The notes under the pieces: generated by a model
Seen by the model: the letters and a program-made list of their open reading frames with translations, nothing else
What the model was told of the DNA's origin: nothing
The model's database searches: none
In this document: positions 1 through 64,000 of the stretch, piece by piece
How the letters are laid out: each line of letters begins with the position of its first letter
How positions within the stretch are numbered: the stretch's first letter is position 1
Origin: Phoronis australis
Taxonomy: Eukaryota; Animalia; Phoronida
Direction of reading: 5' to 3'
Assembly: GCA_002633005.1 (NCBI GenBank)
Contig: NMRA01000079.1
Coordinates: forward strand, 510,102-574,101
Length of the DNA: 64,000 bases
Position numbers and translations under genes: made by a program

Positions 1-133
1 TAAGCTGGTTTTGTTGTGAGCTCTGTCGCCTCGAGCAGGAACAAAACGTCTTTCACATTAAAGGTAGTCTCCACTGAGCAAGTTCATGCAAGACCTACAA
101 ACTCTTTTAAGAATCGGAAATCTTAAACCAAAC

Positions 134-467
134 CTTTTTGTCCTTCAACTCCTGGAAATCCCTGTGCGCCATTTTTTCCTTTGTTGCCCTGAGGCCCAAT
201 ATTCCCGGCTTCTCCCTTAGAACCAGATTCTCCTTTCTCGCCTTTATCCCCTTTGTCACCACGAAATCCAGTCACTCCCGGAGGCCCGGGAAGCCCGCGA
301 TCCCCCTGGGCGCCACTCTGGCCGACTTTTCCCACCACGCCTTTCTGTCCTTTCGTCCCTGGCAACCCGGTCGCTCCCAATATCCCCGCTAGTCCCTGGG
401 GACCTCTGTCGCCCTTGTCTCCGCGTGACCCCGACGGACCGACATCTCCTTTGGTGCCCGGAAATCC
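134..467 (-). CDS. Collagen exon 21 (last in window)
   Basis: tag|GGA TTT CCG ... CAA AAA G|gtttgg; continuous Gly-X-Y; 334 nt, phase 0 to 1. Confidence 0.9.
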
Positions 468-3400
468 CTAACAAGTGACAAGACTATCAGCATGTATTGC
501 CTACACTGAAATGATATGTCAGTAAATTAATTTCATGTTATATTCAATGTTGAAAAGATGGCCGTTAGATTCTCAGTTGTGAACTATTTCAATGTTGAAC
601 AATTGATAGGCATCACCTTCTTGTATTTCAAAACGTATCCCCACGCTTGACCTAAAACAGAGTGGATTGCATATTGCTTAGACGTATCGTCTAGTACAGA
701 CATAAACTCACTCTCAGCCCTTGGTCACCCTTATCTCCCCGACTACCCTTGGCGCCGGTCAGACCGTCTGCTCCGCGCGCTCCAGTGGCCCCTGTTTTAC
801 CAACACCAGGCGCTCCTGGGTTGCCAACTGGTCCAGGTAGTCCGAGAAATCCACGCTCGCCGTTTGCTCCTGGTAATCCAGTTGCACCAGTTTGACCCTC
901 TGGTCCACTGATGCCGCTCTCTCCAGGTTCACCTTTATCGCCTTTAGATCCACTTGCACCTGTGAAATGAAAGGTAGACACGGTTCTGTCAGTCAAATTC
1001 CTGCATATCTAGGGCCAGTTCATGTTACTGTATACGACAAATAACGGACTTTGATGAAACAAAGATAACATTAGGACACCGTCAGAAACTCATGTCCAAA
1101 ACTTTTGTTGGGGTATTCGTGAAGCAATGTAAGTTGTCATGCACGACACTTACCGCTTTCACCTTTGACACCCGGGAATCCGCGCAGTCCTTGCACACCT
1201 TTCGCCCCACTGGACCCTTTTACGCCCTGTAGTCCTGGCTCACCCTTCCGACCGTTGTTTCCCACCGTGCCTGGAGAGCCTTGGGGACCGGAAATGCCTG
1301 TAAACGCCACCAACGTATTATTAGACAATATAGGCCTTTATAAAAATACAGTATACCCGTATACAAAGCGTGGCCAGGTATCTTATTTTGCTAGCGTAAA
1401 AATCCTTCGGACACAATTTTAGAAATCACTGATTTCACAGGCTGTAAGAATCCCGTCTCACTACAAGAAATTCTAAATGCTCGTTAAAAGAACATGCTCG
1501 CACACTCGTTTTAGTTAGGGTGAACGACAAAATTTTCTTCATCGTCTTCCTTTCACGCTACCTCGTCACTAACCTTGCAAACCCTTCTCTCCTTTATCGC
1601 CTTTTTGTCCCCGAGAACCGCTCTCCCCCTTCACAGAGACACCTGGTGTTCCCTGGATACCAGCGTCACCTGGAAATAAATCATTATCTCACAAGTGGAA
1701 GAAGAAGAAGAAAAAGAAGACGAAAGCTCACCGAATGCCCGATTTTTCGACGTTACAAACGTACCTTTAGTGCCTTTGAGACCCGGCAAGCCGAGTGATC
1801 CTTGATCGCCCTTTGATCCTTTGACTCCTGAGAAACCACGTAGTCCTTGCACACCAGAAGACCCCATTTCTCCTTTAAAAGGGAAAGACAGGCGGTAAGA
1901 GGATCCAAGACAAAGCTTTACCAAAAACGGCTCCAATATCAATGGATGTCCATTTCTAACATTCAAGTTATCTACATTTTGATTCTCCAACAATTTCATA
2001 AGAATTATTACAATGATGTACGACGCTGAGTCTCTTCTTATGACTCAGCATTCCTTCTAGAATTAATGATCTACAGATTCGTAATCTCTCACCTTGATTG
2101 CCCTTCGGACCCTGTATCCCCATCTGTCCCCTACCACCTTTCACGCCCTTTTCTCCTCGAGCTCCCGCAAGGCCTGGCTCTCCCTTCGCTCCAGGCAGCC
2201 CGATACCGATTTCTCCTTTGCCACCTTTTGATCCGGTACTACCCCTAGGACCAACTTGCCCAGGTGTTCCGGTAGCGCCTATGAATCCTCGAGAACCCGA
2301 AGCACCCTGCAGCCCAGGAGGCCCTGTTGACAAAATTTAAGTTCGGCAATGAGAAGAGTAAGTTAGTTATTTTAAAGATTCCGTATTGTTCATGTTCTTT
2401 AGTTCTGTCCTGTTACACATAGCATACTAATGGCCACAATATTTGTTGTTACAGGAAATTCATTTTTAGATACTGCGTACAATTCATTATGTATTTGCTG
2501 GACAATTTTACGTAATGTTGCCAAGAAACTGTCACGTACAGGCATCTTTCCGTGTGCGCATTACGGTGGACGAAAACTTAATAAGATATACTAGGCTTGT
2601 ATATATTTTTAAACAGTTGACTGTTTTGATTAATACGGGCTCAATTCTTTCAAACTCTCTGCAGAACGGCCGATGTTCAAGGGACAGGTTTTACGGAAGT
2701 TCGCAAATCATCGCCATCAACCTATATCAAGTGAAGCTAAAGTTCTCTATCTGTCTGAACAAGACCGCAAAACTCACCCCGTTCGCCCTTCGGTCCACGC
2801 GGGCCAGCAACTCCGGAAGCGCCTCTTGCTCCAGGGGCGCCAAGCGCGCCCTTCTGCCCAACGATGCTCGAACCAGCGTCTCCTTTGTTTCCCTTCGTTC
2901 CCTGTATCCCCTTGGCTCCAGACGCCCCCTTTTCACCGCGAATACCATCAACACCTGGCAAGCCTCGCTCACCCTGAACTCCACGCTGTCCGGTTGCCCC
3001 TGACTGACCATCTGTGCCGGATTCTCCTGCATAGGGGGACTTTATATAGCAAGGTGGTGACTGAAGATGGACTGGAAACTGACGTCTCCAGAGGACTACT
3101 AGGCAATTTCACATTTTTTCAAAAACGTATCACGTCTGATCAAGATCTTTTTCACGAAGACAAAATTAATACGTTTCCTCAGGCAACCCGCTGTCAATAA
3201 AAGGTACAGCCGGCAGACGGCGACAAGAGTCACCCATGTATCCAATTCTTGATGGGATAAACCTTTACCCTTTAAAAGGACGTTGTCGTTTTCAAGATCG
3301 ACAACCGCATTTTCGGAGATTTTTGTTGAATGGGATACACTTTTTAAAGTACAGAGCTATAAAACTGTAAAGTCGGTTATCTTTTTGTGACTTTATTACA

Positions 3401-6400
3401 AATGTTGTCTGTCAGACATTCACTGAAATCAAGACCGGTGACGTCGCCAGCTAAGTAAGCTTAGAATACGCCTCCATTTGTCGAGTAGGGTGTAAGTACG
3501 CCAGTAGAGCGTGAAGGATCAAGATGTGAATTTGCGCTGGGGCTAATCTCAGAAAACCTCTTTCATCGATGATAACGTCACTTTAAAGGTTGAAGCTATC
3601 GTTTCACGTGATCTAACTGTCAAAGTTCTATTCTACAATAAATTGAATCCAATTATCGAATCAAAAACGTCCCGTGATATATTATATCACGCACGTGTCA
3701 TCGAAATTGCGTGGATATTTTTCAACCATTTGCATTCAGCTATTTTGTCGCCCTTTTTGGTCAAGTTTACGTCTCGTGTTTCTTTCAGTCCCTTATCTTG
3801 TGAATACGTGACCGAGGAAACGCCATGAAACACTAACAATATAAGAATATTTGAAATATATGTAAAGGACTGTACCCACGCCAGCGGGAAGTCTGATCTT
3901 CACCCCTGGCGGTGCAGTAAAATCGGTTCCACTTCAAGCATGTGAACTGAGTCAAGCAGAAAGTATGGGGATCTTCGTTTAACGCGAGTCTCACGTGAAG
4001 CTCTGGATGCGGCTCTGAACTAAGCTCCTCATGTACCCCTTATTGAAAGGCACTGGGGCCTGTTCTGGCATGCGTGATACAAATGGGTATTATGGAACTG
4101 GTAAAGAGACTTGCCCTAATTAATGACCCGAAGACGTATGGAAAGGCTCTGATGTTAACATATATTACTGGTCTCGCGGAATTTACAAGCTACGGAAAGT
4201 CGTTCCGAAAGTCTTAGTCGAGACTTTCTCCAAATTTCTAATTTTCACGAGGACTGCGATAACATTTTATGAATCAAAACAGATAACTAGAAGTCTATAA
4301 TGCTATTTAAGAGTACCGACCGGTGCCAACAAGTCCTACCTTTCATTCCCTTAGGGCCACGCAAGCCTGTCAAGCCACGTGCACCGCTGGCACCTGGTGT
4401 ACCTTTTGTCCCAGGAAGCCCCATTGGTCCGGTGGATCCCTTTTCACCCTTAGGTCCACTTTCGCCTCGGTCCCCTTTCACTCCAGTGGAACCTGAAAGT
4501 GAAGATTTTTGTCGTTGGATGGGAATTGATATACTTCTTAGTTTTGTACAAGAACTGTTGCTAAGCGACCAAAGTAGGTGCCAAACGACCAGATAGTATT
4601 CTGCAATTATATCACCGCCGAATTTCACGCGAGATATATTTCACACGTTGAAGAGGCCTAGAACGCGATAAACAGATTAAATTGCAATATTTAAAGTGGT
4701 TCTCTGCCACTGAAACCGAATTCAAGCTGCTCACTAGGTTTTTTTAGGGTTTCAAAGCCTTTTCTTTTAGTTTCAGATTTCAAAAAACGATCTGTCAACT
4801 GCTCGCCACTTCGTCGAGTACTACTCCTTATTTGGTACGGTAATACGTATTATTATTCTATTTATTAATGTAATTTTTACAATGAAGGTAGCCCCATCAG
4901 TTCACACTGCTTTCCATGGCGGCCTTCAGTAAAAACACACAGAGACAGGAAGACAAACAAACAGACGTATCACATTTCCCTTATATGGGAAACCTGTCCT
5001 TTTACATCAAGTGACTTCAAGCAACTGACTGAGCGCATGGGTGCATTAATGATAAGTGGGAGGGACATGAGAAACTCTGTGGTAACCACAGTTTTTCCTT
5101 CTCGGGTATTTCAGAAATCGTGAATTGTGTATTTTTTTCTTGAAATTTCCTCCCAGTGGAAAGTGAATTACTCAACTAGACGTTACCAGATTGTACTTTC
5201 GCCAGGGATTGTTTAAAAGATGTTTTGACGAATTTTCGAGTTCCATGCCTCTTTTAACTTAAGCCCAAGGACAGTTGACTGAAAAGAAGTGGTATAGACA
5301 GCTCTTTATTCCAGTGTCAATGGGCGGGTCCTAGTTTTGTGAACAACGAACTTCTAATCATTAACCTATACCGCAACTTTGCAGGTGCACGTCAACTAAC
5401 TTACCAACTCCTTTAGACCCGCTGGCGCCTGGGACTCCACGCTCGCCTTTCTCTCCCGGCATGCCCTGTAGGCCTGTCAATCCTGTTGCGCCCTTTTCTC
5501 CTTTGGCACCGTTACTTCCAGGAGATCCCGGCAAGCCTCGAGCTCCGGTCGATCCAGCCGGTCCCGTGGAACCATCTTTACCAGGAGTTCCGGGTAGACC
5601 ACGCACTCCTGAAGCTCCTTCGACGCCGATGTTTCCCTGATCCAAGAAGTCAGTTCACACAAATTTGATCATTGTGCTGATGGTAGTCAGGCCAATTTTT
5701 GCCTCATTAAGCAGCATTTAGTTTTATGATTTTATGTTCGTTCCTATCTCTCAGTCCACACTAATTACAATATACTAGACCCTACATTAAAACATCTCAC
5801 CTTATCTCCTTTCAGCCCAGGAACACCTTGATGACCCTTCTCGCCAGGAAACCCTCTATCCCCCATCGAACCCTGTACTCCAGTATAACCTTTGTCGCCT
5901 TTTTGACCTGCGAGTCCTTTTTCTCCCGATGCTCCCTTCACCCCGGGAGTTCCGGGTGATCCCGGGAGACCGTGATCGCCTTTTGATCCCGGAACACCAC
6001 TGGCACCCTGAACGCCTCTTGCTCCTGTCTTGCCGGGTGCGCCTGTCAGACCTTGAACGCCAGTTTGGCCAGTTTCTCCCTTAGCTCCTTTTGTTCCAGG
6101 GATACCAACACCTCCAGTGTTACCTTGTATCCCAGGTAAACCGGTAGAGCCTGGAACGCCTTTTTCGCCTTGTGAGCCCTTGGGCCCAGCGACACCAATT
6201 TGACCCGGCGGCCCGTCTGCACCCTGTTCGCCCTTCGATCCTGGAAATCCCGGACTGCCGGGCGGGCCTGAAGCGCCTTGCAACCCTTTTTGTCCTTGGG
6301 AACCTGTTTGCCCATGAATACCAGGATTTCCGGGAAGTCCTGGTGATCCTACGCTTCCCTTTAGACCCTGGGCTCCTTCCGTTCCAGGCAATCCTGGTTG

Positions 6401-9400
6401 TCCAGCGTCTCCACGCAAGCCTTTCTCTCCACGGTCACCCTTCATTCCAGGAACCCCTGGCAATCCGGGTGAGCCTTCCTGACCGGCCGTCCCCTGCACT
6501 CCAGTCTCTCCCGTCAACCCCTGGACGCCAGGGAATCCCTGTTCCCCGGGTAGACCCGGAGAACCAACCTCTCCTTTGGCACCTGTAGTTCCCTGCAACC
6601 CTGGTAGACCTCGAGCACCGGAAGTTCCTGGCAATCCAGGCAACCCGTTTGCTACCCGCTCGCCTTTTTGTCCGTTTGTGCCTGGCAGTCCCGCTGTTCC
6701 TTGTAACCCCCTTTCTCCCTTAGTCCCAGGTACGCCCGGTAAACCAGGAGACCCGTTGGGCCCTGTAATCCCCTGCGCTCCTCGATCCCCCTTCATTCCT
6801 TGAGGGCCAGTCACACCTGTCGGTCCTTGAAGTCCAGACAAACCTTGCTGACCCGGCAAACCTATGGAACCTTGCGCTCCTTTTGCACCGGGATTCCCCG
6901 TCAAACCTGGCTGTCCTTGAGCACCCTTTGTGCCGTTCAACCCAGGAAATCCAGATATTCCTGGGGTACCAGGTAATCCCATAGACCCTATTGGTCCAGT
7001 TACGCCTGTCGCCCCTGGAAATCCTTGCTGTCCTAATAACAGAAAAGGTTTTGTTTGACACATTCAAGAGTGGTCATATACTTTTAAAGTAATATGTAGC
7101 CGCAAGATAGGGCACAATTAATTCCGGCTTCAAGGAGTTTAATTGGTCGACGTCGCTATTGCAACAGCAATTGTAGCCAGACATACAGCTAATTTCATCC
7201 TCAAACAAAAAATACTCTGTAGGAATTAATTGATTCCAGAAATAACATGTCATATTTTTAAAGAACTGTGGCAGAACTATTTCTTGTCAGGAGAACTTTG
7301 TCTAAAACAGTTCGCTGTGTTACCTTGGACGCCTCGCTGACCGGGTTCTCCTTTCGTTCCTGTCTGCCCCGGTGCCCCTGGGGGACCTCTTACGCCTGTA
7401 GATCCATTGAACCCTCTTGGGCCTAGTTGACCTGTTGGTCCGGTCGTTCCTGGCGAACCTGGCAGTCCTGGAGAACCAACCTGCCCGGTGATCCCACGTG
7501 ACCCAGTTTCACCTCGGGATCCAGGGAGTCCCGCTACCCCCTTCTCGCCGGTTTGTCCGGGTGGGCCTGGTGTGCCTGAATCGTGCATTTGATTTCTATG
7601 AAACATTCCTGTACCACTAAAGCGCGAAACGTAGAACGTGCAAAGCTTGCGATTGTCGTGATTAGCATAGTTCAATAATTCTTCAAAGGAAAATTTACCA
7701 TCACTGAGATCAAGACACTTAATAACATATGTAATCAATCACACCCTCTATAAATTAATTCCGTTGTTGTAGTGCACTCGAAATGCTTTACTTTGCATCT
7801 TACCCGGCGTTCCTTTAGCGCCCGTCTGACCCGGCGTTCCGGGAGTACCCGGTAACCCGGGCGTACCGCGAGATCCTGTGGTCCCCGGAGGACCGGCAGG
7901 TCCTGCAACACCGGGAGGCCCAACTACACCAGTCTCACCCCGAGCGCCACGTAGTCCCTGCACTCCTCGCTGACCTGTCTCTCCAGGTTCGCCCTTTGTT
8001 CCCGGTGTCCCGGGGAGACCTCTGTCCCCAGTTGACCCAGTTGCGCCTCTGGGCCCAGGTAACCCTGCGAAGACAAATGCAGAGAACAGACATGTCTCTT
8101 ATTTTGCAATTTATCATTGAGTAACATTGCATAAATATTCGTATAGACCTCATTGACAATCGACGCACTGGCGAATCAAATATGGAGTGGTCTTGCAAGT
8201 ACAATTTCCGAACCGCAAGTCTTTTAGTCTTCTCAGGAGGGGAGGCCCCTATCCCCTGGGCTCCTATCAATCCAGCCATATGACGTCATGCATCAAACAA
8301 ACTTACTGATTGAAAAACTTCTGGAAATTTTATGCAAACCTGTTCGGCCACCGACTTAACGTGGGACAGTGAATTCTCTTCACGATCCCAATGTACCTGC
8401 TGATCCTTGTGCGCCTGTTCTTCCGACTGGTCCAGTAAATCCACGTGATCCAGGGATGCCAGCAATGCCAGGCGAGCCTTGAGGACCTGTTGGAACATGG
8501 AAGCACAACCATCAAACTCATTATAATGACTCATGCGTTCACATTGCTGATGCCTTTGCTGGAGCTGTGCAGCGTCCGGCAAGACTTTTAGTTTTACTTT
8601 CCTCTCATGTGATACGAAGTGACGTGAGACAATCACGTTAGGGCGGCTCTATTCGATCTTTTACTCAATAAAAAAAAAACATTTTCGTGGATAAATGCCT
8701 GCTGCAAACATGTCACACGTGAATGTAATTTCATCTAGTTAGACACGAACTTGAAACATCACCTGCTTAATTAAACGGGCATTTTGAAGCTGTTTATAGC
8801 TTTCTATGTTTAATTCAAATCATCCATTCGATTTTGAATTATTCCCGAATGAGCCGGCAACTCACGTCACAGGCACACCCCACATGAGAAATTGTCGAAT
8901 TCGAAATTTTAGGGTTGGTTAACCCCAATAAATCCTTAAATGTTTTGTTGAGTTAGTGATGGTTTCGATGTTCTTGCCGATAACGGAAATAGAATCCCGT
9001 CGCGGTACTGAATAATACGCGACAGATTTTAGAAGAGTAAAGAGCTCAATGCAATTTTGGTTTTTAGCCAGCTGAAGAGAAATGCTGTTTTAAGATGCGA
9101 CTTTCTTCGACATTTGTTTTATATTCAGTCTCCAATTTAAGCTTACCCGTCGGACCTGGGGGTCCACCAGCGCTACCTTTGGGACCAGTTGCACCCACGG
9201 CGCCTTGTAAACCTGGGAGACCCGGAGGTCCAGGCGGGCCAGCGGGGCCCGAGGGACCCACCAGTCGAGTCGGTCCTTGGAATGTATCACCCGTTACGCC
9301 TGCATACAATGGATAAAACGTTAAGATTACCAGTAGTGTCGGGTATATTTGACACTCTCCTTATTCTTAATTAAGACTTAACTTCACTATAGGGGCACAT

Positions 9401-12400
9401 CAGTAGCCGGATCAGTACTGAAATCCGCTTGTGCCATCCTATTCGAAATGGAAGCACGTTTACAAAATTTCATGAGCATCCACCCGGGGGTTTGGTGATA
9501 CAGCAACGGACGCCGGACGGATGGACAGACGCCAAAATGCGTAACAGTTTAACTTCGATTAATCGAACTCAATCCAAGTGCACACTCAAGACTGCTAGAA
9601 ACCGTTTTACTCACATGGGTTGATGTTAACTCCAAATGACAGTTGCCAATCTTTGGTGGACTTTCCAAACGCGTAAATTTGGCGAATAACAGGAAATGAT
9701 TGTGCGTCAATCGTCCGCGCGTACAGCCTGTATCCAACCTTTGGTGTGTAACTGATGGCCAAATGTCGGGCTTCCAAGGTGAAACCCACGCGTCCGCCAC
9801 TTGGAATTGCGCTGTGGTTTCGATGGACAAGAAACTGTAACAATATATGTGTCGTTTCTTCTAGTGACAGGGTACTGTATTCGAGTTTGCAAACCTAACC
9901 TTAGATAACATACGCTTGGCGCAAAATGTTGCGTTACAAAATGCCATGAAGTAGATGGTGCGTTAAGAAAAATTGCACATGTGTACATATATGCATATTA
10001 TACACGTGTACATATATGCATATTATACATGTGGACATGTATGCATTTTATACACGTGTACATGTATGCATATTATACATGTGTAAATATATGCATATTA
10101 TACATGTGTACATATGCGCATATTATACATGTGTCCATATATGTCGTTTAAACATAGACAACTTAATTATGAAGAATGTTACGTGGCAATTACTCCAGTT
10201 TTATAACCCATTTGAACATTTCCATATTTTTCAATATTTTGAAAATATAACATTTTATGTTTGCAGGGAATGTCATGGTTGCTACTGTAAGAACAGATTT
10301 GCAACAAACCCGAGGTCCCCGCGTTTTCGCACGCAAAATTTGCTACTTCACACTTGAAAAAAGTTGAAAATAGTCGAAAGCGCTAAAAGTGTTCGTGCTT
10401 CAAAACTTCCTCATGCAACGGCGAAATTTTTTGACATTTTTTTGGAAAACTAGATTTCTGGTGACAAATGCAATTTTAAAACAAAGCACGACCTGCCTTG
10501 AAATACATACGTGACTACATAATTGTGATACTTAGTAGTGGGGTACACGACGAACAAGGGCGATTTTCATTAATCAAGGGTTGCACAATTGCGGAGTTTA
10601 TTTGTAAACTATAAGCACAGACTATATACCACATGGACCGCCAACTCTATATATTCCCAACGCGCAAAATCAGTCGGTGATATTGCACACAAGCCGCGAC
10701 CACCGCGACGGCAACATTCGTTAGCGCCGCCTGGTGTTATGCCCGTTTTAGGTCCTATGAGCCACGTCGTCTGCTTACTAACGGTATGTAAGACCCCAGA
10801 AAAATGACCAAATTAATATGGTTACCTTTGAAACATCAGTTATCAGATACGATGCTTTATTCATTGTTCTCCAAAACACCGTTAGGCATTTTTTAAAAAT
10901 GTTCCACTTTTGCATGACGACGTTTCATGAAAACATTCAAAAGTTGCATATGGCGAATACGAAGTGATAGCACTTATATCAGACGAAAATTGGACATTAT
11001 ATTGACGTTTTTTGTTTCTAACTATACCGGTACCTTTCTTTTGCTATATTTTGCTATATTGTGCTAACTTATGGTTACGACATCCTGTTGGGTATAGTTT
11101 GGTACAAAATCACCAATAAAATACTGTTTTTTTTCAGAATTAAGTTTTGTAATTTTGCAGATAATTGGCTAAATACACAGCCTTGTCTGGATGAAATTAA
11201 CCGGAAGCCGAGCTGTGCATCGGAAGAGAGTGGGGCCTCCTCTAGGAATTCCATAAGGACATCACTGAGCTGCGAATCTGTTGTGTAAGATCTGTGACAT
11301 GAGCGAGAAGCAACTTTTGTACCTTGTGCAACCCGATGGAAGCTGGAACCACCGCAATCTCCTCCAACATCAGTTGGAACTGTGGCGCGTGAAGGACGTC
11401 GTAAACTATAGGGTACCAGATTTGCAGTCGAATGGGGTACTGAAAAACAAAACGTCGGGCCAAAACGTTCGAGAAAGAGCGATATACACTACGCTCCTTC
11501 TAATTCATTTGAATTCTCACAATTTTTCTTCATTTCCAAATTGAGGAATGAGAGATGAAACTATTAAAACTGAATGACTGCAATCAAAGAGTACTACCAC
11601 CGCTTATTGAAATTAAAACAAATGTTACAAAAGGAATTTGTCTCGTAAAGCAGACGACATTGTGTGAATTAACACGAACAGGGCAATACGACTTTGGGAC
11701 TATTTTTGCGGTGGAATAAAACTTGCATAGACTGCAAATCAAACACAGGAACTGCCGTGATCATGCGCATTAGTCTCATTTGAAGATTTAGCTTATTACT
11801 AACAGATTGCTGTAGGTTGTCGTGGTTATATAGCTCGAAACTGTGGACGCGACCGCCTGGCAAGTCGTAGGTGTAATCAACTAAGGACATCAGCCCGCCG
11901 ACGTCAGTGTTCCACGCGTCTCGTTTTTCCACGAGATTGCCGTAGTAAACTTCATTGCCTGCAAGAAGAGAGACAACAGTGGCTAAAAAATACAATCTGA
12001 CTTTTGTGTAAAGTATTGGCACAAACTTCCTTAGACTTTCGTGTCACTTTTTGGGTGAAATCAACGGTTAGGAACTATAAACCAGCTATACTGTTCTAAC
12101 AAAAAAAACTAATTTTTGATTCAGTCCCCTACGGTTAGGAAACAGTGTCCGATTCTTCCTTAATTATATTAAAATTAGTTTCTGGAATTGAGAACGACTC
12201 ACAATACGACCAGTCAAGTTAACTAGTTTGAGCCAGGCCTCGCCAATGATCAGTGCCCAGTATGTTTGGTATACGGCGGATTTAAGAAACAAAACANTAC
12301 GTGACTACATAATTGTGATACTTAGTGGTGGGGCACACGACGAACAAGGGCGATTTTTATTAATCAAGGGTTGCACAATTGCGCAGGTTATTTGTAAACT

Positions 12401-15400
12401 ATAAGCATAGACTATATACAACATGGACCGCCAACTCTATATATTCCCAACGCGCAAAATCAGTCGGTGATATTGCACACAAGCCGCGACCACCGCGACG
12501 GCAACAATCACTAGCGCCGTTATGCATGTTTTAGGTCCTATGAGTCACGTCGTCTGCTCACTAACGGTATGTAAGACCCTAGAAAATTGACCAAACATGG
12601 TTACCTTTGGAACATCATTTATCAGATACGATGCTTTATTCATTGTTCTCCAAAACACCGTTAGGCATTTTTTAAAAATGTTCCACTTTTGCATGACGAC
12701 GTTTTATGAAAACATTCAAAAGTTGCAAATGGCGAATACGAAGTGATAGCACTTATATCAGACGAAAATTAGCCATGATATTGATGTTTTTTGTTTATGA
12801 CTATACCGGTACCTTTCTTTTTGCTATATTTTGCTATATTTTGCTATATTTTGGTAACTTAAGGTTACGACATCCTGGTGGGTATAGTTTGGTACAAAGT
12901 CACCAATGAAATACTACAGTTTTTTTCTTTCAGAAAGTATGTACTTTCACGGAATTAAGTAATTTTGTAATTTTGTAATTTTGTAATTTTGCACATATTT
13001 GGCTAAATACACTGCCTTGTCTGGATAAAATTAACCGGAAGCCGAGCTGTGCATCGGAAGAGAGTGGGGGCTCCTCTAGGAATTACATAAGGACATCTCT
13101 GAGCTACGAATCTGTTGTGTAAGATCTGTGACATGAGAGAGAAGTAACTTGTGTACCTTGTGCAGCCCGATGGAAGCTGGAACCACCGCAATCTCCTCCA
13201 ACATCAGTTGGAACTGTGGCGCGTGCAGGGCGTCGTAAACTATAGGGTACCAGATTTGCAGTCGGATGGGGTACTGAAAAAAAGAACGCCGTGGTAAGTG
13301 GCCAAAACGTTCGAGAAAGAGCGATATACACTACGCTCCTTCTAATTCATTTAAATTCTCACAATTTTTCTTCATTTCCAAATTGAGGAATGAGAGATGA
13401 AACTATGAAAACTGAATGACTACAATCAAAGTGTACTACTACCACTTATTAAAATTAAAACAAACGTTACAAAAGGAATTGGTCTCGTAAAGCAGACGAC
13501 ATTGTGTGAATTAACACGAACAGGGCAATACGACTTTGGGACTATTTTTGCGGTGGAATAAAACTTGCATAGACTGCAAATCAAACACAGGAACTGCCGT
13601 GATCATGCGCATTAGTCTCATTTGAAGATTTAGCTTATTACTAACAGATTGCTGTAGGTTGTCGTGGTTATATAGCTCGAAACTGTGGACGCGACCGCCT
13701 GGCAAGTCGTAGGTGTAATCAACTAAGGACATCAGCCCGCCGACGTCAGTGTTCCACGCGTCTCGTTTTTCCACGAGATTGCCGTAGTAAACTTCATTGC
13801 CTGCAAGAAGAGAGACAACAGTGGCTAAAAAATACAATCTGACTTTTGTGTAAAGTATTGGCACAAACTTCCTTAGACTTTCGTGTCACTTTTTGGGTGA
13901 AATCAACGGTTAGGAACTATAAACCAGCTATACTGTTCTAACAAAAAAAACTAATTTTTGATTCAGTCCCCTACGGTTAGGAAACAGTGTCCGATTCTTC
14001 CTTAATTATATTAAAATTAGTTTCTGGAATTGAGAACGACTCACAATACGACCAGTCAAGTTAACTAGTTTGAGCCAGGCCTCGCCAATGATCAGTGCCC
14101 AGTATGTTTGGTATACGGCGGATTTAAGAAACAAAACAGCATTCGTCCCAAAATTTAATTCTTGTTAAACAATTGAGGATGTACATAGACCTTATAAATA
14201 GGAGTTTGCTTTTTGACAGATTAGAGCGTACATGCTTCAACATCGACTCCAATAGAATGATTCCAGTTGCGATTCTCTGTAAAAGTATATGCCTTCTGCA
14301 CGGTGGGTGCATCTGCCTCGTTGAAAATGTAGGTGTGCATTACGTATCCGGGTGAAACGTGATAGGAGAGTGGGTCGATCTTCTGGGTAGTAGTGAAGCC
14401 CATGAGGCTGCCCTTCACGATGTAGACGCTTGTTGGCACTTCAAACTATAAAGCGACGTACATGTAGGATTACAAGAATCAAGCCGTAATTAGGGTGTGT
14501 TTAGGAGCACTCGATGCCATCTCTGTGCCTTCTTGTCTTGTTGACTACAGCAGGAATTGAAGCTAGATACGATTTTACCAGTTTTTACAAAGTCTTTAAA
14601 TGTTGTCAATAATTACATGCACAAAACGCAATTTGCAAAATAGGCTGTCTTACGACCAAGGCTATTCTGGGGACACTGATTAAGTTTTCATGGACTAGAA
14701 TGCAAGGACACACGGCTTTGGGGATTTTTAATTGGATCAAAAATCACTATTAGCTTCAATACATCACATGAAAAAGTCTTTGTAATGTAAATTTGAACAG
14801 TCTTATTTGACAAACTCGGGTCCGGTAACTTAAAGATCTTTAATGAAACAAGAGTCCAGGTTTACGCCAGTGGAAGGTATTTGTTAGACTCACTCACCGT
14901 TTGGATTTGATTGACAGGTTGGAGAGCGGCTAGTATTTCAAACACCAGCTGTAGGCGTGGTTTATCCAATGTGTGATAGGCAATGGGATACCAGATTTGA
15001 AATTTCAGATCAGTCTAAAATGATATGACAATAAATCATAGGAAAAAAAGTAATCCAAAAACAATAATTAATAACAAGTCAATCAGTGCAAATAGTCGTT
15101 TATATTACAATGAATGAATTCAAACTGTCTTTCCGATAGTATTTCACCTAAAAAAATTTTGTACAACGGAAACTGACCATTCATTCCCACAGTTCAACAT
15201 TCCAAAATCTTCGACCAACTACTTCAGTAACCGCCATTTTGCCAAGATAGTCTATTAAGCATACTCGTGAATTTGCGAGGTCTTGCTTTTCTCGCGAACT
15301 AGGTCCACCGCACGTTCCCCTGAATACAGCTTCTGCCTCATACCTGTGCGTTTAAATCTTGGGCGAAAACGTGAAACCGACGCAGTCTCCCATCTGGTAA

Positions 15401-15884
15401 CTCGTGCATGCCGTCTACGAACGACTGCAAGAAGCCGATGTCGGTCTGGCCCGAACTGCGCCGCGTCAGCGGGTTACCATAGAACTGAACTTGGCCTACA
15501 AGAAAAAAAGGGGTTGGCCAAAAAACGGACGGTCTATTCTCGCAACGAAGAACACTTTAAAACCAAAACATGTTGATGAAATACAATTTCAGGATTGTAA
15601 GATCGATAGAATTTGCATAAACGACAAGATCCCGCCTGCGCCGGATGGCAGCATCGTTGGGACTAATTTCTGTTGCCGTCAGGTGGCACAACACCAAAGC
15701 ACCATTCGAAAAACACCGAACAGCTGGAAACAATTGAAATGAACCTATTATGAAAACGAAATTTCTCATGTAACTGCAATGCACAAAAAGCTGTGGTTAG
15801 TGTAATTACCAAAAAGACCTCACCTTGGACTACCTGTAGTGACACTAGTAAGAAAAAGAAGAGAAACGCAGACTGGCGGGTCAT
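134..15884 (-). CDS. Large secreted non-fibrillar collagen-like gene, 21 coding exons in window, 3' end beyond window start
   Basis: Hand-spliced GT-AG exons in transcript order: 15884-15824, 15495-15344, 15014-14898, 14445-14232, 11958-11804 (or duplicate 13800-13646), 11439-11323 (or 13273-13157), 9834-9615, 9299-9147, 8486-8397, 8064-7804, 7575-7324, 7032-5801, 5636-5405, 4492-4340, 3026-2778, 2323-2093, 1872-1765, 1669-1574, 1297-1154, 959-712, 467-134. All intron phases are compatible, giving 4819 nt of open frame (~1606 aa): signal peptide, two globular repeats, then >1250 aa Gly-X-Y. Confidence 0.9.
712..959 (-). CDS. Collagen exon 20
   Basis: cag|GT GCA AGT ... CTG AGA|gtgagt; Gly-X-Y; 248 nt. 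Confidence 0.9.
1154..1297 (-). CDS. Collagen exon 19
   Basis: cag|GC ATT TCC ... AGC G|gtaagt; 144 nt Gly-X-Y. Confidence 0.9.
1574..1669 (-). CDS. Collagen exon 18
   Basis: cag|GT GAC GCT ... CAA G|gttagt; 96 nt; contains GVSVKG interruption. Confidence 0.88.
1765..1872 (-). CDS. Collagen exon 17
   Basis: aag|GA GAA ATG ... AAA G|gtacgt; 108 nt Gly-X-Y. Confidence 0.88.
2093..2323 (-). CDS. Collagen exon 16
   Basis: cag|GG CCT CCT ... CAA G|gtgaga; 231 nt; GIG interruption. Confidence 0.9.
2778..3026 (-). CDS. Collagen exon 15
   Basis: cag|GA GAA TCC ... CGG G|gtgagt; 249 nt; GSSIVG interruption. Confidence 0.9.
4340..4492 (-). CDS. Collagen exon 14
   Basis: cag|GT TCC ACT ... AAA G|gtagga; 153 nt. 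Confidence 0.9.
5405..5636 (-). CDS. Collagen exon 13
   Basis: cag|GGA AAC ATC ... GTT G|gtaagt; 232 nt. Confidence 0.9.
5801..7032 (-). CDS. Collagen exon 12 (1232-nt exon)
   Basis: tag|GA CAG CAA ... GAT AAG|gtgaga; ~410 aa Gly-X-Y within ORF 5765..7063. Confidence 0.93.
7324..7575 (-). CDS. Collagen exon 11
   Basis: cag|GC ACA CCA ... CAA G|gtaaca; 252 nt. Confidence 0.9.
7804..8064 (-). CDS. Collagen exon 10
   Basis: cag|GG TTA CCT ... CCG G|gtaaga; 261 nt. Confidence 0.9.
8397..8486 (-). CDS. Collagen exon 9
   Basis: cag|GT CCT CAA GGC ... GCA G|gtacat; 90 nt, ten Gly-X-Y triplets; not shown in this frame in the ORF track. Confidence 0.88.
9147..9299 (-). CDS. Collagen exon 8 (start of triple-helical region)
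   Basis: cag|GC GTA ACG ... ACG G|gtaagc; (C)[26 protein letters not shown]...; 153 nt. Confidence 0.88.
9615..9834 (-). CDS. Collagen gene exon 7 (globular repeat 2, part C)
   Basis: cag|TTT CTT GTC ... CCA T|gtgagt; [19 protein letters not shown]...[11 protein letters not shown](C); homologous to exon 14232-14445. Confidence 0.85.
9978..10143. repeat. 25-bp minisatellite (catgtgtacatatatgcatattata) x ~6.6
   Basis: Direct tandem copies with few substitutions; intronic. Confidence 0.9.
11323..11439 (-). CDS. Collagen gene exon 6 (globular repeat 2, part B)
   Basis: cag|TAC CCC ATT ... CAC AAG|gtacaa; [39 protein letters not shown]; 117 nt. Confidence 0.85.
11804..11958 (-). CDS. Collagen gene exon 5 (globular repeat 2, part A)
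   Basis: cag|GC AAT GAA ... CAA TCT|gttagt; (C)[51 protein letters not shown]; 155 nt. Confidence 0.85.
13157..13273 (-). CDS. Duplicate or allelic copy of exon 6 (V>A variant)
   Basis: Same splice sites, 117 nt, within the 1.8-kb duplication. Confidence 0.6.
13646..13800 (-). CDS. Duplicate copy of exon 5 (identical)
   Basis: ORF 13511..13864 is identical to 11669..12022. Confidence 0.6.
14232..14445 (-). CDS. Collagen gene exon 4 (globular repeat 1, part C)
   Basis: tag|TTT GAA GTG ... GCA T|gtacgc; [18 protein letters not shown]...[11 protein letters not shown](C); 214 nt. Confidence 0.85.
14898..15014 (-). CDS. Collagen gene exon 3 (globular repeat 1, part B)
   Basis: tag|ACT GAT CTG ... 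CAA ACG|gtgagt; [39 protein letters not shown]; 117 nt, same length as exon 6. Confidence 0.85.
15344..15495 (-). CDS. Collagen gene exon 2 (globular repeat 1, part A)
   Basis: tag|GC CAA GTT ... GCA CAG|gtatga; [50 protein letters not shown]; 152 nt. Confidence 0.85.
15824..15884 (-). CDS. Collagen gene first coding exon (signal peptide)
   Basis: [20 protein letters not shown](G)|gtgagg: basic N-terminus, hydrophobic core, VQG cleavage. An acceptor at 15914-15915 implies an upstream non-coding exon. Confidence 0.85.
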
Positions 15885-15983
15885 TTTTGTCCACGAACCA
15901 GAGTTCTTCAACCCTGAAAGAAAGTGGTTCATTGAAAAGCTTTATAAAAACATATTTCAAATGCAGGCGTTACTAGACTTCAG

Positions 15984-17157
15984 CAGCCGATTTCATAAAG
16001 GTGGTTTAACAAAACCAGGTGTAAGCTTTAAACCTGGTCTTCCTAAACCTGGTCTAACTTTAGACCTGACTTGCATTTCACCAACATGGTTTAAGAGTCT
16101 GAAAGCCTGGTTTTGCTAGACCAGGGAGCTAGTTCAGTAAAACCAGGTTTAAAGTATCAAAGGCACACCACTGTGTCGAGCTGGGTAAACCCAACAAAGA
16201 AACTATTGAAATGCTTCAATGAAACCTTGATCACGTGGGTATACAACGGCATACACTAGTAGAATCAGTGCAGACATTTACGAAAAACCTCTAAAAGCTT
16301 TTCTCATGAGGAAAACTAATTTCTGTGCCCAACACACACACATTAAAGATCATGCTCCCGATTAGATGTAACATGTTAAATGCCCAAATTTATTTCCTTG
16401 TCATTTTAATGTTTATTTTCCGCGGCCAAAGGGGGGGGCAAGACCCCTTCCTGGCAATATTATATCGGAGAACAGTGGAGGTGGAACTCAGTCGGAAGAA
16501 TCAGAAAATGCTGTCTTTAGTCAAATCCGTAGCGCTTACGACGATGACGCCCTGCTCGATCAGTCGTATTCTGAGAAATCTACAGGACACACTCCTGCAA
16601 GTACTGGTCTACGCATAGGCAGATCCACGGTGGTCAAGGGGTCTAGAGTCCCCTTTTTTCCTTTGGTTTTAGAGATATCAAATCTATCATTTTCAAGTTG
16701 TTGACTTGCCCCCCCCCCTTTCAAAAAGTCCTTGACCGTTCCCCCTTTAAAAATCCTGGATCCGCCCCTGCTACGTTTGATCTTGTGTCACAGTAAATTG
16801 AATATTGAAAATAGTCCAAACTGCGTTGCAAATGCTCTCCGAGGCATCATTCAGTTGTACTTATACCATGCAAGTCTGAAATATTTAACAGTTAAACCTG
16901 GGTCTGACCAAGTCTAAAGTTAATCTTAAAAGATCTTAAACCTGTATTAAAATACATGTACAGGTCTAAAGAATATAGATCTCGTTGGTGAAATGAAAAC
17001 TGACTTAGACCAGGTCTAAACTGGAGTTAAACCAGGTTTTGCTAGACCACTGGTTTAAAAGTTAAACCACCTTTATGAAATGTAGATTATCTGTAAACCT
17101 GGTCTAAGTCCAGTTTAAACCAGGTTTAACTTTAAACCAACTTTATGAATTCGGCTG
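15984..17157. mobile_element. Non-autonomous PIF/Harbinger element
   Basis: TIR cagccga(t/a)ttcataaag(g/t)tggtttaa at both ends; 3-bp TSD CAG (15981-15983, 17158-17160); many subterminal aaacctggt/accaggt motifs. Confidence 0.8.
16614..16770. mobile_element. hAT-like MITE nested in the Harbinger element, 5-bp TSD CTACG
   Basis: cataggcagatcc ... ggatccgcccctg; CTACG on both flanks. Confidence 0.75.
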
Positions 17158-17985
17158 CAGGTGTTTATGCTAAAGCTAGTCGAGGTAAGTGCAGGTCATG
17201 CACATTTCTTCCAAAGACACGTACATGTACGCACACTCTGCGGCCTCGGCAAAGAAAGGAACAGTTGTACTTTGAGTTCAGTTAAAGACAGAGCGAAAAT
17301 AGGCTGGCTATGGCATGTGAAGGTGTTACGTGGGTGTGGGTGTTACGTGCGTGGGCGTGTGTGTGTGTTTGTGTGTGAGGAAATGAACGCGCGCAACCCC
17401 CCCCTCTCGCGTTCTAAGTCTGCACCAACACTCCTTGTCACCAACTCTCCGTTTCCATTTCCTTTTGACGTCAAAATAATGACGAGGCTTGTCACTAAGT
17501 CTTTCACCTGTGCGGTTTTGCATGCTCTGGCGTGGTGTCGCTTTTCTCGAACACTAAGAACATGACCACGGGCTGCGTTTAAATCTGAGGTCAGCGAGAC
17601 TGAAAGCATTTGACCCGTTCCTAGAAATTAATTTACGATCATTTTTGACTTAAATCTATGATTTGTCTTAACTTCCAAATTTGAAACTTTCACATAACGG
17701 AAGTTAGTAAAAATTTATAAAAAACTTAAGTCAAACTTAAGATCTCTTTCTTGAAACGGACTTAAGACAAATTTAAGTTTTATCTTGAAATTGACTGAAA
17801 TTTAAGGTTTGTCTTACTCAAGTGGGTTTTCGTGGAAAGGACTCTGGATTTCATATTGTAAGAGAGTGCGCCATCTGTGGTACGTTCGACATGGACAATT
17901 TTTTTTCTCTCACTCGCCCACTGACCCACTTTGTAAGGATTTTTCTAAATTGCTCCAAGGTTTTGACGGTAACCGTGGGCTACTG

Positions 17986-18458
17986 TGCTCGGTTGCATGA
18001 AACAGTCCCAAATAGGGACTCAACTAAGTTCCCTAAATCTACTGCGTATTTGTGGACTTGCGAAAACATTGATTGATTGCCCTTTCTTGCATTGTTTTAG
18101 TTCCATTACTAAGTCGACTTCTGGCTTTGATAAAAATCGAGAGAGAATTCTACGCTGGATTATCAATATTATCGAAAATAAGTAGGGACCGTTTCATGTA
18201 ACACCCCCAATTCTAGGACTGAGTCCCTATTTATTTTCAGTTTTTAGTTATATTATTAGAAAATGTCATTAGTCAAGGAAGAGCTCATGCATTGTTATTC
18301 GTACGACTGTGTTTAGTGAGAGCTCCTCCGGTTCCGCCACGTTGTGTTGTCGGCTGCGTTTATCTGGCGCATCTGTACCTACATAAAGACACAAATACTC
18401 AAAAAGACGTCGGGACCTAGGCGAGTCCTTATTTGGGACCGTTTCAAACAACTGAGCA
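17986..18458. mobile_element. PIF/Harbinger-type MITE
   Basis: ~35-bp imperfect TIR tgctc(g/a)gttg..tgaaac(a/g)gtcccaaata(g/a)ggactc; 3-bp TSD CTG. Confidence 0.78.
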
Positions 18459-19742
18459 CTGGTGTTATGAACATAAACTTTTTGGCCTTATAATGAAACG
18501 TCATCGCGTTCTTATCCTTTGTTCGAAGTGAAATTAGTTTTTGCCTGGAATTACCCCCCCCCCCAACCCCGTATTGTCTTAGACACCTACCCTGTCTGCA
18601 AATAAGTACTGTTATCTTGCTGACTAATGCCGTTTGAAACGATAACGACCAAGACTATTCCAATCTGAGTGAGAGGTAGACAGAAATAGATTTGATAACA
18701 GTGAACTGCCTTAAAGAAAAGTTGTTTCTGACGACAGGTGCGGATTTATTAGCCCTTTAAATAACTCTAATCCATACATGTATATCACTTGGTAGACTAA
18801 AACAGGTTTCGATAGCTTTGAAACAGGGAAGTTTGTGGAGGAGTTACAACGTCTTACCTGAACGTGAGCCTTGTATTTCAAATTGTTCTAAACAACGGCC
18901 CGATGAGAAAACCCACGCCCATCAACAAACTGTCACGCTGGAACCCGAAGAAGGTCTGTCGATCCTTTGCAGCGCCCAGTATGTCTCGGGTGCGCAACCC
19001 GCAGGTAATTTGCATACTTGAGACAATTGCGAGCATAACTCCAAACGACGCCACGCTGAGCAAATGAATGGAAGAATCCAACTGCACTTGTGTTAAATTG
19101 CACAGTGCAGAATTGTTTTCTGGAAATACGACTGGTCGACAAAAAGTGCCTTGAATATTTAGGGTCACAATTTAAATAAATACAGCGGCGTAACTTTTGT
19201 GCAGAGACTATGTAAGGAAATTAAATTACGAAACCGGCTGTTTTTTGTAGGCTGTTGCGATGTTCTTTTCCTTAGCACAGGCATCTTGAATCACAGGCTC
19301 GTCGTGACGAGCGGGTGATTGAATTTGCCTTTGACTACTACCAGTGCCGACTGTGAACAATTCCCTCAAATGTTCCGAAACAAGTTGTTTCGAATGTTAC
19401 GATATGGCAAGGGAATTCTTATGAGGACGGATTTCTAGATCTTGCAACAAATGCCAACACTCAGTACACGTGTTGTAAATGGTTAGTTGCGTCATACGTG
19501 AACATAGAAACCGATTTTGTGTGGTGGAGTCCCCCGAATTGTGCGTACTGTGTTTCGCGTTGTCTTACGATCACAAATGCCTGCACGTGATTCACCGGAT
19601 ATTTGATTTGTTCTCGATGACGACTTCCGACTTACAGACCAATCTGGGGAGATTTCAATCAGTAGCGCTAGTACCTCTCTAGAAAAGCAGGATTTCCTGA
19701 GATTACGCGAGATATTGCCGCGTATTTTCAATGAGAGCATTT

Positions 19743-19840
19743 GATTTTGGCTAGATTTTTCTTGCCGCGAGACAGCTACTGAACTCTACCGTTGGTAGAG
19801 TTAAATAGCTGTCATACGGCGACAAAATCTAGCCAAAATC
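19743..19840. repeat. ~98-bp imperfect palindrome (hairpin)
   Basis: gattttggctagattt...aactctacc gtt ggtagagtt...aaatctagccaaaatc; the left arm recurs at ~21095-21185. Confidence 0.75.
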
Positions 19841-20817
19841 GTTCCATCAACTGATGTTAACCCAGTTCGTTTCTATAAATGTAAGTTAAAAGTAAAAAAA
19901 TCTTATACATGATATACGTGGAGAACAATATTGTTTGTTTTGAAGCTACGCTTTTGGGCCAGACTGTGATTACAGTGAATGACTTGGTATTTGGTTTGCT
20001 TCATAAATATTGGGCCCTGTATACTATGACGTACACTCAGTTCGTAGCAATGGGTAACAACGATAGTCTTTGTACTTTTCAGGGTGCTTCATCATTCGCA
20101 AAAAAAGAATTTAAACGTAAATTCTTGATTTGATAAATAGATCACCATCACAGCAGGGTAAACTTTTAAATTAAACTGTTTTTTTTTTAAAGTTGTGTAA
20201 ATTTCATGTCTTTGAGGAAAATAAAAAATATAATAAATTTTTAATATTTTGATTTATTCAAAATTTTATGTTGACAAAAACAATTGCACAACATCTGCAC
20301 ACGTGCACCCCAAATGTACTGCTTTCGTCCATGAATGTGTATTCGGGGAGTTTTTTTCGAACACAGGCCCATGTGCCTACTTTTGGAACGATAAATATAA
20401 TGATTATAGTCTGTAGTGATTCTCAGAGGTAACTGCATCAGCGACGCCGTGTGTCTTAGGCTCTATTCACGCTTTTATGAGTAAAGAGAAATCACCCAAA
20501 CTGCAAAATTTTCATTCCCCTTTATTGTTGAGTGACTCCATATGCGTTTTCAATATCAGTAGAATATCGCCACGAACACATCGAACTTGATACGTTCGCT
20601 TCCAGGGAACTTAACGCCATATCTGCTGGACTTCTCAACGGTAACTAAGATGGGCGTGGCCTAACAGCGTTTATCCTTAGTATCCACTGTTTAAGTGCCC
20701 GTGTTTAAGTTACTTGGTGCCATGTTTACGACGAATCGCAAGTCAGAAAAGACTATTGAAATCGGCTATCCCCTGCTACTAAGAACTAGTCAAGCATCGG
20801 GAATGCATGGCGGCATG

Positions 20818-20978
20818 CAGGGACGGATCCAGGATTTTTAGTTAGGGGGGGGGCAGGGCATAGTATTAGCCAGTATTTTGCTCGTCAGACATTCGCACCC
20901 CTCAAATGCCAAATGGAATCTGGGAAGAGTTTTAGGGGTGGCCATGGCCCCCTTGCCCCCCCTCTAAATCCGCCACTG
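20818..20978. mobile_element. hAT-like MITE, 5-bp TSD GCATG
   Basis: cagggacggatccagg ... aaatccgccactg; GCATG on both flanks. Confidence 0.75.
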
Positions 20979-23383
20979 GCATGCCAAGATCCTGAAGAGT
21001 TTTGCCTTGCTGACCCACTAGTCCACACAGACGTCAGGGCAGAGTTCAGTAATTCTAGGACGTCGTTAGGACCTCGCTAAAAATAAGACTTCGCGAGATT
21101 ACGCGAGATATTGGCATGTTTTCCATAAGAGCACGTGATTTTATTGGCCAGATTTTTCACGCCGCGAGACAGCTACTGACTCTATACCCATGTGAGTAAG
21201 ATCTGTACTGGTTTGGACATTAAATTTGCGACAGTCATGCGTAAATTATCCTGTAAAAACCCGCGACGGGAAAACGCGAGTGTTTGCGTTGTCCGCATTC
21301 ATTCGACTGGAGTGTTCTCATTAACGAGTGCTGTTTTCGCTGAGTTTTGAGTTCTGTGTTTTTATCTACGTACTTTAGTTTTGTTGTCTCATTTCATCTA
21401 GTATATCATCTGGGTTAGCCGAGTTGCGTATAGCCTCATTCCTAGCTGACAGGAAAATACCAGGAAGTGGTTTATTGAGCTATCGCTTGTCTGGTTTGTG
21501 GATTTTAGCTTAATAGGCCTACTCAGTTTGTTGCTGCTGCTCCTGTTGTTGTTGTTGTTTTGTTATTATTGTTGTTGTTGCGTAGTACGTGTTGTGGTAG
21601 TGTTTAGGATTTAAAGTACGTGATATGGCCCTTTCTGTTTTGTAGACCCTATGTTGTGACGAAGTACCATGCCCGTCAATCCTCCGTCCATGGTAACCGA
21701 AAACATCGTGTTTANNNNNNNNNNNNNNNNTAAATTTTTTAACTTAAAAGTTCACCTGATTAATAGTGCCTGAAGTTACTTTCCTAATTGTCTGTGGCAG
21801 CCGATCCTAGCTCATGTACAGAGTGTTGGCTGCTGTGACGCTGCTGTTGTGATGAAGTGACATTCAGTTCAGTCAGATGAAAACTAAATGCGGTGTTTTC
21901 AACCTGATTCTGAGTCAAGTCACTGGATTCTTTTTCCACCCTCAGCAGGACTACTGACTCATTGTTGTTGACCCAACGCTGGTATGTGATAAAAAGCGGA
22001 AGTTTATGTCGTTCCAGTTTAGCTGTACCGCTAAGGGCTTAGCCACCATACGTGGCTATATGTGAGCGCGTAGGGACCACGTAGTAGTTAACTTTTCTGT
22101 GTGAACACTTGATAAGTCGTGTAGAGACTGGAAACTCCTCTGAGAATCAGAGTGACGGACTGTCGGTTGTTATCACTAACATTGTTACCACTCACAATTA
22201 CGGACAAAAGCATTGGTTGAGATCGAGTTGTGACTGACCTCAAAGACCGGCTGCTGTATTTGTATATTTTATAAGTAAAACCAGCGGCGAGCAGATAGTG
22301 TTTTATTTCTGCACCGTTGCTTTGAAAATTTTGTCTTTCACGAATGTAAAATACGTATGTTTCGGCTAAGTAGGCTACACAACTGCCACTAGATCACGTT
22401 ATTTCAAAGTCAAAAGGTGAATCACGATAACCGCACTTAATCTGTCGTGACTTGTCAACATCAAATTGTGTGACATGGTTTGAGCGTCCTAGTTACGCCC
22501 GTGGCCTTATAATTTATGCGCGTCAGTAGTTAGGCCACGAACCTACGCGTTTAGCTAGAGGCTCGTTTCCATTGGTAAGTAATATAAGTATAAAGCGAAA
22601 TGTATAATAGGTCTACTTTTTGATTTTATATCATTTTCTGAATAAATAAGAGAAGTCCGTAACGTGTAAATGCGTAATCCGCACTGCGTTTATTTGAAAC
22701 GGATTGTGTAATCGATTGTCTGCGCGTAATGGATACGGAACTCCGACATGGAGTCAAAATGGCAACTACATGTACATGTACCTGTCTTCCGCCCATGGCA
22801 AAGGACAAGGCTGTCCTTCCCTAAGAATAAAATCTTCTCACAACGTCATCTACGTGCACGTGTCCTTTGCCCCCTGGAAATAATTGAGAGTTACAGTAAT
22901 TCACACTATTTTCACTCATGATTTGATCGTGGACACGTTAAGTTAACTTGCTGATTTTTTAAAAGCTGGCTCATGGAAACATGAAAACGCATTGGTTATG
23001 GCAAGGAGTATATCGCTCATCACGCATTGCATTACGCACTGACTGAAAAAAACACGGATTTTTGCACAAGTGTTTGAGATGTAGACGTATGCTCACGTGC
23101 GGGCACAGACAGCTGGCCTCTGTATATAAACGCACAGGTCTCAGGTGGCCCTCTGTGTGTCTATTGTGTCGTTTAGATAACTTCCAATTACTATTTCGTT
23201 ATGAGCCCACACATACACGTGATCCGAAAATGTTCGCGAAAATATTCTAGTTTTGTAATATTTTTAGACTCCTAATACACGTTAGTTTAATTATATATCA
23301 ATTGATTTCCACGAAAGTTAACTCTCACGAGCACGGAAATTAAGTATTTTTTTGGAATTGCAGATAATTAAAGCAAGTCGGGG

Positions 23384-23590
23384 ATGAATGAAGATGACAA
23401 GATTCGACTGCGGGTGAACCGCCGTGATATTGTGGAAAACGTACAAACTGAAGAGATATGTCATCGCTTGATAGCTGAGGGTATACTTAATGAAGATGAC
23501 GATGAGAGGATTAGAGCGGAGAAAACATCGAGAGACAAAGCAGCTGCGTTGTTGAATATGTTGCCGAAGAAGGGACCAAATGCTTATAAG
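23384..23590 (+). CDS. Paralog 1 exon 1, CARD N-terminal part
   Basis: 69 codons ending TAT AAG|gttttg; resembles caspase-9/RAIDD-type CARDs. Confidence 0.88.
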
Positions 23591-26500
23591 GTTTTGAACT
23601 TGTTTACGCCGTTTTATTCAGTGAATATTGATTTAATTATATGATGGCTTTTGAATTATAAAATCTCCTGGTTTGGAACGTTTTTAAATTTGAAATGTGA
23701 GAGGTTGTCTGAGAAATACTCTCCAAATATGGGATTTGGGTCGCGACGGTTGATTTTGAATATACCACAATCGTAGTGTTCTTCTCCAACAGGAGCGGTC
23801 TCCAGGAGGAACATAAATATTGTATTGATGATCCTACATTGGCTTTTTTGACAAAATGGCTCTTAAGTGTAGTGCAGTTTGGATGAAAAATAGTACTTTA
23901 TTTGGTCTGTCTGTGTTAAAGCCTCCGATCCGTAACCAAAACACAGACATCAAATGTACTTGTATAACTAAAGTAAGAAAGGAGATTCGATACCTAAAAA
24001 TGAACACGAAAAGGGACTACTTTCTTCAGTGACGTGGCATAACCAAGCAAGATAAATCACAATTAGATAAGTGAAAAAGCGCTTCAGTCTACAACTAGGA
24101 ATAATAATGCGAAATTGAAATTTTTGTAGAGTTATTTAATTTTCAAATTGGTTTTAACATTTACAGGCTAGGACCTGGCGTCTACTTATTTTTGTCATTT
24201 TCAATCGTATTTTTGAGCGAACACAGGATGTGTGTCTATTATTTTATCCTCGAGTACGCAATGGCTTACGGGGCTAACTGTCTAATCCTAATTTGCACTG
24301 GATGACCCAGCGTTAACGTTAAAAGTTCGAGTTTGAACTCGAAATCTCGATTTTTTCTCGAAGGGGTTGCTCCAATCTGGGGGGTCATCAAGTTCGAACT
24401 AGGACTAGAAAATCGTATGCTTAAACCATACTGTGCTCGAGCACATGTTAATAGAAACCTATCTTGAGTAGTTGCAAAAAGTAGAACGATTTGCCAAAAA
24501 TATTTTCGACTTACATTTCGAGCACAAAGGTTAGACCTCAATCCCTGGTTGTTTATATACCCGACCCTATTTCTCCTTGGGTGCAAGTCAAAATCCCATT
24601 GCTCTTATATGACAACACACAGAGTAATCGATGTTTTGATAGGGGCGTGTATACTTGAAGATCTGAGATGCCCAACCGGTCACTTGGTTTCCCCCACTGG
24701 CATTATCTCCCCTGTCATTTTCGCTCAACATTCACCCACGGGAGCCATCACTGCAGATGTAGAGACATATTTATGTAAAGATTTCAAAAATTGTTCCCAA
24801 ACGTAGACTGTTCTGAAACTTTATCTGAAGTTTAAATTATTAAAAATGACCCCGCTAGTGTAGTCCTAGCCTTCTCTCAAAATATTGGACCACAATGAAT
24901 TTTTTTCACTCAAAAGTAACCTTTCTAGCGGCATTTCCTCTTTGTATTCATTGCCGAAATAAGTACATCTGGGAAACATAAGGCGCGCCCCGTAAACCAA
25001 GTGTCTGGCCTAAATACCAAGATCACACAAGACCACGCAAGTGAAAGGCGAGTGATTCACGCTGAGTATCGCGAGAATGCTCGAGACCCTGTATGCTTTA
25101 AAGACCCTCTAACGTGGTTGTTTTCGGTAACATCAAAGTGTGTACTCTGGTAAACAAGTTACAGTAACTCAATACTGTTGTAGCGTAACCCAGACAAACG
25201 GCGGTGATTGGTCGGTGAGGTTGGAAAGTTGCATCATGGGAGAATTCTTTATGACCTGATGGCCTTCGATTCTACGAGAACAGATTTTCGCCACTAGAGC
25301 GTGACTAATGACCTTTATACGAGGGTCTAATTCGACTCCGCAGTTAACTAAACGGACCAGTAGATAATTTTTTAGTTGCGTGCATCTCGACCCCAATAAT
25401 TATTTTGGACTGTGTTTAATTCTCGTTTTTCGTCATGGTTTCAGACGTTCCGTGATGGCTTACAACAGGATCCAGTATATGAATGGATCATTAAGAAATT
25501 AGACGAAACAGATGTCTCCGGTGAGAAGTGGTGTTATGCATAAGTGGCAAAAAAAAACGAAAAAAGACAGCAAATTACTGCAGTAATATCGCTTATATTC
25601 TTCAAGTGGGACTGTTCAATTTGATAGAAAGATTGAAAAGTTTGCCATTTGGTCTTTGATTTGAGACAAAAACAAGTCAGGTTTTCTTATGAAAACATCA
25701 CGAATTTGCGTTACGTAATGATAAGAATTCTCATGTATTCGAATATGTGGACATTATACATTACTTTTGAATGATCACCCGTCTATGATACACTTGCAAG
25801 TTGTTTGGGTCAGGTTCTGTCACATTTACCTAATTAGAGTCAAACTCAGCAACGGATGTCAAAATCACGATTCTAGTGTTGGTACAGCATAGGCAGATTT
25901 TTTTTGGGGGGGGGGGGGTGNCATCGGAATGCTGACTGTCCCTCCTTACGGTACCCTAGATCCGCCAGCGTTGTACAGTAATGCATGGCCAGTTTTACAT
26001 TTAGTAATGTATGGCTGTCGTGAATATTACATGTATCAACATTAGTGTGACATTTGGACCTTGTAAGTCGACCATTCAAACTTTCGTGTGATTTCTTTTT
26101 AGGGATTGAACACCAAGGGAAACCTCAGCAAAGTTCTTCAGGCGAGACAAGTGATAACCTGTCTCGCATCACGAAGTCACTCACAGATCAAAACTGCGAC
26201 ATTATGAAGAACAACAAAACGATGCTGGAATGTTTGAGTTCGCCCACAGCCCCTGTTCACATCGTTAAAAACGCTGAGCCTAAAAGCACGCCAAAATATA
26301 GAATTAAAATAACTCTTGTCGGACGTTCATTTTCTGGCAAAACACGTCTTTTAGATTACCTGAAAAACAATCGCTTCAACGAATCATTGGATGACACCAC
26401 CACCTGCGGAGTCTCTTTTCAGTTGAAGGTGATGCCGACTAATTTGGGGGATGCAAGACTTGAATTGTGGGATACAGCTGGTCAAGAAACATTTATGGAG

Positions 26501-26881
26501 GTGTCGAAATCCATAGCCAGGCACTCTCGCTGTGTTGTCATTGTCATAGACGTTACTAAAAAAGACAGTTTGGATGTTGCATTAACCTGGTATAATATCT
26601 GCAAAGAATTGGGCATACACTATTGCGTTTTCATGTGTAATAAAATTGACTTGACAGAACGTGTGGAGCTAGACAGGGAAACCATAGAGAATGCCATTGG
26701 TGATAACCCGTGCTTCTGGGTCTCTGCAAAGACCGGTGAGAACGTGAATTACGCATTTTCTATGACTGGACTTGGTGCAGTCGTCCGTTCTAGCGCGGAG
26801 GTTGAATCTACGCTGGTTCAAAGTCGGATGAACTTAAACTTGCCTGAAAGAGAAAGAAGACGGTTCTGCATCATTTTATGA
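23384..26881 (+). CDS. CARD-Rab-like small GTPase fusion with CaaX box, paralog 1 (~353 aa)
   Basis: Exons 23384-23590, 25445-25520, 26103-26881 with GT-AG sites and compatible phases (0,1). CARD signature (LxxNRxDIVEN..., RIRAEKT..DKA..LL.MLPKKGPNAY..F...L). G1 GRSFSGKT, G3 WDTAGQE, G4 NKID, G5 SAK; C-terminus RRRFCIIL. Confidence 0.88.
25445..25520 (+). CDS. Paralog 1 exon 2, CARD C-terminal helices
   Basis: tcag|ACG TTC ... TCC G|gtgaga; TFRDGLQQDPVYEWIIKKLDETDVS; homologous exon at 35649-35724. Confidence 0.85.
26103..26881 (+). CDS. Paralog 1 exon 3, linker + Rab-like GTPase + CaaX
   Basis: tttag|GG ATT GAA; complete G1-G5 motifs; CIIL-stop. Confidence 0.92.
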
Positions 26882-28441
26882 GGTCTGACGCATCCGTGGC
26901 GTATGAGGTGATACATTAACACTTCATCTTGGTGCTTAGTTGAGAGCAAAACTATATTGAATCTTGTGTTCTGCTACACTCAATGGTTACCTGAAGTTTA
27001 TTTTGGTACTCATTTCTCGTTACAATTTTATCGCGAGCCCCTTCGAACACTGCACCTAGAGTACCTATACAGAAAGCATCAATCTGGCTGTGATAATATC
27101 TTGGCTTGTGTAGACAACAACAGAACGTTATAGCTTAAGTTTAAGACGCTATACCAGAGATCAGTTGATTTCCCTTTCCGTCTATTCCCAAGGTAGCAGC
27201 GTACCACTGCACCATTGGCTGTTTCCTTTTAGATTAAAAGCGACACGTTGGTCATGAACTTGTTTGTAACCTGTCTAGCTGATAATCAGGTTGGTACTGC
27301 ATTTGCAGGCCAAGTAGAAATCGCAAATACCCATACCTGGGCTGCGAGCGAGTCAGAGACCCGCAAAGAACCTGCCTTGTGTTTGGTAGCTTGGTCTTGT
27401 ATATGGAAATATGTAAACACAGTCTCAAATAGGACTGGTGCCCGTTCTCTGGTCGCAAACATTCGTAAAAACTCAAGATCACGAAAATCCTGCACTCTGA
27501 ACTATTCACGAGAGAAGTAGATAAATTTTCAAATTTGTCTAGAAAAGCACAAAAAGGGCTCATGTATTGCATCAAGATGCTTAGCCAAAACAACAGAAAT
27601 CTGAAGAGGGAAAAAGTTGTCGGACTAATTATTCTATTTTCATTGTCCACCCTACTTGTTGATCAACGTGGATGTAAACGTATTTGCAATGTATTAAATA
27701 AGAATTGTCTGAAGCCTGCTGCTCAGAAGATGTTAAAGATGTAGGATACGTTTTGATCCTTGTATGTGGAGATAGTTTTATATAATACCTCGTTTAAGTG
27801 TAAACGATACAAAAATATGCCATTTTCCATACAAAGTGTTGCATAGGACCCTTCCTACAAACGCTTAGCTATTTGAAATAAATTGTGTTAATTCTGATTC
27901 TTGAACTTTCTGTAAGAACGAATGTGAGACAATTGAACACTGTATTTTGTAGACTGTTGCGTCACGCGCTCTTTTTTGGTGCGACATTGAGAGACTGTTA
28001 TCAGCAGAGGTTGACTCCAAACTTCATTTGGGAAAAGGGCAATACTTTTTGGAACTCTGTTCAAAAAAATAAAACACAGTACTCAACTGGTTTCTATTGC
28101 ACACGAAATACTACATATACATTTCAAAAACTAAAATGAATGCCTTAACCTTAAATGTTTTTATTAATTATTTGAAAACAAGTTTTACCGATGAGAAGTA
28201 TATTATAAAGCAAAAAATCCAGATGAACTATAGGAATTCTATAAACCGTGGGAGTCTATCTTTGCTGGCTACGTTATCCATTCACTGATACGTGCATATA
28301 TTGTACAGTAGTAAAGTTAAGTTGAGTGGGGCCTGCACTGGGTGACTAACGTGTTTATGTGTACCATGTAAAGTTAAGTACCTCAACACTATTATTTACA
28401 TCTTTGTAATGTTATATTTGACTGGAATTGCTGCAACATTA

Positions 28442-30111
28442 TTATGCGCCCACATATTATATGTGGGTGCATATTGCTGTCATCTCTGTTTGGGCATCCG
28501 GCGTCCGCGACTGTATCTCCTAAACCCCTTGCAGGATCTTATTGAAATTTGGCAGGTGTGGGGTTGACGACAGAGGGCGACGAGTTTCGGACCGACCCGA
28601 ATACCCCTGTGCCCCCTAGTGACAATTTTAGTTTTTTCGTTTTCCTCTGTATCTTGAAAGGTCCTCAACCGATTTTCATGAAATTTGGCACATAGGCATC
28701 TATTAATGAGGTGACGCTATCCTTTCGTTTTCGGATGGATTTGAGGTATTTTGCACCATCTAGTGGCCATTTTTGTTGTTTACGAGTCTGTTGTTTTGGC
28801 GTCCATCCCTCCATCAATCAAACCGCTCAAAGAATGATTACGAAAATTGTCATGTATGTTCTTACTATGAAGTGGACGGCTGACGATGGTTTTCCGACGA
28901 CTTCAACTACTTTGGCGCCTCCTAGTGGCAATTTTGTTTTTTTGCTCCTATGGCGGTATCTCCTAAACAGGATCTTTACTAAATTTATTAAGTGTATTTA
29001 TATGATGTTAGTAACGCAGGACGACGACTTTTGTACAGATCTGACTATTGGTGTGCCACCTAGTGGCGATTTTATTTTTTTACGTTTACCTCTGTATCTT
29101 CAAGAGTCCTCAACGTATTTTCATAGAATTTGGCATACAGGCATCTGCTAATGAGATGACGCTATCTCTCCATTTTCAGACAGATTTGACCTAGTTTGCG
29201 CCACCTAGTGGCCATTTTTACTGTTTTCGAGTCTGTTTTTCGGCGTCCATTCGTCTATCAACCAAACCGCTTTCATGATAATTGTGAAAATTGGCATGTA
29301 TGTTTTAACTATGAAGTGGACGGCTGACGATCATATTCCGGCGACTTCGCGGACTACTGTGGCGCCGCCTTCTGGTATTTTTTTGCGCTCATGGTTGTAT
29401 TTTCTTAACAGTTTGCAGGATCTTTACTTAATTTAGCAGGGGTATTTATATGATGTTCACAACGGACAACGACGACTTTCAGAAGGATCTGACCACTGGT
29501 GTGCCCCCAAGTGGCAATTTTAGGTTTTTACGTTTACATTTGTATCTTCAAAGGTCCTCAACAGATTTTCATAAAATTTTGAATATGAGGCATCTATTGA
29601 AGAGATTACGCTTTGCTCCTGTTTTGGGATGGAATCGAGATATTTTGCGCCACATAGTGGCCATTTTTGGTCTTTTCAAACCCTGGTTTTGGCGTCCACC
29701 TCTCTGTCAACCAATTTTTTTTCTGGTTTTGAAAATTAAAATGTTCTCAGTGTGAAGAGGTGAAGAGTTTGATGATGGCGACTGACCACTGTGACGCCTC
29801 CTAGTAGTAGTTTTGTGTTGTTTCGCGCCCATAGCTGTATTAAGATAACAACAGACCACGACGACTTTCAGGCGGATCCAACGGATTCTGTGCCCATTAG
29901 TGGCAAATTCATTTTATTCTGTTTTCCATTGTCTCTCTGAAGTTCCTTGACAGATTTTTATGAATTATGGCATGTTCCCATTTTTTGGATGGATTGTACG
30001 TTTTTACGCCATCTAGTGGCCATTTTTATGATACAAATAAGTAACCCTCGAAAAGCACACCATCTGCAATGCATTCGTGGGCGTATTTCAACGCTTCGCG
30101 TTGCTCTTGTT
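28442..30111 (+). mobile_element. Helentron-associated (HINE/DINE-1-like) non-autonomous element with internal ~440-bp tandem units
   Basis: 5' ttatgcgcccaca...tgtgggtgcata fold-back; catccg/cgtccg microsatellite; units marked by gtgcc..ctagtggcaattt at ~28609, 29052, 29501, 29890; 3' gtgggcgtat + stem-loop caacgc-ttc-gcgttg + ctcttgtt. Confidence 0.7.
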
Positions 30112-31484
30112 TGAATAATAAATAGTAAATACTTAAAAAAAGAAATCTGAAGAGCCTTATACCGTTATCTGTAAATTACGTGAAGACAATATTCCCGATA
30201 GTTTACTGTTTCGAAAACTGAAACCATTAGGAACTTAAGAAACCGCTTCAAGCTTATTGGGGTTGAACATTCGAATGACGCATGCAATCCCTACCAATTA
30301 TCTACCACGGCGACGCTGAATGAATTCATTAACGCATCGATTCAAAACTGTTGTCAAGAAATAAAATCCCATCGCAGCAGTTTCTGTCCTTGATATTTCA
30401 ATTTATTTCAGCCTGTAATTTATTGCTTATGCGACAATTGGTACCACAGGAGCACAGATCAAATTTTACAGGCGGACAGCGTCACCTGTTGATGTAGAGA
30501 GGCATTCCTCAATTACAACCACCGAACGGCTCAGTTTCCCAATGAGTTTGGGATTTGAATATAGCAATTGCCAACTGTAATTAGGAATAAAACGATTTTT
30601 TCAGGAACATAGCAACAACAAAAATACCTGTTGCCTAGCCTATTTTCAGTGAATCTACGCAATATATGGATGAGAACTCAGGCTCGGGTGACACATCCGG
30701 CATTCTTCCTCTTCGAATATTGTTTTAGTAAATCATTCCCTGCGATGGCGTCCCCGGTCACACAAACATTTTCTCGGCAAGTCGGTCGTGAGAATTAGTG
30801 AGTAGTGTGGAATGCAGTCGCTTCGAGGCGCTGCTATAGTGACAGTGACCTACTTCTGGAAAGGTGACCGTCTAGGCAGGGCGTCTAGCTTTTCGGTTTT
30901 GTGTAAATGTGGTAAAAAGGTAAAAAACACTGTTAAATCATGGTACTTAGGCCATCATTGTTTGCATTGTTCCCATGTGTATCAGTTTTGAGTCTTTTCT
31001 AGAATTTCGTGCTTTTGATTCAAGCAGTTAATCGTATTTTTCGATTCAAGTCGCATTTCCGCAAAACACGTCATGCCGACGCACACTGCGCAAAATCGAA
31101 TTGCCTTGATGCGACCCTTATCGGACTCAGTAGCGCAGGTCGACGAATTTCCCAATGACTCATAATCATATGATAAATATATGTTTTTGCAGTGAGTGGT
31201 CAGTGGTGATCGAGGAACAGCTAAGCTCTAGTGCTTGCGTGTACTGCAGTGGCTTGACTTCACTTTGGGCCAGTAAAACTGTCAAGGCTAGTCAAAAGAG
31301 TGAAAAGGTGAAAGCAACCGCCTGTAATTCGTTAAACATTTCTTATTCTTAACGACTTGGCGTCATTACCTACACATAATGTAGGCCCTACCTAAGTATA
31401 GCCAGTAGAATCGCTACCGAGTTTGCGTTTGGAAATTGCCCTCATCATAGCTGTTGGCAGTCTGTTACGCTGGTGGGACACGGG

Positions 31485-33209
31485 TAGGGTGAGCAAACCA
31501 ATATGGCGGAAATTCAGCAAGAGCGAAATTTTGCCATTTTTCATGATTTTCACAAGCTCGTATTTATTAACATACTAAGTGGTGGAAAATGAAAAGTATG
31601 CTAGTCAAATATATAATTTTTCTTCTTTCTATTGATATCCATTAGAAAAAATTTGGGCATTATTGAGTATTTTTAAAAATTGAAATAAAGCGAGCACTTT
31701 ACAAATTTTTCACTCACCGGTAAATTCTTGTGACTTTCAGTAGGGGTCAAACATTCAGCTGTTATATGGCTGTTACAGAACCGATTTTAATGATATGTAT
31801 ATCAAACTGTTTGCTACAGAATTCTGCTTCCAACCATGAGTGTACTCTTTTTGTTTTTTTGACAAAAATATGAGATAATGTACTTTTTTAATTTACTGAC
31901 TCGCCACTCTCTCACCTGGAAAAATCCTGAAAGTGTACACTCAATGTCATAATCACCAATCATGTCCTAATCCATTCCTGATCAAATGTTTTCACTTTGT
32001 CTCACCATTTCCATTTAGGAACACTTCTAAAAAGGTAACTTCAGTCATTTTTCAAGAACAATGTTAACCTTTCCAGGGTTCAAACTAAACTCGAACCTGA
32101 TTGGTCAAATGTGTTCAACAGAACCAGTCAAAACTTCTCTAAATTACAAAAAGTGGCCCAAACCTGGTGAAATATTTTCATTAAAATAATAAAGAATACT
32201 TTTAAAATTTAATTTACTTCAATTTTGGGGATAGAGTCATTTTTTTCTATTGTCTTCAAAAATATTTTTGTTACACTTTTACTACCTCGTGGTGACGCTG
32301 TGATCAGTTTCATTTTTAGAAAATTAAACATTTCACCAAAATAACAGTCAACGCTGCAGTGCATCAAAACATTTTAGAATACAAATATGCTCTTTTTGGA
32401 TAGTTACCAACACAACACCTCTCAGTTTCTGTATTATTTGATAGGAATGAAATTGATTTAAAATTCATTGAAATTTTAGGGTCCAATTTAATTTTGTTTA
32501 ACTAAAATTGCATACCATTTTCTGTCATTTGGTGTGCAACTTAAGATTGTGAAAACATTGATCTTACTTGGGAAAAAAATTAATTTACATAACCTCACAA
32601 GTTTTTAAATAAATAATGAAATACTCTGAAAAAGACTAGTTTTCTGGTTTTTGCTCATTTTGAATTCATTTGTAATGCAAATTTCATTTTTTAGAATTAT
32701 TTCAAAATCTTTTGGAGCAAAAGAAACATGTTCACTAAACCATAGTAATTCTTGAAGTGTTTTGTCATTTTCAAGGTAATAAGCTGCTCTCTTTTTAAAA
32801 CATCATTTGTTCAACGTAGCTTCAGGGGCAAAAATGTCCTGTCACATGTCGATGGTGAATTTTTCAATTTTTGTTGTTCTTGTTCGTGCAAATTATAATA
32901 ATTTGTGGTTTGGTGTCTATGTCATGTTGTTAACCTACTTGCAAAGGACTCTCCACCGTGTTATAGGAACACTGTGAGGTATGGATTCCCAAATTTAGTT
33001 GTCTAAACTTGCCATTTTCTGTGGCCTGAAATTTCTGGGTGGTGTTTGCTGAAAAAAGGGCCATTTTTTAGGCTGTAAAATTCAAATAACTCGAGATCCG
33101 CCGAACCAATTTGAAAAATTCAAAAAGTTGTATAAACGGCATGTCTAAAGCTATCATTTAACTTTTCAAGTGTTTCTGATGAAATTTGTATTTGGGTCTG
33201 CTCACCCTA
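31485..33209. mobile_element. AT-rich non-autonomous TIR element (hAT-like TAGGG ends)
   Basis: tagggtgagcaaacc ... ggtctgctcacccta inverted termini; no ORF; TSD not resolved. Confidence 0.6.
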
Positions 33210-34060
33210 ACACTGACCTAGGCAACACGTAGCCCCTCGGTTGGCCGGTTAGGGTCTACAATACTTCCCATCGCTTTCTGTAGGAATTTCATCCTGTGTA
33301 TTTTAAACGGGCGGTAGGCGAAATCCACTCACCAATTGGGAGTTTTCATCTCGTCAAAAATACATTCTACACTTAAAACTATGACTTAAAAAGCGCTTAC
33401 TTTCTTCAGTGGTCTTTTCTACTTCTACATATATCTACGACAATTAAGGTAACGTTGGCGAAGCATTTCAACTCCTCTTTTTGGTCACCACGCGCCTAAT
33501 AACCACAAAATATTTCAACTGAGTCATGTGAGTTAGGCAAAGGCTAGCGCGAGACTGAGCAAAGTGCGTGACACTTGCAAAATAGCATGGGAAGGTATCA
33601 GGTGAAATTTGTAAGATTTGTGACCCTTGGACTTTTTATTCGTCAACATGCGTGATTTCACGTAAGTTCCTCAAAATGGCACCCGGAAAGAGAAACTCGA
33701 GGAAAACGCGACAAATTTTCTTGGATATGTTCAAGTCATGCTGACTAAATTTTATCCAAAGTCATGGTATGTGTTAATTATAACTCCATGTTCCTATATG
33801 TATGGTTCATTTGGTTTTATTTGTTGTATTTTGAAATGCGTAACTCTTTATGGGGATCTACTATTGTCCCAGTATGCCTGCGGCATTCAGGGCGATTTAA
33901 TTGCCTAGTGGGACCCTAGTTCTAGGCTTAGGAAGTACACCACTGTGGTGGTGCTCAAGCAGCCAGCCGACTAGTGGCTACTTGTTGCCTGCCAGCATCA
34001 CTAATAATGGCTGAGTGACCCATTTGATCTTTAACTTACAACCAACAGGTAAAACAAGGG

Positions 34061-34267
34061 ATGAATGAAGGTGACAAGATTCGACTGCGGGTGAACCGCC
34101 GTGATATTGTGGAAAACGTACAAACTGAAGAGATATGTCATCGCTTGATAGCTGAGGGTATACTTAATGAAGATGACGATGAGAGGATTAGAGCGGAGAA
34201 AACATCGAGAGACAAAGCAGCTACGCTGTTGAATATGTTGCCGAAGAAGGGACCAAATGCTTATAAG
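34061..34267 (+). CDS. Paralog 2 exon 1, CARD N-terminal part
   Basis: 3 nt differences from 23384-23590; AAG|gttttt donor. Confidence 0.88.
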
Positions 34268-37200
34268 GTTTTTTTATTTCCCGTTTACAGTCAGTGACTT
34301 TTGATTTAATCATTTGAAGAAAAATGAGTTGGATTCGAACTTTTATGAATTTGAATTTCTAACAGTAATCATGGGTCTGAGAAAGGCAACAGATCTGAGA
34401 TAACGTTGAGACACGAGAGATTCAAAATATTACTCCAGCAACATGTCGAACCATGTAGAACTTTCTGGCAGCAAATGTATGAAGAGTTGTTTGGCCAAAC
34501 TGTGAATCCTAGTGTTACAAATTTGTCCAGAATGTGACACTATTTCACAGCACAACCTTATTTACGCTGCAGACTATGCCTTGGGGCAAAAATGTCACAC
34601 AGCACATTTTTAGCATGTTTTTATCTGTTACGCTGTTTTAGTAATTTGTTAAGATATGATTAAATAGCAATTACTTTGAACACACTCAACATCTCAGACA
34701 ACAGAAATATTTCTTACTTCGAGTGACTAATTGTTGTTCGTCACTTTCAGACTCTTAGTGAAAGTCATCATCATTAATCAGGGCTTGGAATTTTCCGCGG
34801 AAACGCGGATTTCCGCTTTTTTGAAATGTGCTTTCCGCTTTTTTTATAATATTTCCGCGTAAAAAAAATCGGATTTGATATGAAATTTCCGCGGCAAATT
34901 CCTTTCTTACCGCGGCGTTGCAGACGACGTTCACCTCGGAAAGCGGAAGTCTTTATGTTTCGGAGGAACGTAAATTGTCAACATTGCCGGGGCATCTGGG
35001 TAAAGCGTGGTGTGATTTTCAATGGCGGCTCGTGTTATTGTTAAGCACGGCGACAAATACTACCGCTCTGCAGCCAAATTTGTGTGGGTTGGGAGTGGAC
35101 GGGCGAGCGAAAAGGACGCAGACGCATGCTATGGTGGTAACGTTTTGTTTTTTTTTTCTAGTCCTCCCGATTTTTGTCGCGGAAAGGTTCACATTGACCA
35201 TTTCAAAGGCTGGTTATCGGGCATGATTTGGGCCGTAAAAGTTTCCGCGTTTTTTGTCATTGGTCATTCCAAGCCCTGATTAATTGCGCCATTTTCAGTC
35301 AAGGCCATTTGCTGGTCTCAATTGTTCCATTGTTGGAAATGGTGGCTTTAGCTTTAATATTATTGGGCAACTTCTTAACTTAACAGTATAACTTGACCAA
35401 CCGTGCAACATCTGTCTCACGCCCTTTTGTAATGTTCGGATGTTCCCTTCAGTTGAATTTAAGAGTTCTGTCGTATGGCAACACCAAGTACTCGGCCCTG
35501 CTTCTAGACATGGGTGTATTATTTTGTTTGTTTGAGATTCATTGTTAGTAACATATACACATGGCTATTGGCCCAATCTCTTTCATGAAACAGACCCTAG
35601 GTCAGTATTTCAACTTCTGTTTGAGTTTCATTTTCTCGCTGCTTTCAGGCATTCTATGATAGTTTATGCCAGGATCCTGTGTATGAATGGATCATTAAGA
35701 AATTGGATGAGACAGATGTATCAGGTGAGCAATATAAAAAGCAGCACTCGACGCTTGCATTTAATGCCAAGTTGCATTTGGCAACTTGACAGAAATACCA
35801 GGTCGCCAAAACTGATAATCCCTGGTCGCCAAATGAAATCTGAGCTTGTCGAATCCAGCCTAGAAATTGTCGACAATAAAAATGTTGTACCCTTCTCCAT
35901 TAACCAATTTGTACACTTACTTCTCCAAATTTTCCGCCTAAATGTACAGTTCATTTTCCAACTCATTTTCTCTTCCCAATGAATGGATATAGAATGTAGA
36001 TGATCACCCACAATGGTGGCACGGGTTTCACCGATCTTGAATTATGGTTTTTGCTGAACAATTCAGACTTCTGTCTGTTCACTTCCTGTGGATATTTAAA
36101 CGCATATTTGATGTGTGCTAGCTGCTGGAGTGGCAAATGCACTGGTTTTATGAAATAAACGGAACAATTGTGTACCAAAGGTAATAAATCTAGACAAAGT
36201 ATTAGTAATTTAGAGTTTGGAAGTCAACTCAAACTTTGAAACAAATTTGTGGGGAATTATTGTCTGACTTGAGATTTTTCTCAGGTTGCCAAACATAATC
36301 TGACGTCACATTGGGGATCTGCAGACTACCATATAGAGAGAGAGTGGTGTAATAATGTACAGTTAATGCTAAAATTTTATTTAAGAGATTTGTTCCGTGG
36401 TAGGCGCCACAGCCAAATACTTTTAAGTCTCTTTGAAAATTACTGTCAGACAATTTCTCCAAGTAGGAAAAGTGAATTTTTCACCATTTGAACTGAAACG
36501 AGCAAAAATGTCCTAAGAATGCATTTCTATGTAGTTCTGATTGATCAAAGTCTTCATTCATTCAGAATTGTGGAGATAATCTCTTAGGCTTTGAAAAGAA
36601 TTATCTCTTGTCTTTGAAACTGGTAAACCAAATAACTTTTGCTGTAAACATTTTTAAATATTATTCTGCATTTTCGAAATGATAGATAATCTTCCTTCCG
36701 TTTTATGGACCCTTATATACATGATAGGTGGGTTCATATTGACGCCATTTATTTCTGGGCGTCCAGTGGCCACTGTGGTATCGCCTAGACTATCCTTGAA
36801 GGTTTTTGATGCCATTTGGGAGATGCAATTGTTACGAAACTGATTACAGATGGCCAATTGGACTACCATTGTGCCTCCTAGTTTTATTTTTTGTCTTGGA
36901 TTTCCATGAATTTTGTCAAATAGGTGTCTGTTAATGAGGTAACATTGCCTGGCAATTTTTTTTTGTATGCATAGCCGGAATCTCGTGCAGAATGATTATG
37001 AGATTTGGCAAGCGTTTACATTATTAAACAAAATATTGGAACTCAAAATGTACCTGAGACAGCTGTCTCTTCAGTGTGGTTACCGTATGTTAGATTACCC
37101 TTTAATGATGTGCTCTGTTACCATGGTAGGATCCCTTATCAGGTTGTCGGATTTGGAACAGTTTCTGACTGCAGGAATTACTTTCCACAAAGTAATACAT

Positions 37201-40200
37201 GCATTATGAAACTGATCACATCCAGATATTTTAAATTCATTATTCGTGGGTCAATTTTTGTGATTCAACAGTGAAATTTGAAGGTTTTCCTTTCTTAAGA
37301 TAGAGGTGCACTAATTTTTAAATACCGAAAATCAAAAAACAACTTGAAGCAATATTTCAGTACAGTCAGGCAGCTGTGTGGTTTGTAACCGGAGTCAATA
37401 GACCCAACACACCCAGCATGCTACCCTCTCACTAGCACTGGGGATAACTGAGGAAAGTGTGTGAGCTTAAAGGAAACCCCGCTGCGTTTCCTGTTCCACT
37501 CCTAATATATCTATGAATGTGGCATAAGATAACCACAACTTTCAGGTTCATTTTACTACTGCTGTGCCCCCTAGTGGCAACTCCATTTTTTAATGTTTAC
37601 CTGTGTATCTTCAAAGTTTCTTGGCAGAACTTCATGAAATTTGGCCAGTACGTTTGTATTAAAGAAGACACCACCTTTCTGTTTTGAACATATTAGAAAT
37701 TTATTGTCCTTCCTGGCGGTCATTTCTGTTATTTATAAGTTACTTTCTTTGGCATTAGCCTCTCTGTCCACCAAACAGCTCAAGGGATCGTCAAGACAAT
37801 TGGCAAATGTTTTCCTACTGATAATAGCTCGATTAACAGTGCTTTTTGCACAAGTCCATGTACTTGGGCTCCCCCTACTCGCGTTTTATTGCATTTGCAG
37901 CTGTATCATCTAAAGCCCTTAAAGGATCTTTGTGAAATATTACAAGTTAATTCATTTGGATGTGGCAGCAGATGGCAGTTTGTATTGGACTGATCTGACT
38001 GTCACTGTAGTGGCAACTCCATTTTTTAATGTTTACCTGTGTATCTTCAAAGTTTCTTGGCAGAACTTCATGAAATTTGGCCAGTACGTTTGTATTAAAG
38101 AAGACACCACCTTTCTGTTTCGAACATATTAGAAATTTATTGTCTTTCCTGGTGGCCATTTCTGTTATTTACAAGTTAACTTACTTTCTTTGGCATTAGC
38201 CACCAAACAGCTCGACTACCACTGTAGTGGCAATGTATTCTTTGCTTTTTACATCTGTATCTTAGGAAGCTGCTGGAGGGGTTTTCATGAAATTTGGCAA
38301 ACAGGTTTTTATTAGGGAGACAATCAATGAGATAGTAATAGCTAGAGTTGAAGTCACGTGGTTTTCATTGAGCAGAGTGGTCCGCGATCTTGCTGATAAC
38401 CGTGTTAGTCAAGATGCGTGTGTACTGTGTAGTATCTAGGAACCAATAAAAACTCGTAGCTTTAATGTTAGGATCGTCAAGTGCAATCTACGATTTTTAG
38501 AAAATCATCCAAGAAAATCATTGCATGCTTGAGCACAGAATTAATTAAATGGTCTTAACACTTATCTTTGGTCATAGCAGAAAACATCAAAAATGAAGTT
38601 TGATTTCCAGTATAACATGGAATCAATGATATAATTTTTTGGTCTTCCTAGGTTTAAAAATTGAAACTGAAATAAAATGATTTTGTGGGCGAGAATCTGA
38701 TTGCAGAAACAATATTGTTCAACTTCATTTGTTCCCTAGATAAGTCGATGTTTCATGGTCTTTGGTTGACTTTCCTTCTTAGTCCGATATGTCTTTAAGG
38801 ATTTAGTGACCTTATTCTCTCCAAGATATCTGTTGTTTTCTAGCAATGAAGAAACACAAAAAGTGACTACAAGATTAATAGTTTTACATTTTCACAGAGT
38901 GGACACTAATTCGAAGATTCATTAGTATAGCCAGGTTATTAGGAATAGGGCAGGATTGAAGGACAGGATGCTCCAAGAGTGCTACACCCCACAATGTTAT
39001 ATTGGGACAGTAGATGGGTTGTTTCTGTAGATTTCAAGAGACGAGACATTTGTAATGTAGCCTGGCAAGTTATTAAAATCTGCAACTGTCTTACTTGAGG
39101 AAAACCATCATTTTTATATTCTGTCTTGTTTATGGTCTTCTGATACTTACAGTGTATGCCTGGGTATGTAGGACAGGGCAGTTATAGTTTATGACCATTG
39201 AGTTTTGTCATAATTATTTTGTGGCGGGGTGTTGTCAGTATAAATGTACTAGTAACTGTGCACCAGTAAATGCCAGATACAACTGAATTGAAGGATTAAA
39301 TTAGAGTTGGTTGAAATCTGANTGCAGACTACCATATAGAGTGCTCGAAAGAGAGAGTGGTGTAATAATGTACAGTTAATGCTAAAATTTTATTTAAGAA
39401 ATTTGTTCCGTGGTAGGCGTCACAGCCAAATACTTTTAAGTCTCTTTGAAAATTACTGTCAGACAATTTCTCCAAGTAGGAAAAGTGAATTTTTCACCAT
39501 TTGAACTGAAACGAGCAAAAATGTCCTTAAGAATGCATTTCTATGTAGTTCTGATTGATAAAAGTCTTCATTCATTCATAATTGTGGAGGTAATCTCTTA
39601 GGCTTTGAAAAGAATTATCTCTTGTCTTTGAAACTTGTAAACCAAATAACTTTTGCTGTAAACATTTTTAAATATTATTGTTCTGCATTTTGGAAAACCA
39701 TTAACTATGATAGATAATCTTCCTTCCGTTTTATGGACCCTTATATACATGATAAGCGGGTTCATATTGACGCCATTTATTTCTGGGCGTCCAGTGGCCA
39801 CTGTGGTATCGCCTAGACTATCCTTGAAGGTTCTTGATGCCATTTGGGAGATGCAGTTGTTACGATACTGGTTACAGATGACCAATTGGACTACCATTGT
39901 GCCTCCTAGTGTTATTTTTTGTCTTGGATTTCCATGAGCTTTATCAAATAGGGGTCTGTTAATGAGGTAACATTGCCTGGCAATTTTGTTTTTTTGTATG
40001 CGTAGCCGGAATCTCGTGCAGAATGATTATGAGATTTGGCAAGTGTTTACATTAAACAAAATATTGGAACTCAAAATATACCTGAGACAGCTGTCTCTTC
40101 AGTCTGGTTATGTAAGATTACCCTTTAATGATGTGCTCTGTTACCATGACATGTTGTACAGTTCCACTGATCAGTTGCATACACTGACATGACTTCACAT

Positions 40201-41831
40201 GCACGAATACTGCTGTTTTGTATGCTCATTGATGTCCATGGGTTTCTATTAACTTTTATGCTCCCACATATTTATATGTGGCCGCATTATGCTCTCATCT
40301 CCGTCCGTCCAGCGTCCGTCTGTCCGGCATCCGCTGCTCTATCTCCAAAACCCTTTGACATAGGTTCATGAAATTTGGCACATTTGTTCCTTTCATGGAT
40401 GGGACAGCACGAGCGAACTTTCCGATGGATCCGACTACCAATTTGCCCCCTAGTGGCAATTTTAGTTTTTTACGCTTACCTCTACAACTTTCAAGGTCCT
40501 CAACATATTTTCATAAAACTTGCCGATAGGCATCTATTAGTGAGCTGACACTGTCATCCGGTTTTTGGATGGATTTGATGTAGTTTGCGCCACCTAGTGG
40601 CCATTTTTACTGTTTTTAATCTGTTTTTTGGCGTCCACCCCTCTATCAACCAAACGGCTCTTAGGGTGATTGTGAAAATTGGCCTGTATGTTCTTACTAC
40701 AAAGCTGACGATTTTACGATGACTTCGACTACTGTGGCACCTCCTAGTGGCAGTTTTGTCTTTTTTGTGCCCATGGCTGTATCTCCTAAACCGTTTGCAG
40801 GATCTTTGCTAAATAAAGCAAGTGTATTTACATTTTGTTCACAGCGGATGACAACAACTTTCTGACGGATCTGACCACCAGTGTGCCCCCTAGTGGCAAT
40901 TTCAGTTTTTTATGTTTACCTCTGTAACTTCAAAGGTCCTCAACAGATTTTCAGAAACTTTGGAATATAGGTATCTATTTGTGAGATGATGCTATCCTTG
41001 CATTTTCGGATGGAATTTGGGTACGTTGCACCACTCAGTGGCCATTTTTCCTGTTTTCCTGTTACGTAATCGTATTATTTTTCTTCAGGGATTGAAGATG
41101 TTGCCAAGTCCAAAGAGATGACTGTTACCGATGTGAGTTCGCTTGTGGATAAAGACTGTGAGCCTATGGAAAACAACAAAAAAATGCTGGAATTTCTGAG
41201 TTCATCAATGGCTCCGGTTCACATCGTAAAAGACACTAAGCCTAAAATCAGTCCAAAATATATTATCAAAATGACTCTCGTTGGTCACACCTTTTCTGGG
41301 AAAACGAGTCTCCTTGATTACTGGCAAAACAATCGGTTCAATGCTTCACAGCACGCTACCATTGGAGCCTCTTTTCAGGTTAAGGTTATGTCGACGAACA
41401 TAGGCGGGGCAAAATTGGAGGTGTGGGATACAGCCGGGCATGAAGCGTATATGAAACTTTCCCAACTTTATCTCCGGGGTTCTCGCTGTGTTGTGATTCT
41501 TATCGATGTAACTAATGCAAAGAGTTTGGAGAGTGCTTTACATTGGTACGGTTTATGTAAGGAATTTGGCAGAGACTATTGTGTATTCATGTGTAACAAA
41601 ACTGACTTGAAAGAACGTGTTGAACTCGATAGAGAAACTGTAGAGGAAGCAATTGGTGATAATCCCTGCTTCTGGGTGTCTGCAAAGACTGGTGAGAACG
41701 TGAATAATGCCTTTTCTATGGCTGCCCTGGGAGCAGTTGTCCGTGCTAGTGCCGAGACTGAAGCAGTTCGTCACATTAACATATTGAGGTTACCTGAAGG
41801 AGAACGCAGGTGGCACTGCATACTTTTGTGA
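34061..41831 (+). CDS. CARD-Rab-like small GTPase fusion with CaaX box, paralog 2 (~341 aa)
   Basis: Exons 34061-34267, 35649-35724, 41089-41831, with the same exon 1 and 2 sizes and the same phases as paralog 1. G1 GHTFSGKT, G3 WDTAGHE, G4 NKTD, G5 SAK; C-terminus RRWHCILL. Confidence 0.88.
34779..35278. mobile_element. 500-bp hAT-like MITE with 6-bp TSD ATTAAT
   Basis: Perfect 13-bp TIR cagggcttggaat/attccaagccctg; ATTAAT at 34773-34778 and 35279-35284; repeated ttccgcg motifs; in intron 1 of paralog 2. Confidence 0.8.
35649..35724 (+). CDS. Paralog 2 exon 2, CARD C-terminal helices
   Basis: tcag|GCA TTC ... TCA G|gtgagc; AFYDSLCQDPVYEWIIKKLDETDVS; 76 nt. Confidence 0.85.
36320..40148. 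repeat. ~0.8-kb near-identical duplication (36320-37125 / 39323-40148), second copy starting after a single N; probable haplotype artefact
   Basis: Near-identical sequence (ORFs 36654..36869 and 39598..39897); N at 39322. Confidence 0.75.
37555..38320 (+). repeat. Degenerate internal tandem units of the HINE-like family
   Basis: gtgccccctagtggcaa / catgaaatttggc motifs; 37570-37790 repeats at 38008-38215. Confidence 0.6.
40255..41060 (+). mobile_element. 3'-truncated copy of the HINE-like element abutting the exon 3 acceptor
   Basis: ttatgctcccacatatttatatgtggccgcat, (cgtc)n microsatellite, and the same ~440-bp units as 28442-30111. Confidence 0.65.
41089..41831 (+). CDS. Paralog 2 exon 3, linker + Rab-like GTPase + CaaX
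   Basis: ttcag|GG ATT GAA in frame with ORF 41118..41831; G1-G5 motifs; CILL-stop. Confidence 0.92.
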
Positions 41832-44800
41832 AGTGTGTCGCGTTCTAGACTGTGAGGAATGCATAAATGTCTTGGTGTCTAGTCTGTGAGATCAGTAATG
41901 TTTTCTTCGGGAATGTATTCCTGCCAGCTCTATAATTAGCTGATACATTGCTTTCGAATGTGGTCTGCGTTTTGTAGACCGCAAGCCATTACCTTGCACT
42001 TGTGGTGAAAAAATCATTTATAGAATGGATACAATGAATCAATCCCACAATTCAATGTTTCAACTTCACCGACCAATCACTTCAGTGGCTGCCATTTTGC
42101 TAGGATAAGATAGTAAGCTCCCGAGCATACTCATGAAACACTCGCTTTTCACTCATGTGATTTTGCGAGATGTTACTTTTCTCATAAGAAACTTGGTCTA
42201 CAGTGCTCTCCTGCCCTGTAATTGGCCATCAAGTCTGTATGATAGTATGCAGCAAAATGTGGTTTGTTTCATAGTGAGTGTGCTTTTTATTTCGAAGAAC
42301 TGTTTATCCTATATTGTTATTGTACTGCTGATTTAACTTCTAATCAATGATATTCAGGGACAAACATTACTGAAGCGACAAAACTGATCCCGACATAGTT
42401 AGATAACTACAACAAAGCTGGTCAGAGGACATGGCACTGAGCAATTCAAGCCTTCAACTGGGTGGTGGTATGAGGGGTGAATTGAATGTTAACATAGGGT
42501 GTGGATGTGGTTCTGATCAGGGATGTTGAAGGACGTTTCTGCCCCTCAATATTTTGTATCTTCCTAGGAGCCCATAGTGTCGATTTTGGTAACATTTCCG
42601 TTTTGTGCTGCTTAGTAGATTTGGGTAAAATATTTTTGTAAATTTTAAACGTTAAGGTGTCAAGTTGTGTGTACAGATGTATTGGTGTAGTGTCAGTGTT
42701 CTCCACCATAGAAAATTCATACTTGAAGGAAATTAAAAAGTCATGTCCCTGTTTGAAATCTATGTCTATATTGTTGGGAGTTTGGGTGTTGGAATAGATG
42801 CATTGAGCTGGTACCAAAAGTTTAGAATGTGCTAATTTGCTTATGAATTCACTTAAGGAATATTCAAACACCACTGCACGCAACAGTGCATGTTAAATGA
42901 ATCAAATCTGTCTGTCTTGTTTGTCCGTTGGTATGAGTCAGCAGAGTCACAGTATGTAAAACTAAGCCACTGTAGTTTTTTGATCTCTTTGTATGCTAAC
43001 AACTTTGTATGGTTATCTGACAGGCTAGTCTCTTCAAACAGGACTGGTCCATGCCAAAAGCTACACACAATATCTATAACTAGTTTGAGGTCTTCTCAGT
43101 ATTTACAAATGCTAGGCATGGCCATGTTTTCTCTCTGTGACCCTCTCTCTCTTTGACTGAGGTCTGCTCAGCCCTCTTTTAGTCTAATTCATTCCAAACA
43201 CAATAATGACACGAGACTTGTCTTAATTGTTATTATTCATTAATTATTTTTGTGTTTTTATTTTGTTGGTGGTCTGTTTCTTGCGGCCCATGCCTGTGCT
43301 GTTCACCAGTCGTGTACTTCTACTGTTTTATGTGGTGTAAAAGTGAGTTATGTTTCTCTCTTAGTCAGAAAAATTGTCTTACACTCGGACTCGATCTTGG
43401 TGTATACTGAATAAAGCATTTTTTGATGTAGTTGTTTGCTCATAATTACGAACTGGTATAATTTTAGAGATTTTGCAGAGATATGTTATGTATCAAATGT
43501 TTTGGAGTTTGATTTTGAGTATAAATATTAAACCTGGGGACCTAGGGGTCTCTCGTGAAAAGTGACTCAGGTGTAAGACCGAAATTTAGTCTTACTCTCC
43601 ACATATCTATTTCCGAAAATTAATTTAATTTCACTTGTACAGAAGTTCTAAGTCTCTGGCAATATAAACATGGCTGGAAGTTACTGAAATAATTATGTAC
43701 ATTATTTTTTGCCTGTGACCCAATCAAAATTGCATGGCTGAACCTTTTTAGCAATTGTGAAGTGGGAACCCATGATCAAATTTCTTTCTTTAGTCATTTT
43801 CATGAATCAGACCCCAGTGCCCAGTAGTGTGTGTGTGAGAATGCTGAATATGTTTTGTGAACCATGTATCTAATGTCTTGGTCTTGTGTTATGTAGTAGA
43901 TGAATATGATTGAAATTGTCATTTATATTGTTTTATTTTATCGCCAAATATGTAGGTCTTGTAACATCTTTGAAATATTGCATGCCCTATTCATGCCCTG
44001 CCAAATGGGTTGTGTGCTTTCATTTGTGATTATTTAGCTGATTAACAATCAAATGCTGTTTGGATTCTCAATGAGTACTGAATTGTATAATGATATTTTG
44101 AGTATTATATTTCTTATATACCAGTATGCTTTCTATCACCTTTGATGCTCTTGTCCTGCAAAAATGAAAATATATTATAATTTATATATGCTTAACTCCT
44201 TAAAGGTATATTGAGCTCTGTTGAGGTAAGGTAATATGACAGTGTACTGTTAGTTACAGCAAAAATGATTTAGCTGTCCACCATCCAACTGTTAGATGTT
44301 ATCTGAAGCCGTTAGTTTTAGATGTCGCCACTAGGGGTTTCAAGTTCGATAACTGCTGTGTAAACGTTTATTTCAGTTGCAGAGGATTCAATGCAAGTTG
44401 ACTATAAGAGTTCACACAGTAAAGTATGAAACATCCCCAACACATCCGGTGTATTCATAAACCTAAATAATTTATGGAAAAATGCCTATTGTGAATACCT
44501 ATATGCTTCGTGTGTGAACTTGTCCACAAGTGTGCTTATTTCAACAAATACCTGCAAAACTACAGATTGCAACCCAGTAAAACTATACGGATTTCTGATT
44601 CTAAAAGGCCTGAAGCATTTGCAAAGAATAAATGTATGATAGCAGAACAATGATGTCCATAAAATCATTTTTTTCAATATAATTCTTCAACTAGGACCAA
44701 TATCAAACTCCAGCTGTTCAAGATGTACGTAAAGGACGTTGTTACAGTTTTTCTGAAATAGCATTTGGTTTCGTTTTCATGGAAATTTTGAAAAAAATTT

Positions 44801-44838
44801 TTCGTTAACATTGTGTAAGTTCTGTTTTTAATAGCCCC

Positions 44839-45152
44839 GCATGCAAAATTAGACCTTTTCATAGATAATCTCTGACAGCGTTTTGGAGAAAAATGCATAA
44901 AGCACAGTATCTGAAACTTTCATTTGAATCCAGTATGTCGTATCTGAGATGTGATATTCCGAAGCATGCGCTTACCCGGGGCCCACACGAGCCCCCCATT
45001 TGGCGAAGTGGGCAAAAAGGTTATACCTCCTTAGGGAAACAAAAACTCCGAAAAAAGTAGAACACGAGACATAAGTCCATGATGAAAAGACAGGAGCTAC
45101 CAAAGTTTGGCGAATAACCAATTCATAGCTCAAAACGCACCCCATGAATCTT
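44839..45152 (+). repeat. Dispersed repeat; second copy at ~59657-59968
   Basis: ~310 bp of high identity (catgcaaa.ttagaccttttca...gctcaaaacg.acccc.tgaatctt). Confidence 0.8.
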
Positions 45153-45957
45153 AGTAAATGGTACTCATTCTCAAAAATTTGAGCCCCCCATTCTCTAGGC
45201 TGAGTGCGCGCATGTGAAATCGGCCAAATTTTAAGATTTGTAAGGCCCTACATAATCTTAATCATTCAAAAAAAAAACGAAGTATCGCGTGTCAGTGCTA
45301 TACCTCGGGCTAACTGTGTAGTACACGTGCTTCTTCATTAAAACCAAGTATAACGAGCTGCGTAGCCTAATATTGCGTTTTTTATTTGATTTTCATTTGC
45401 CAAGGGTAATTATAGTTGAAGCTAAGTGTTGAGAATTATCAATTCCGCCGTCTGGTCGAACATCTGGTGAACGCCGTCTACTTAGCATTTCTGTAGCACA
45501 GATATGCAGGTGACGCCGTTACAGGAGCTGGACTAAAATGGAAGAAGTGGTATGTGAGCAAACAGTGGCAACGAGTTAAAGACAATTAGACTGTACTGAA
45601 GCCGTATCTTGTTGCGTGTATAACGTACTAAGTTCTGCCACATGGTGGAATCCTGACAATCGGTCCGGGGACACTCAAAAAAATTCAGTCGTGAGCAGCA
45701 CTTCCGTACTAAGAATGTGTTTCCAAGAACCCTAGTTCGTTAGCTTGTTTCACTGATCTCCCAGTCATGATTGATGTCTAAGTAAATTGTGATGAACAAC
45801 GTAAACAAACAAGCACAATAAAATAAACGAGCAATGCGAAGCGTTACGCGAAGCGTTGAAATGCACCCAGGACTGAACCGCAAACAGTTGCTATGCTTCT
45901 ATTGTTGGCCAAATTCGTGAACATTAGGCACGTAAATTCATTCTTGTTAGTGGCATA

Positions 45958-46115
45958 AATTAACTATTAACGGCGTAAATTAATTATTTGCGACGTAAAT
46001 TAATTTTTAACGAGGTAAGCTATTTTCGGCGTAAATTAACTTTTAACGGCTTAAAGTAATTATTCATTTGCGGCATACAGTAAATTAAAGTTAATATACG
46101 TACGTAATTTACGCA
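45958..46115. repeat. Degenerate ~20-bp AT-rich minisatellite (ggcgtaaattaatttttaac-like)
   Basis: Recurrent cgtaaattaa core. Confidence 0.6.
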
Positions 46116-47657
46116 TTATGTTACCAATTGTATCAATAAAACAGATTACTTAAAGCTGGCTGAGAAAAATGCCTTTAATAACTCGCTAAATCTATAACAA
46201 TCATTTGCGAGATTTTTTATTGCATGTGTCCTGGAACTCTATCAAGTTCTCGTCCTTAGCATACTGTAGCATATTGCTGACGGCAAAATGATTCAAACTC
46301 ACCATGTTCATTGTTGCGCCGTCGATCACTTTGCAAATAGTCAGCACATTTCCGTTTGGCATTTTATGCCTTTCTTCCCACTTGCCGCCATTAAAAGAGT
46401 GAGTCGTCTGTGAAGCAGAACACATATACGTGATTTTTGCATGGAATCGTCAAAACTTGTAGGCCTCGCAGCAGTACACTTGGACTTTTTATTGTTCAGT
46501 CTGTGGGCATCGTCTAAAGCCTTCACAGAGCGAATACTTTTGACATAGTATTATTGCTGTCAAAAACTAAAGTTTGATTTAGACCACTTAGGCTGGCGTT
46601 ATAAAATTGGTTTATACTTGTTGCTTACTAAGACGTGGAGTACTTTTTTGGTCTTGCAAAGAACTGAAAAAATTTATTAGTTGTTTATTATTTGTTCATT
46701 ATTTATACGTCTATTGTTATTCATTATTTATTGACTATATATTGGTTATTTGTTTATTTATTTATTATGTATTCATTGTTTGTTCATGGTTGATTTATAA
46801 TTTACTCATTACTTATTAAAGATGCGATGTCTCATTAATACCGTGAATATTTAAATTTGTAGCAAGCGCCACCAAATCACTTCCTGGAGAACTGCGTGTA
46901 CAATCATTAAAAGAAACAATTTGAAAATAAATTGATGTTTTAAAGAAAACACCACAACTGATACTCAAGGGTGAACCTATGAAAAAATCTTAGTAATTCC
47001 AAAAATTACGCAATCCTTATTTGATTGTGAATTAAACAAATAATAAAAACTGTGCCTTGTCTCAATACATGTAATCTAACGACAATGCTACGGGAGTTTC
47101 CCAGGGATTCCCGTGTCGTCCTAAGAAATGTGGACGAGAAGTGTGTGCAGCTGCTGTCGGATTCTGAGTTGTCGCCATGCACGAAAGACGTGAGGTTCCA
47201 AATACACTAAATTATATGTCTTCTTTGTTCTCTTGGCCGTCATCGGGTCTTCGTCCACCATTATGAAACATTACGATTCTCATTTACATAAAAATAGTCT
47301 CGCAAAACGAGACTTTCGCGAGATTGTAATGGTAACTGGCTCTCTGATGGTTTCCGGCACAATGGAGGACACGGGGTAGTTTGTAAATTAGTATTTCATT
47401 TGTATATTCACAATTTAATGAGACTATCAATCTTTAAGTACTTATTATTTATTGCGTATAAGCGCTCTCAATTAAACTAGATTTCCCAAGAGCCCGCGCG
47501 CGTTAATTAGCCGCGGCAGATTTAAGGGTGCAGGGACGCACCGCTCGAGCCGACCGATCCGACCAAAGAAAAACCAAAAGTGCCATCGTCATGCTGTACG
47601 TGGTCATTTTCTCTTCTAAAATTGTGATTTCCTAGATCCACCGATCTGCATTCGAAC

Positions 47658-49929
47658 TCGGCTAAATCACAATCAAGGTCCATATTCGAGAGTTCACTGT
47701 GTTACGGTCTAAAATAAATTGTTTTGGTCACTTACCAAATGCCAACTGAATCATATGCAAAGAGTTATTTAGTTGTGCAAATTAAAAAAGAACCATCAAA
47801 ATCGGACCATGTTTGAGAAGTTTATGCATGTTTTTGTATACGAATTTCAGGCTTTTTTAGCGTTACGAGTGTCCATTTTAAAAATTACAATTTTCAACTG
47901 TCAACAGTAGAAAAGAAATTTATTTTATTAAGTAAGCTATTGCTTCGATATGACTGGGAATAACTTGAGTCACTTTCAGAATCACTTAGATGAAGTTGTG
48001 TTTAATCATTGAGAAATGGTAGGGTTCACCATAAAACAGGCACTCGTTACGAAATTTGTAAATTCTGTGTTTCTAAATCTCACCTAAAAAAACTAAAGTT
48101 CACACTCTGTAATAAAAAGAACCAGTGGTGGATTTAGGGGGAGGTCCCTCTAAAATTCTACCAGATACCATTTAGGAGCTCGGGAGTTCGGGTGCGCGCA
48201 AGTAGGGGCTCGTCGAGGGTGAATAAACAACGCATAGGCCCTGAATAAACTGGACAAACCCCGTTTACCGTTTTTTTTAGTCAACAGGTACGCAACCCCA
48301 AACATTCGTGGCCTCTGCGTCCCCACATTTTAGGCTGGGCGCGAACTTCTATTGTAATTCTGGTTATTCCCGTGTCCTGCCCCCCCAACTCAAAATCCTG
48401 GATCCGCCCCTGAGAACTGCAGAATATGCTAGCATAGGCAACACAGCAAATTATTCAATATCTAAACAAACCAAAAGCTTGGATATTGACTGGGTTGTGC
48501 TATGTTGAAAATGGGCTAAAAAGGCTAACAAAATGTAGTGTACGTACCCCCATGTGGAATTCAGTAACACAAATGGTCATTGCAAATGAAATTATTGCCT
48601 TTTAAATAACAACACGGTGCTTATTATCACCAAAGAAAAATACATGGCCATACAGCATTATGTTACCATGTGATACAGAAACAGTGTTGTAGTGTACGTA
48701 CCCCCTTTTGTAGTGTACGTACCCCCATGTTTACAAATTCCATGAAATTATATCACTTGATAAGTGAACAACATTGGTCTGAGACGGTTTCCTCCCTTAA
48801 AAATGTTAGGTTAAAAGGGTGTTTATTGCAAATACATTTGTTTTGAGTGAAATATTAGCATTTGTGTAGTGTACGTACCCCCATATTTTAATTTGTGCCT
48901 ATTTTCAAAGTATGGCAGATATGCACATGAATGCTGTATTTTTGTTTGTTCTCCTTTAATAGGCTTGGTAAATGATTTAATTCTCAGTACATTCTAAGCA
49001 TTTTTATAAACGTGACAAGTCATTGACATGTAGTGTACGGAGCCGTGTGTAGTGTACGAACCTTCAACCTTTGTGCTATAAAGTATTGCCCACAAGTATT
49101 TTTACATGCTGCTGTTCTCATGAACAATACTGATATTTCCAGAATGCATCCAGTCTGACAAAAAACAATGGACATTTTTTAATTTGTGGGCAATAAAATG
49201 CCAGACAGGATTTGGCTAGTAACTTTCTACAATACTTGTCATGTGACAACTGATGTAGAGAAAGGTTCTCTATCTCTCAAGACAACTTGCAACAAAACAA
49301 CTAGTAGAGGTAGCACAAAACTCAAGATCATCCCATACATTTGTAACTTAGTCAAAATTTGACGTTGATTGACTGTGCGTAGTGTACGTACCCCCAACCA
49401 GTATCATTTTTACTGTTTACAAGTTGAACACTGGGCCTAACATTGCTTTAACTATTTTGACCAACTGGTGAATGTTTTGAAAATTAGGCAAATAGCATCA
49501 AAAAAGTTTTTGAAAAAAGTACTTACTTGTCATTTTCTTTTTGTAAGGATATTGCAAGAGAAGACGTTCTCATTATACTTTGTTAAGATATGCAATGTAT
49601 CATCATCTAGAATAACTTGATCAGCACGGTAATAACTTTTCTTACTTTAGTACGTGATATTTCTTCAATTTGATCAAACACTTATTAAATTAACAGCTAC
49701 CTGATAGAAGTGGGCTGCGACCACAAGTTGTGGTACTCGTACCCTTTCATATAACTGTGATGCATTAGGCCGTAAAATTTTATTCGGTGGTTCTTGTGCA
49801 AACATATTTTAGATTACAAACCTGGAATGATGGTACTTTAAAATAACCCAGCTTTTACAGTTATATGACAACCTCCATTTTTCACCAAAAGTGGCCACCG
49901 AATATGGACCTTGATTGTGATTTGCCCGA
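47658..49929. mobile_element. Non-autonomous TIR DNA transposon, superfamily unassigned
   Basis: ~31-bp TIR tcgg(ct/gc)aaatcacaatcaaggtccatattcg; about seven internal copies of gtagtgtacgtacccc; nested MITE. Confidence 0.75.
48123..48412. mobile_element. hAT-like MITE, 5-bp TSD AGAAC
   Basis: cagtggtggatttag ... ggatccgcccctg; AGAAC on both flanks; homologous to 59341-59622. Confidence 0.8.
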
Positions 49930-50393
49930 CTGAAAACAGAGAATCGTGGCTATATGGGTCAACCGTATAAGACAGGTGATTGGTTCTCGATGACGCCTTC
50001 TGGCTTGTAGTCGTCTCAGGTGAAGTCAGACGAGTGCAGCCAATGAAATCGAAAGATAAATTATGTATACCTCGATTGCTTTTCCGTCCTGTTGTTCGAA
50101 ACGTCTAGGTTTTCCAAGCTCGAACGTATTGCTAGAGTTGCCCGCGGTACTCTGAAATTGCAATCAAACGACTTTGCTGAAAGCGCGACTGACAGCAGGT
50201 CAGTTAGCGAAACGGAATCATGAGATCGACAGTGGTGATAGATGAGGTAACATCATTTCTAAAATCTATCGGTAAATTTACACCAACTACTAGCTTATTT
50301 ACATTGGCTAGACTTTTCGGTCGGTAATTAATCATCCGGCCATCTTCAGGTGCGACAGCGTTTTTAGAAGAACGAGCACAAGTGTAGCCTATG

Positions 50394-50618
50394 CAGTGGC
50401 GGATTTAGAGGGGGCCAAGGAGGCCATAGTACTCCTAAAAATTCTCCCACATTACATTTGGCAATTCGAGGGTGCGAATGTCTGACGGGCAAAATCCTGG
50501 CTAATAATGTGCTCTGCCCCCCCTCAACACAAAATCCTGGATCCGCCCCTGTTGCTACACTGGTGATCGTGTACTCTGTCGTGGCCCCCCTTAACTCAAA
50601 ATCCTGGATCTGCCCCTG
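50394..50618. mobile_element. hAT-like MITE of the same family with a second 3' end
   Basis: cagtggcggatttag ... ggatccgcccctg (50551), second end at 50618; reverse homolog of 20818-20978. Confidence 0.7.
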
Positions 50619-50651
50619 CTACAACACCAAAGGTACTCAGGAGTGATTGCC

Positions 50652-52122
50652 CAAGGGCTACGCACCATGGGGGCTAAGGGGGGCTAATAGCCCCTACTTT
50701 TTGAGCAACTCTATAAAAATCTGAGAAATCAATTAAATCATTTAATTGAGTGTGTTTAGTACAATGAAGAAGTCTTTACACCTCCTGTTTTTATAAAAAC
50801 TGTCCAAAGAAATGTAGGCACATTTGCTTGCCTGCCTGGCAAAAAATCTATAATTGTAGCCAGTGTAGGCAGTGTTTTCGCGGGTGGTCATGAGCGGAAA
50901 GGTCTGCTGGTCCACCTCAAACTGCAGTAGCATTGCCTGCACGACAAACCGACAAAGAATGCAATCGTCAAGGTTGGCAGAGGCGCGTGTGTACACATCT
51001 CGTGACACAAGCTACGGCGTGTTTATGAGCACGTTCTCTTATTTATTCATTCCTCTGTTAGCTCATCGAGAGTGCGAAGCGCCAAGATGTCACGGAAAAT
51101 GAAGACTACGGGTTTTAGTCGTTTACGACATATTGAAACGGCCACGATATCAGCTGCAATAGACACGTGACGAAAACTTGAACTGTCGCTCAAAAAATGC
51201 ATAGTCCAGTGCAACAGTGATGTTAATAACACGTGTGGAAATAATCCAGAGTTGCACTGACTATTCTGGTGCAAAAGCCATCTACTTTTGCGACACTTTG
51301 TTATTGACACTCTTTGGGATTGGGTGTGAAAGATAATGTCACAGGCAACGACTTGACATCCAACACAATGGCAACAGTTAAGAAATTGGTAAGTATTTGA
51401 GTTCAAAGACAACAAAGAAGAAGACGCGGCAATTACAGTGAGCGGGGCTCTTATTTTTTTTTTGCCAGCAAGATGGACAGTTAATGACGCCGTGTGTTAT
51501 AAACGTGCGTAAGTTGTTACAAATGAATGTGCTGTTGGGAACTCAGGATTTTTTGTTATCACAAAGGTTTGATACCGAGGTACGCTCAAAAGTCTTTGGT
51601 TGCGTTAGCCAAATGAAGTTGTTTGGGAAAACTATCAGATATGATGAGACAGCCTTCAACGCGTAGTTCCACGATACTCAAGCAAGTCGTTTCAATATAT
51701 TGGTGGAACCCGAAGTATCTAAAAAACGAAGAGCATCAGCTCGTTTTTAAGACGGTTTTGCCAAACCAGAGTTCCTAGTATTGCCACGGGATCATTAAAA
51801 CGATTTTATTTTAAATCAATTGATCAAATTATTTCTTCATTGCAACTCATAAACGAGCCAGTTGCATTCTCATTGACACAGGTTGCGAGGTAAGCCTCTC
51901 AAGGGGTTTCGTTGGCAACGTAAACTGAGTAAGGAAAGTTACCAGATCAATTGTATAGCGACAGCCAAGTACAGTAACCTAAAATACCTCAATTTTGGCA
52001 GAAAGCATGCGCACGGTTTTAATACCGCTGAACGTCAACTAAATTTGACTGAATATTAGGCAAATCATTTTAAGACGAGACACTCTAAAGCCCCCTCAGC
52101 CCCCTGTGGTGCACCGCCCATG
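50652..52122. mobile_element. Degenerate hAT-like element
   Basis: Imperfect ~33-bp TIR caagggctacgcaccatgggggctaagggggg / catgggcggtgcaccacagggggctgaggggg; possible dimerisation-domain remnant FSRLRHIET near 51113; no TSD seen. Confidence 0.45.
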
Positions 52123-55100
52123 TACATGTATTAGTACAAGTCAACTAACTAAATTCAGAAGCGGTTCGTGATTAGAACTAGCAGTTACACAAGAAAATTT
52201 TTGCTTCTAACTTTCGAAACTTGAAGCAGGACAAGAACCTCACTGTAGTTTTAAAACATTCTCCATGCCTCCTGCTTCAAAACCTTCAAGTAAAAATTGC
52301 AAAACCATGACGATTCTCTCCAGCAGTGTTTGATTTGTAACAGTTCATTTGAAAATTTACTTACGTGACGTGTGACGGTGAGATTACTACCACTAAGGGA
52401 ATACGTCTGGTTGGGTTCGTTCACCTTTACGGAGGCTGCCTTATCCTTGGAAACACCTTGGAAGAGAAAACCGGTAATTTTACTTAACCGGGAGTTAACA
52501 ATATTCGTACGTAGTTCAGCTGGGTTGCAAAATTCTTTTAAAAGTAATCCTCTGGAATTAGTCAACGTTAAATATGCAAATATAGGTGTATAGGGTGTAA
52601 TAAGCTATAAACACGCGTATATCTTAATACAAAACAAAGGCCGAGCGCAGGTAACGAGTAGGGTTGGCTCAGTAATTGACCTATCGCAAGCTCCACCCCT
52701 ATGCGAAAAGTCACGTGATACCCGACATTCGAACGAGATGTCAGAGGCAAATACACTGTCGCTAAACGACGTTCCTGGTGGAATCGATGAGTGTTTTTGC
52801 ACTATTTGAAAACGCGTCGACAAAGACAAGAGGCGATGCTTTTCAACAGTGAATCGTACGTTCATGATATGGGAATTTGTAAAGGTGACGATGAAAAAAT
52901 AAGTGCTCGAGGAGCCAGAGAAAATCCGAAGAACCCCTCGGCCTCGAGGCTACCTTCACCTGACAAATGACAAGGCCACTGATACGATATGTTCATGTAA
53001 AGCTGGGTATGTACCTTAAAGTCCAATTATCTGTACGATTCCATAGATTTCATGATCTTTCAAATAAAATCAGTGGAGATTCACCGACATTTTTATTCTG
53101 TCGTCTGCTAAATTTCGCCAAATGAAAAGTAGGTCACAACTGGTGGGACTCCTGGAGTAAAGTAAGTCATAGATTACAGACAACACATGCACTATAGTCT
53201 CTGACTAGATCGAATCGATAGCTTTTCTAATCTTGTCACGAAATATTTAGATAAAAAAATTCAGGTTCATAGCTCAGGTACACACTCATCTCGTCCTGGG
53301 CAAACAGTTAGCTCCGGTAGCCTAGGTCTAGGGCTGTGTCTAAGTAAAATTAATGTCTGGAATTCAGTGGCGGATCTAGGATACCACAGGGGGCCCAACA
53401 TATGTTGCCTCGTGGAATTGGGCAAAGTGCGATTGTATGTGCACAGGCGGCACGAAAGTTGCAGGGGCCANNNNNNNNNNNNNNNNNNNNNNNNNNNNNN
53501 NNNNNNNNNNNNNNNNNNNNNNNNNNNNNNNNNNNNNNNNNNNNNNNNNNNNNNNNNNNNNNNNNNNNNNNNNNNNNNNNNNNNNNNNNNNNNNNNNNNN
53601 NNNNNNNNNNNNNNNNNNNNNNNNNNNNNNNNNNNNNNNNNNNNNNNNNNNNNNNNNNNNNNNNNNNNNNNNNNNNNNNNNNNNNNNNNNNNNNNNNNNN
53701 NNNNNNNNNNNNNNNNNNNNNNNNNNNNNNNNNNNNNNNNNNNNNNNNNNNNNNNNNNNNNNNNNNNNNNNNNNNNNNNNNNNNNNNNNNNNNNNNNNNN
53801 NNNNNNNNNNNNNNNNNNNNNNNNNNNNNNNNNNNNNNNNNNNNNNNNNNNNNNNNNNNNNNNNNNNNNNNNNNNNNNNNNNNNNNNNNNNNNNNNNNNN
53901 NNNNNNNNNNNNNNNNNNNNNNNNNNNNNNNNNNNNNNNNNNNNNNNNNNNNNNNNNNNNNNNNNNNNNNNNNNNNNNNNNNNNNNNNNNNNNNNNNNNN
54001 NNNNNNNNNNNNNNNNNNNNNNNNNNNNNNNCCCCCTGGGTGCGCCCATGTATGCTGTGTGTCATGTACGCAACCTCGTGGAAGAGAAACAGTTTATTGA
54101 AGAATTGGGTAAAAGAAACTGGGCAATAGGTGACACAATATTTCATTGCACCTGAAGCCGACGCAAAAGATCGCTCCACAAATTTAGCAGCAGAATAACG
54201 GTAAAACGCCAATTTTTTCAACATCGGTAAATAACTTAGTTTACTCAATGAACAGAGCAGTTTTTAATGACACTAGTTTTGAGGATTTTATGTGGTCATT
54301 TTTTACCCACATCGGCGCAAAGCTATATATTTAGTACACAACTTTCCACCAAGGCTAAGTGGTACCTAGCTGTATTTTAATATAAATAGAATGATGATGT
54401 ATATTATCAATATCTGATGTAAATAGGATTATGGTTGACATTAGTGAAATATGGGCGATGTTATGTCTGACATAAGTTATTATACATCAGGCATTATCGT
54501 TTGTGTCTGACTTAAATCTGATTTATTTGGACATCATTGGGATTGATGTGAGACCTAATTGACCTATCGCCAGGATTATGGCGGACGGCGTAATTGACCA
54601 ATCAGAACGCAGCATTCTTGGCACACCTTCGTCTGCGTTTCCAAGCCGCCATTTTACCCGACAAACGACACGCAGTCGAGTAAAACTTACTTTAGTCTGT
54701 AGCTCAAGAAATTGTCCGGTAAGAATGGGGAAACGGTGTTGATATGAGGTGTGTAGCCCCGACAGCCGTTATGCTGCTCCAGAATAATATCCCGTCATTT
54801 TTGGCATGTCCTAAGCCGAAAAATGATGTTGAAAAGCGTAAACTATAGGGATGTAGACCGTTGGACCTTCTGTTCAGAAAATCTATCGGTGGACTGAAAA
54901 AAACAGGAACACGATTCCGCCGCGATCTGGGGTCTGAGCCCCCCCTTTCCGCCGCTACAGGTCCTAGTTATTGAACTCAATATTTCCTCACGCTCTTGCT
55001 GTTTCATTTTGCTTGCGGCAGCCAAGGGGGGTGGGCTGGGGCCTCTGCCCCCCCCCCCTAAATCCGCCTGTGGAATTTGCACCATTAAGACATTTAAATT

Positions 55101-55373
55101 AGGCCTACCTCCTTATGAACTTGGCATTTTTTGTAGTTTCATTCCATAAAGGTAGCGAAGGATTCGAGCCCCCTTATATGAACTGAACCGCGAGTGTAGA
55201 TGCGCATAGCACCGAATGGGGGGAGGTCGGGAGGGGGGTTTGCGCCCTCCCGACCAGGAAATTTTTCTGTTTTTACCTCTAAAAATCAAGCATTTGCCTT
55301 GATTCCTGAAGTATTATCCAAAAAAGGCAAAAAAAAAAACACGGAGAACGTGTCGAACAGGAAAAAAATGCAA

Positions 55374-55438
55374 GTGTCAAAGACTCGAACTCACGACCTA
55401 GAGGGTTGAGCGCGCGTACGTTACCACTACACCACCAC
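55374..55438 (-). pseudogene. tRNA-derived fragment (pseudo-tRNA or SINE head)
   Basis: Minus strand gtggtgtagtggtaa (A box) ... ggtcgtgagttcgagtc (B box); acceptor stem not intact; embedded in repeat sequence. Confidence 0.45.
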
Positions 55439-56689
55439 AATTTAACCACAAGTCTTATACTAAAAGACGTACTTGTTTATGGGCCACAGCGTTTGCGCGC
55501 GTAATCTACCTCTTTTTGTAATGCTTATTATACGTTTTATATTTTGTGCCAACAATTCTTAACAAATTTGTCGTATTTGAAATAGTCTTCAAATGCCCAA
55601 AAGACCAAATCCATTTTTCGTGTTGGCAATAATGACGGGATTGCTTTGGAAACCGTCTTAAGATAAGGTTTGACAAAGAGAGTATTGCGAGTTTCTGAGT
55701 GATTCACTAAGGCTTCGATTAAAATTCACATCTTACCAGNNNNNNNNNNNNNNNNNNNNNNNNNNNNNNNNNNNNNNNNNNNNNNNNNNNNNNNNNNNNN
55801 NNNNNNNNNNNNNNNNNNNNNNNNNNNNNNNNNNNNNNNNNNNNNNNNNNNNNNNNNNNNNNNNNNNNNNNNNNNNNNNNNNNNNNNNNNNNNNNNNNNN
55901 NNNNNNNNNNNNNNNNNNNNNNNNNNNNNNNNNNNNNNNNNNNNNNNNNNNNNNNNNNNNNNNNNNNNNNNNNNNNNNNNNNNNNNNNNNNNNNNNNNNN
56001 NNNNNNNNNNNNNNNNNNNNNNNNNNNNNNNNNNNNNNNNNNNNNNNNNNNNNNNNNNNNNNNNNNNNNNNNNNNNNNNNNGCGGGCCCCCTGGCCCCCC
56101 CCCCCCCTCAATCCGCCTATGGCTCGTTACACGTGCACGCGCCATTTCCTAATTTTTTGCGACATCTCTCGGGACATGATGATAGACACAGGCGCTTGGG
56201 TTTATCGTAAATGACGTCACTCAATAATATATAATAAGAAAACATAAAGGTTGGACACTTAAACTTTGCCAAGTCGAGGCTCCCAACTTCAACCGTCCAA
56301 AATCCAAATAAAATCTACGTGCACCTCCCTCAGTCTGGTGTTGCATAAACCTTCGAAGCCTTATCTTTCCTAGATCCCATTAACTGTCTTCGTGAGTGCT
56401 GAATTGGCGATGGAATTTCCAAAACAATCTCAAAACTCTGAATTCAAGGACCTAAAAGTAAAATATTAAACATGGCGGATTTCAGTTGTGCTTCAACTTG
56501 TACGCCTGTCGTAGGTGAAACTTCGAGTTTGAGCAAGCAACCTATATTTCAAATTCAATAATTCTAAATCCAAAACTCAACTAATTGAGAATGTTAAAGT
56601 TAGCTGTATGAGGATTGTCCTCAAAATACAGCTAAGTACCAGTGTGTGTATTTCTTCCGGAGACCCGGAATTTGCACACAGCTAGGGCA

Positions 56690-58090
56690 GTTCTGCTCGT
56701 CACCTGGCCGTGAAACTTGTATCAACATGTAAAGCTAAAGACCGGACAAGGTGCATGCAAAATCTGGAAATCAACCGACACTCACATTGTCCGTTACAGC
56801 CGTTTAAGTGAAAAACAATGCAATGAACGTCATTTTCTTGCGTAACTCTCCGCCTTTTCTAACAATGAAAAGTATGTCGTCGTTTTGAAAACAGTGCTCT
56901 CGTGTCACGCGCACGCGCCATTTTCTAAATTTTTGCGACACCTCTCGGGAGATGATGATAGCTTGGCAGCAGCAAATTTTGTTCTGAAATTCGGTTTTTC
57001 GGTATCAAAATTCTAAAAACTTATAATGAAGCGAAACCAGTTCCTATAATTTGTTGTGATGTTCACGCAACCTCGTGAAAGAAGAAGAGTTGATTGAAGA
57101 ATCGGCGAAAAAAGAAACTGGCCAATTGGTGACGCTATATTTCATGGCGCCGAAAGCCGTCGCTAAAGATCGCTTCACAACTTTAGCAGCAGAATAACGG
57201 TAGAACGCCACTGATTCCAACACCGTTAAATAATTTAGTTTACTCAAGGGAGACTGTAGTTTTTAATGACACTAATTTTGTGTCAGATTTTATATTACCA
57301 CTTTTTTACCATATCTGTGCAAAGCTGTATATTTATATTTATATACAGCTTTGTGCCAAAGCTACATTGTACCAAAGCTAGCCGGCCGGGAACCACTGTG
57401 TTTCAAGCTCCAATAGACCTCAAAGTTTCACACCGACCGAGTGGTTGTGCTCGTCACCTGGTCGTGAAACTCATATCAACGTGTACATGTAGAGCTAACG
57501 ACAGGCTTGAATACAAGGAAAATCTGAGTCAATCGACACTCACATTGCCTGTCGCAGGCGTTTCACTGAAAAAACAATATAATATATGTCATTTTGTTGC
57601 ATAATTTTCAGCCTTTTGTTACAACGAAAAATCTATCGTCGTTTTAAAAACAGAACGCTCGCGAAACGCACACACGTAATTTTTTTTGAACATCTCTCTG
57701 GAGATTGTGACAGTAGCTTTGAGGTAAAAAAATTGGCTCTGAAATTCGGTTTGTTGGTATTAAAAAATAGTACAAAATTATGAAGAATTGAAACCAGTTC
57801 CAAAAATTTGTTCACTAAATTGTGACATTTACGCACCCTTGTGGAAGAAGAACAGTTGATTGAAGAATTTCTGAAAAAGAAATTGACGAATAGGTGACAC
57901 TATATTTCATAGCACCGAAAGCCGACAAGTAGGTTGCTCCATTCTAGCAGAAGAATAACAGTGGAACGCAAATTTTTCGAGCATCGGTAAATAATTTTGT
58001 TTACTCAAGGAAAAGTGTTTTTTTAATAACGCAAATTTTGTGTCAGGTTTTAACTGACCAATATTTTAGAAACATCGGTGGAACGCTGTA
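56690..58090. repeat. ~765-bp diverged tandem repeat (two units; partial copies at 54065-54370 and 56130-56185)
   Basis: cgca.cct.gtg.aaga...ttgaagaat...ggtgac.c.atatttcat.gc.cc.aagccg recurs at ~54070, 57067, 57832. Confidence 0.75.
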
Positions 58091-59340
58091 TGATCGGCTC
58101 GCTGGTTCTCTGCATGTCCGCTAGGGGGAAAGGTGAGTGTCAGTTGACTACCTAATTTTGCATGCACCCCACTGGTCGTTAGACCTACATGTAAGTTTCA
58201 CGATCAGTTGAACTACCCTGGCTGTAGGTAATTTCGGGGTCTAACAGATCTCAACACATAGTGGTACCTACATGTAGTTGTATTTTGACGACAGTCTTCA
58301 AACAGCTAGCTGGCTGGCTAGCTGGCTAGCTGGTTGGTTACCTTACCCAGAAGTTTTATCAATTCATCTTCGTTGTCACCAACGCTAACGAATTTCCATG
58401 TACCGACGATGGCATCCATGTCGACCGGTAGCTTGAGTTGTTTCAAAAGCTGTCTGACGGCGTTTGCAGAGACGCGAAACCTGCGTGCATTGAAACTCTA
58501 CATGTACAGCAAGATCGCGTCTCATTTTTTAATTTTGCTGAGGCCACGTGACACTACTTGAGTTTTTGCTAGAACAAAATAGAGACTTTCTGCTATGTTG
58601 TTCGCATAATTTCCCTGTTCAATGTTTTCTGATCAAATTGTTTGATATCCTCAATGAAATTCTGCACCGTAGTTTGATTTCCACTCCAAAAAAAATGTAA
58701 TACTGTTTTATTTTTTAACTTTTGGTTGCAGGTTTCGTCTTCAAAACTAGTCTACTCACTAATGCAGAAACGTGTTCAGATTTTAAGAAGGAAGCGATCG
58801 TGTATTGCACAGGGCCTGAACATGCCACCCTTTTTATCACCGGTCTATCCAGTTAGAAGGCCACTGGGCCATTGAAGAACAGTGTGCTGTCTACAGAAAA
58901 ACGCCTTTTGAACAAAATTAAATAATTACTATTTTCAGAAACCAAGGGTGCATATATTAACTATTCTATAAAACTGCGTCTTTATTTTTCATTCGTAGCC
59001 GTAATAGAAGATATGAAGACTTGAATCATTAAAGAAATGAATTTTTCTGTTATTTAAGAGTAATTAGGCACCATCAAAAATGCAATTTTCACAAAATGGC
59101 AGTCATTTGAATTTATAAACGACTTGCGACATTTCAAGGCATGAGTTAAGACTATTCATTCACTGAGAATTCAGAAAATATGTTTTTAAGAGTTTGCAAT
59201 TGATAGCAAAAGAGTTTCATGAAATAAACTTGAAGGAACTTCATGAAGGTTAAGAATTACCTCACCATGCTCTTTCCGCCAGACATGTATTACCTGTTAT
59301 TTCCACACATTCAGTTGCAACAAATTTTACAACCCCAACC

Positions 59341-59622
59341 CGGTGGCAAATTTAGGGGGGAGGGGGGCAAGTAGGCCATGGCCCGCCTAAAATTCTACCA
59401 GATACCACACCACTTGGCAGATCAGAAGTGAATTGCTGACTAGGATATGCGCGCATTCAGGGGGGCAGGGCTTTCAACAAACCCCGTTTACCGTTTCTTT
59501 TAGTAATAAGGTCCACAAATACAAAAATTCGAGGCCCCTGCATCCCTACATTTTAGGCTGGGCGTGCACATGGTTATTCCTGTGCCCTGCCCCCCTAACT
59601 CAAAATCCTAGATCCACCCCTG
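59341..59622. mobile_element. hAT-like MITE, 5-bp TSD CAACC
   Basis: cggtggcaaatttag ... agatccacccctg; CAACC on both flanks. Confidence 0.75.
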
Positions 59623-59967
59623 CAACCCCCTATGCGTGAACATCGTGTAAGTTCTACATGCAAATTTAGACCTTTTCAAAGATAATCTCTGACAGCGTTT
59701 TGGAGAAAAGTGCATAAAGCACAGTATCTGAAACTTTCATTTGAATCCAGGAAGTCGTTTCGGAGATGTGAAATTCCGAAGCATGCGCTCACCTGGGGGC
59801 CCACACGAGCCCCCCATTTGGCGAAGTGGGCAAAAAGGTTCTACCTCCTCAGGGAAACAACAACTCCGAAAAAGTAGAACACGAGACATAAGTCCATGAT
59901 AAGAAGACAGCAACTACCAAAGTTTGGCGAATACACAATTCATAGCTCAAAACGTACCCCGTGAATC

Positions 59968-62900
59968 TTTTTTTATTCAGTATAATAGGTACGGTACAGA
60001 TCATACAATTACAGATGCAATAATTTTTTGTTCTAGTCAAGGAACTGTTAAGGTGTTAACTTACAGTGCTGATATGCACAGAGGTAATTTGACATGGGAG
60101 AAAAAAAACAATAGAGGCTATGATTCATTCAGAATAAGCAAACAAGGTCAAGACCTTGCCAGCGCTCTATAAATTCACCATACTTCCTTTTATTCATAAA
60201 AAAACGTTCAGTGGAAATGTACAATGCAACTTCCTTTTTAAACATTGCAAGGCAGGGATATTTGCACTTTAATCTTTGTTTATAAATGTTGTACTTTCCG
60301 AGGCAAAGAATCGTACTTTGTAAAACTGCTTCCACCTGAACACCAAACAGAGCTGATTGTATAGACAGATCTAAACTATGTCCAACTGCATCTTCGAGCC
60401 AGTTATTTACATTAGTCCAAACCTGCTGAGTAACGTTACAAGACCAGTACACATGGACAATAAAGTCAATTTCATTTAAGCAAAAAGTGCACAGTGAGCT
60501 ATCAATTACGCCAATCTTGTATAAAAATTCATTACAGCCTATAATTCTATGAAATCAACCAGCCTAAACTGGGACCATCTGAGAGAAACATCTTCGGTGA
60601 ATGAATAGACGTAAGAAAAAACATTGTACTACCATTCTGCAGTATTCGGGAGATTTAATTTTTCACCCCACTTCATTTGACACTTTGTTTTTCCACAATT
60701 TTAAGAGATAATAACGTGGTAAATTTTATCTACTCCTTTGACATCACCATGTATTGTGGACGACGTGGTAAAATTACTTGGTGCTTTCCCTCTCTGAGAT
60801 AACTCCAGCTGGCATATAATGAGCTTCGTAGACCATAAAATAAAGTTACTTGAGGGGTAAAGTCAAATTTCTGTATAAACTTCTCATAATTAACGAAACA
60901 ACAATCAGAATTAAGTAAGTCGTGTACATGAGTTATGCCTTTTTGACACCACCGTTTATAGAAAACAAGATTGTTATCTATCAGTATATTCGAATTAAAC
61001 CATAGAGGCTGATAAATATCGTTTTCGGGAACTAACAATCTGAATTCATAGACACATTGAAAGACCTCTTTCCAAAATCCATTAGAAGTCATTTATGGGA
61101 CATCTTTGTAAAATAGAAATCCCGGAACATTAAGTAATTCTTTGAATTTCTTGATAACAGACCATTTGCTAAAACTGCCCATGGACTTGTAGTACTTTGA
61201 CAAAGTAGTCTACGAAACCAAGTTAGTTTAATGGATTTCATAAAAGAGCTGACGTCAATCATTCTAGCTCCACCAACATTGTACTCTTGAGCCATAATCT
61301 TACGACATATTTTTTCCGTTTTACCGTTCCATATAAAACAGTAGAAAAATTTGTTCAGCTGCTCAGGAAGGCCTGTGAAGGGGACGGGAGGCTTGTAAAA
61401 AGATGAATGAGTTTTGGCATAATTATCGAATTCACAACTGTTATTCTTCCAAAAAGTGTCAAGATTCTTTTTCCCCACATGTCTATAGTCTTCTATATTT
61501 CACCAAGCTTGCTGTTAATATTTATGTCAGGAATTGTATTTAAATCGCTGGAGAATTGAATACCCAGTGAAGTGAATTCTGATGTTGCCCATTTCAGTTT
61601 TACGTCACAGCACATTTTTTGATATCTACCCTTCATAGAACCTATCCAAATACAAATTGTTTTTTCTAGATTAGGATTTAGACCAGAAAATTTTGCAAAA
61701 TGGTTTAAAATGTGAAGTGTTTTCCGCAGAGACTGATCCGAGTCATCTAAAGGTATAACCGTATCATCTGCATACTGCATCAGTTTGTATTCCACCGATC
61801 CGACCTGGCTGCCCCTAACGCTATTCTAAAGAGCCAGCCCATAATCTCTACACATAGAATAAAAAGGTATGGCGATAACGAATCACCTTGCCTGCAACCA
61901 CGCCTTATGTGGAAAACATTACATGTGACACCGTTTTTTACATGTATAACACGTTGCTTTGCCCCTCTGGTTAGTATGTGGACCAATTTGTTCATTGAGT
62001 GACCAAAATTAAAGAATTTTAAAACTTTGCCAATAGAAGACCAAGATAAGGAGTCAAACGCCTTTTCAAAGTCCACCAGCACAAGTAAACCCGGTTTATT
62101 AAACTGCTCAGTATACTGCATTAAGTCATAAGTCTGTCTTGTACTTTCTGCTCTGAAACGCCCAGAGGGGAAACCCTTTTGGTCACGGTGTATTAACTTT
62201 TGTATTACAGAACGAACTCTTTGGGAAATAAAAGACGACAAAAGTTTGTTACTGATATTCAATAGAGAGATAGGCCTCCAATAATTTAGTTCTCGGTTTA
62301 TTCCCTTTGGGTATGATGGAAATAACTCCCTGGAGTTGGGAGTTTGGAAGGAAGTCTCTTCTGAAACTTCTCTTCTGAAGTTCTTTTTGATCCTCAATTG
62401 TTTCACCACTCAACGTTACCAATTTAGTAACTTTCTTATTGATAAAAGTACGTTTTTCCATATTACAAAAATACTTAGTAGGTTTTTAACCAACCTCCAC
62501 CCATTTAGCCTTTGATCTCACCATCACACCTTTCATTTTTTTCGCTCTCATTGATTCAAGTTCATCCTGCAGATCAGACAGTCTTTTGTCCAATTCAGCG
62601 GATGGGCTACTTTGGTTTTGGGAGGTAGTGAAACTGATGAGAGATTCAATCTCTTTTTTCCGCTTGTTATGATTTTTCTTTTTGTGACAAATATAGGAAA
62701 TAGTACGTGACCTGATATTCATGAGAATAACTTCTAGGAGAAAACAGTCATCTATGTCGGGGGAATCCGCATTGCCCGAGAGCGTATAGTTCACCTCCTT
62801 AACTGTATTGACGTATTCTCTGTCTCTGAGAAGGGAATTGTTAAAGTGCCAGATACCTCGATCCCTCACAACTTTTGGGTTTTTCAACGAGAGGGAGATA

Positions 62901-64000
62901 AGAGAATGATCTGTTCTATAGCCAGGTAGAATTTTGACGTCATCTGTGAGTGAAAGCAGTTCTTCAGAAATTACAAAGAAGTCCAATCGGGCCCTTTGTA
63001 CTGGATTCCTTCGTGTCCAAGTAAAAAACTTGTTGTCTGGATTCTACACTCTCCATGGGTCGACAAGGTTAAGTTTACTCTTTAGGTTGAGGACTTCCTT
63101 AGAGGCATTTACATTATTTTGCCTTTTGTACCCTTGACAATCGTTGTCATAACTTTGTACAAGATTCCAGTCACCACATTCAATTATGAATTCAGAGTTA
63201 AAAATCCGAAATAATTTTCTCAACATTTTTGTAGAAATCTGGGTGGTCTCTATTTGGACCGTACAAATTTATCAGTGATACTAGATAATTATTTTCGATC
63301 AAGACTTCCGTGGCAACCAGATTACCATCCGAATCTATTTTTGGACTTCACTTCAAATTTAAAGTTATTATTAAAAAGAATGCACACACCACGCGAGTCT
63401 CGTCTTCCTGGGCTCATCAATATATCATATCCCCAGGTGGAACGAACTAAATTCGTTTCTTCTTTGGTGAAGTGAGTGTCCTGGGGGCAGCTAATACAAC
63501 ACTTTTTTTTTCTGAGAAAGTGGAACACATCTCTGCGTTTTGTTAAGTCTCCTAGGCCTCTACAATTCATTGTGGCAAAGCTAACCATAATCCAGTTGAT
63601 ACTGAGCCGTGCTAATTTCCTTGACTAAAACCTGAGTAAATGAAATCACTGTACCGACACCAACAACTATGAGACCGAGCGTTGTAGGACACAAATTTCA
63701 CAATTATGGGGCGCTTATTGGTACAGGCTGAATCTTTTCTACCCAGTCGATGGCTGCGACTAATGTCAGACTTTTGGGTGGCGAGGCTCCCATTTTTTGC
63801 GCAAGCGAGATCACAATATCGTCGGCGTTTTCTCCGTCTGTTTCTGTTACTCCATTGATAATCAAGCAGTTTCGCCGGCTATGTTGTTGCAGTTCGTCCA
63901 TTTCATTCTCCTGTTTTTGTGCTCGTCGCTCGACCACTTCTTTGAATACCGAGAGTTGATTTTCCAGGGAGTTTCTTTGTTTGTCCTTTTCTTCAAGCTT
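59968..64000 (-). mobile_element. Decayed L1-clade (Tx1-like) non-LTR retrotransposon, 5' part beyond window
   Basis: ORF1-like ELQQHSRRNCLIINGVTE (63704-63937); ORF2 fragments with APE endonuclease, RT and Cys-rich zf-RVT; AATAAAAAAA tail at ~59968-59978. Confidence 0.92.
60129..63588 (-). pseudogene. L1/Tx1 ORF2 (endonuclease-reverse transcriptase), multiply frameshifted
   Basis: MVSFATMNCRGL, GDWN, LDFFVIS, TDHS, WRPISLLN, VDFEKAFDS, RGCRQGDSLSPYLF, QYADD, CTFC...HVYWSC split over at least 9 ORF pieces. Confidence 0.92.

Follow-up and report, generated by a model that had tools for sequence, protein, structure and literature searches.

What forms the N-terminal end of a very long collagen in which none of the usual non-collagenous domains is apparent? 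The question is raised by a gene in a 64,000-nucleotide stretch of DNA from Phoronis australis (GCA_002633005.1, contig NMRA01000079.1, positions 510,102 to 574,101; the window refers to this whole stretch), in which two three-exon cassettes precede a series of Gly-X-Y exons. We find, using RNA mapping and profile searches complemented with structure prediction, that the gene is expressed and spliced and encodes a collagen chain, which is predicted to be secreted, and that the two cassettes, judged from their sequences, are diverged copies of an unnamed extracellular domain family of about 160 residues at the N-terminus of that collagen. The predicted fold suggests that the doubled domain is a jelly roll resembling the PHR and Cwp84 lectin-like domains and that it could act as a binding head on the collagen, a role to which we give a probability of about 0.45–0.5.

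Gene structure and expression

The gene is encoded on the minus strand, as are all exons given here, and starts with a coding exon (15824..15884; 61 nt, 20 codons plus 1 nt, phase 1) whose ATG at 15884 has an in-frame stop upstream and whose signal peptide is predicted by hydropathy (peak 3.2). Cassette 1 follows with exons A1 (15344..15495; 152 nt, phase 1 to 0), B1 (14898..15014; 117 nt, phase 0 to 0) and C1 (14232..14445; 214 nt, phase 0 to 1), and cassette 2 with exons A2 (11804..11958; 155 nt, phase 1 to 0), B2 (11323..11439; 117 nt, phase 0 to 0) and C2 (9615..9834; 220 nt, phase 0 to 1); both B exons encode a QIW motif. The earlier note had read six exons of exactly these lengths with the phases 1-0-0-1 occurring twice, and the coordinates, the canonical AG/GT ends bounding all six and the frame agree with it. 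Collagen exon 1 (9147..9299) encodes a 14-residue linker and then a Pro-rich Gly-X-Y start at residue 360, and the Gly-X-Y sequence is carried on by collagen exons 2–14 (134..8486). The spliced frame is open over 1606 codons with no stop, from the ATG as far as position 134, where the last donor is predicted. The C-terminus lies outside the window, and further exons are presumably located past window position 1.

Four RNA runs with the same species label (X1–X4) were mapped to positions 1–12296, two of them to 9100–12296. The exons are covered by X1 and X2, whose first mates map to the plus strand, as expected of RNA from the minus strand; X3 (tissue not given) has almost no reads on the exons, and contigs from X4 match intronic repeats only. 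RNA supports 14 of the 16 predicted introns in 1–12296, namely 12 as joints among those listed, one as the joint between C2 and collagen exon 1, and one through loose ends between collagen exons 1 and 2 (3 + 3 reads); the other two, without a joint among those listed, both lie between Gly-X-Y exons. Within cassette 2, A2/B2 is joined by 17 reads and B2/C2 by 12. Among collagen exons 2–14 at least 10 of 12 introns are RNA joints, and the donor at 134 is a prediction. The joint of C2 to collagen exon 1 appears as a 315-nt skip in five reads (3 + 2), so that the cassettes are indeed spliced to the Gly-X-Y exons, as had been proposed. At the other end of cassette 2, 13 reads (7 + 6) have loose ends where A2 begins, and these correspond to the 3' end of C1 with an agreement of 1.0. 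Since RNA joints and loose ends matching C1 connect them, C1, A2, B2, C2 and the collagen exons form one spliced chain. The junctions of the earlier note are thus borne out by RNA from C1/A2 through collagen exon 2, whereas the joints signal exon/A1, A1/B1 and B1/C1 remain predicted.

The region around A2 and B2 holds a feature absent from the earlier note: A2 and B2 each occur twice in the window. The 1.8-kb segment 10508–12296 recurs at 12298–14138 with 1719 of 1778 aligned bases identical (96.7%) and a single N at 12297 in between, and the second copy contains duplicate exons A2x (13800–13646), which does not differ from A2 at any of 155 positions, and B2x (13273–13157), which differs from B2 at 4 of 117, one of them altering a residue. 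Splicing both copies breaks the frame with five stops. The RNA carries the B2x letter at two of the four differing sites, the B2 letter at one and a third letter at one, together with one private variant; this mixture is what would be expected for one polymorphic locus in other individuals and so argues for two haplotypes. The copy at 12298–14138 is therefore most probably a second haplotype assembled in tandem, although it may instead be a recent true duplication. We rejected a third partial repeat in the order A2x-B2x-A2-B2, given the five stops, no back-joint among those listed and loose ends in full agreement with C1. Elsewhere in the window, another single N (39322) directly precedes a 93% copy of sequence lying close by.

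An unnamed domain family

Repeat 1 comprises residues 22–182 and repeat 2 residues 183–346. The homology claimed for the two cassettes is well founded, as 49 of 155 aligned residues are identical and the alignment score of 215 lies far above the shuffled values (29 ± 5, maximum 61 in 2000 shuffles). The only cysteines in the 1606 residues, Cys182 and Cys346, are each created by the splice junction that closes a cassette, at the ends of C1 and C2, respectively. Within the window no further copy of the domain was found (best other match E 0.065).

The earlier note had seen no likeness to the usual non-collagenous domains of collagens, and library searches agree: Pfam VWA, VWC, TSPN/LamG, C1q, COLFI, FN3 and C-type lectin gave no matches to the six window exons or to the intact domain of the relative P0004 described below, and the Cys pattern of VWC or C-type lectin domains is not present. 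Pfam returned nothing significant for the six exons (best E 0.029), and the P0004 domain had no significant match in Pfam, NCBIfam (0 matches), PHROGs (only E ≥ 0.2) or the sequences of the PDB, where searches gave nothing at E < 0.1. A description of the domain was not found in the literature searched, which excluded most subscription journals and all supplements.

Are there relatives elsewhere? An HMMER search of 1.84 billion protein representatives with a profile built from exons C1 and C2 gave 20 matches, 11 of which were dropped as repeat proteins summing many weak stretches. The nine others (P0004, P0005, P0009, P0012, P0013, P0014, P0015, P0017 and P0020) match in a single stretch with the same motifs, and none carries a name. 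Eight of them resemble single exons annotated as genes. The ninth, P0004 (461 residues, intron-free on L001), which comes from another organism, starts with a signal peptide and one domain, continues with 19 Gly-X-Y triplets and EGF-like repeats (Pfam), has a hydrophobic segment near its end, recognized by eye, and is probably membrane-bound. Its domain, which lacks the closing Cys, is identical to repeat 2 at 55 of 139 positions (40%) and to repeat 1 at 36 of 139; its A+B halves, which lay outside the query, scored 87 and 61 compared with 24 ± 4 and 23 ± 4, and profile comparison gave E 6e-5. Across 12 aligned rows G289, T291, P320, F328 and S338 are invariant, and QIW is kept in five of five sequences. 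The suggestion in the earlier note that similar QIW motifs occur in other uncharacterised proteins proved correct for P0004, P0015 and P0017.

The boundaries of exon C recur in another animal, in a genomic fragment (L002) whose exon C of 223 nt likewise runs from phase 0 to 1. Phase-1 introns at both ends, the second architecture of P0004 and the matching limits of exon C in L002 (one example each) support the symmetrical, mobile module that had been suspected; the cassette would have been copied in tandem as a three-exon, phase 1-1 unit and also shuffled between proteins. No relative emerged from word-index protein searches with exon C2 (23 candidates) or the pair of A exons (95 candidates), none besides P0004 from a word-index search with alignment A5 in proteins of 273–2000 residues, and searches of prokaryote genomes and of viral contigs and phage records gave none either. 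The 30 clusters nearest in the ESM Atlas all lack a common Pfam family, and the best three of these 30 (0.91–0.92; 2–8 recorded members) are eukaryotic, with Porifera, Porifera and Annelida as the commonest groups. These look-alikes are unaligned, and the range from sponges to annelids is therefore a lead only. Porin-like Atlas matches to exon C2 alone, with low recognition, were rejected.

Predicted fold and nearest structures

The beta-sandwich that the earlier note had guessed from aromatic strand patterns is consistent with an all-beta model of the P0004 domain, of low confidence (pLDDT 56), whose structural neighbours are jelly rolls. This model and a protein-language-model search both point, with middling scores, to the PHR and Cwp84 lectin-like jelly rolls; a single-sequence model (pLDDT 49) matched only generic jelly rolls. 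We consider it probable that the domain is a PHR-like jelly roll. Among predicted viral structures, Foldseek gave one unnamed match at E 2e-4 and several phage tail or collagen-repeat proteins above 1e-3, to which we give no weight.

Several named domains come nearest. PHR proteins are parts of intracellular ubiquitin ligases, whereas the window domain follows a signal peptide and precedes a collagen; the PHR domain (PF08005; PDB 3hwj, 3gbw, 3no8) is 7–8% identical and gives no Pfam match. The Cwp84 lectin-like domain (PF18560; PDB 4ci7), of a bacterial and archaeal type, is 11% identical, likewise with no Pfam match; it packs against a papain-type protease and binds calcium (PMC4089489). The CBM-like domain found in FjoAcXE-type esterases (PDB 7tog, 7tok; 4–8% identity) is a bacterial enzyme accessory domain that shares its sugar contacts with the catalytic domain. 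DUF4082 (PF13313), the named Atlas lead at 0.84 and of similar length, is mostly bacterial or phage-borne and gives no Pfam match; its absence among solved-structure matches excludes nothing. PF08005, PF18560 and PF13313 were not among the three weak Pfam families obtained with seven members of alignment A5 at E ≤ 10.

Discussion

What would a doubled jelly roll do at the end of a collagen? Three chains would wind into an interrupted triple helix of at least about 350 nm (1224 triplet residues at the triple-helix rise of 0.286 nm per residue) and would thereby cluster six jelly rolls at the N-terminal end of the rod. Disulfides between chains would be possible through the lone Cys that closes each repeat. 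Such a six-domain cluster could bind a matrix or cell-surface partner avidly, most likely a glycan or glycoprotein, and the bound head would anchor the rod, by analogy with the heads of collectins and ficolins on their collagen stalks. We favour this binding head because in P0004 the domain sits on the tip of a protein that is stalked and probably membrane-bound, because the Atlas neighbours are of single-domain size and because the domains nearest in structure serve for binding or as accessory modules.

The position of the domain next to the helix also fits a different role. The domains may be chain-selection or trimerisation modules, comparable to C1q/TNF or BclA heads, that register the chains and start helix folding at the N-terminus. 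The domain adjoins Gly-X-Y in both architectures (the linker is 14 residues in the window and about 2 in P0004), the helix is Pro-rich at its start (19% Pro over the first 150 residues, falling to 4–9% in the distal half), a Cys closes each repeat, and the 19-triplet helix of P0004 would probably need a trimeriser. TNF-family ligands were the top Foldseek matches of the poorest model (E ≥ 0.02); however, the TNF/C1q matches faded with a better model, and trimerisation, which lost ground for this reason, appears doubtful. A trimer prediction for three copies of the P0004 domain, run without an alignment, scored 0.00 and is not evidence either way.

A role in end-to-end or lateral self-assembly, in which the heads build a network or a fibre of the cuticle type, with Cys182 and Cys346 as cross-links in the manner of collagen IV 7S and NC1, seems unlikely, since P0004 carries the domain on a short-stalked, probably membrane-bound protein and without the Cys; the gene is also barely expressed in X3, one of three runs of RNA reads, whose tissue is not given. 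Nonetheless, the helix is interrupted and rich in Lys (18% of Y positions) and the introns are mostly of phase 1, which resembles network collagens. Annelid cuticle collagens combine globular domains or ends with a very long helix (PMC11766948). Even less probable is that the two domains form a propeptide, cleaved off at secretion, that holds the collagen in solution: the N-terminal part does contain basic motifs (RR at 32, RLRR at 57, KR at 193), and Arg 194 is kept in all three whole domains, but every basic motif lies inside the domains and none in the linker before the helix, and neither repeat 2 nor P0004 preserves RLRR.

Non-collagenous ends are what define the collagen types, and matrisome catalogues, being built from named domains, overlook a family that lacks a name. 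The present domain caps collagens in at least two architectures, and look-alike unnamed clusters occur in sponges and annelids. We tentatively suggest, as one possibility, that it represents an undescribed extracellular branch of the PHR and Cwp84 lectin-like jelly rolls, ranging from sponges to annelids and spread as a shuffled three-exon module, and that it is a new class of collagen head, which may serve as a recognition domain on stalked receptors such as P0004 and as the globule at the end of very long matrix or cuticle collagens in invertebrates. Unnamed extracellular beta-sandwiches are common in invertebrates; the fold class, as far as the models indicate, is probably already known, and the novelty would lie in an unnamed collagen head domain. 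If the domain is indeed a PHR-like jelly roll, it would connect the animal matrix with an intracellular animal fold and with bacterial and phage modules for surface binding, and would offer a small, expressible handle on the anchoring or assembly of long invertebrate collagens.

How does the chain compare with known collagens? Its Gly-X-Y region contains at least 408 triplets with 7 interruptions over 1247 residues within the window, so that the description 'very long' holds as a lower bound, with the end of the gene beyond the window. Pro occupies 9.8% of X and 23.0% of Y positions, and Lys 18.4% and Thr 12.5% of Y positions. By helix and exon pattern the collagen is of a non-fibrillar type: the genes of fibrillar collagens consist of 54-bp-unit, phase-0 exons, in contrast to the 14 collagen exons of the window, which measure 90–1232 nt and have phase 1 at 11 of 13 internal ends. 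The seven interruptions also differ from the uninterrupted helix of about 1000 residues by which fibrillar collagen is defined (PMC3308698). An interrupted helix is shared with collagen IV. In collagen IV, however, the signal peptide is directly followed by a 7S segment that contains Cys, whereas the window chain has no 7S-type start and places 325 residues of globular domain before the helix, with Cys only at 182 and 346. In collectins, ficolins and C1q a collagen stalk clusters at least three globular, beta-rich heads, and the window chain, with its predicted beta-rich head on a collagen stalk, is similar in this respect; their heads are C-terminal, sit on short stalks and consist of CTLD, fibrinogen or C1q domains, while the head described here is N-terminal, doubled and unnamed, on a rod of more than 1200 residues. 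The giant cuticle collagens of annelids share the long helix with a globular end, and the Atlas neighbours of the domain include an annelid-dominated cluster. These collagens reach 7700–8860 residues (up to 8859) with Pro at 33–40% of X positions (PMC12403961), in contrast to the 1247 helix residues visible in the window and their lower Pro content, which is closer to that of the siboglinid rows in the table of that paper.

Discussion

A tandem near-duplicate with a 1.8-kb unit spans 10508-14138 of the window, its copies meeting at one N (12297); the final ~650 bases are the same in both, and the remainder is ~5% divergent. The two copies are likely two haplotypes. This arrangement would lead gene predictors to double or break exons A2 (11804-11958, minus strand) and B2 (11323-11439, minus strand) of the collagen gene here. 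Another near-duplicate pair (36320-37125 and 39323-40148, 93%) shares this assembly signature, a copy adjoining a single N, as its second member begins immediately past the N at 39322.

The window further contains two Rab/Ras-family ORFs on the plus strand (26051-26881, Pfam Ras E 9e-24; 41070-41831, E 3e-29), each with its GTPase domain confined to one exon and identical to one another at 160 of 250 residues. Near each lies an array of ~445-bp repeats (28442-29840 and 40256-41058), and ORFs and arrays together look like a local segmental duplication. A CARD-domain exon (23372-23644, plus strand, Pfam E 2e-14) has a second copy at 34058-34317 with 93% identity. A broken LINE-type retroelement (60129-63624, minus strand) is spread over several frames, one piece matching RVT_1 (E 4e-19).

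Within the collagen gene, the B2/C2 intron holds a tandem array of a 25-bp repeat (9947-10179). The helix (134-9299, minus strand) has a composition gradient, being rich in Pro and Thr at its N-terminal end and gaining Lys and acidic residues toward its C-terminal end, and includes four RGD and 15 KGD triplet motifs.

In the unnamed domain at the collagen head, exons A2 and C2 (9615-9834, minus strand) echo each other, an LPxG-strand in the former against an IPxG-strand in the latter, strongly enough to mislead a sequence aligner; this echo suggests a two-fold pseudo-symmetry of the domain's predicted sandwich. P0004, a receptor-like database relative without a name (L001:216-1601 on its source locus), comprises a signal peptide, the collagen-head domain, 19 Gly-X-Y triplets, EGF-like repeats and then a probable membrane anchor.

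Follow-up and report, generated by a model that had tools for sequence, protein, structure and literature searches.

In DAPK1 a single polypeptide unites a Ras-superfamily G domain with a death-fold domain, and MAVS displays an N-terminal CARD on a membrane through a C-terminal transmembrane anchor, with no GTPase. CARD-bearing ROCO proteins of Trichoplax also combine a death-fold with a Ras-superfamily G domain, which in the available text of PMC4104024 is of the Roc-COR type and comes with further domains. An N-terminal CARD is likewise found on another invertebrate GTPase, in the CARD-AIG1(-HINT) GIMAP proteins of amphioxus, which the accessible part of PMC12373286 reads as immune or apoptotic. 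Among Rabs, the large members Rab44, Rab45/RASEF and Rab46/CRACR2A join an N-terminal module (EF-hand, coiled coil, proline-rich) to a Rab domain that lies at the C-terminus and bears a prenylation site, and the portion of PMC8303950 available to us contains neither 'CARD' nor 'transmembrane'.

A CARD on a GTPase is thus precedented by CARD-Roc-COR and CARD-AIG1 proteins, and its pairing with a Rab-type domain, as in the two genes described here, was found in no database or literature that we searched. Precomputed Pfam annotations contained no CARD-Rab protein elsewhere among 21 matches, nor among 120 of 948 matches listed, and none appeared in our Pfam scans of 21 of 150 database matches or in two scans of metagenome contigs. 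The CARD exon reached a best E of 0.51 against 290 collected proteins, and a weak search of longer proteins with it gave 0 of 60 candidates. No CARD-Ras or CARD-Rab fusion is described in the article text searched; PMC2575513 mentions none of Ras, Rab or GTPase, and the available part of PMC5094078 describes only Roc-COR fusions. The original prediction that this architecture belongs to no named family held across these databases and publications, whose coverage of animal proteomes is incomplete. CARD-Rab-CaaX proteins have so far been seen in one species only, which limits generality.

Structure and expression of the tandem genes

The window, the whole stretch of 64,000 nucleotides of Phoronis australis DNA that was analysed, contains a tandem pair (gene 1 and gene 2) predicted to be spliced from three exons into in-frame CARD-linker-GTPase-CaaX proteins of about 353 and 341 residues. 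All of the proposed exon boundaries are GT..AG, and the spliced frames run without internal stop for exactly 353 (gene 1) and 341 (gene 2) amino acids. Both proteins have the order CARD, linker, G domain and CaaX, joined in frame, and they end in CIIL and CILL, respectively. Junction reads were counted in about 18-19% of three raw RNA runs (X2, X3 and X4), which were chosen by species label; a further run, X1, was used as contigs, and that it represents RNA is a guess.

21466..21493, + strand: gene 1, probable alternative 5' exon, of which the 3' end alone is given; it matches the unplaced end of an X1 contig ahead of 23363 and is followed by GT
22500..22574, + strand: gene 1, non-coding exon on the 5' side, with a mapped 3' end and an approximate start; joint 22574>23364 in 0/4/2 reads (X2/X3/X4)
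23364..23590, + strand: gene 1, first coding exon, CARD residues 1-69; ATG at 23384; Pfam CARD E 6.6e-14; RNA reads support the acceptor at 23364 and the donor at 23590
25445..25520, + strand: gene 1, 76-nt exon, probable CARD end (residues 70-94); RNA reads at both junctions
26103..26881, + strand: gene 1, terminal coding exon with variable linker, pre-G helix, Rab-like G domain (GRSFSGKT, WDTAGQ, NKID, SAK), basic tail and CIIL-stop; Pfam Ras E 7.3e-24, motifs, one-strand RNA depth
31193..31307, + strand: gene 2, 5' exon with a mapped 3' end and an approximate start, its reading frame staying open as far as the ATG; joint 31307>34049 in 6/5/28 reads (X2/X3/X4) and in an X1 contig
34049..34267, + strand: gene 2, first coding exon, CARD residues 1-69; ATG at 34061; Pfam CARD E 1.2e-13; junctions in reads; DNA 98.6% identical to gene 1
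35649..35724, + strand: gene 2, 76-nt exon, probable CARD end; both junctions in reads and in one X1 contig
41089..41831, + strand: gene 2, terminal coding exon with linker, pre-G helix, Rab-like G domain (GHTFSGKT, WDTAGH, NKTD, SAK), basic tail and CILL-stop; Pfam Ras E 2.3e-29, AlphaFold2 model, best fold matches Rabs

All four coding junctions were recovered in RNA reads (X2/X3/X4), in gene 1 with counts of 1/1/10 for 23590>25445 and 1/9/11 for 25520>26103, and in gene 2 with 3/1/20 for 34267>35649 and 10/3/28 for 35724>41089. The first mate of these junction reads was always on the minus strand, for both genes. X1 contigs contain three of the four coding-exon joints, 23590>25445 being absent from them. 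Because the 76-nt exon is common to both joints, and with the X1 contigs, CARD and GTPase can be placed on one molecule. Expression of the pair is low and was present in all three raw runs. Both genes are spliced and expressed as CARD-GTPase fusions.

The three-exon structure stood for the coding part, but the genes have at least four exons each, with 5' exons upstream. These splice to 23364 and 34049, so the first coding exons begin at those positions. In gene 1 an in-frame stop lies immediately 5' of the ATG; in gene 2 the frame is open upstream, and an N-terminal extension may therefore exist. An artefactual fusion of separate genes is ruled out by the junctions in RNA reads. Pseudogenes are ruled out by the open frames, by an overall dN/dS of 0.25 and by the predominance of silent changes (8 of 12) among the X1 differences in exon 3 of gene 1.

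CARD, Rab-like G domain and predicted membrane anchor

The Pfam CARD profile (PF00619) matched exon 1 of both genes as predicted, with 52.1 bits in gene 1 and 51.3 bits in gene 2 (E about 1e-13; curated cut-off 23.9), over profile positions 4-65 of 85. Among solved structures, the CARDs of Apaf-1 and RAIDD are the closest. Scanned alone against Pfam, the 25-residue product of the middle exon gave no match; it extends the protein in frame, and its length suits 20 profile positions outside the exon-1 match. A scan of 92 ORFs and a tblastn search revealed neither a caspase nor a further CARD gene in the window. A role in immunity or cell death is suggested by the CARD domain name alone.

The Ras profile (PF00071) matched exon 3 of both genes, at 84.6 bits (gene 1) and 102.5 bits (gene 2). 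GxxxxGKT, the switch I Thr, WDTAG, NKxD and SAK are present in both, and judged by these residues G1, G3, G4 and G5 are intact; both domains probably bind and turn over GTP. At the catalytic Gln position gene 1 has Gln (WDTAGQ) and gene 2 has His (WDTAGH), residues found there in 235 and 8, respectively, of the 275 motif matches in the collected set. The RabF1-F5 consensus is IGVDF, KLQIW, RFRSIT, YYRGA and LVYDIT. Gene 2 has IGASF, KLEVW, AYMKLS, YLRGS and ILIDVT at these sites and gene 1 has CGVSF, RLELW, TFMEVS, IARHS and IVIDVT, so that against this consensus F3 is lost in both genes and F1 and F4 are lost in gene 1. Of the Rab-like marks originally cited, WDTAG occurs in both genes, but IGASF and YLRG are restricted to gene 2 (CGVSF and IARH in gene 1).

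The predicted assignment to Rab rather than ROCO was borne out by both sequence and fold. All 12 PDB sequence matches are Rabs, and with a family profile 60 of 60 among the matches listed are Rab/Ypt; identity to any Rab is 30-40%. An AlphaFold2 model of the gene 2 exon-3 product (mean pLDDT 88; exon 3 start low-confidence) superposes on Rab chains with a TM-score of about 0.9. In the fold comparison the top VIA rows were Rab3C, Rab27a and Rab9A; Rab3C reached a VIA Z of 24.1 (rmsd 1.5, 168 aligned), whereas Roc domains scored 16.4-16.7. The Ras score also exceeds the Roc score. Consistent with the predicted absence of COR, we found no COR match in Pfam, and the stop codon lies about 45 residues after G5. 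A truncated ROCO protein is ruled out by these Pfam scores, the Rab-closer fold and the lack of COR. The AIG1 family is absent from the Pfam matches at E 0.01, and neither protein has a Pfam match to EF-hand.

A CaaL box preceded by arginines closes both paralogs, an end seen in 3 of 213 collected proteins under 260 residues and in a minority of Rabs. CAAL Rabs are assigned to GGTase I, and Rab8 and Rab23 are of the CaaL type, in the available text of PMC5716267; polybasic signals are treated in the accessible part of PMC10590752. The CaaL box together with the basic residues soundly predicts that both proteins are anchored in membranes, and they are probably geranylgeranylated.

The two G domains fall in one clade with three rare animal proteins, whose database names (SEC4, Rab-7a) look automatic:

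P0036: XP_013389542.1, Lingula anatina
P0037: XP_013418664.1, Lingula anatina
P0025: third relative

This clade received SH-aLRT 99.5 and UFBoot 100 in a 41-sequence subset that included the 12 longest branches, and a support of 0.998 among 186 G domains (FastTree). Within it, the window genes group with P0025 at 77.3/97; the next node beyond the clade has 59.1/49, with few named reference Rabs included. In four of four tests over 292 sequences, profiles built from the three relatives alone placed the two window proteins directly after those relatives; this included a profile of the pre-G helix outside the G domain, where the match to gene 2 was weak (E 0.029). The pre-G helix and a PCFxVS motif are common to all five proteins. 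All three relatives have two predicted N-terminal hydrophobic helices, no CARD and no CaaX, whereas neither window exon-3 product has such helices and both end in CaaX. Given a shared G-domain clade with a different N-terminus and anchor, both the N-terminal module and the membrane anchor appear to have been swapped; the direction, from the membrane-helix form to the CARD and CaaX form, is suggested with moderate confidence. Since several Rab motifs are degenerate, gene 2 has His and the clade is tied to no known Rab subfamily, control by GEF, GAP and GDI is uncertain.

Divergence of the paralogs and candidate modes of action

We next compared the two genes with each other. One tract is nearly identical between them:

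23381..23644, + strand: tract common to 34058-34317, comprising the CARD exon and about 55 nt of intron, probably a product of gene conversion; blastn 93% over 265 nt, dS contrast

The dS of exon 1 is 0.023, whereas exon 2 and the G domain have values of 1.1-1.3, a contrast suggesting that the CARD exon was homogenised between the paralogs by gene conversion. The G domain is under purifying selection as judged by a dN/dS of 0.19; the value is 0.28 in the switch regions and 0.25 overall, with no region above 1. Within the G domain the paralogs differ most in the switches (56% identity in switch I-II versus 83% in G4-helix 5), and the linker between CARD and G domain is the least conserved part of the protein, with 36% identity and an 8-residue indel. 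That the CARD is nearly identical while the effector surfaces diverge suggests a shared outside partner. Assembly collapse is an unlikely cause of the similar CARD exons: the X1 contig of gene 2 departs from gene 1 exon 1 at only four positions, and it continues into the exon 2 that belongs to gene 2.

We propose that these proteins are lipid-anchored CARD scaffolds positioned by a Rab-type cycle, a reading to which we would give an even chance of being correct. The GTP cycle would decide the membrane site and density of CARD display, and the displayed CARD would recruit a CARD-bearing partner. Control would lie in where the proteins sit and how they cluster, on the pattern of a membrane-anchored CARD adaptor, and not in a G domain that masks the CARD. 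Gene conversion would hold both CARDs alike for the same partner or for co-assembly, and the diverging switch surfaces of the two proteins would read different regulators. Their origin would lie in an animal Rab-like clade with two N-terminal membrane helices that gained CARD exons and a C-terminal CaaX. The original prediction had nucleotide state control CARD availability within the molecule, in its strict form with the G domain masking the CARD and GTP loading freeing it. Both domains do lie in one chain with intact nucleotide-binding motifs, but no result favoured such control. The exon 3 start is low-confidence in the model, and a linker so variable, with an indel, fits tethering better than allosteric masking, leaving the strict form highly improbable.

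The pair could instead be trafficking Rabs with the usual Rab effector output and no link to caspases or immunity, in which the CARD replaces a long helix as a self-association or adaptor surface and CaaX replaces the membrane helices. The Lingula model predicts that the second membrane helix continues as a single helix of 85 residues, whose end lies at the pre-G helix kept by the window proteins, and large Rabs with N-terminal EF-hand and coiled-coil modules work in traffic (available part of PMC8303950). However, the CARD is a full-scoring PF00619 member and nearly identical in paralogs with diverging effector surfaces, and we consider this reading unlikely. Alternatively, the Rab-like domain might be an integrated decoy or guard. 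Microbial effectors that load or modify the Rabs of a host would take it as bait, and their tampering would trigger assembly of the CARD together with immune signalling or cell death. Tandem duplication, a homogenised output domain and most divergent switches would form a paired-sensor pattern, although switch regions also differ between ordinary Rab paralogs. The Rab-bound bacterial effectors DrrA, LidA, LepB and VirA are among the PDB listings, and GTPase switches occur in counter-invader systems (accessible text of PMC8195603). With no region above a dN/dS of 1 and low expression in all three raw runs, a decoy seems quite improbable.

A membrane-bound inhibitor, whose CARD would sequester a caspase or adaptor on the membrane and dampen signalling like CARD-only decoys, would fit the absence of an enzyme effector and of a repeat sensor (Pfam), and conversion would keep its CARD matched to the target. 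A pure decoy, however, needs no G domain under purifying selection, and the sign of action is not readable from sequence; we think this reading very unlikely. More speculatively, and with only a slim chance of being right, the pair may represent a so far undescribed class of animal sensors with a membrane Rab-derived domain as input (bait for Rab-targeting effectors or reader of organelle state) and the CARD as output, sharing a CARD by conversion, diversifying their switches and derived from a likewise undescribed Rab clade with N-terminal membrane helices.

Comparison with known systems

If the scaffold reading is true, a Rab-type membrane address and switch would be wired to death-fold signalling in one short protein, without the NLR or ROCO scaffold from which the nucleotide switch normally comes, offering a simple test of organelle traffic triggering caspase or immune signalling. 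MAVS serves here as a model for a possible mode of action, homology not being claimed. Unlike the ROCO proteins described in the available text of PMC4104024, the window genes stop at CaaX about 45 residues after G5 and have NKxD at G4. They differ from amphioxus CARD-AIG1 proteins (accessible part of PMC12373286) in GTPase class, AIG1/GIMAP being another one, in lacking HINT and in having CaaX, and from the large Rabs (available portion of PMC8303950) in having a CARD as N-terminus and a much more divergent G domain. The unnamed membrane-helix Rab-like proteins are alike in G-domain clade, pre-G helix and PCFxVS, but in place of the CARD they have a pair of membrane helices plus a long helix, and they lack CaaX. 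Such an apparent swap of both anchor and N-terminal module is rare, and it would leave one Rab-like core with two predicted N-terminal membrane helices elsewhere in animals and with a CARD and CaaX here.

Transcripts and domains of the CARD-Rab gene pair

The window, a stretch of animal genomic DNA whose introns are long, contains two tandem plus-strand genes that encode CARD-Rab-like GTPase-CaaX fusions (gene 1, coding exons 23384-23590, 25445-25520, and 26103-26881; gene 2, 34061-34267, 35649-35724, and 41089-41831). The RNA evidence comprised a contig set, X1, whose RNA status is a guess, and about 18-19% of each of three raw RNA runs (X2, X3, and X4; read counts follow this order), all labelled as the same species. 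All four junctions named in the original prediction were found in raw reads: 23590>25445 (1/1/10 reads) and 25520>26103 (1/9/11 reads, plus one X1 contig) in gene 1, and, from a listing without 332 further joints, 34267>35649 (3/1/20 reads) and 35724>41089 (10/3/28 reads) in gene 2, both also present in X1. Joint-spanning reads had a single orientation throughout, and the complete joint table held no alternative gene 1 joint within 21800-27300. The tabulated raw reads include none with both joints of a gene; a 376-nt X1 contig contains exon 1, gene 2 exon 2, and a loose end matching the start of gene 2 exon 3. An in-frame stop precedes the gene 1 ATG, and the upstream frame of gene 2 is open. 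Extra 5' exons and the other features of the window are as follows.

Joint 22574>23364, plus strand: extra 5' exon of gene 1 (0/4/2 reads)
Joint about 21493>23364, plus strand: probable extra 5' exon of gene 1
Joint 31307>34049, plus strand: extra 5' exon of gene 2 (6/5/28 reads)
1-9400, minus strand: multi-exon collagen gene with Gly-X-Y ORFs (longest 432 aa, 7063-5768)
10508-12296 and 12298-14138: direct duplication, about 93% identity, single N at 12297
36320-37125 and 39323-40148: direct duplication, about 93% identity, single N at 39322
59900-64000, minus strand: LINE-type retroelement, frameshifted (RVT_1 match, E 3.9e-19, 61783-62409)

Both duplications have their single N at or adjoining one copy boundary, and are possibly the two haplotypes assembled in tandem. 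RNA coverage over interspersed repeats (28400-30100, 34800-35300, and 40250-41060) was deep but divergent and derives mostly from other repeat copies.

All four introns have GT..AG borders, and the coding exons, once joined, stay open for 353 and 341 aa, the lengths anticipated, with 72% identity and the C-terminal ends RRRFCIIL (gene 1) and RRWHCILL (gene 2). An in-frame 6-nt deletion in the gene 1 tail at 26829 (11/12, 2/4, and 17/17 reads) is allelic and spares the CaaX. Exon 1 matched the Pfam CARD profile in both genes (E 6.6e-14 and 1.2e-13) over positions 4-65 of 85; length and frame suggest that exon 2 supplies the remainder. The nearest solved CARD structures, Apaf-1 (E 2e-5) and RAIDD (E 1e-4), match too weakly to name a CARD partner. 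Exon 3 matched Ras (E 7.3e-24 and 2.3e-29) better than Roc (85 and 103 bits vs 66 and 77), and Pfam found no COR in either product, as the original prediction had held.

By sequence and fold, the G domain is also Rab-like rather than ROCO-type. Both genes retain G1, the switch I Thr, G3, G4, and G5, and Rab/Ypt proteins made up 12/12 PDB sequence matches at E 1e-20 and 60/60 of the PDB profile matches listed. An AlphaFold2 model of gene 2 exon 3 (pLDDT 88) matched the folds of Rab8, Rab10, Rab1, and Rab5, with a VIA Z of 24.1 for Rab3C (rmsd 1.5, 168 aligned) vs 16.4-16.7 for Roc domains. The Rab-family motifs show partial degeneration, to a greater extent in gene 1; in gene 2, His occupies the catalytic Gln position. 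Passages of PMC5716267 describe Rab8 and Rab23 as Rabs ending in CaaL that receive one prenyl group. The CARD-Rab-CaaX architecture is real and expressed.

Paralog divergence and G-domain relatives

Exon 1 differs between the paralogs at 3/207 bases (dS 0.023, against 1.1-1.3 for exon 2 and the G domain), and the near-identical tract covers exon 1 plus about 55 nt of intron. From this we infer that the CARD exon underwent gene conversion recently. In X4, gene 2 letters at 23546-23549 occurred in only 18/51 exon 1 reads, against about twice as many junction reads for gene 2 as for gene 1; conversion may still be polymorphic, or this may be a mapping effect. A G-domain dN/dS of 0.19 indicates purifying selection, with 56% identity (dN/dS 0.28) across switch I-II and 83% (dN/dS 0.10) from G4 to helix 5.

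Among 1.84 billion representatives, three single-domain matches reach upstream of G1 (38-40% identity): P0025 and two proteins of Lingula anatina whose Rab names were apparently assigned automatically, P0036 (XP_013389542.1) and P0037 (XP_013418664.1). A pre-G helix (LxSPxxP..K) and a PCFxVS motif are common to them and the window proteins; among 290 stored proteins, these features occur only in the three and in P0172, a 2281-aa member of the P0036 cluster. Profiles from the three relatives alone ranked both window proteins next in 4/4 regions tested. In a tree built from 186 G domains, taken from proteins of up to 400 aa with a single clear G1 and G5, the five proteins formed a clade (support 0.998), as they did in a 41-sequence IQ-TREE subset that took in the 12 longest other branches (99.5/100). 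There, the window pair joined P0025 (77.3/97), and the next node outside the clade was unsupported (59.1/49).

Each of the three relatives lacks a CaaX and carries two hydrophobic helices close to the N-terminus; in the P0036 model, the second of these continues as one long helix (residues 47-131) up to the pre-G helix. The simplest history, with moderate support, is that a membrane-helix-anchored Rab-like gene swapped its N-terminus for CARD exons and gained a CaaX. The collections searched, whose animal coverage is incomplete, yielded no further CARD-Rab protein.

Rab-like proteins of this form, with two membrane helices predicted at the N-terminus plus a long helix and lacking a prenylation motif, occur in Lingula and one other contig. 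A literature search found no paper describing Rabs with N-terminal membrane helices, and the three relatives may be an undescribed clade in their own right. Without relation to this locus, the large proteins P0040, P0051, and P0143 combine two to four Ras-like domains with nucleotidyltransferase-like (DUF294 or SidM_N-like) domains, and one also carries an OTU domain.

Candidate roles and known systems

The best-supported reading, with about an even chance of being right, is that a prenylated Rab-type module would set the place and density of CARD display, and the displayed CARD would recruit a CARD partner; the two copies would have a common output and different inputs. Tethering is favored over intramolecular masking of the CARD because the post-CARD linker is variable between the paralogs (36% identity, 8-residue indel); masking is rated highly improbable. 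A trafficking Rab using the CARD as a mere assembly module is unlikely, though the strongest of the rivals; a decoy for microbial Rab effectors is somewhat less plausible, and a membrane-bound inhibitor is doubtful still further.

The original prediction knew of no family with this architecture, and the literature searched gave nothing relevant on a CARD-Rab combination. The architecture is apparently undescribed. As far as the relevant passages of these sources define the groups, the window genes fall outside the CARD-Roc-COR proteins of Trichoplax (PMC4104024), the CARD-AIG1 proteins of amphioxus (PMC12373286), and the large Rabs, to which EF-hand and coiled-coil modules belong (PMC8303950). 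Judged by sequence, they represent a variant form of the proteins that combine a death fold with a GTP switch, found so far in a single species.

Follow-up and report, generated by a model that had tools for sequence, protein, structure and literature searches.

Why do two neighboring genes carry one exon that is nearly the same letter for letter, when the remainder of each has diverged? The window, meaning the whole 64-kb stretch of DNA analyzed here, holds on its forward strand two tandem genes, A (353 aa) and B (341 aa), each encoding a CARD, a linker, an atypical Rab-like GTPase, and a C-terminal cysteine motif. Within these 64 kb, tblastn returned no paralog beyond this pair. The first-pass annotation had attributed the near identity of the CARD exons to recent gene conversion, and had proposed that, as a result, A and B go on using one downstream CARD partner or stay able to coassemble.

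Architecture and relatives of the gene pair

In gene A, the first coding exon (23364 to 23590, with 20 nt of untranslated region and coding sequence from 23384 to 23590) encodes CARD residues 1 to 69 and was recognized by its Pfam match and RNA depth. Coding exon 2 (25445 to 25520) encodes the end of the CARD; its junction with the CARD exon was inferred from splice sites and reading frame, with no read support. Coding exon 3 (26103 to 26881) encodes the linker, the Rab-like GTPase (Pfam Ras, 84.6 bits), and a terminal CIIL, and was covered by RNA at a depth of 4.8 to 11.8 in runs X6 and X7. The corresponding parts of gene B are a first coding exon at 34049 to 34267 (12 nt of untranslated region; coding sequence from 34061 to 34267; CARD residues 1 to 69), recognized by the Pfam match and by loose ends in DNA and RNA; coding exon 2 at 35649 to 35724, again with the CARD end, whose splice from the CARD exon was seen in an X5 contig, seven X6 reads, and three X7 reads; and coding exon 3 at 41089 to 41831, with the linker, a Rab-like GTPase (Pfam Ras, 102.5 bits; predicted fold similar to Rab structures), and a terminal CILL.

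RNA reads revealed spliced upstream 5' untranslated exons in both genes. For gene A, the 3' end of one such exon lies at 22544 to 22574, matched by the loose end of five X7 reads and followed by a GTAAGT donor, and that of an alternative exon at 21465 to 21493, matched by the loose end of an X5 RNA contig ahead of 23363, with GT next. For gene B, the 3' end at 31287 to 31307 was matched by loose ends in one X5 contig, eight X6 reads, and eight X7 reads. The exon that had been labeled exon 1 is therefore the first coding exon of each gene but not its first exon. Both 5' ends, or both alleles at position 11 of the CARD exon, were present in the same bulk RNA runs.

Pfam CARD (PF00619) matched gene A with 52.1 bits and gene B with 51.3 bits at a cutoff of 23.9, and CARD was the top match of the exon in the Atlas (0.92). 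The exon covers the 85-position profile only up to position 65, so that the end of the domain is encoded in exon 2. Folded alone as a single sequence, the 69-aa exon product yielded a poor prediction (pTM of 0.40). Its best matches among solved structures were the CARDs of Apaf-1 and RAIDD (E values of 2e-5 and 1.3e-4, respectively), and the acidic run of Apaf-1 aligned with an acidic run at exon residues 38 to 42; this similarity is weak and does not identify the partner of the CARD-Rab pair.

The GTPase domain contains the G1 to G5 motifs, and the modeled G domain (pTM of 0.73) matched Rab GTPases (PF00071), with TM scores of 0.85 to 0.90 over the target and an rmsd of about 2 Å against PDB structures of Rab7/Ypt7, Rab5, Rab8, and Rab10. 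Identity to Rabs in structural alignments was 24 to 31%; no single Rab subfamily was prominent, and matches to Rab7, 5, 8, and 35 were near equal. A C-terminal cysteine motif is also common to Rabs and the pair, and ends of the CIIL and CILL kind are geranylgeranylated. Unlike Rabs, both proteins bear an N-terminal CARD and a linker of about 60 residues, and gene A has a two-residue insertion in switch I. Gene B has a His at what we take to be the catalytic Gln position.

In a 34-row tree, built with no named Rab-subfamily reference set, the pair formed its own clade with P0015, P0016, and P0004 (support of 99/97). These three proteins, of which P0015 and P0016 are from Lingula anatina according to their sources, have 33 to 35% identity to the pair and have in common with it a linker motif and the C-terminal GTPase motifs. 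They differ from it in their hydrophobic N termini (two likely membrane segments, by eye) and in having neither a Pfam CARD nor the terminal Cys motif.

An orthologous CARD-Rab pair in another species was not found in these protein searches. Word-index searching at a strict threshold of E 1e-20 yielded homologs of GTPase exon A in 0 of 625 candidates, and the CARD exon was found in 0 of 60 longer proteins, the latter being weak evidence. None of the 33 matches among 7,998 sequences scored in a profile search had a precomputed CARD, and among the best 150 of 32,073 in a HMMER search, Pfam CARD was absent from all 12 that were scanned, picked for their N-terminal extensions. The Atlas placed exon 3B in generic Ras-family clusters and the CARD exon in generic CARD clusters, none with both families. 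A CARD-Rab fusion did not appear in the literature searched, although it could be catalogued in the supplements of genome papers or in subscription journals; in the accessible part of PMC8998645, "Rab" and "GTPase" occur 0 times.

Loss of silent divergence in the CARD exon

The two CARD exons (23384 to 23590 and 34061 to 34267) differ at 3 of 207 nt, namely, at positions 11 (D4G), 163 (A55T), and 166 (silent, L56). The homogenized tract starts 3 nt before the ATG and stops 5 nt past the exon-intron boundary, a block of about 215 nt (23381 to 23595 in gene A and 34058 to 34272 in gene B). In exon 2, 16 of 76 nt differ, some 9 of these differences being silent, and the GTPase cores are 70.4% identical over 162 codons, which agrees with the first-pass annotation. 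At the protein level, exon 2 differs at 4 of 25 residues. The per-exon comparison of silent sites that it had called for confined homogenization to the CARD exon, with a pS of 0.023 there (1 of 43.7 sites); exons 2 and 3 gave 0.67 and 0.61, respectively. By Fisher's test, this silent deficit has p = 3e-13 relative to exon 2 plus the GTPase, and p = 1.7e-6 when exon 2 is the sole reference. Codons for the same residue differed in 1 of 65 cases in the CARD exon versus 7 of 21 in exon 2, and the longest identical run, 151 nt, was matched in 0 of 20,000 codon permutations (maximum of 63). No second conversion tract was detected in exons 2 and 3, where the best identical run was 23 nt (P = 0.17). 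The CARD is homogenized only in its first-coding-exon part; its remainder in exon 2 is unconverted and holds four of the six amino acid differences between the two CARDs.

In both remaining exons, dN is far below dS (0.12 versus 1.6 in exon 2 and 0.20 versus 1.2 in exon 3), which indicates that both genes have been under purifying selection. Four-fold sites differ at 35 of 64 positions, leaving a wide interval on gene age. The CARD exon is useless for dating the paralogs or telling them apart, and reads lying on it are not assignable to a locus.

The intron flanks had been called loosely alignable, which holds for one side only. The upstream 200 nt of the two genes cannot be aligned (496 of 500 shuffles scored as high), whereas the downstream intron can (0 of 500 shuffles), with 72% identity over 138 columns between 23609 to 23763 in gene A and 34281 to 34430 in gene B. 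Its score exceeded that expected at a divergence of 1.2 (0 of 400 simulations as high) and at 1.0 without indels (2 of 400), with a best fit of about 0.6 to 0.75. This intermediate divergence, found in one of seven flanks tested, possibly marks an older, longer tract, and intronic constraint could also produce it.

Near identity of this kind could in principle be an artefact of assembly or polishing, in which the consensus of one exon copy overwrote the other. Elsewhere in the window, single-N joins lie beside tandem duplicates of 92.8% identity, showing that the assembly does contain haplotype artefacts. Moreover, DNA run X3 may come from the individual that supplied the window, from which it showed 0 differences in five of eight listed pieces. 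Against this, the independently built X3 contigs tie both flanks to one exon path and leave no room for a diverged copy. A contig on the A flank (23307 to 23424, 0 differences, depth of 23.5) and one on the B flank (depth of 32.8) enter a single 201-nt contig (23395 to 23595, depth of 58.2), which exits both into the A intron, by a contig from 23566, and into the B intron, by a loose end matching 34273 onward. Since X3 contigs may drop short variant bubbles, they do not establish 201 nt of identity. In X1, a contig begins at 34243, 30 nt short of the tract end, and crosses the gene B intron into exon 2B. In RNA data from two further studies, reads with either 5' untranslated region run on into the same CARD exon, and among reads mapped at an 82% threshold, 0 of 36 (X6) and 0 of 39 (X7) fell below 90% identity. 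Window and contigs differ nearby at 54 of 4,440 positions (X3) and 44 of 4,605 (X1), and the paralog difference of 3 in 207 is no larger (Fisher p = 0.74). The check for a misassembled copy thus failed to refute the near identity, since reads place both CARD-exon copies in their own flanks, and we give the artefact next to no credence. Read mapping over 22900 to 36200 was dominated by high-copy repeats. Separately, the repeat common to 28442 to 30028 and 40256 to 41058 reaches a depth of up to 1e5, marking it as a high-copy element outside any tract.

Probable gene conversion and the alternatives to it

The CARD-exon near identity is best explained by non-allelic gene conversion, with a probability of about 0.85. 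The earlier inference of conversion is supported by the silent homogenization, the sharp tract, its homologous position in both genes, and the presence of both copies in their own flanks. An old tandem duplication would have given rise to two expressed CARD-Rab-like genes, and conversion, probably recurrent, would then overwrite one CARD-exon copy with the other, the remainder of each gene having diverged too far for it. The 215-nt block, as the only long near-identical stretch remaining, would be where conversion restarts, stopping at the diverged flanks, and exons 2 (76 nt) and 3 would have escaped. Conversion templated by mRNA was also considered and has no support, because exon 2 is unconverted.

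Extreme purifying selection on the nucleotides themselves (a regulatory element, RNA structure, or codon constraint) might instead have frozen the exon since duplication, and the nearly exact coincidence of tract and coding exon is in its favor. However, silent variants at 23467 (6 of 20 X7 reads), 23500 (an X5 contig), and 23549 segregate in the exon together with three residue-changing ones, among them K52N (6 of 14 X6 and 3 of 10 X7 reads), so that silent sites are free to change. The GC3 of the exon is ordinary as well (0.43 versus 0.42 to 0.46), and we regard such constraint as highly improbable.

Recent grafting, in which one paralog newly acquired the CARD exon by insertion or duplication, or a double unequal crossover replaced it, is very unlikely. 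The nearest GTPase relatives have different N termini, which implies that the family exchanges its N-terminal modules, and the accessible text of PMC8998645 describes grafting of domains among lophotrochozoan RLRs. Yet the remainder of the CARD, in exon 2, is old and present in both genes, and the introns that follow the CARD exon align as homologs in the same register. In these data, a double crossover and a conversion leave the same pattern.

There is a hint that conversion recurs, from the intermediate intron flank and from read counts that are weak. B-type letters at positions 163 and 166 were rarer than B-type 5' ends (1 of 8 versus 10 of 20 in X7; 5 of 12 versus 8 of 12 in X6), as expected if variants are shared across the loci. 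On these unphased, small, and non-independent counts, the pooled Fisher p value was 0.058 (0.077 and 0.21 per sample). D4G followed the paralog in all four runs examined, and homogenization therefore does not reach the left edge of the exon.

Part of this signal might come from chimeras, in which the A CARD exon is spliced to exon 2B, or from a hybrid allele with the promoter of A and the body of B, which could arise by unequal crossover inside the tract. Either would follow from the near identity rather than produce it. No A-type junction row, from the CARD exon to exon 2A, appeared in any of the three RNA runs, where a row needed at least 3 reads and counts were tiny. From 23395, the X5 contig continues without a branch into exon 2B, even though an A-type 5' contig of comparable depth feeds into it (45.8 versus 50.3), and X7 reads across the B junction probably carry A-type letters at 163 and 166. 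SIGLEC14/5 is such a fusion allele, born of the same kind of homology, according to the available part of PMC4042635. On the other side, exon 3A is transcribed, and contig simplification can delete a branch. A-type letters at 163 and 166 are also commoner than A-type 5' ends, which a B allele fits better. We consider a contribution from chimeras distinctly unlikely.

A possible shared partner and comparison with known systems

Proteins A and B would be small GTPases held by a lipid anchor and differing in their switch regions. Their CARD surfaces, over about the first four helices, would be interchangeable and would both be offered to a single downstream partner with a CARD, for example an adaptor or the prodomain of a caspase. 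Conversion of the CARD exon is likely at least tolerated. That selection favors it in order to keep a shared partner is a tentative proposal drawn from sequence comparison, for which the odds are somewhat below even; the four residue differences in the exon 2 part of the CARD weaken the shared-partner or coassembly reading a little.

Conversion may also be real but selectively neutral, the exon being the last long near-identical block and silent on any shared partner, and we put this close to an even chance. The mechanism would be the same, the competition concerns the functional step only, and what carries information would in that case be that the GTPase exon escaped. Residues are changed by two of the three paralog differences and by one of three extra variants in the exon, and exon 2, also part of the CARD, was free to diverge at four residues. 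The accessible text of PMC5701461 reports relaxed constraint on the converted exons of SIGLEC11/16, and that of PMC3728101 takes islands of divergence amid conversion as the selected part. On the other hand, the tract ends 3 to 5 nt from the coding limits and the longer exon 3 (740 to 780 nt) has no tract, as a filter accepting CARD conversion and rejecting GTPase conversion would produce, although homology limits alone could give the same.

The process itself is already known. In primates, the neighboring CARD-coding paralogs CASP1, CARD16, and CARD17 are homogenized by conversion, and the authors predict that this preserves homotypic CARD binding (PMC11383037, available text), the same binding hypothesis as the shared-partner reading of genes A and B. 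As far as that text goes, the primate system combines a caspase with CARD-only proteins and shows blocks of at least 1 kb from at least three events across species, whereas here both proteins carry a GTPase and a tract of about 215 nt covers a partial CARD in one species. Neither gene is a CARD-only decoy of the primate kind, as the GTPase exons of both are intact, and no RNA was found over 23609 to 23716, which a CARD-only read-through form would need. Domain-limited CARD-exon conversion is described in primates, and the A/B pair would be a compact case of non-vertebrate type, its closest named relatives being brachiopod proteins. As the tract splits a CARD, one can ask which of the domain's surfaces have to remain matched. 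The type of gene may matter more than the conversion, since a CARD joined to a prenylatable Rab-like GTPase would directly tie membrane traffic to death-fold signaling.

A further parallel is offered by the paired receptors SIGLEC11/16 (PMC5701461) and SIGLEC5/14 (PMC4042635), in which, according to the parts of these papers available, partial conversion likewise affects only those exons that encode a single interaction domain, and the other end has diverged. In the Siglecs, the input (ligand) domain is homogenized and outputs differ, with opposite signaling and expression in the same cell; in the CARD-Rab pair, known from sequence and bulk RNA, the presumed output (CARD) is homogenized and the presumed input (GTPase) differs. 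Taken as a whole, a scheme in which two lipid-anchored CARD-Rab GTPases with diverged switches each sense a membrane or input of their own and signal into a common caspase or immune platform that depends on CARDs, with selection retaining recurrent CARD-exon conversion and the homology perhaps spawning hybrid A/B alleles or transcripts, is rather unlikely. If it were true, the CARD-Rab pair would invert the design of the Siglec paired receptors.

Gene models and encoded proteins

Genes A and B lie head to tail on the + strand. The coding exons of gene A (353 aa) are located at 23384-23590, 25445-25520, and 26103-26881, and those of gene B (341 aa) at 34061-34267, 35649-35724, and 41089-41831. 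All four introns begin with GT and end with AG, and the reading frame is open in both genes. For gene A the transcript model, and for both genes the joining of exon 2 to exon 3, were predicted from splice sites and frame. No third copy was found within the window. Low sense-strand RNA coverage in the intron after the first coding exon of A (23744-23950; none at 23609-23716), present in the RNA runs X5, X6, and X7, is probably pre-mRNA.

The first coding exon, here termed the CARD exon, matched the CARD profile with 52.1 (A) and 51.3 (B) bits (cut-off, 23.9) over profile positions 4 to 65 of 85. The domain extends over this exon and exon 2, and in the assembly the two versions differ at 6 of roughly 94 residues, 4 of them in exon 2. 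The CARD exon presumably encodes approximately helices 1 to 4, with the remainder in exon 2; a fold predicted from this exon by itself was of insufficient quality to confirm this assignment. Helices 1 to 4 of a CARD bear much of its homotypic surface. The best solved-structure matches of the domain, Apaf-1 and RAIDD, were weak.

By profile score, the last exon encodes a Ras-family GTPase (84.6 bits for A and 102.5 bits for B), with motifs G1 to G5 kept in both proteins. The model of exon 3B (pTM 0.73) matched Rab structures at TM 0.85-0.90 and 24-31% identity, and its sequence matched Rab7, Rab5, Rab35, and Rab8 almost equally well. At the usual Ras-family catalytic Gln position, gene B carries His, and switch I of gene A contains an insertion of two residues; the effector-facing parts have therefore likely diverged. 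The C-terminal ends are CIIL (A, ending at 26881) and CILL (B, ending at 41831). Ends of this type are prenylated, and both proteins may be lipid-anchored.

Among the best 150 of 32,073 matches listed, the closest relatives were the atypical Rab-like proteins P0004 (unnamed), P0015, and P0016 (both with the source name Lingula anatina). In a 34-row tree, these three and the A/B pair formed one clade (support, 99/97), with A and B as sisters (100/99). A Pfam scan found no CARD in the three relatives, whose N-termini are hydrophobic instead, and they are without the terminal Cys motif. The database names SEC4 and Rab-7a in this clade look like automatic labels.

The animal genome is intron-rich; at the left end of the window (123-8100, - strand) lies a collagen gene of several exons, in which a Gly-X-Y open frame runs for 432 codons. 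Tandem duplicates of 92.8% identity (10508-12296/12298-14138 and 36320-37125/39323-40148), each beside a single N (12297 and 39322), probably reflect the assembler's joining of two haplotypes. A high-copy repeat with a period of ~440 nt, found at 28442-30028, 37528-38314, and 40256-41058 (copies 64-77% identical), gave RNA mostly from the + strand in the RNA runs. The 506-nt high-copy insert at 34773-35278, in the intron after the CARD exon of B, is absent from the contigs of the DNA runs X1 and X3 and represents an insertion polymorphism. A fragmented non-LTR retroelement with RVT_1 and weak zf-RVT matches in several frames lies at 60129-63624 (- strand).

Homogenization of the CARD exon

Between A and B, the CARD exons carry 3 differences in 207 nt, two of which replace residues (D4G and A55T) and one of which is silent (in L56). 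Exon 2 shows 16 differences in 76 nt, with 4 of its 25 residues replaced, and identity in the GTPase core is 70.4%. The nucleotide counts and the GTPase identity (~70%) given in the first-pass annotation are correct. Silent divergence in the CARD exon was 0.023, below the 0.67 of exon 2 and the 0.61 of exon 3 (Fisher p = 3e-13); the corrected dS of exon 3 was about 1.2. The longest identical run, 151 nt, was reached in none of 20,000 codon permutations (maximum, 63), whereas exons 2 and 3 gave at best a run of 23 nt, which was unremarkable (P = 0.17). Both genes have been functional, as dN/dS is low in exons 2 and 3. The near-identical tract begins 3 nt upstream of the ATG and ends 5 nt inside the intron.

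Reads from five of eight listed runs were examined, X1 and X3 being DNA from one sample and X5, X6, and X7 being RNA from two other studies. In X3, two contigs converge on a single 201-nt contig (23395-23595, depth 58.2). One, at depth 23.5 and with 0 differences, spans 23307-23424 and comprises the flank of A and the beginning of the exon; the other, at depth 32.8, carries the flank of B, with a loose end that matches the window from 34028. On the far side, the 201-nt contig continues both into the intron of A, through a contig that begins at 23566, and into that of B, where a loose end matches from 34273. An X1 contig starting at 34243, 30 nt short of the tract end, crosses the B intron into exon 2B. 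Two loci with one common exon would be expected to give this shape, in which a diverged copy has no place, with the qualifications that the sample may be the window's own source (0 differences in five of eight listed X3 pieces) and that variants are lost from contigs, so that the common path is no proof of full identity. In RNA, A-type 5' UTR exons (ending at 22574 in X7 and 21493 in X5) and a B-type 5' UTR exon (ending at 31307 in X5, X6, and X7) lead into the same CARD exon. Both promoters are therefore active, both 5' ends are expressed, and the "exon 1" of the first-pass annotation, near-identical in both genes as described, is really the first coding exon, preceded by spliced 5' UTR exons. 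Contig paths and UTRs together place each copy in its own flanks, with no assembly artifact.

With a bounded tract, silent homogenization, and two real copies, the proposal of gene conversion is upheld. The best-supported reading, to which we assign a probability of about 0.85, is non-allelic conversion between CARD exons 10.7 kb apart, which would rewrite this exon and limit itself to the last near-identical block between the genes. Seven flanks were tested for alignment, with significance only in the downstream intron of the CARD exon and the 3' UTR. The first ~155 nt of that intron align at 72% (0 of 500 shuffles as good). In simulations, this flank fitted a divergence of about 0.6-0.75 changes per site, lower than the 1.0-1.2 estimated for exon 3; the score of the flank was matched in 0 of 400 simulations at 1.2 and in 2 of 400 at 1.0 without indels. 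The aligned flank may be an older, longer conversion tract; intronic constraint, or an error in the age estimate, could also account for its similarity.

Probable recurrence and exon 2 junctions

At position 11 (D4G), the letter tracked the locus in all four runs checked. Positions 163 and 166 seem not to do so: B-type letters occurred in 1 of 8 reads versus 10 of 20 at position 11 in X7, and in 5 of 12 versus 8 of 12 in X6, counts that are small and unphased (pooled Fisher p = 0.058). In X7, three reads join the CARD exon to exon 2B, and their median overhang is 75 nt, which means that two or more of them probably extend over position 163, where only one read is B-type. A third haplotype, K52N (window position 23539), on an A-type 163/166 background, was present in 6 of 14 reads in X6, too frequent to be easily assigned to A, and in 3 of 10 in X7, counts likewise small and unphased. 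Two further silent variants (23467 and 23500) segregate, showing that silent sites of the CARD exon are not frozen. The 1.4% difference between the A and B exons equals the window-to-contig difference around the exon (1.0-1.2%, p = 0.74). Conversion at the CARD exon is likely recurrent. On the basis of one species, there is close to an even chance that selection merely tolerates it; that selection favors it is only slightly less probable. The two proteins may have one CARD partner in common.

In X6 and X7, the reads of exon 2B (35649-35724) encode Gly at residue 74, the residue of gene A, whereas the gene B sequence of the window encodes Ser there. Junctions from the CARD exon to exon 2B were listed in all three RNA runs (one contig in X5, seven reads in X6, and three in X7), but none to exon 2A (23590/25445), and the X5 contig enters exon 2B unbranched, though a 5' contig of A type and comparable depth feeds it. 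Splicing from A to B could produce this pattern, as could a hybrid allele; however, RNA from exon 3A is present, and we regard either as improbable. Low counts or contig simplification may be enough to account for the absent junction.

Comparison with known systems

A CARD-Rab fusion was not found among the protein database matches listed or in the titles and abstract openings of the papers listed, and this gene type may be undescribed. The homogenized exon is a real observation, correctly described and well explained by a process that is itself already known. According to the respective papers, primate CASP1, CARD16, and CARD17 were homogenized at least three times, with homotypic binding predicted to be preserved (PMC11383037); conversion was domain-limited in SIGLEC11/16 (PMC5701461) and in SIGLEC5/14, there with a fusion allele (PMC4042635); and copepod GOT1 shows mosaic conversion among invertebrate paralogs (PMC3728101).
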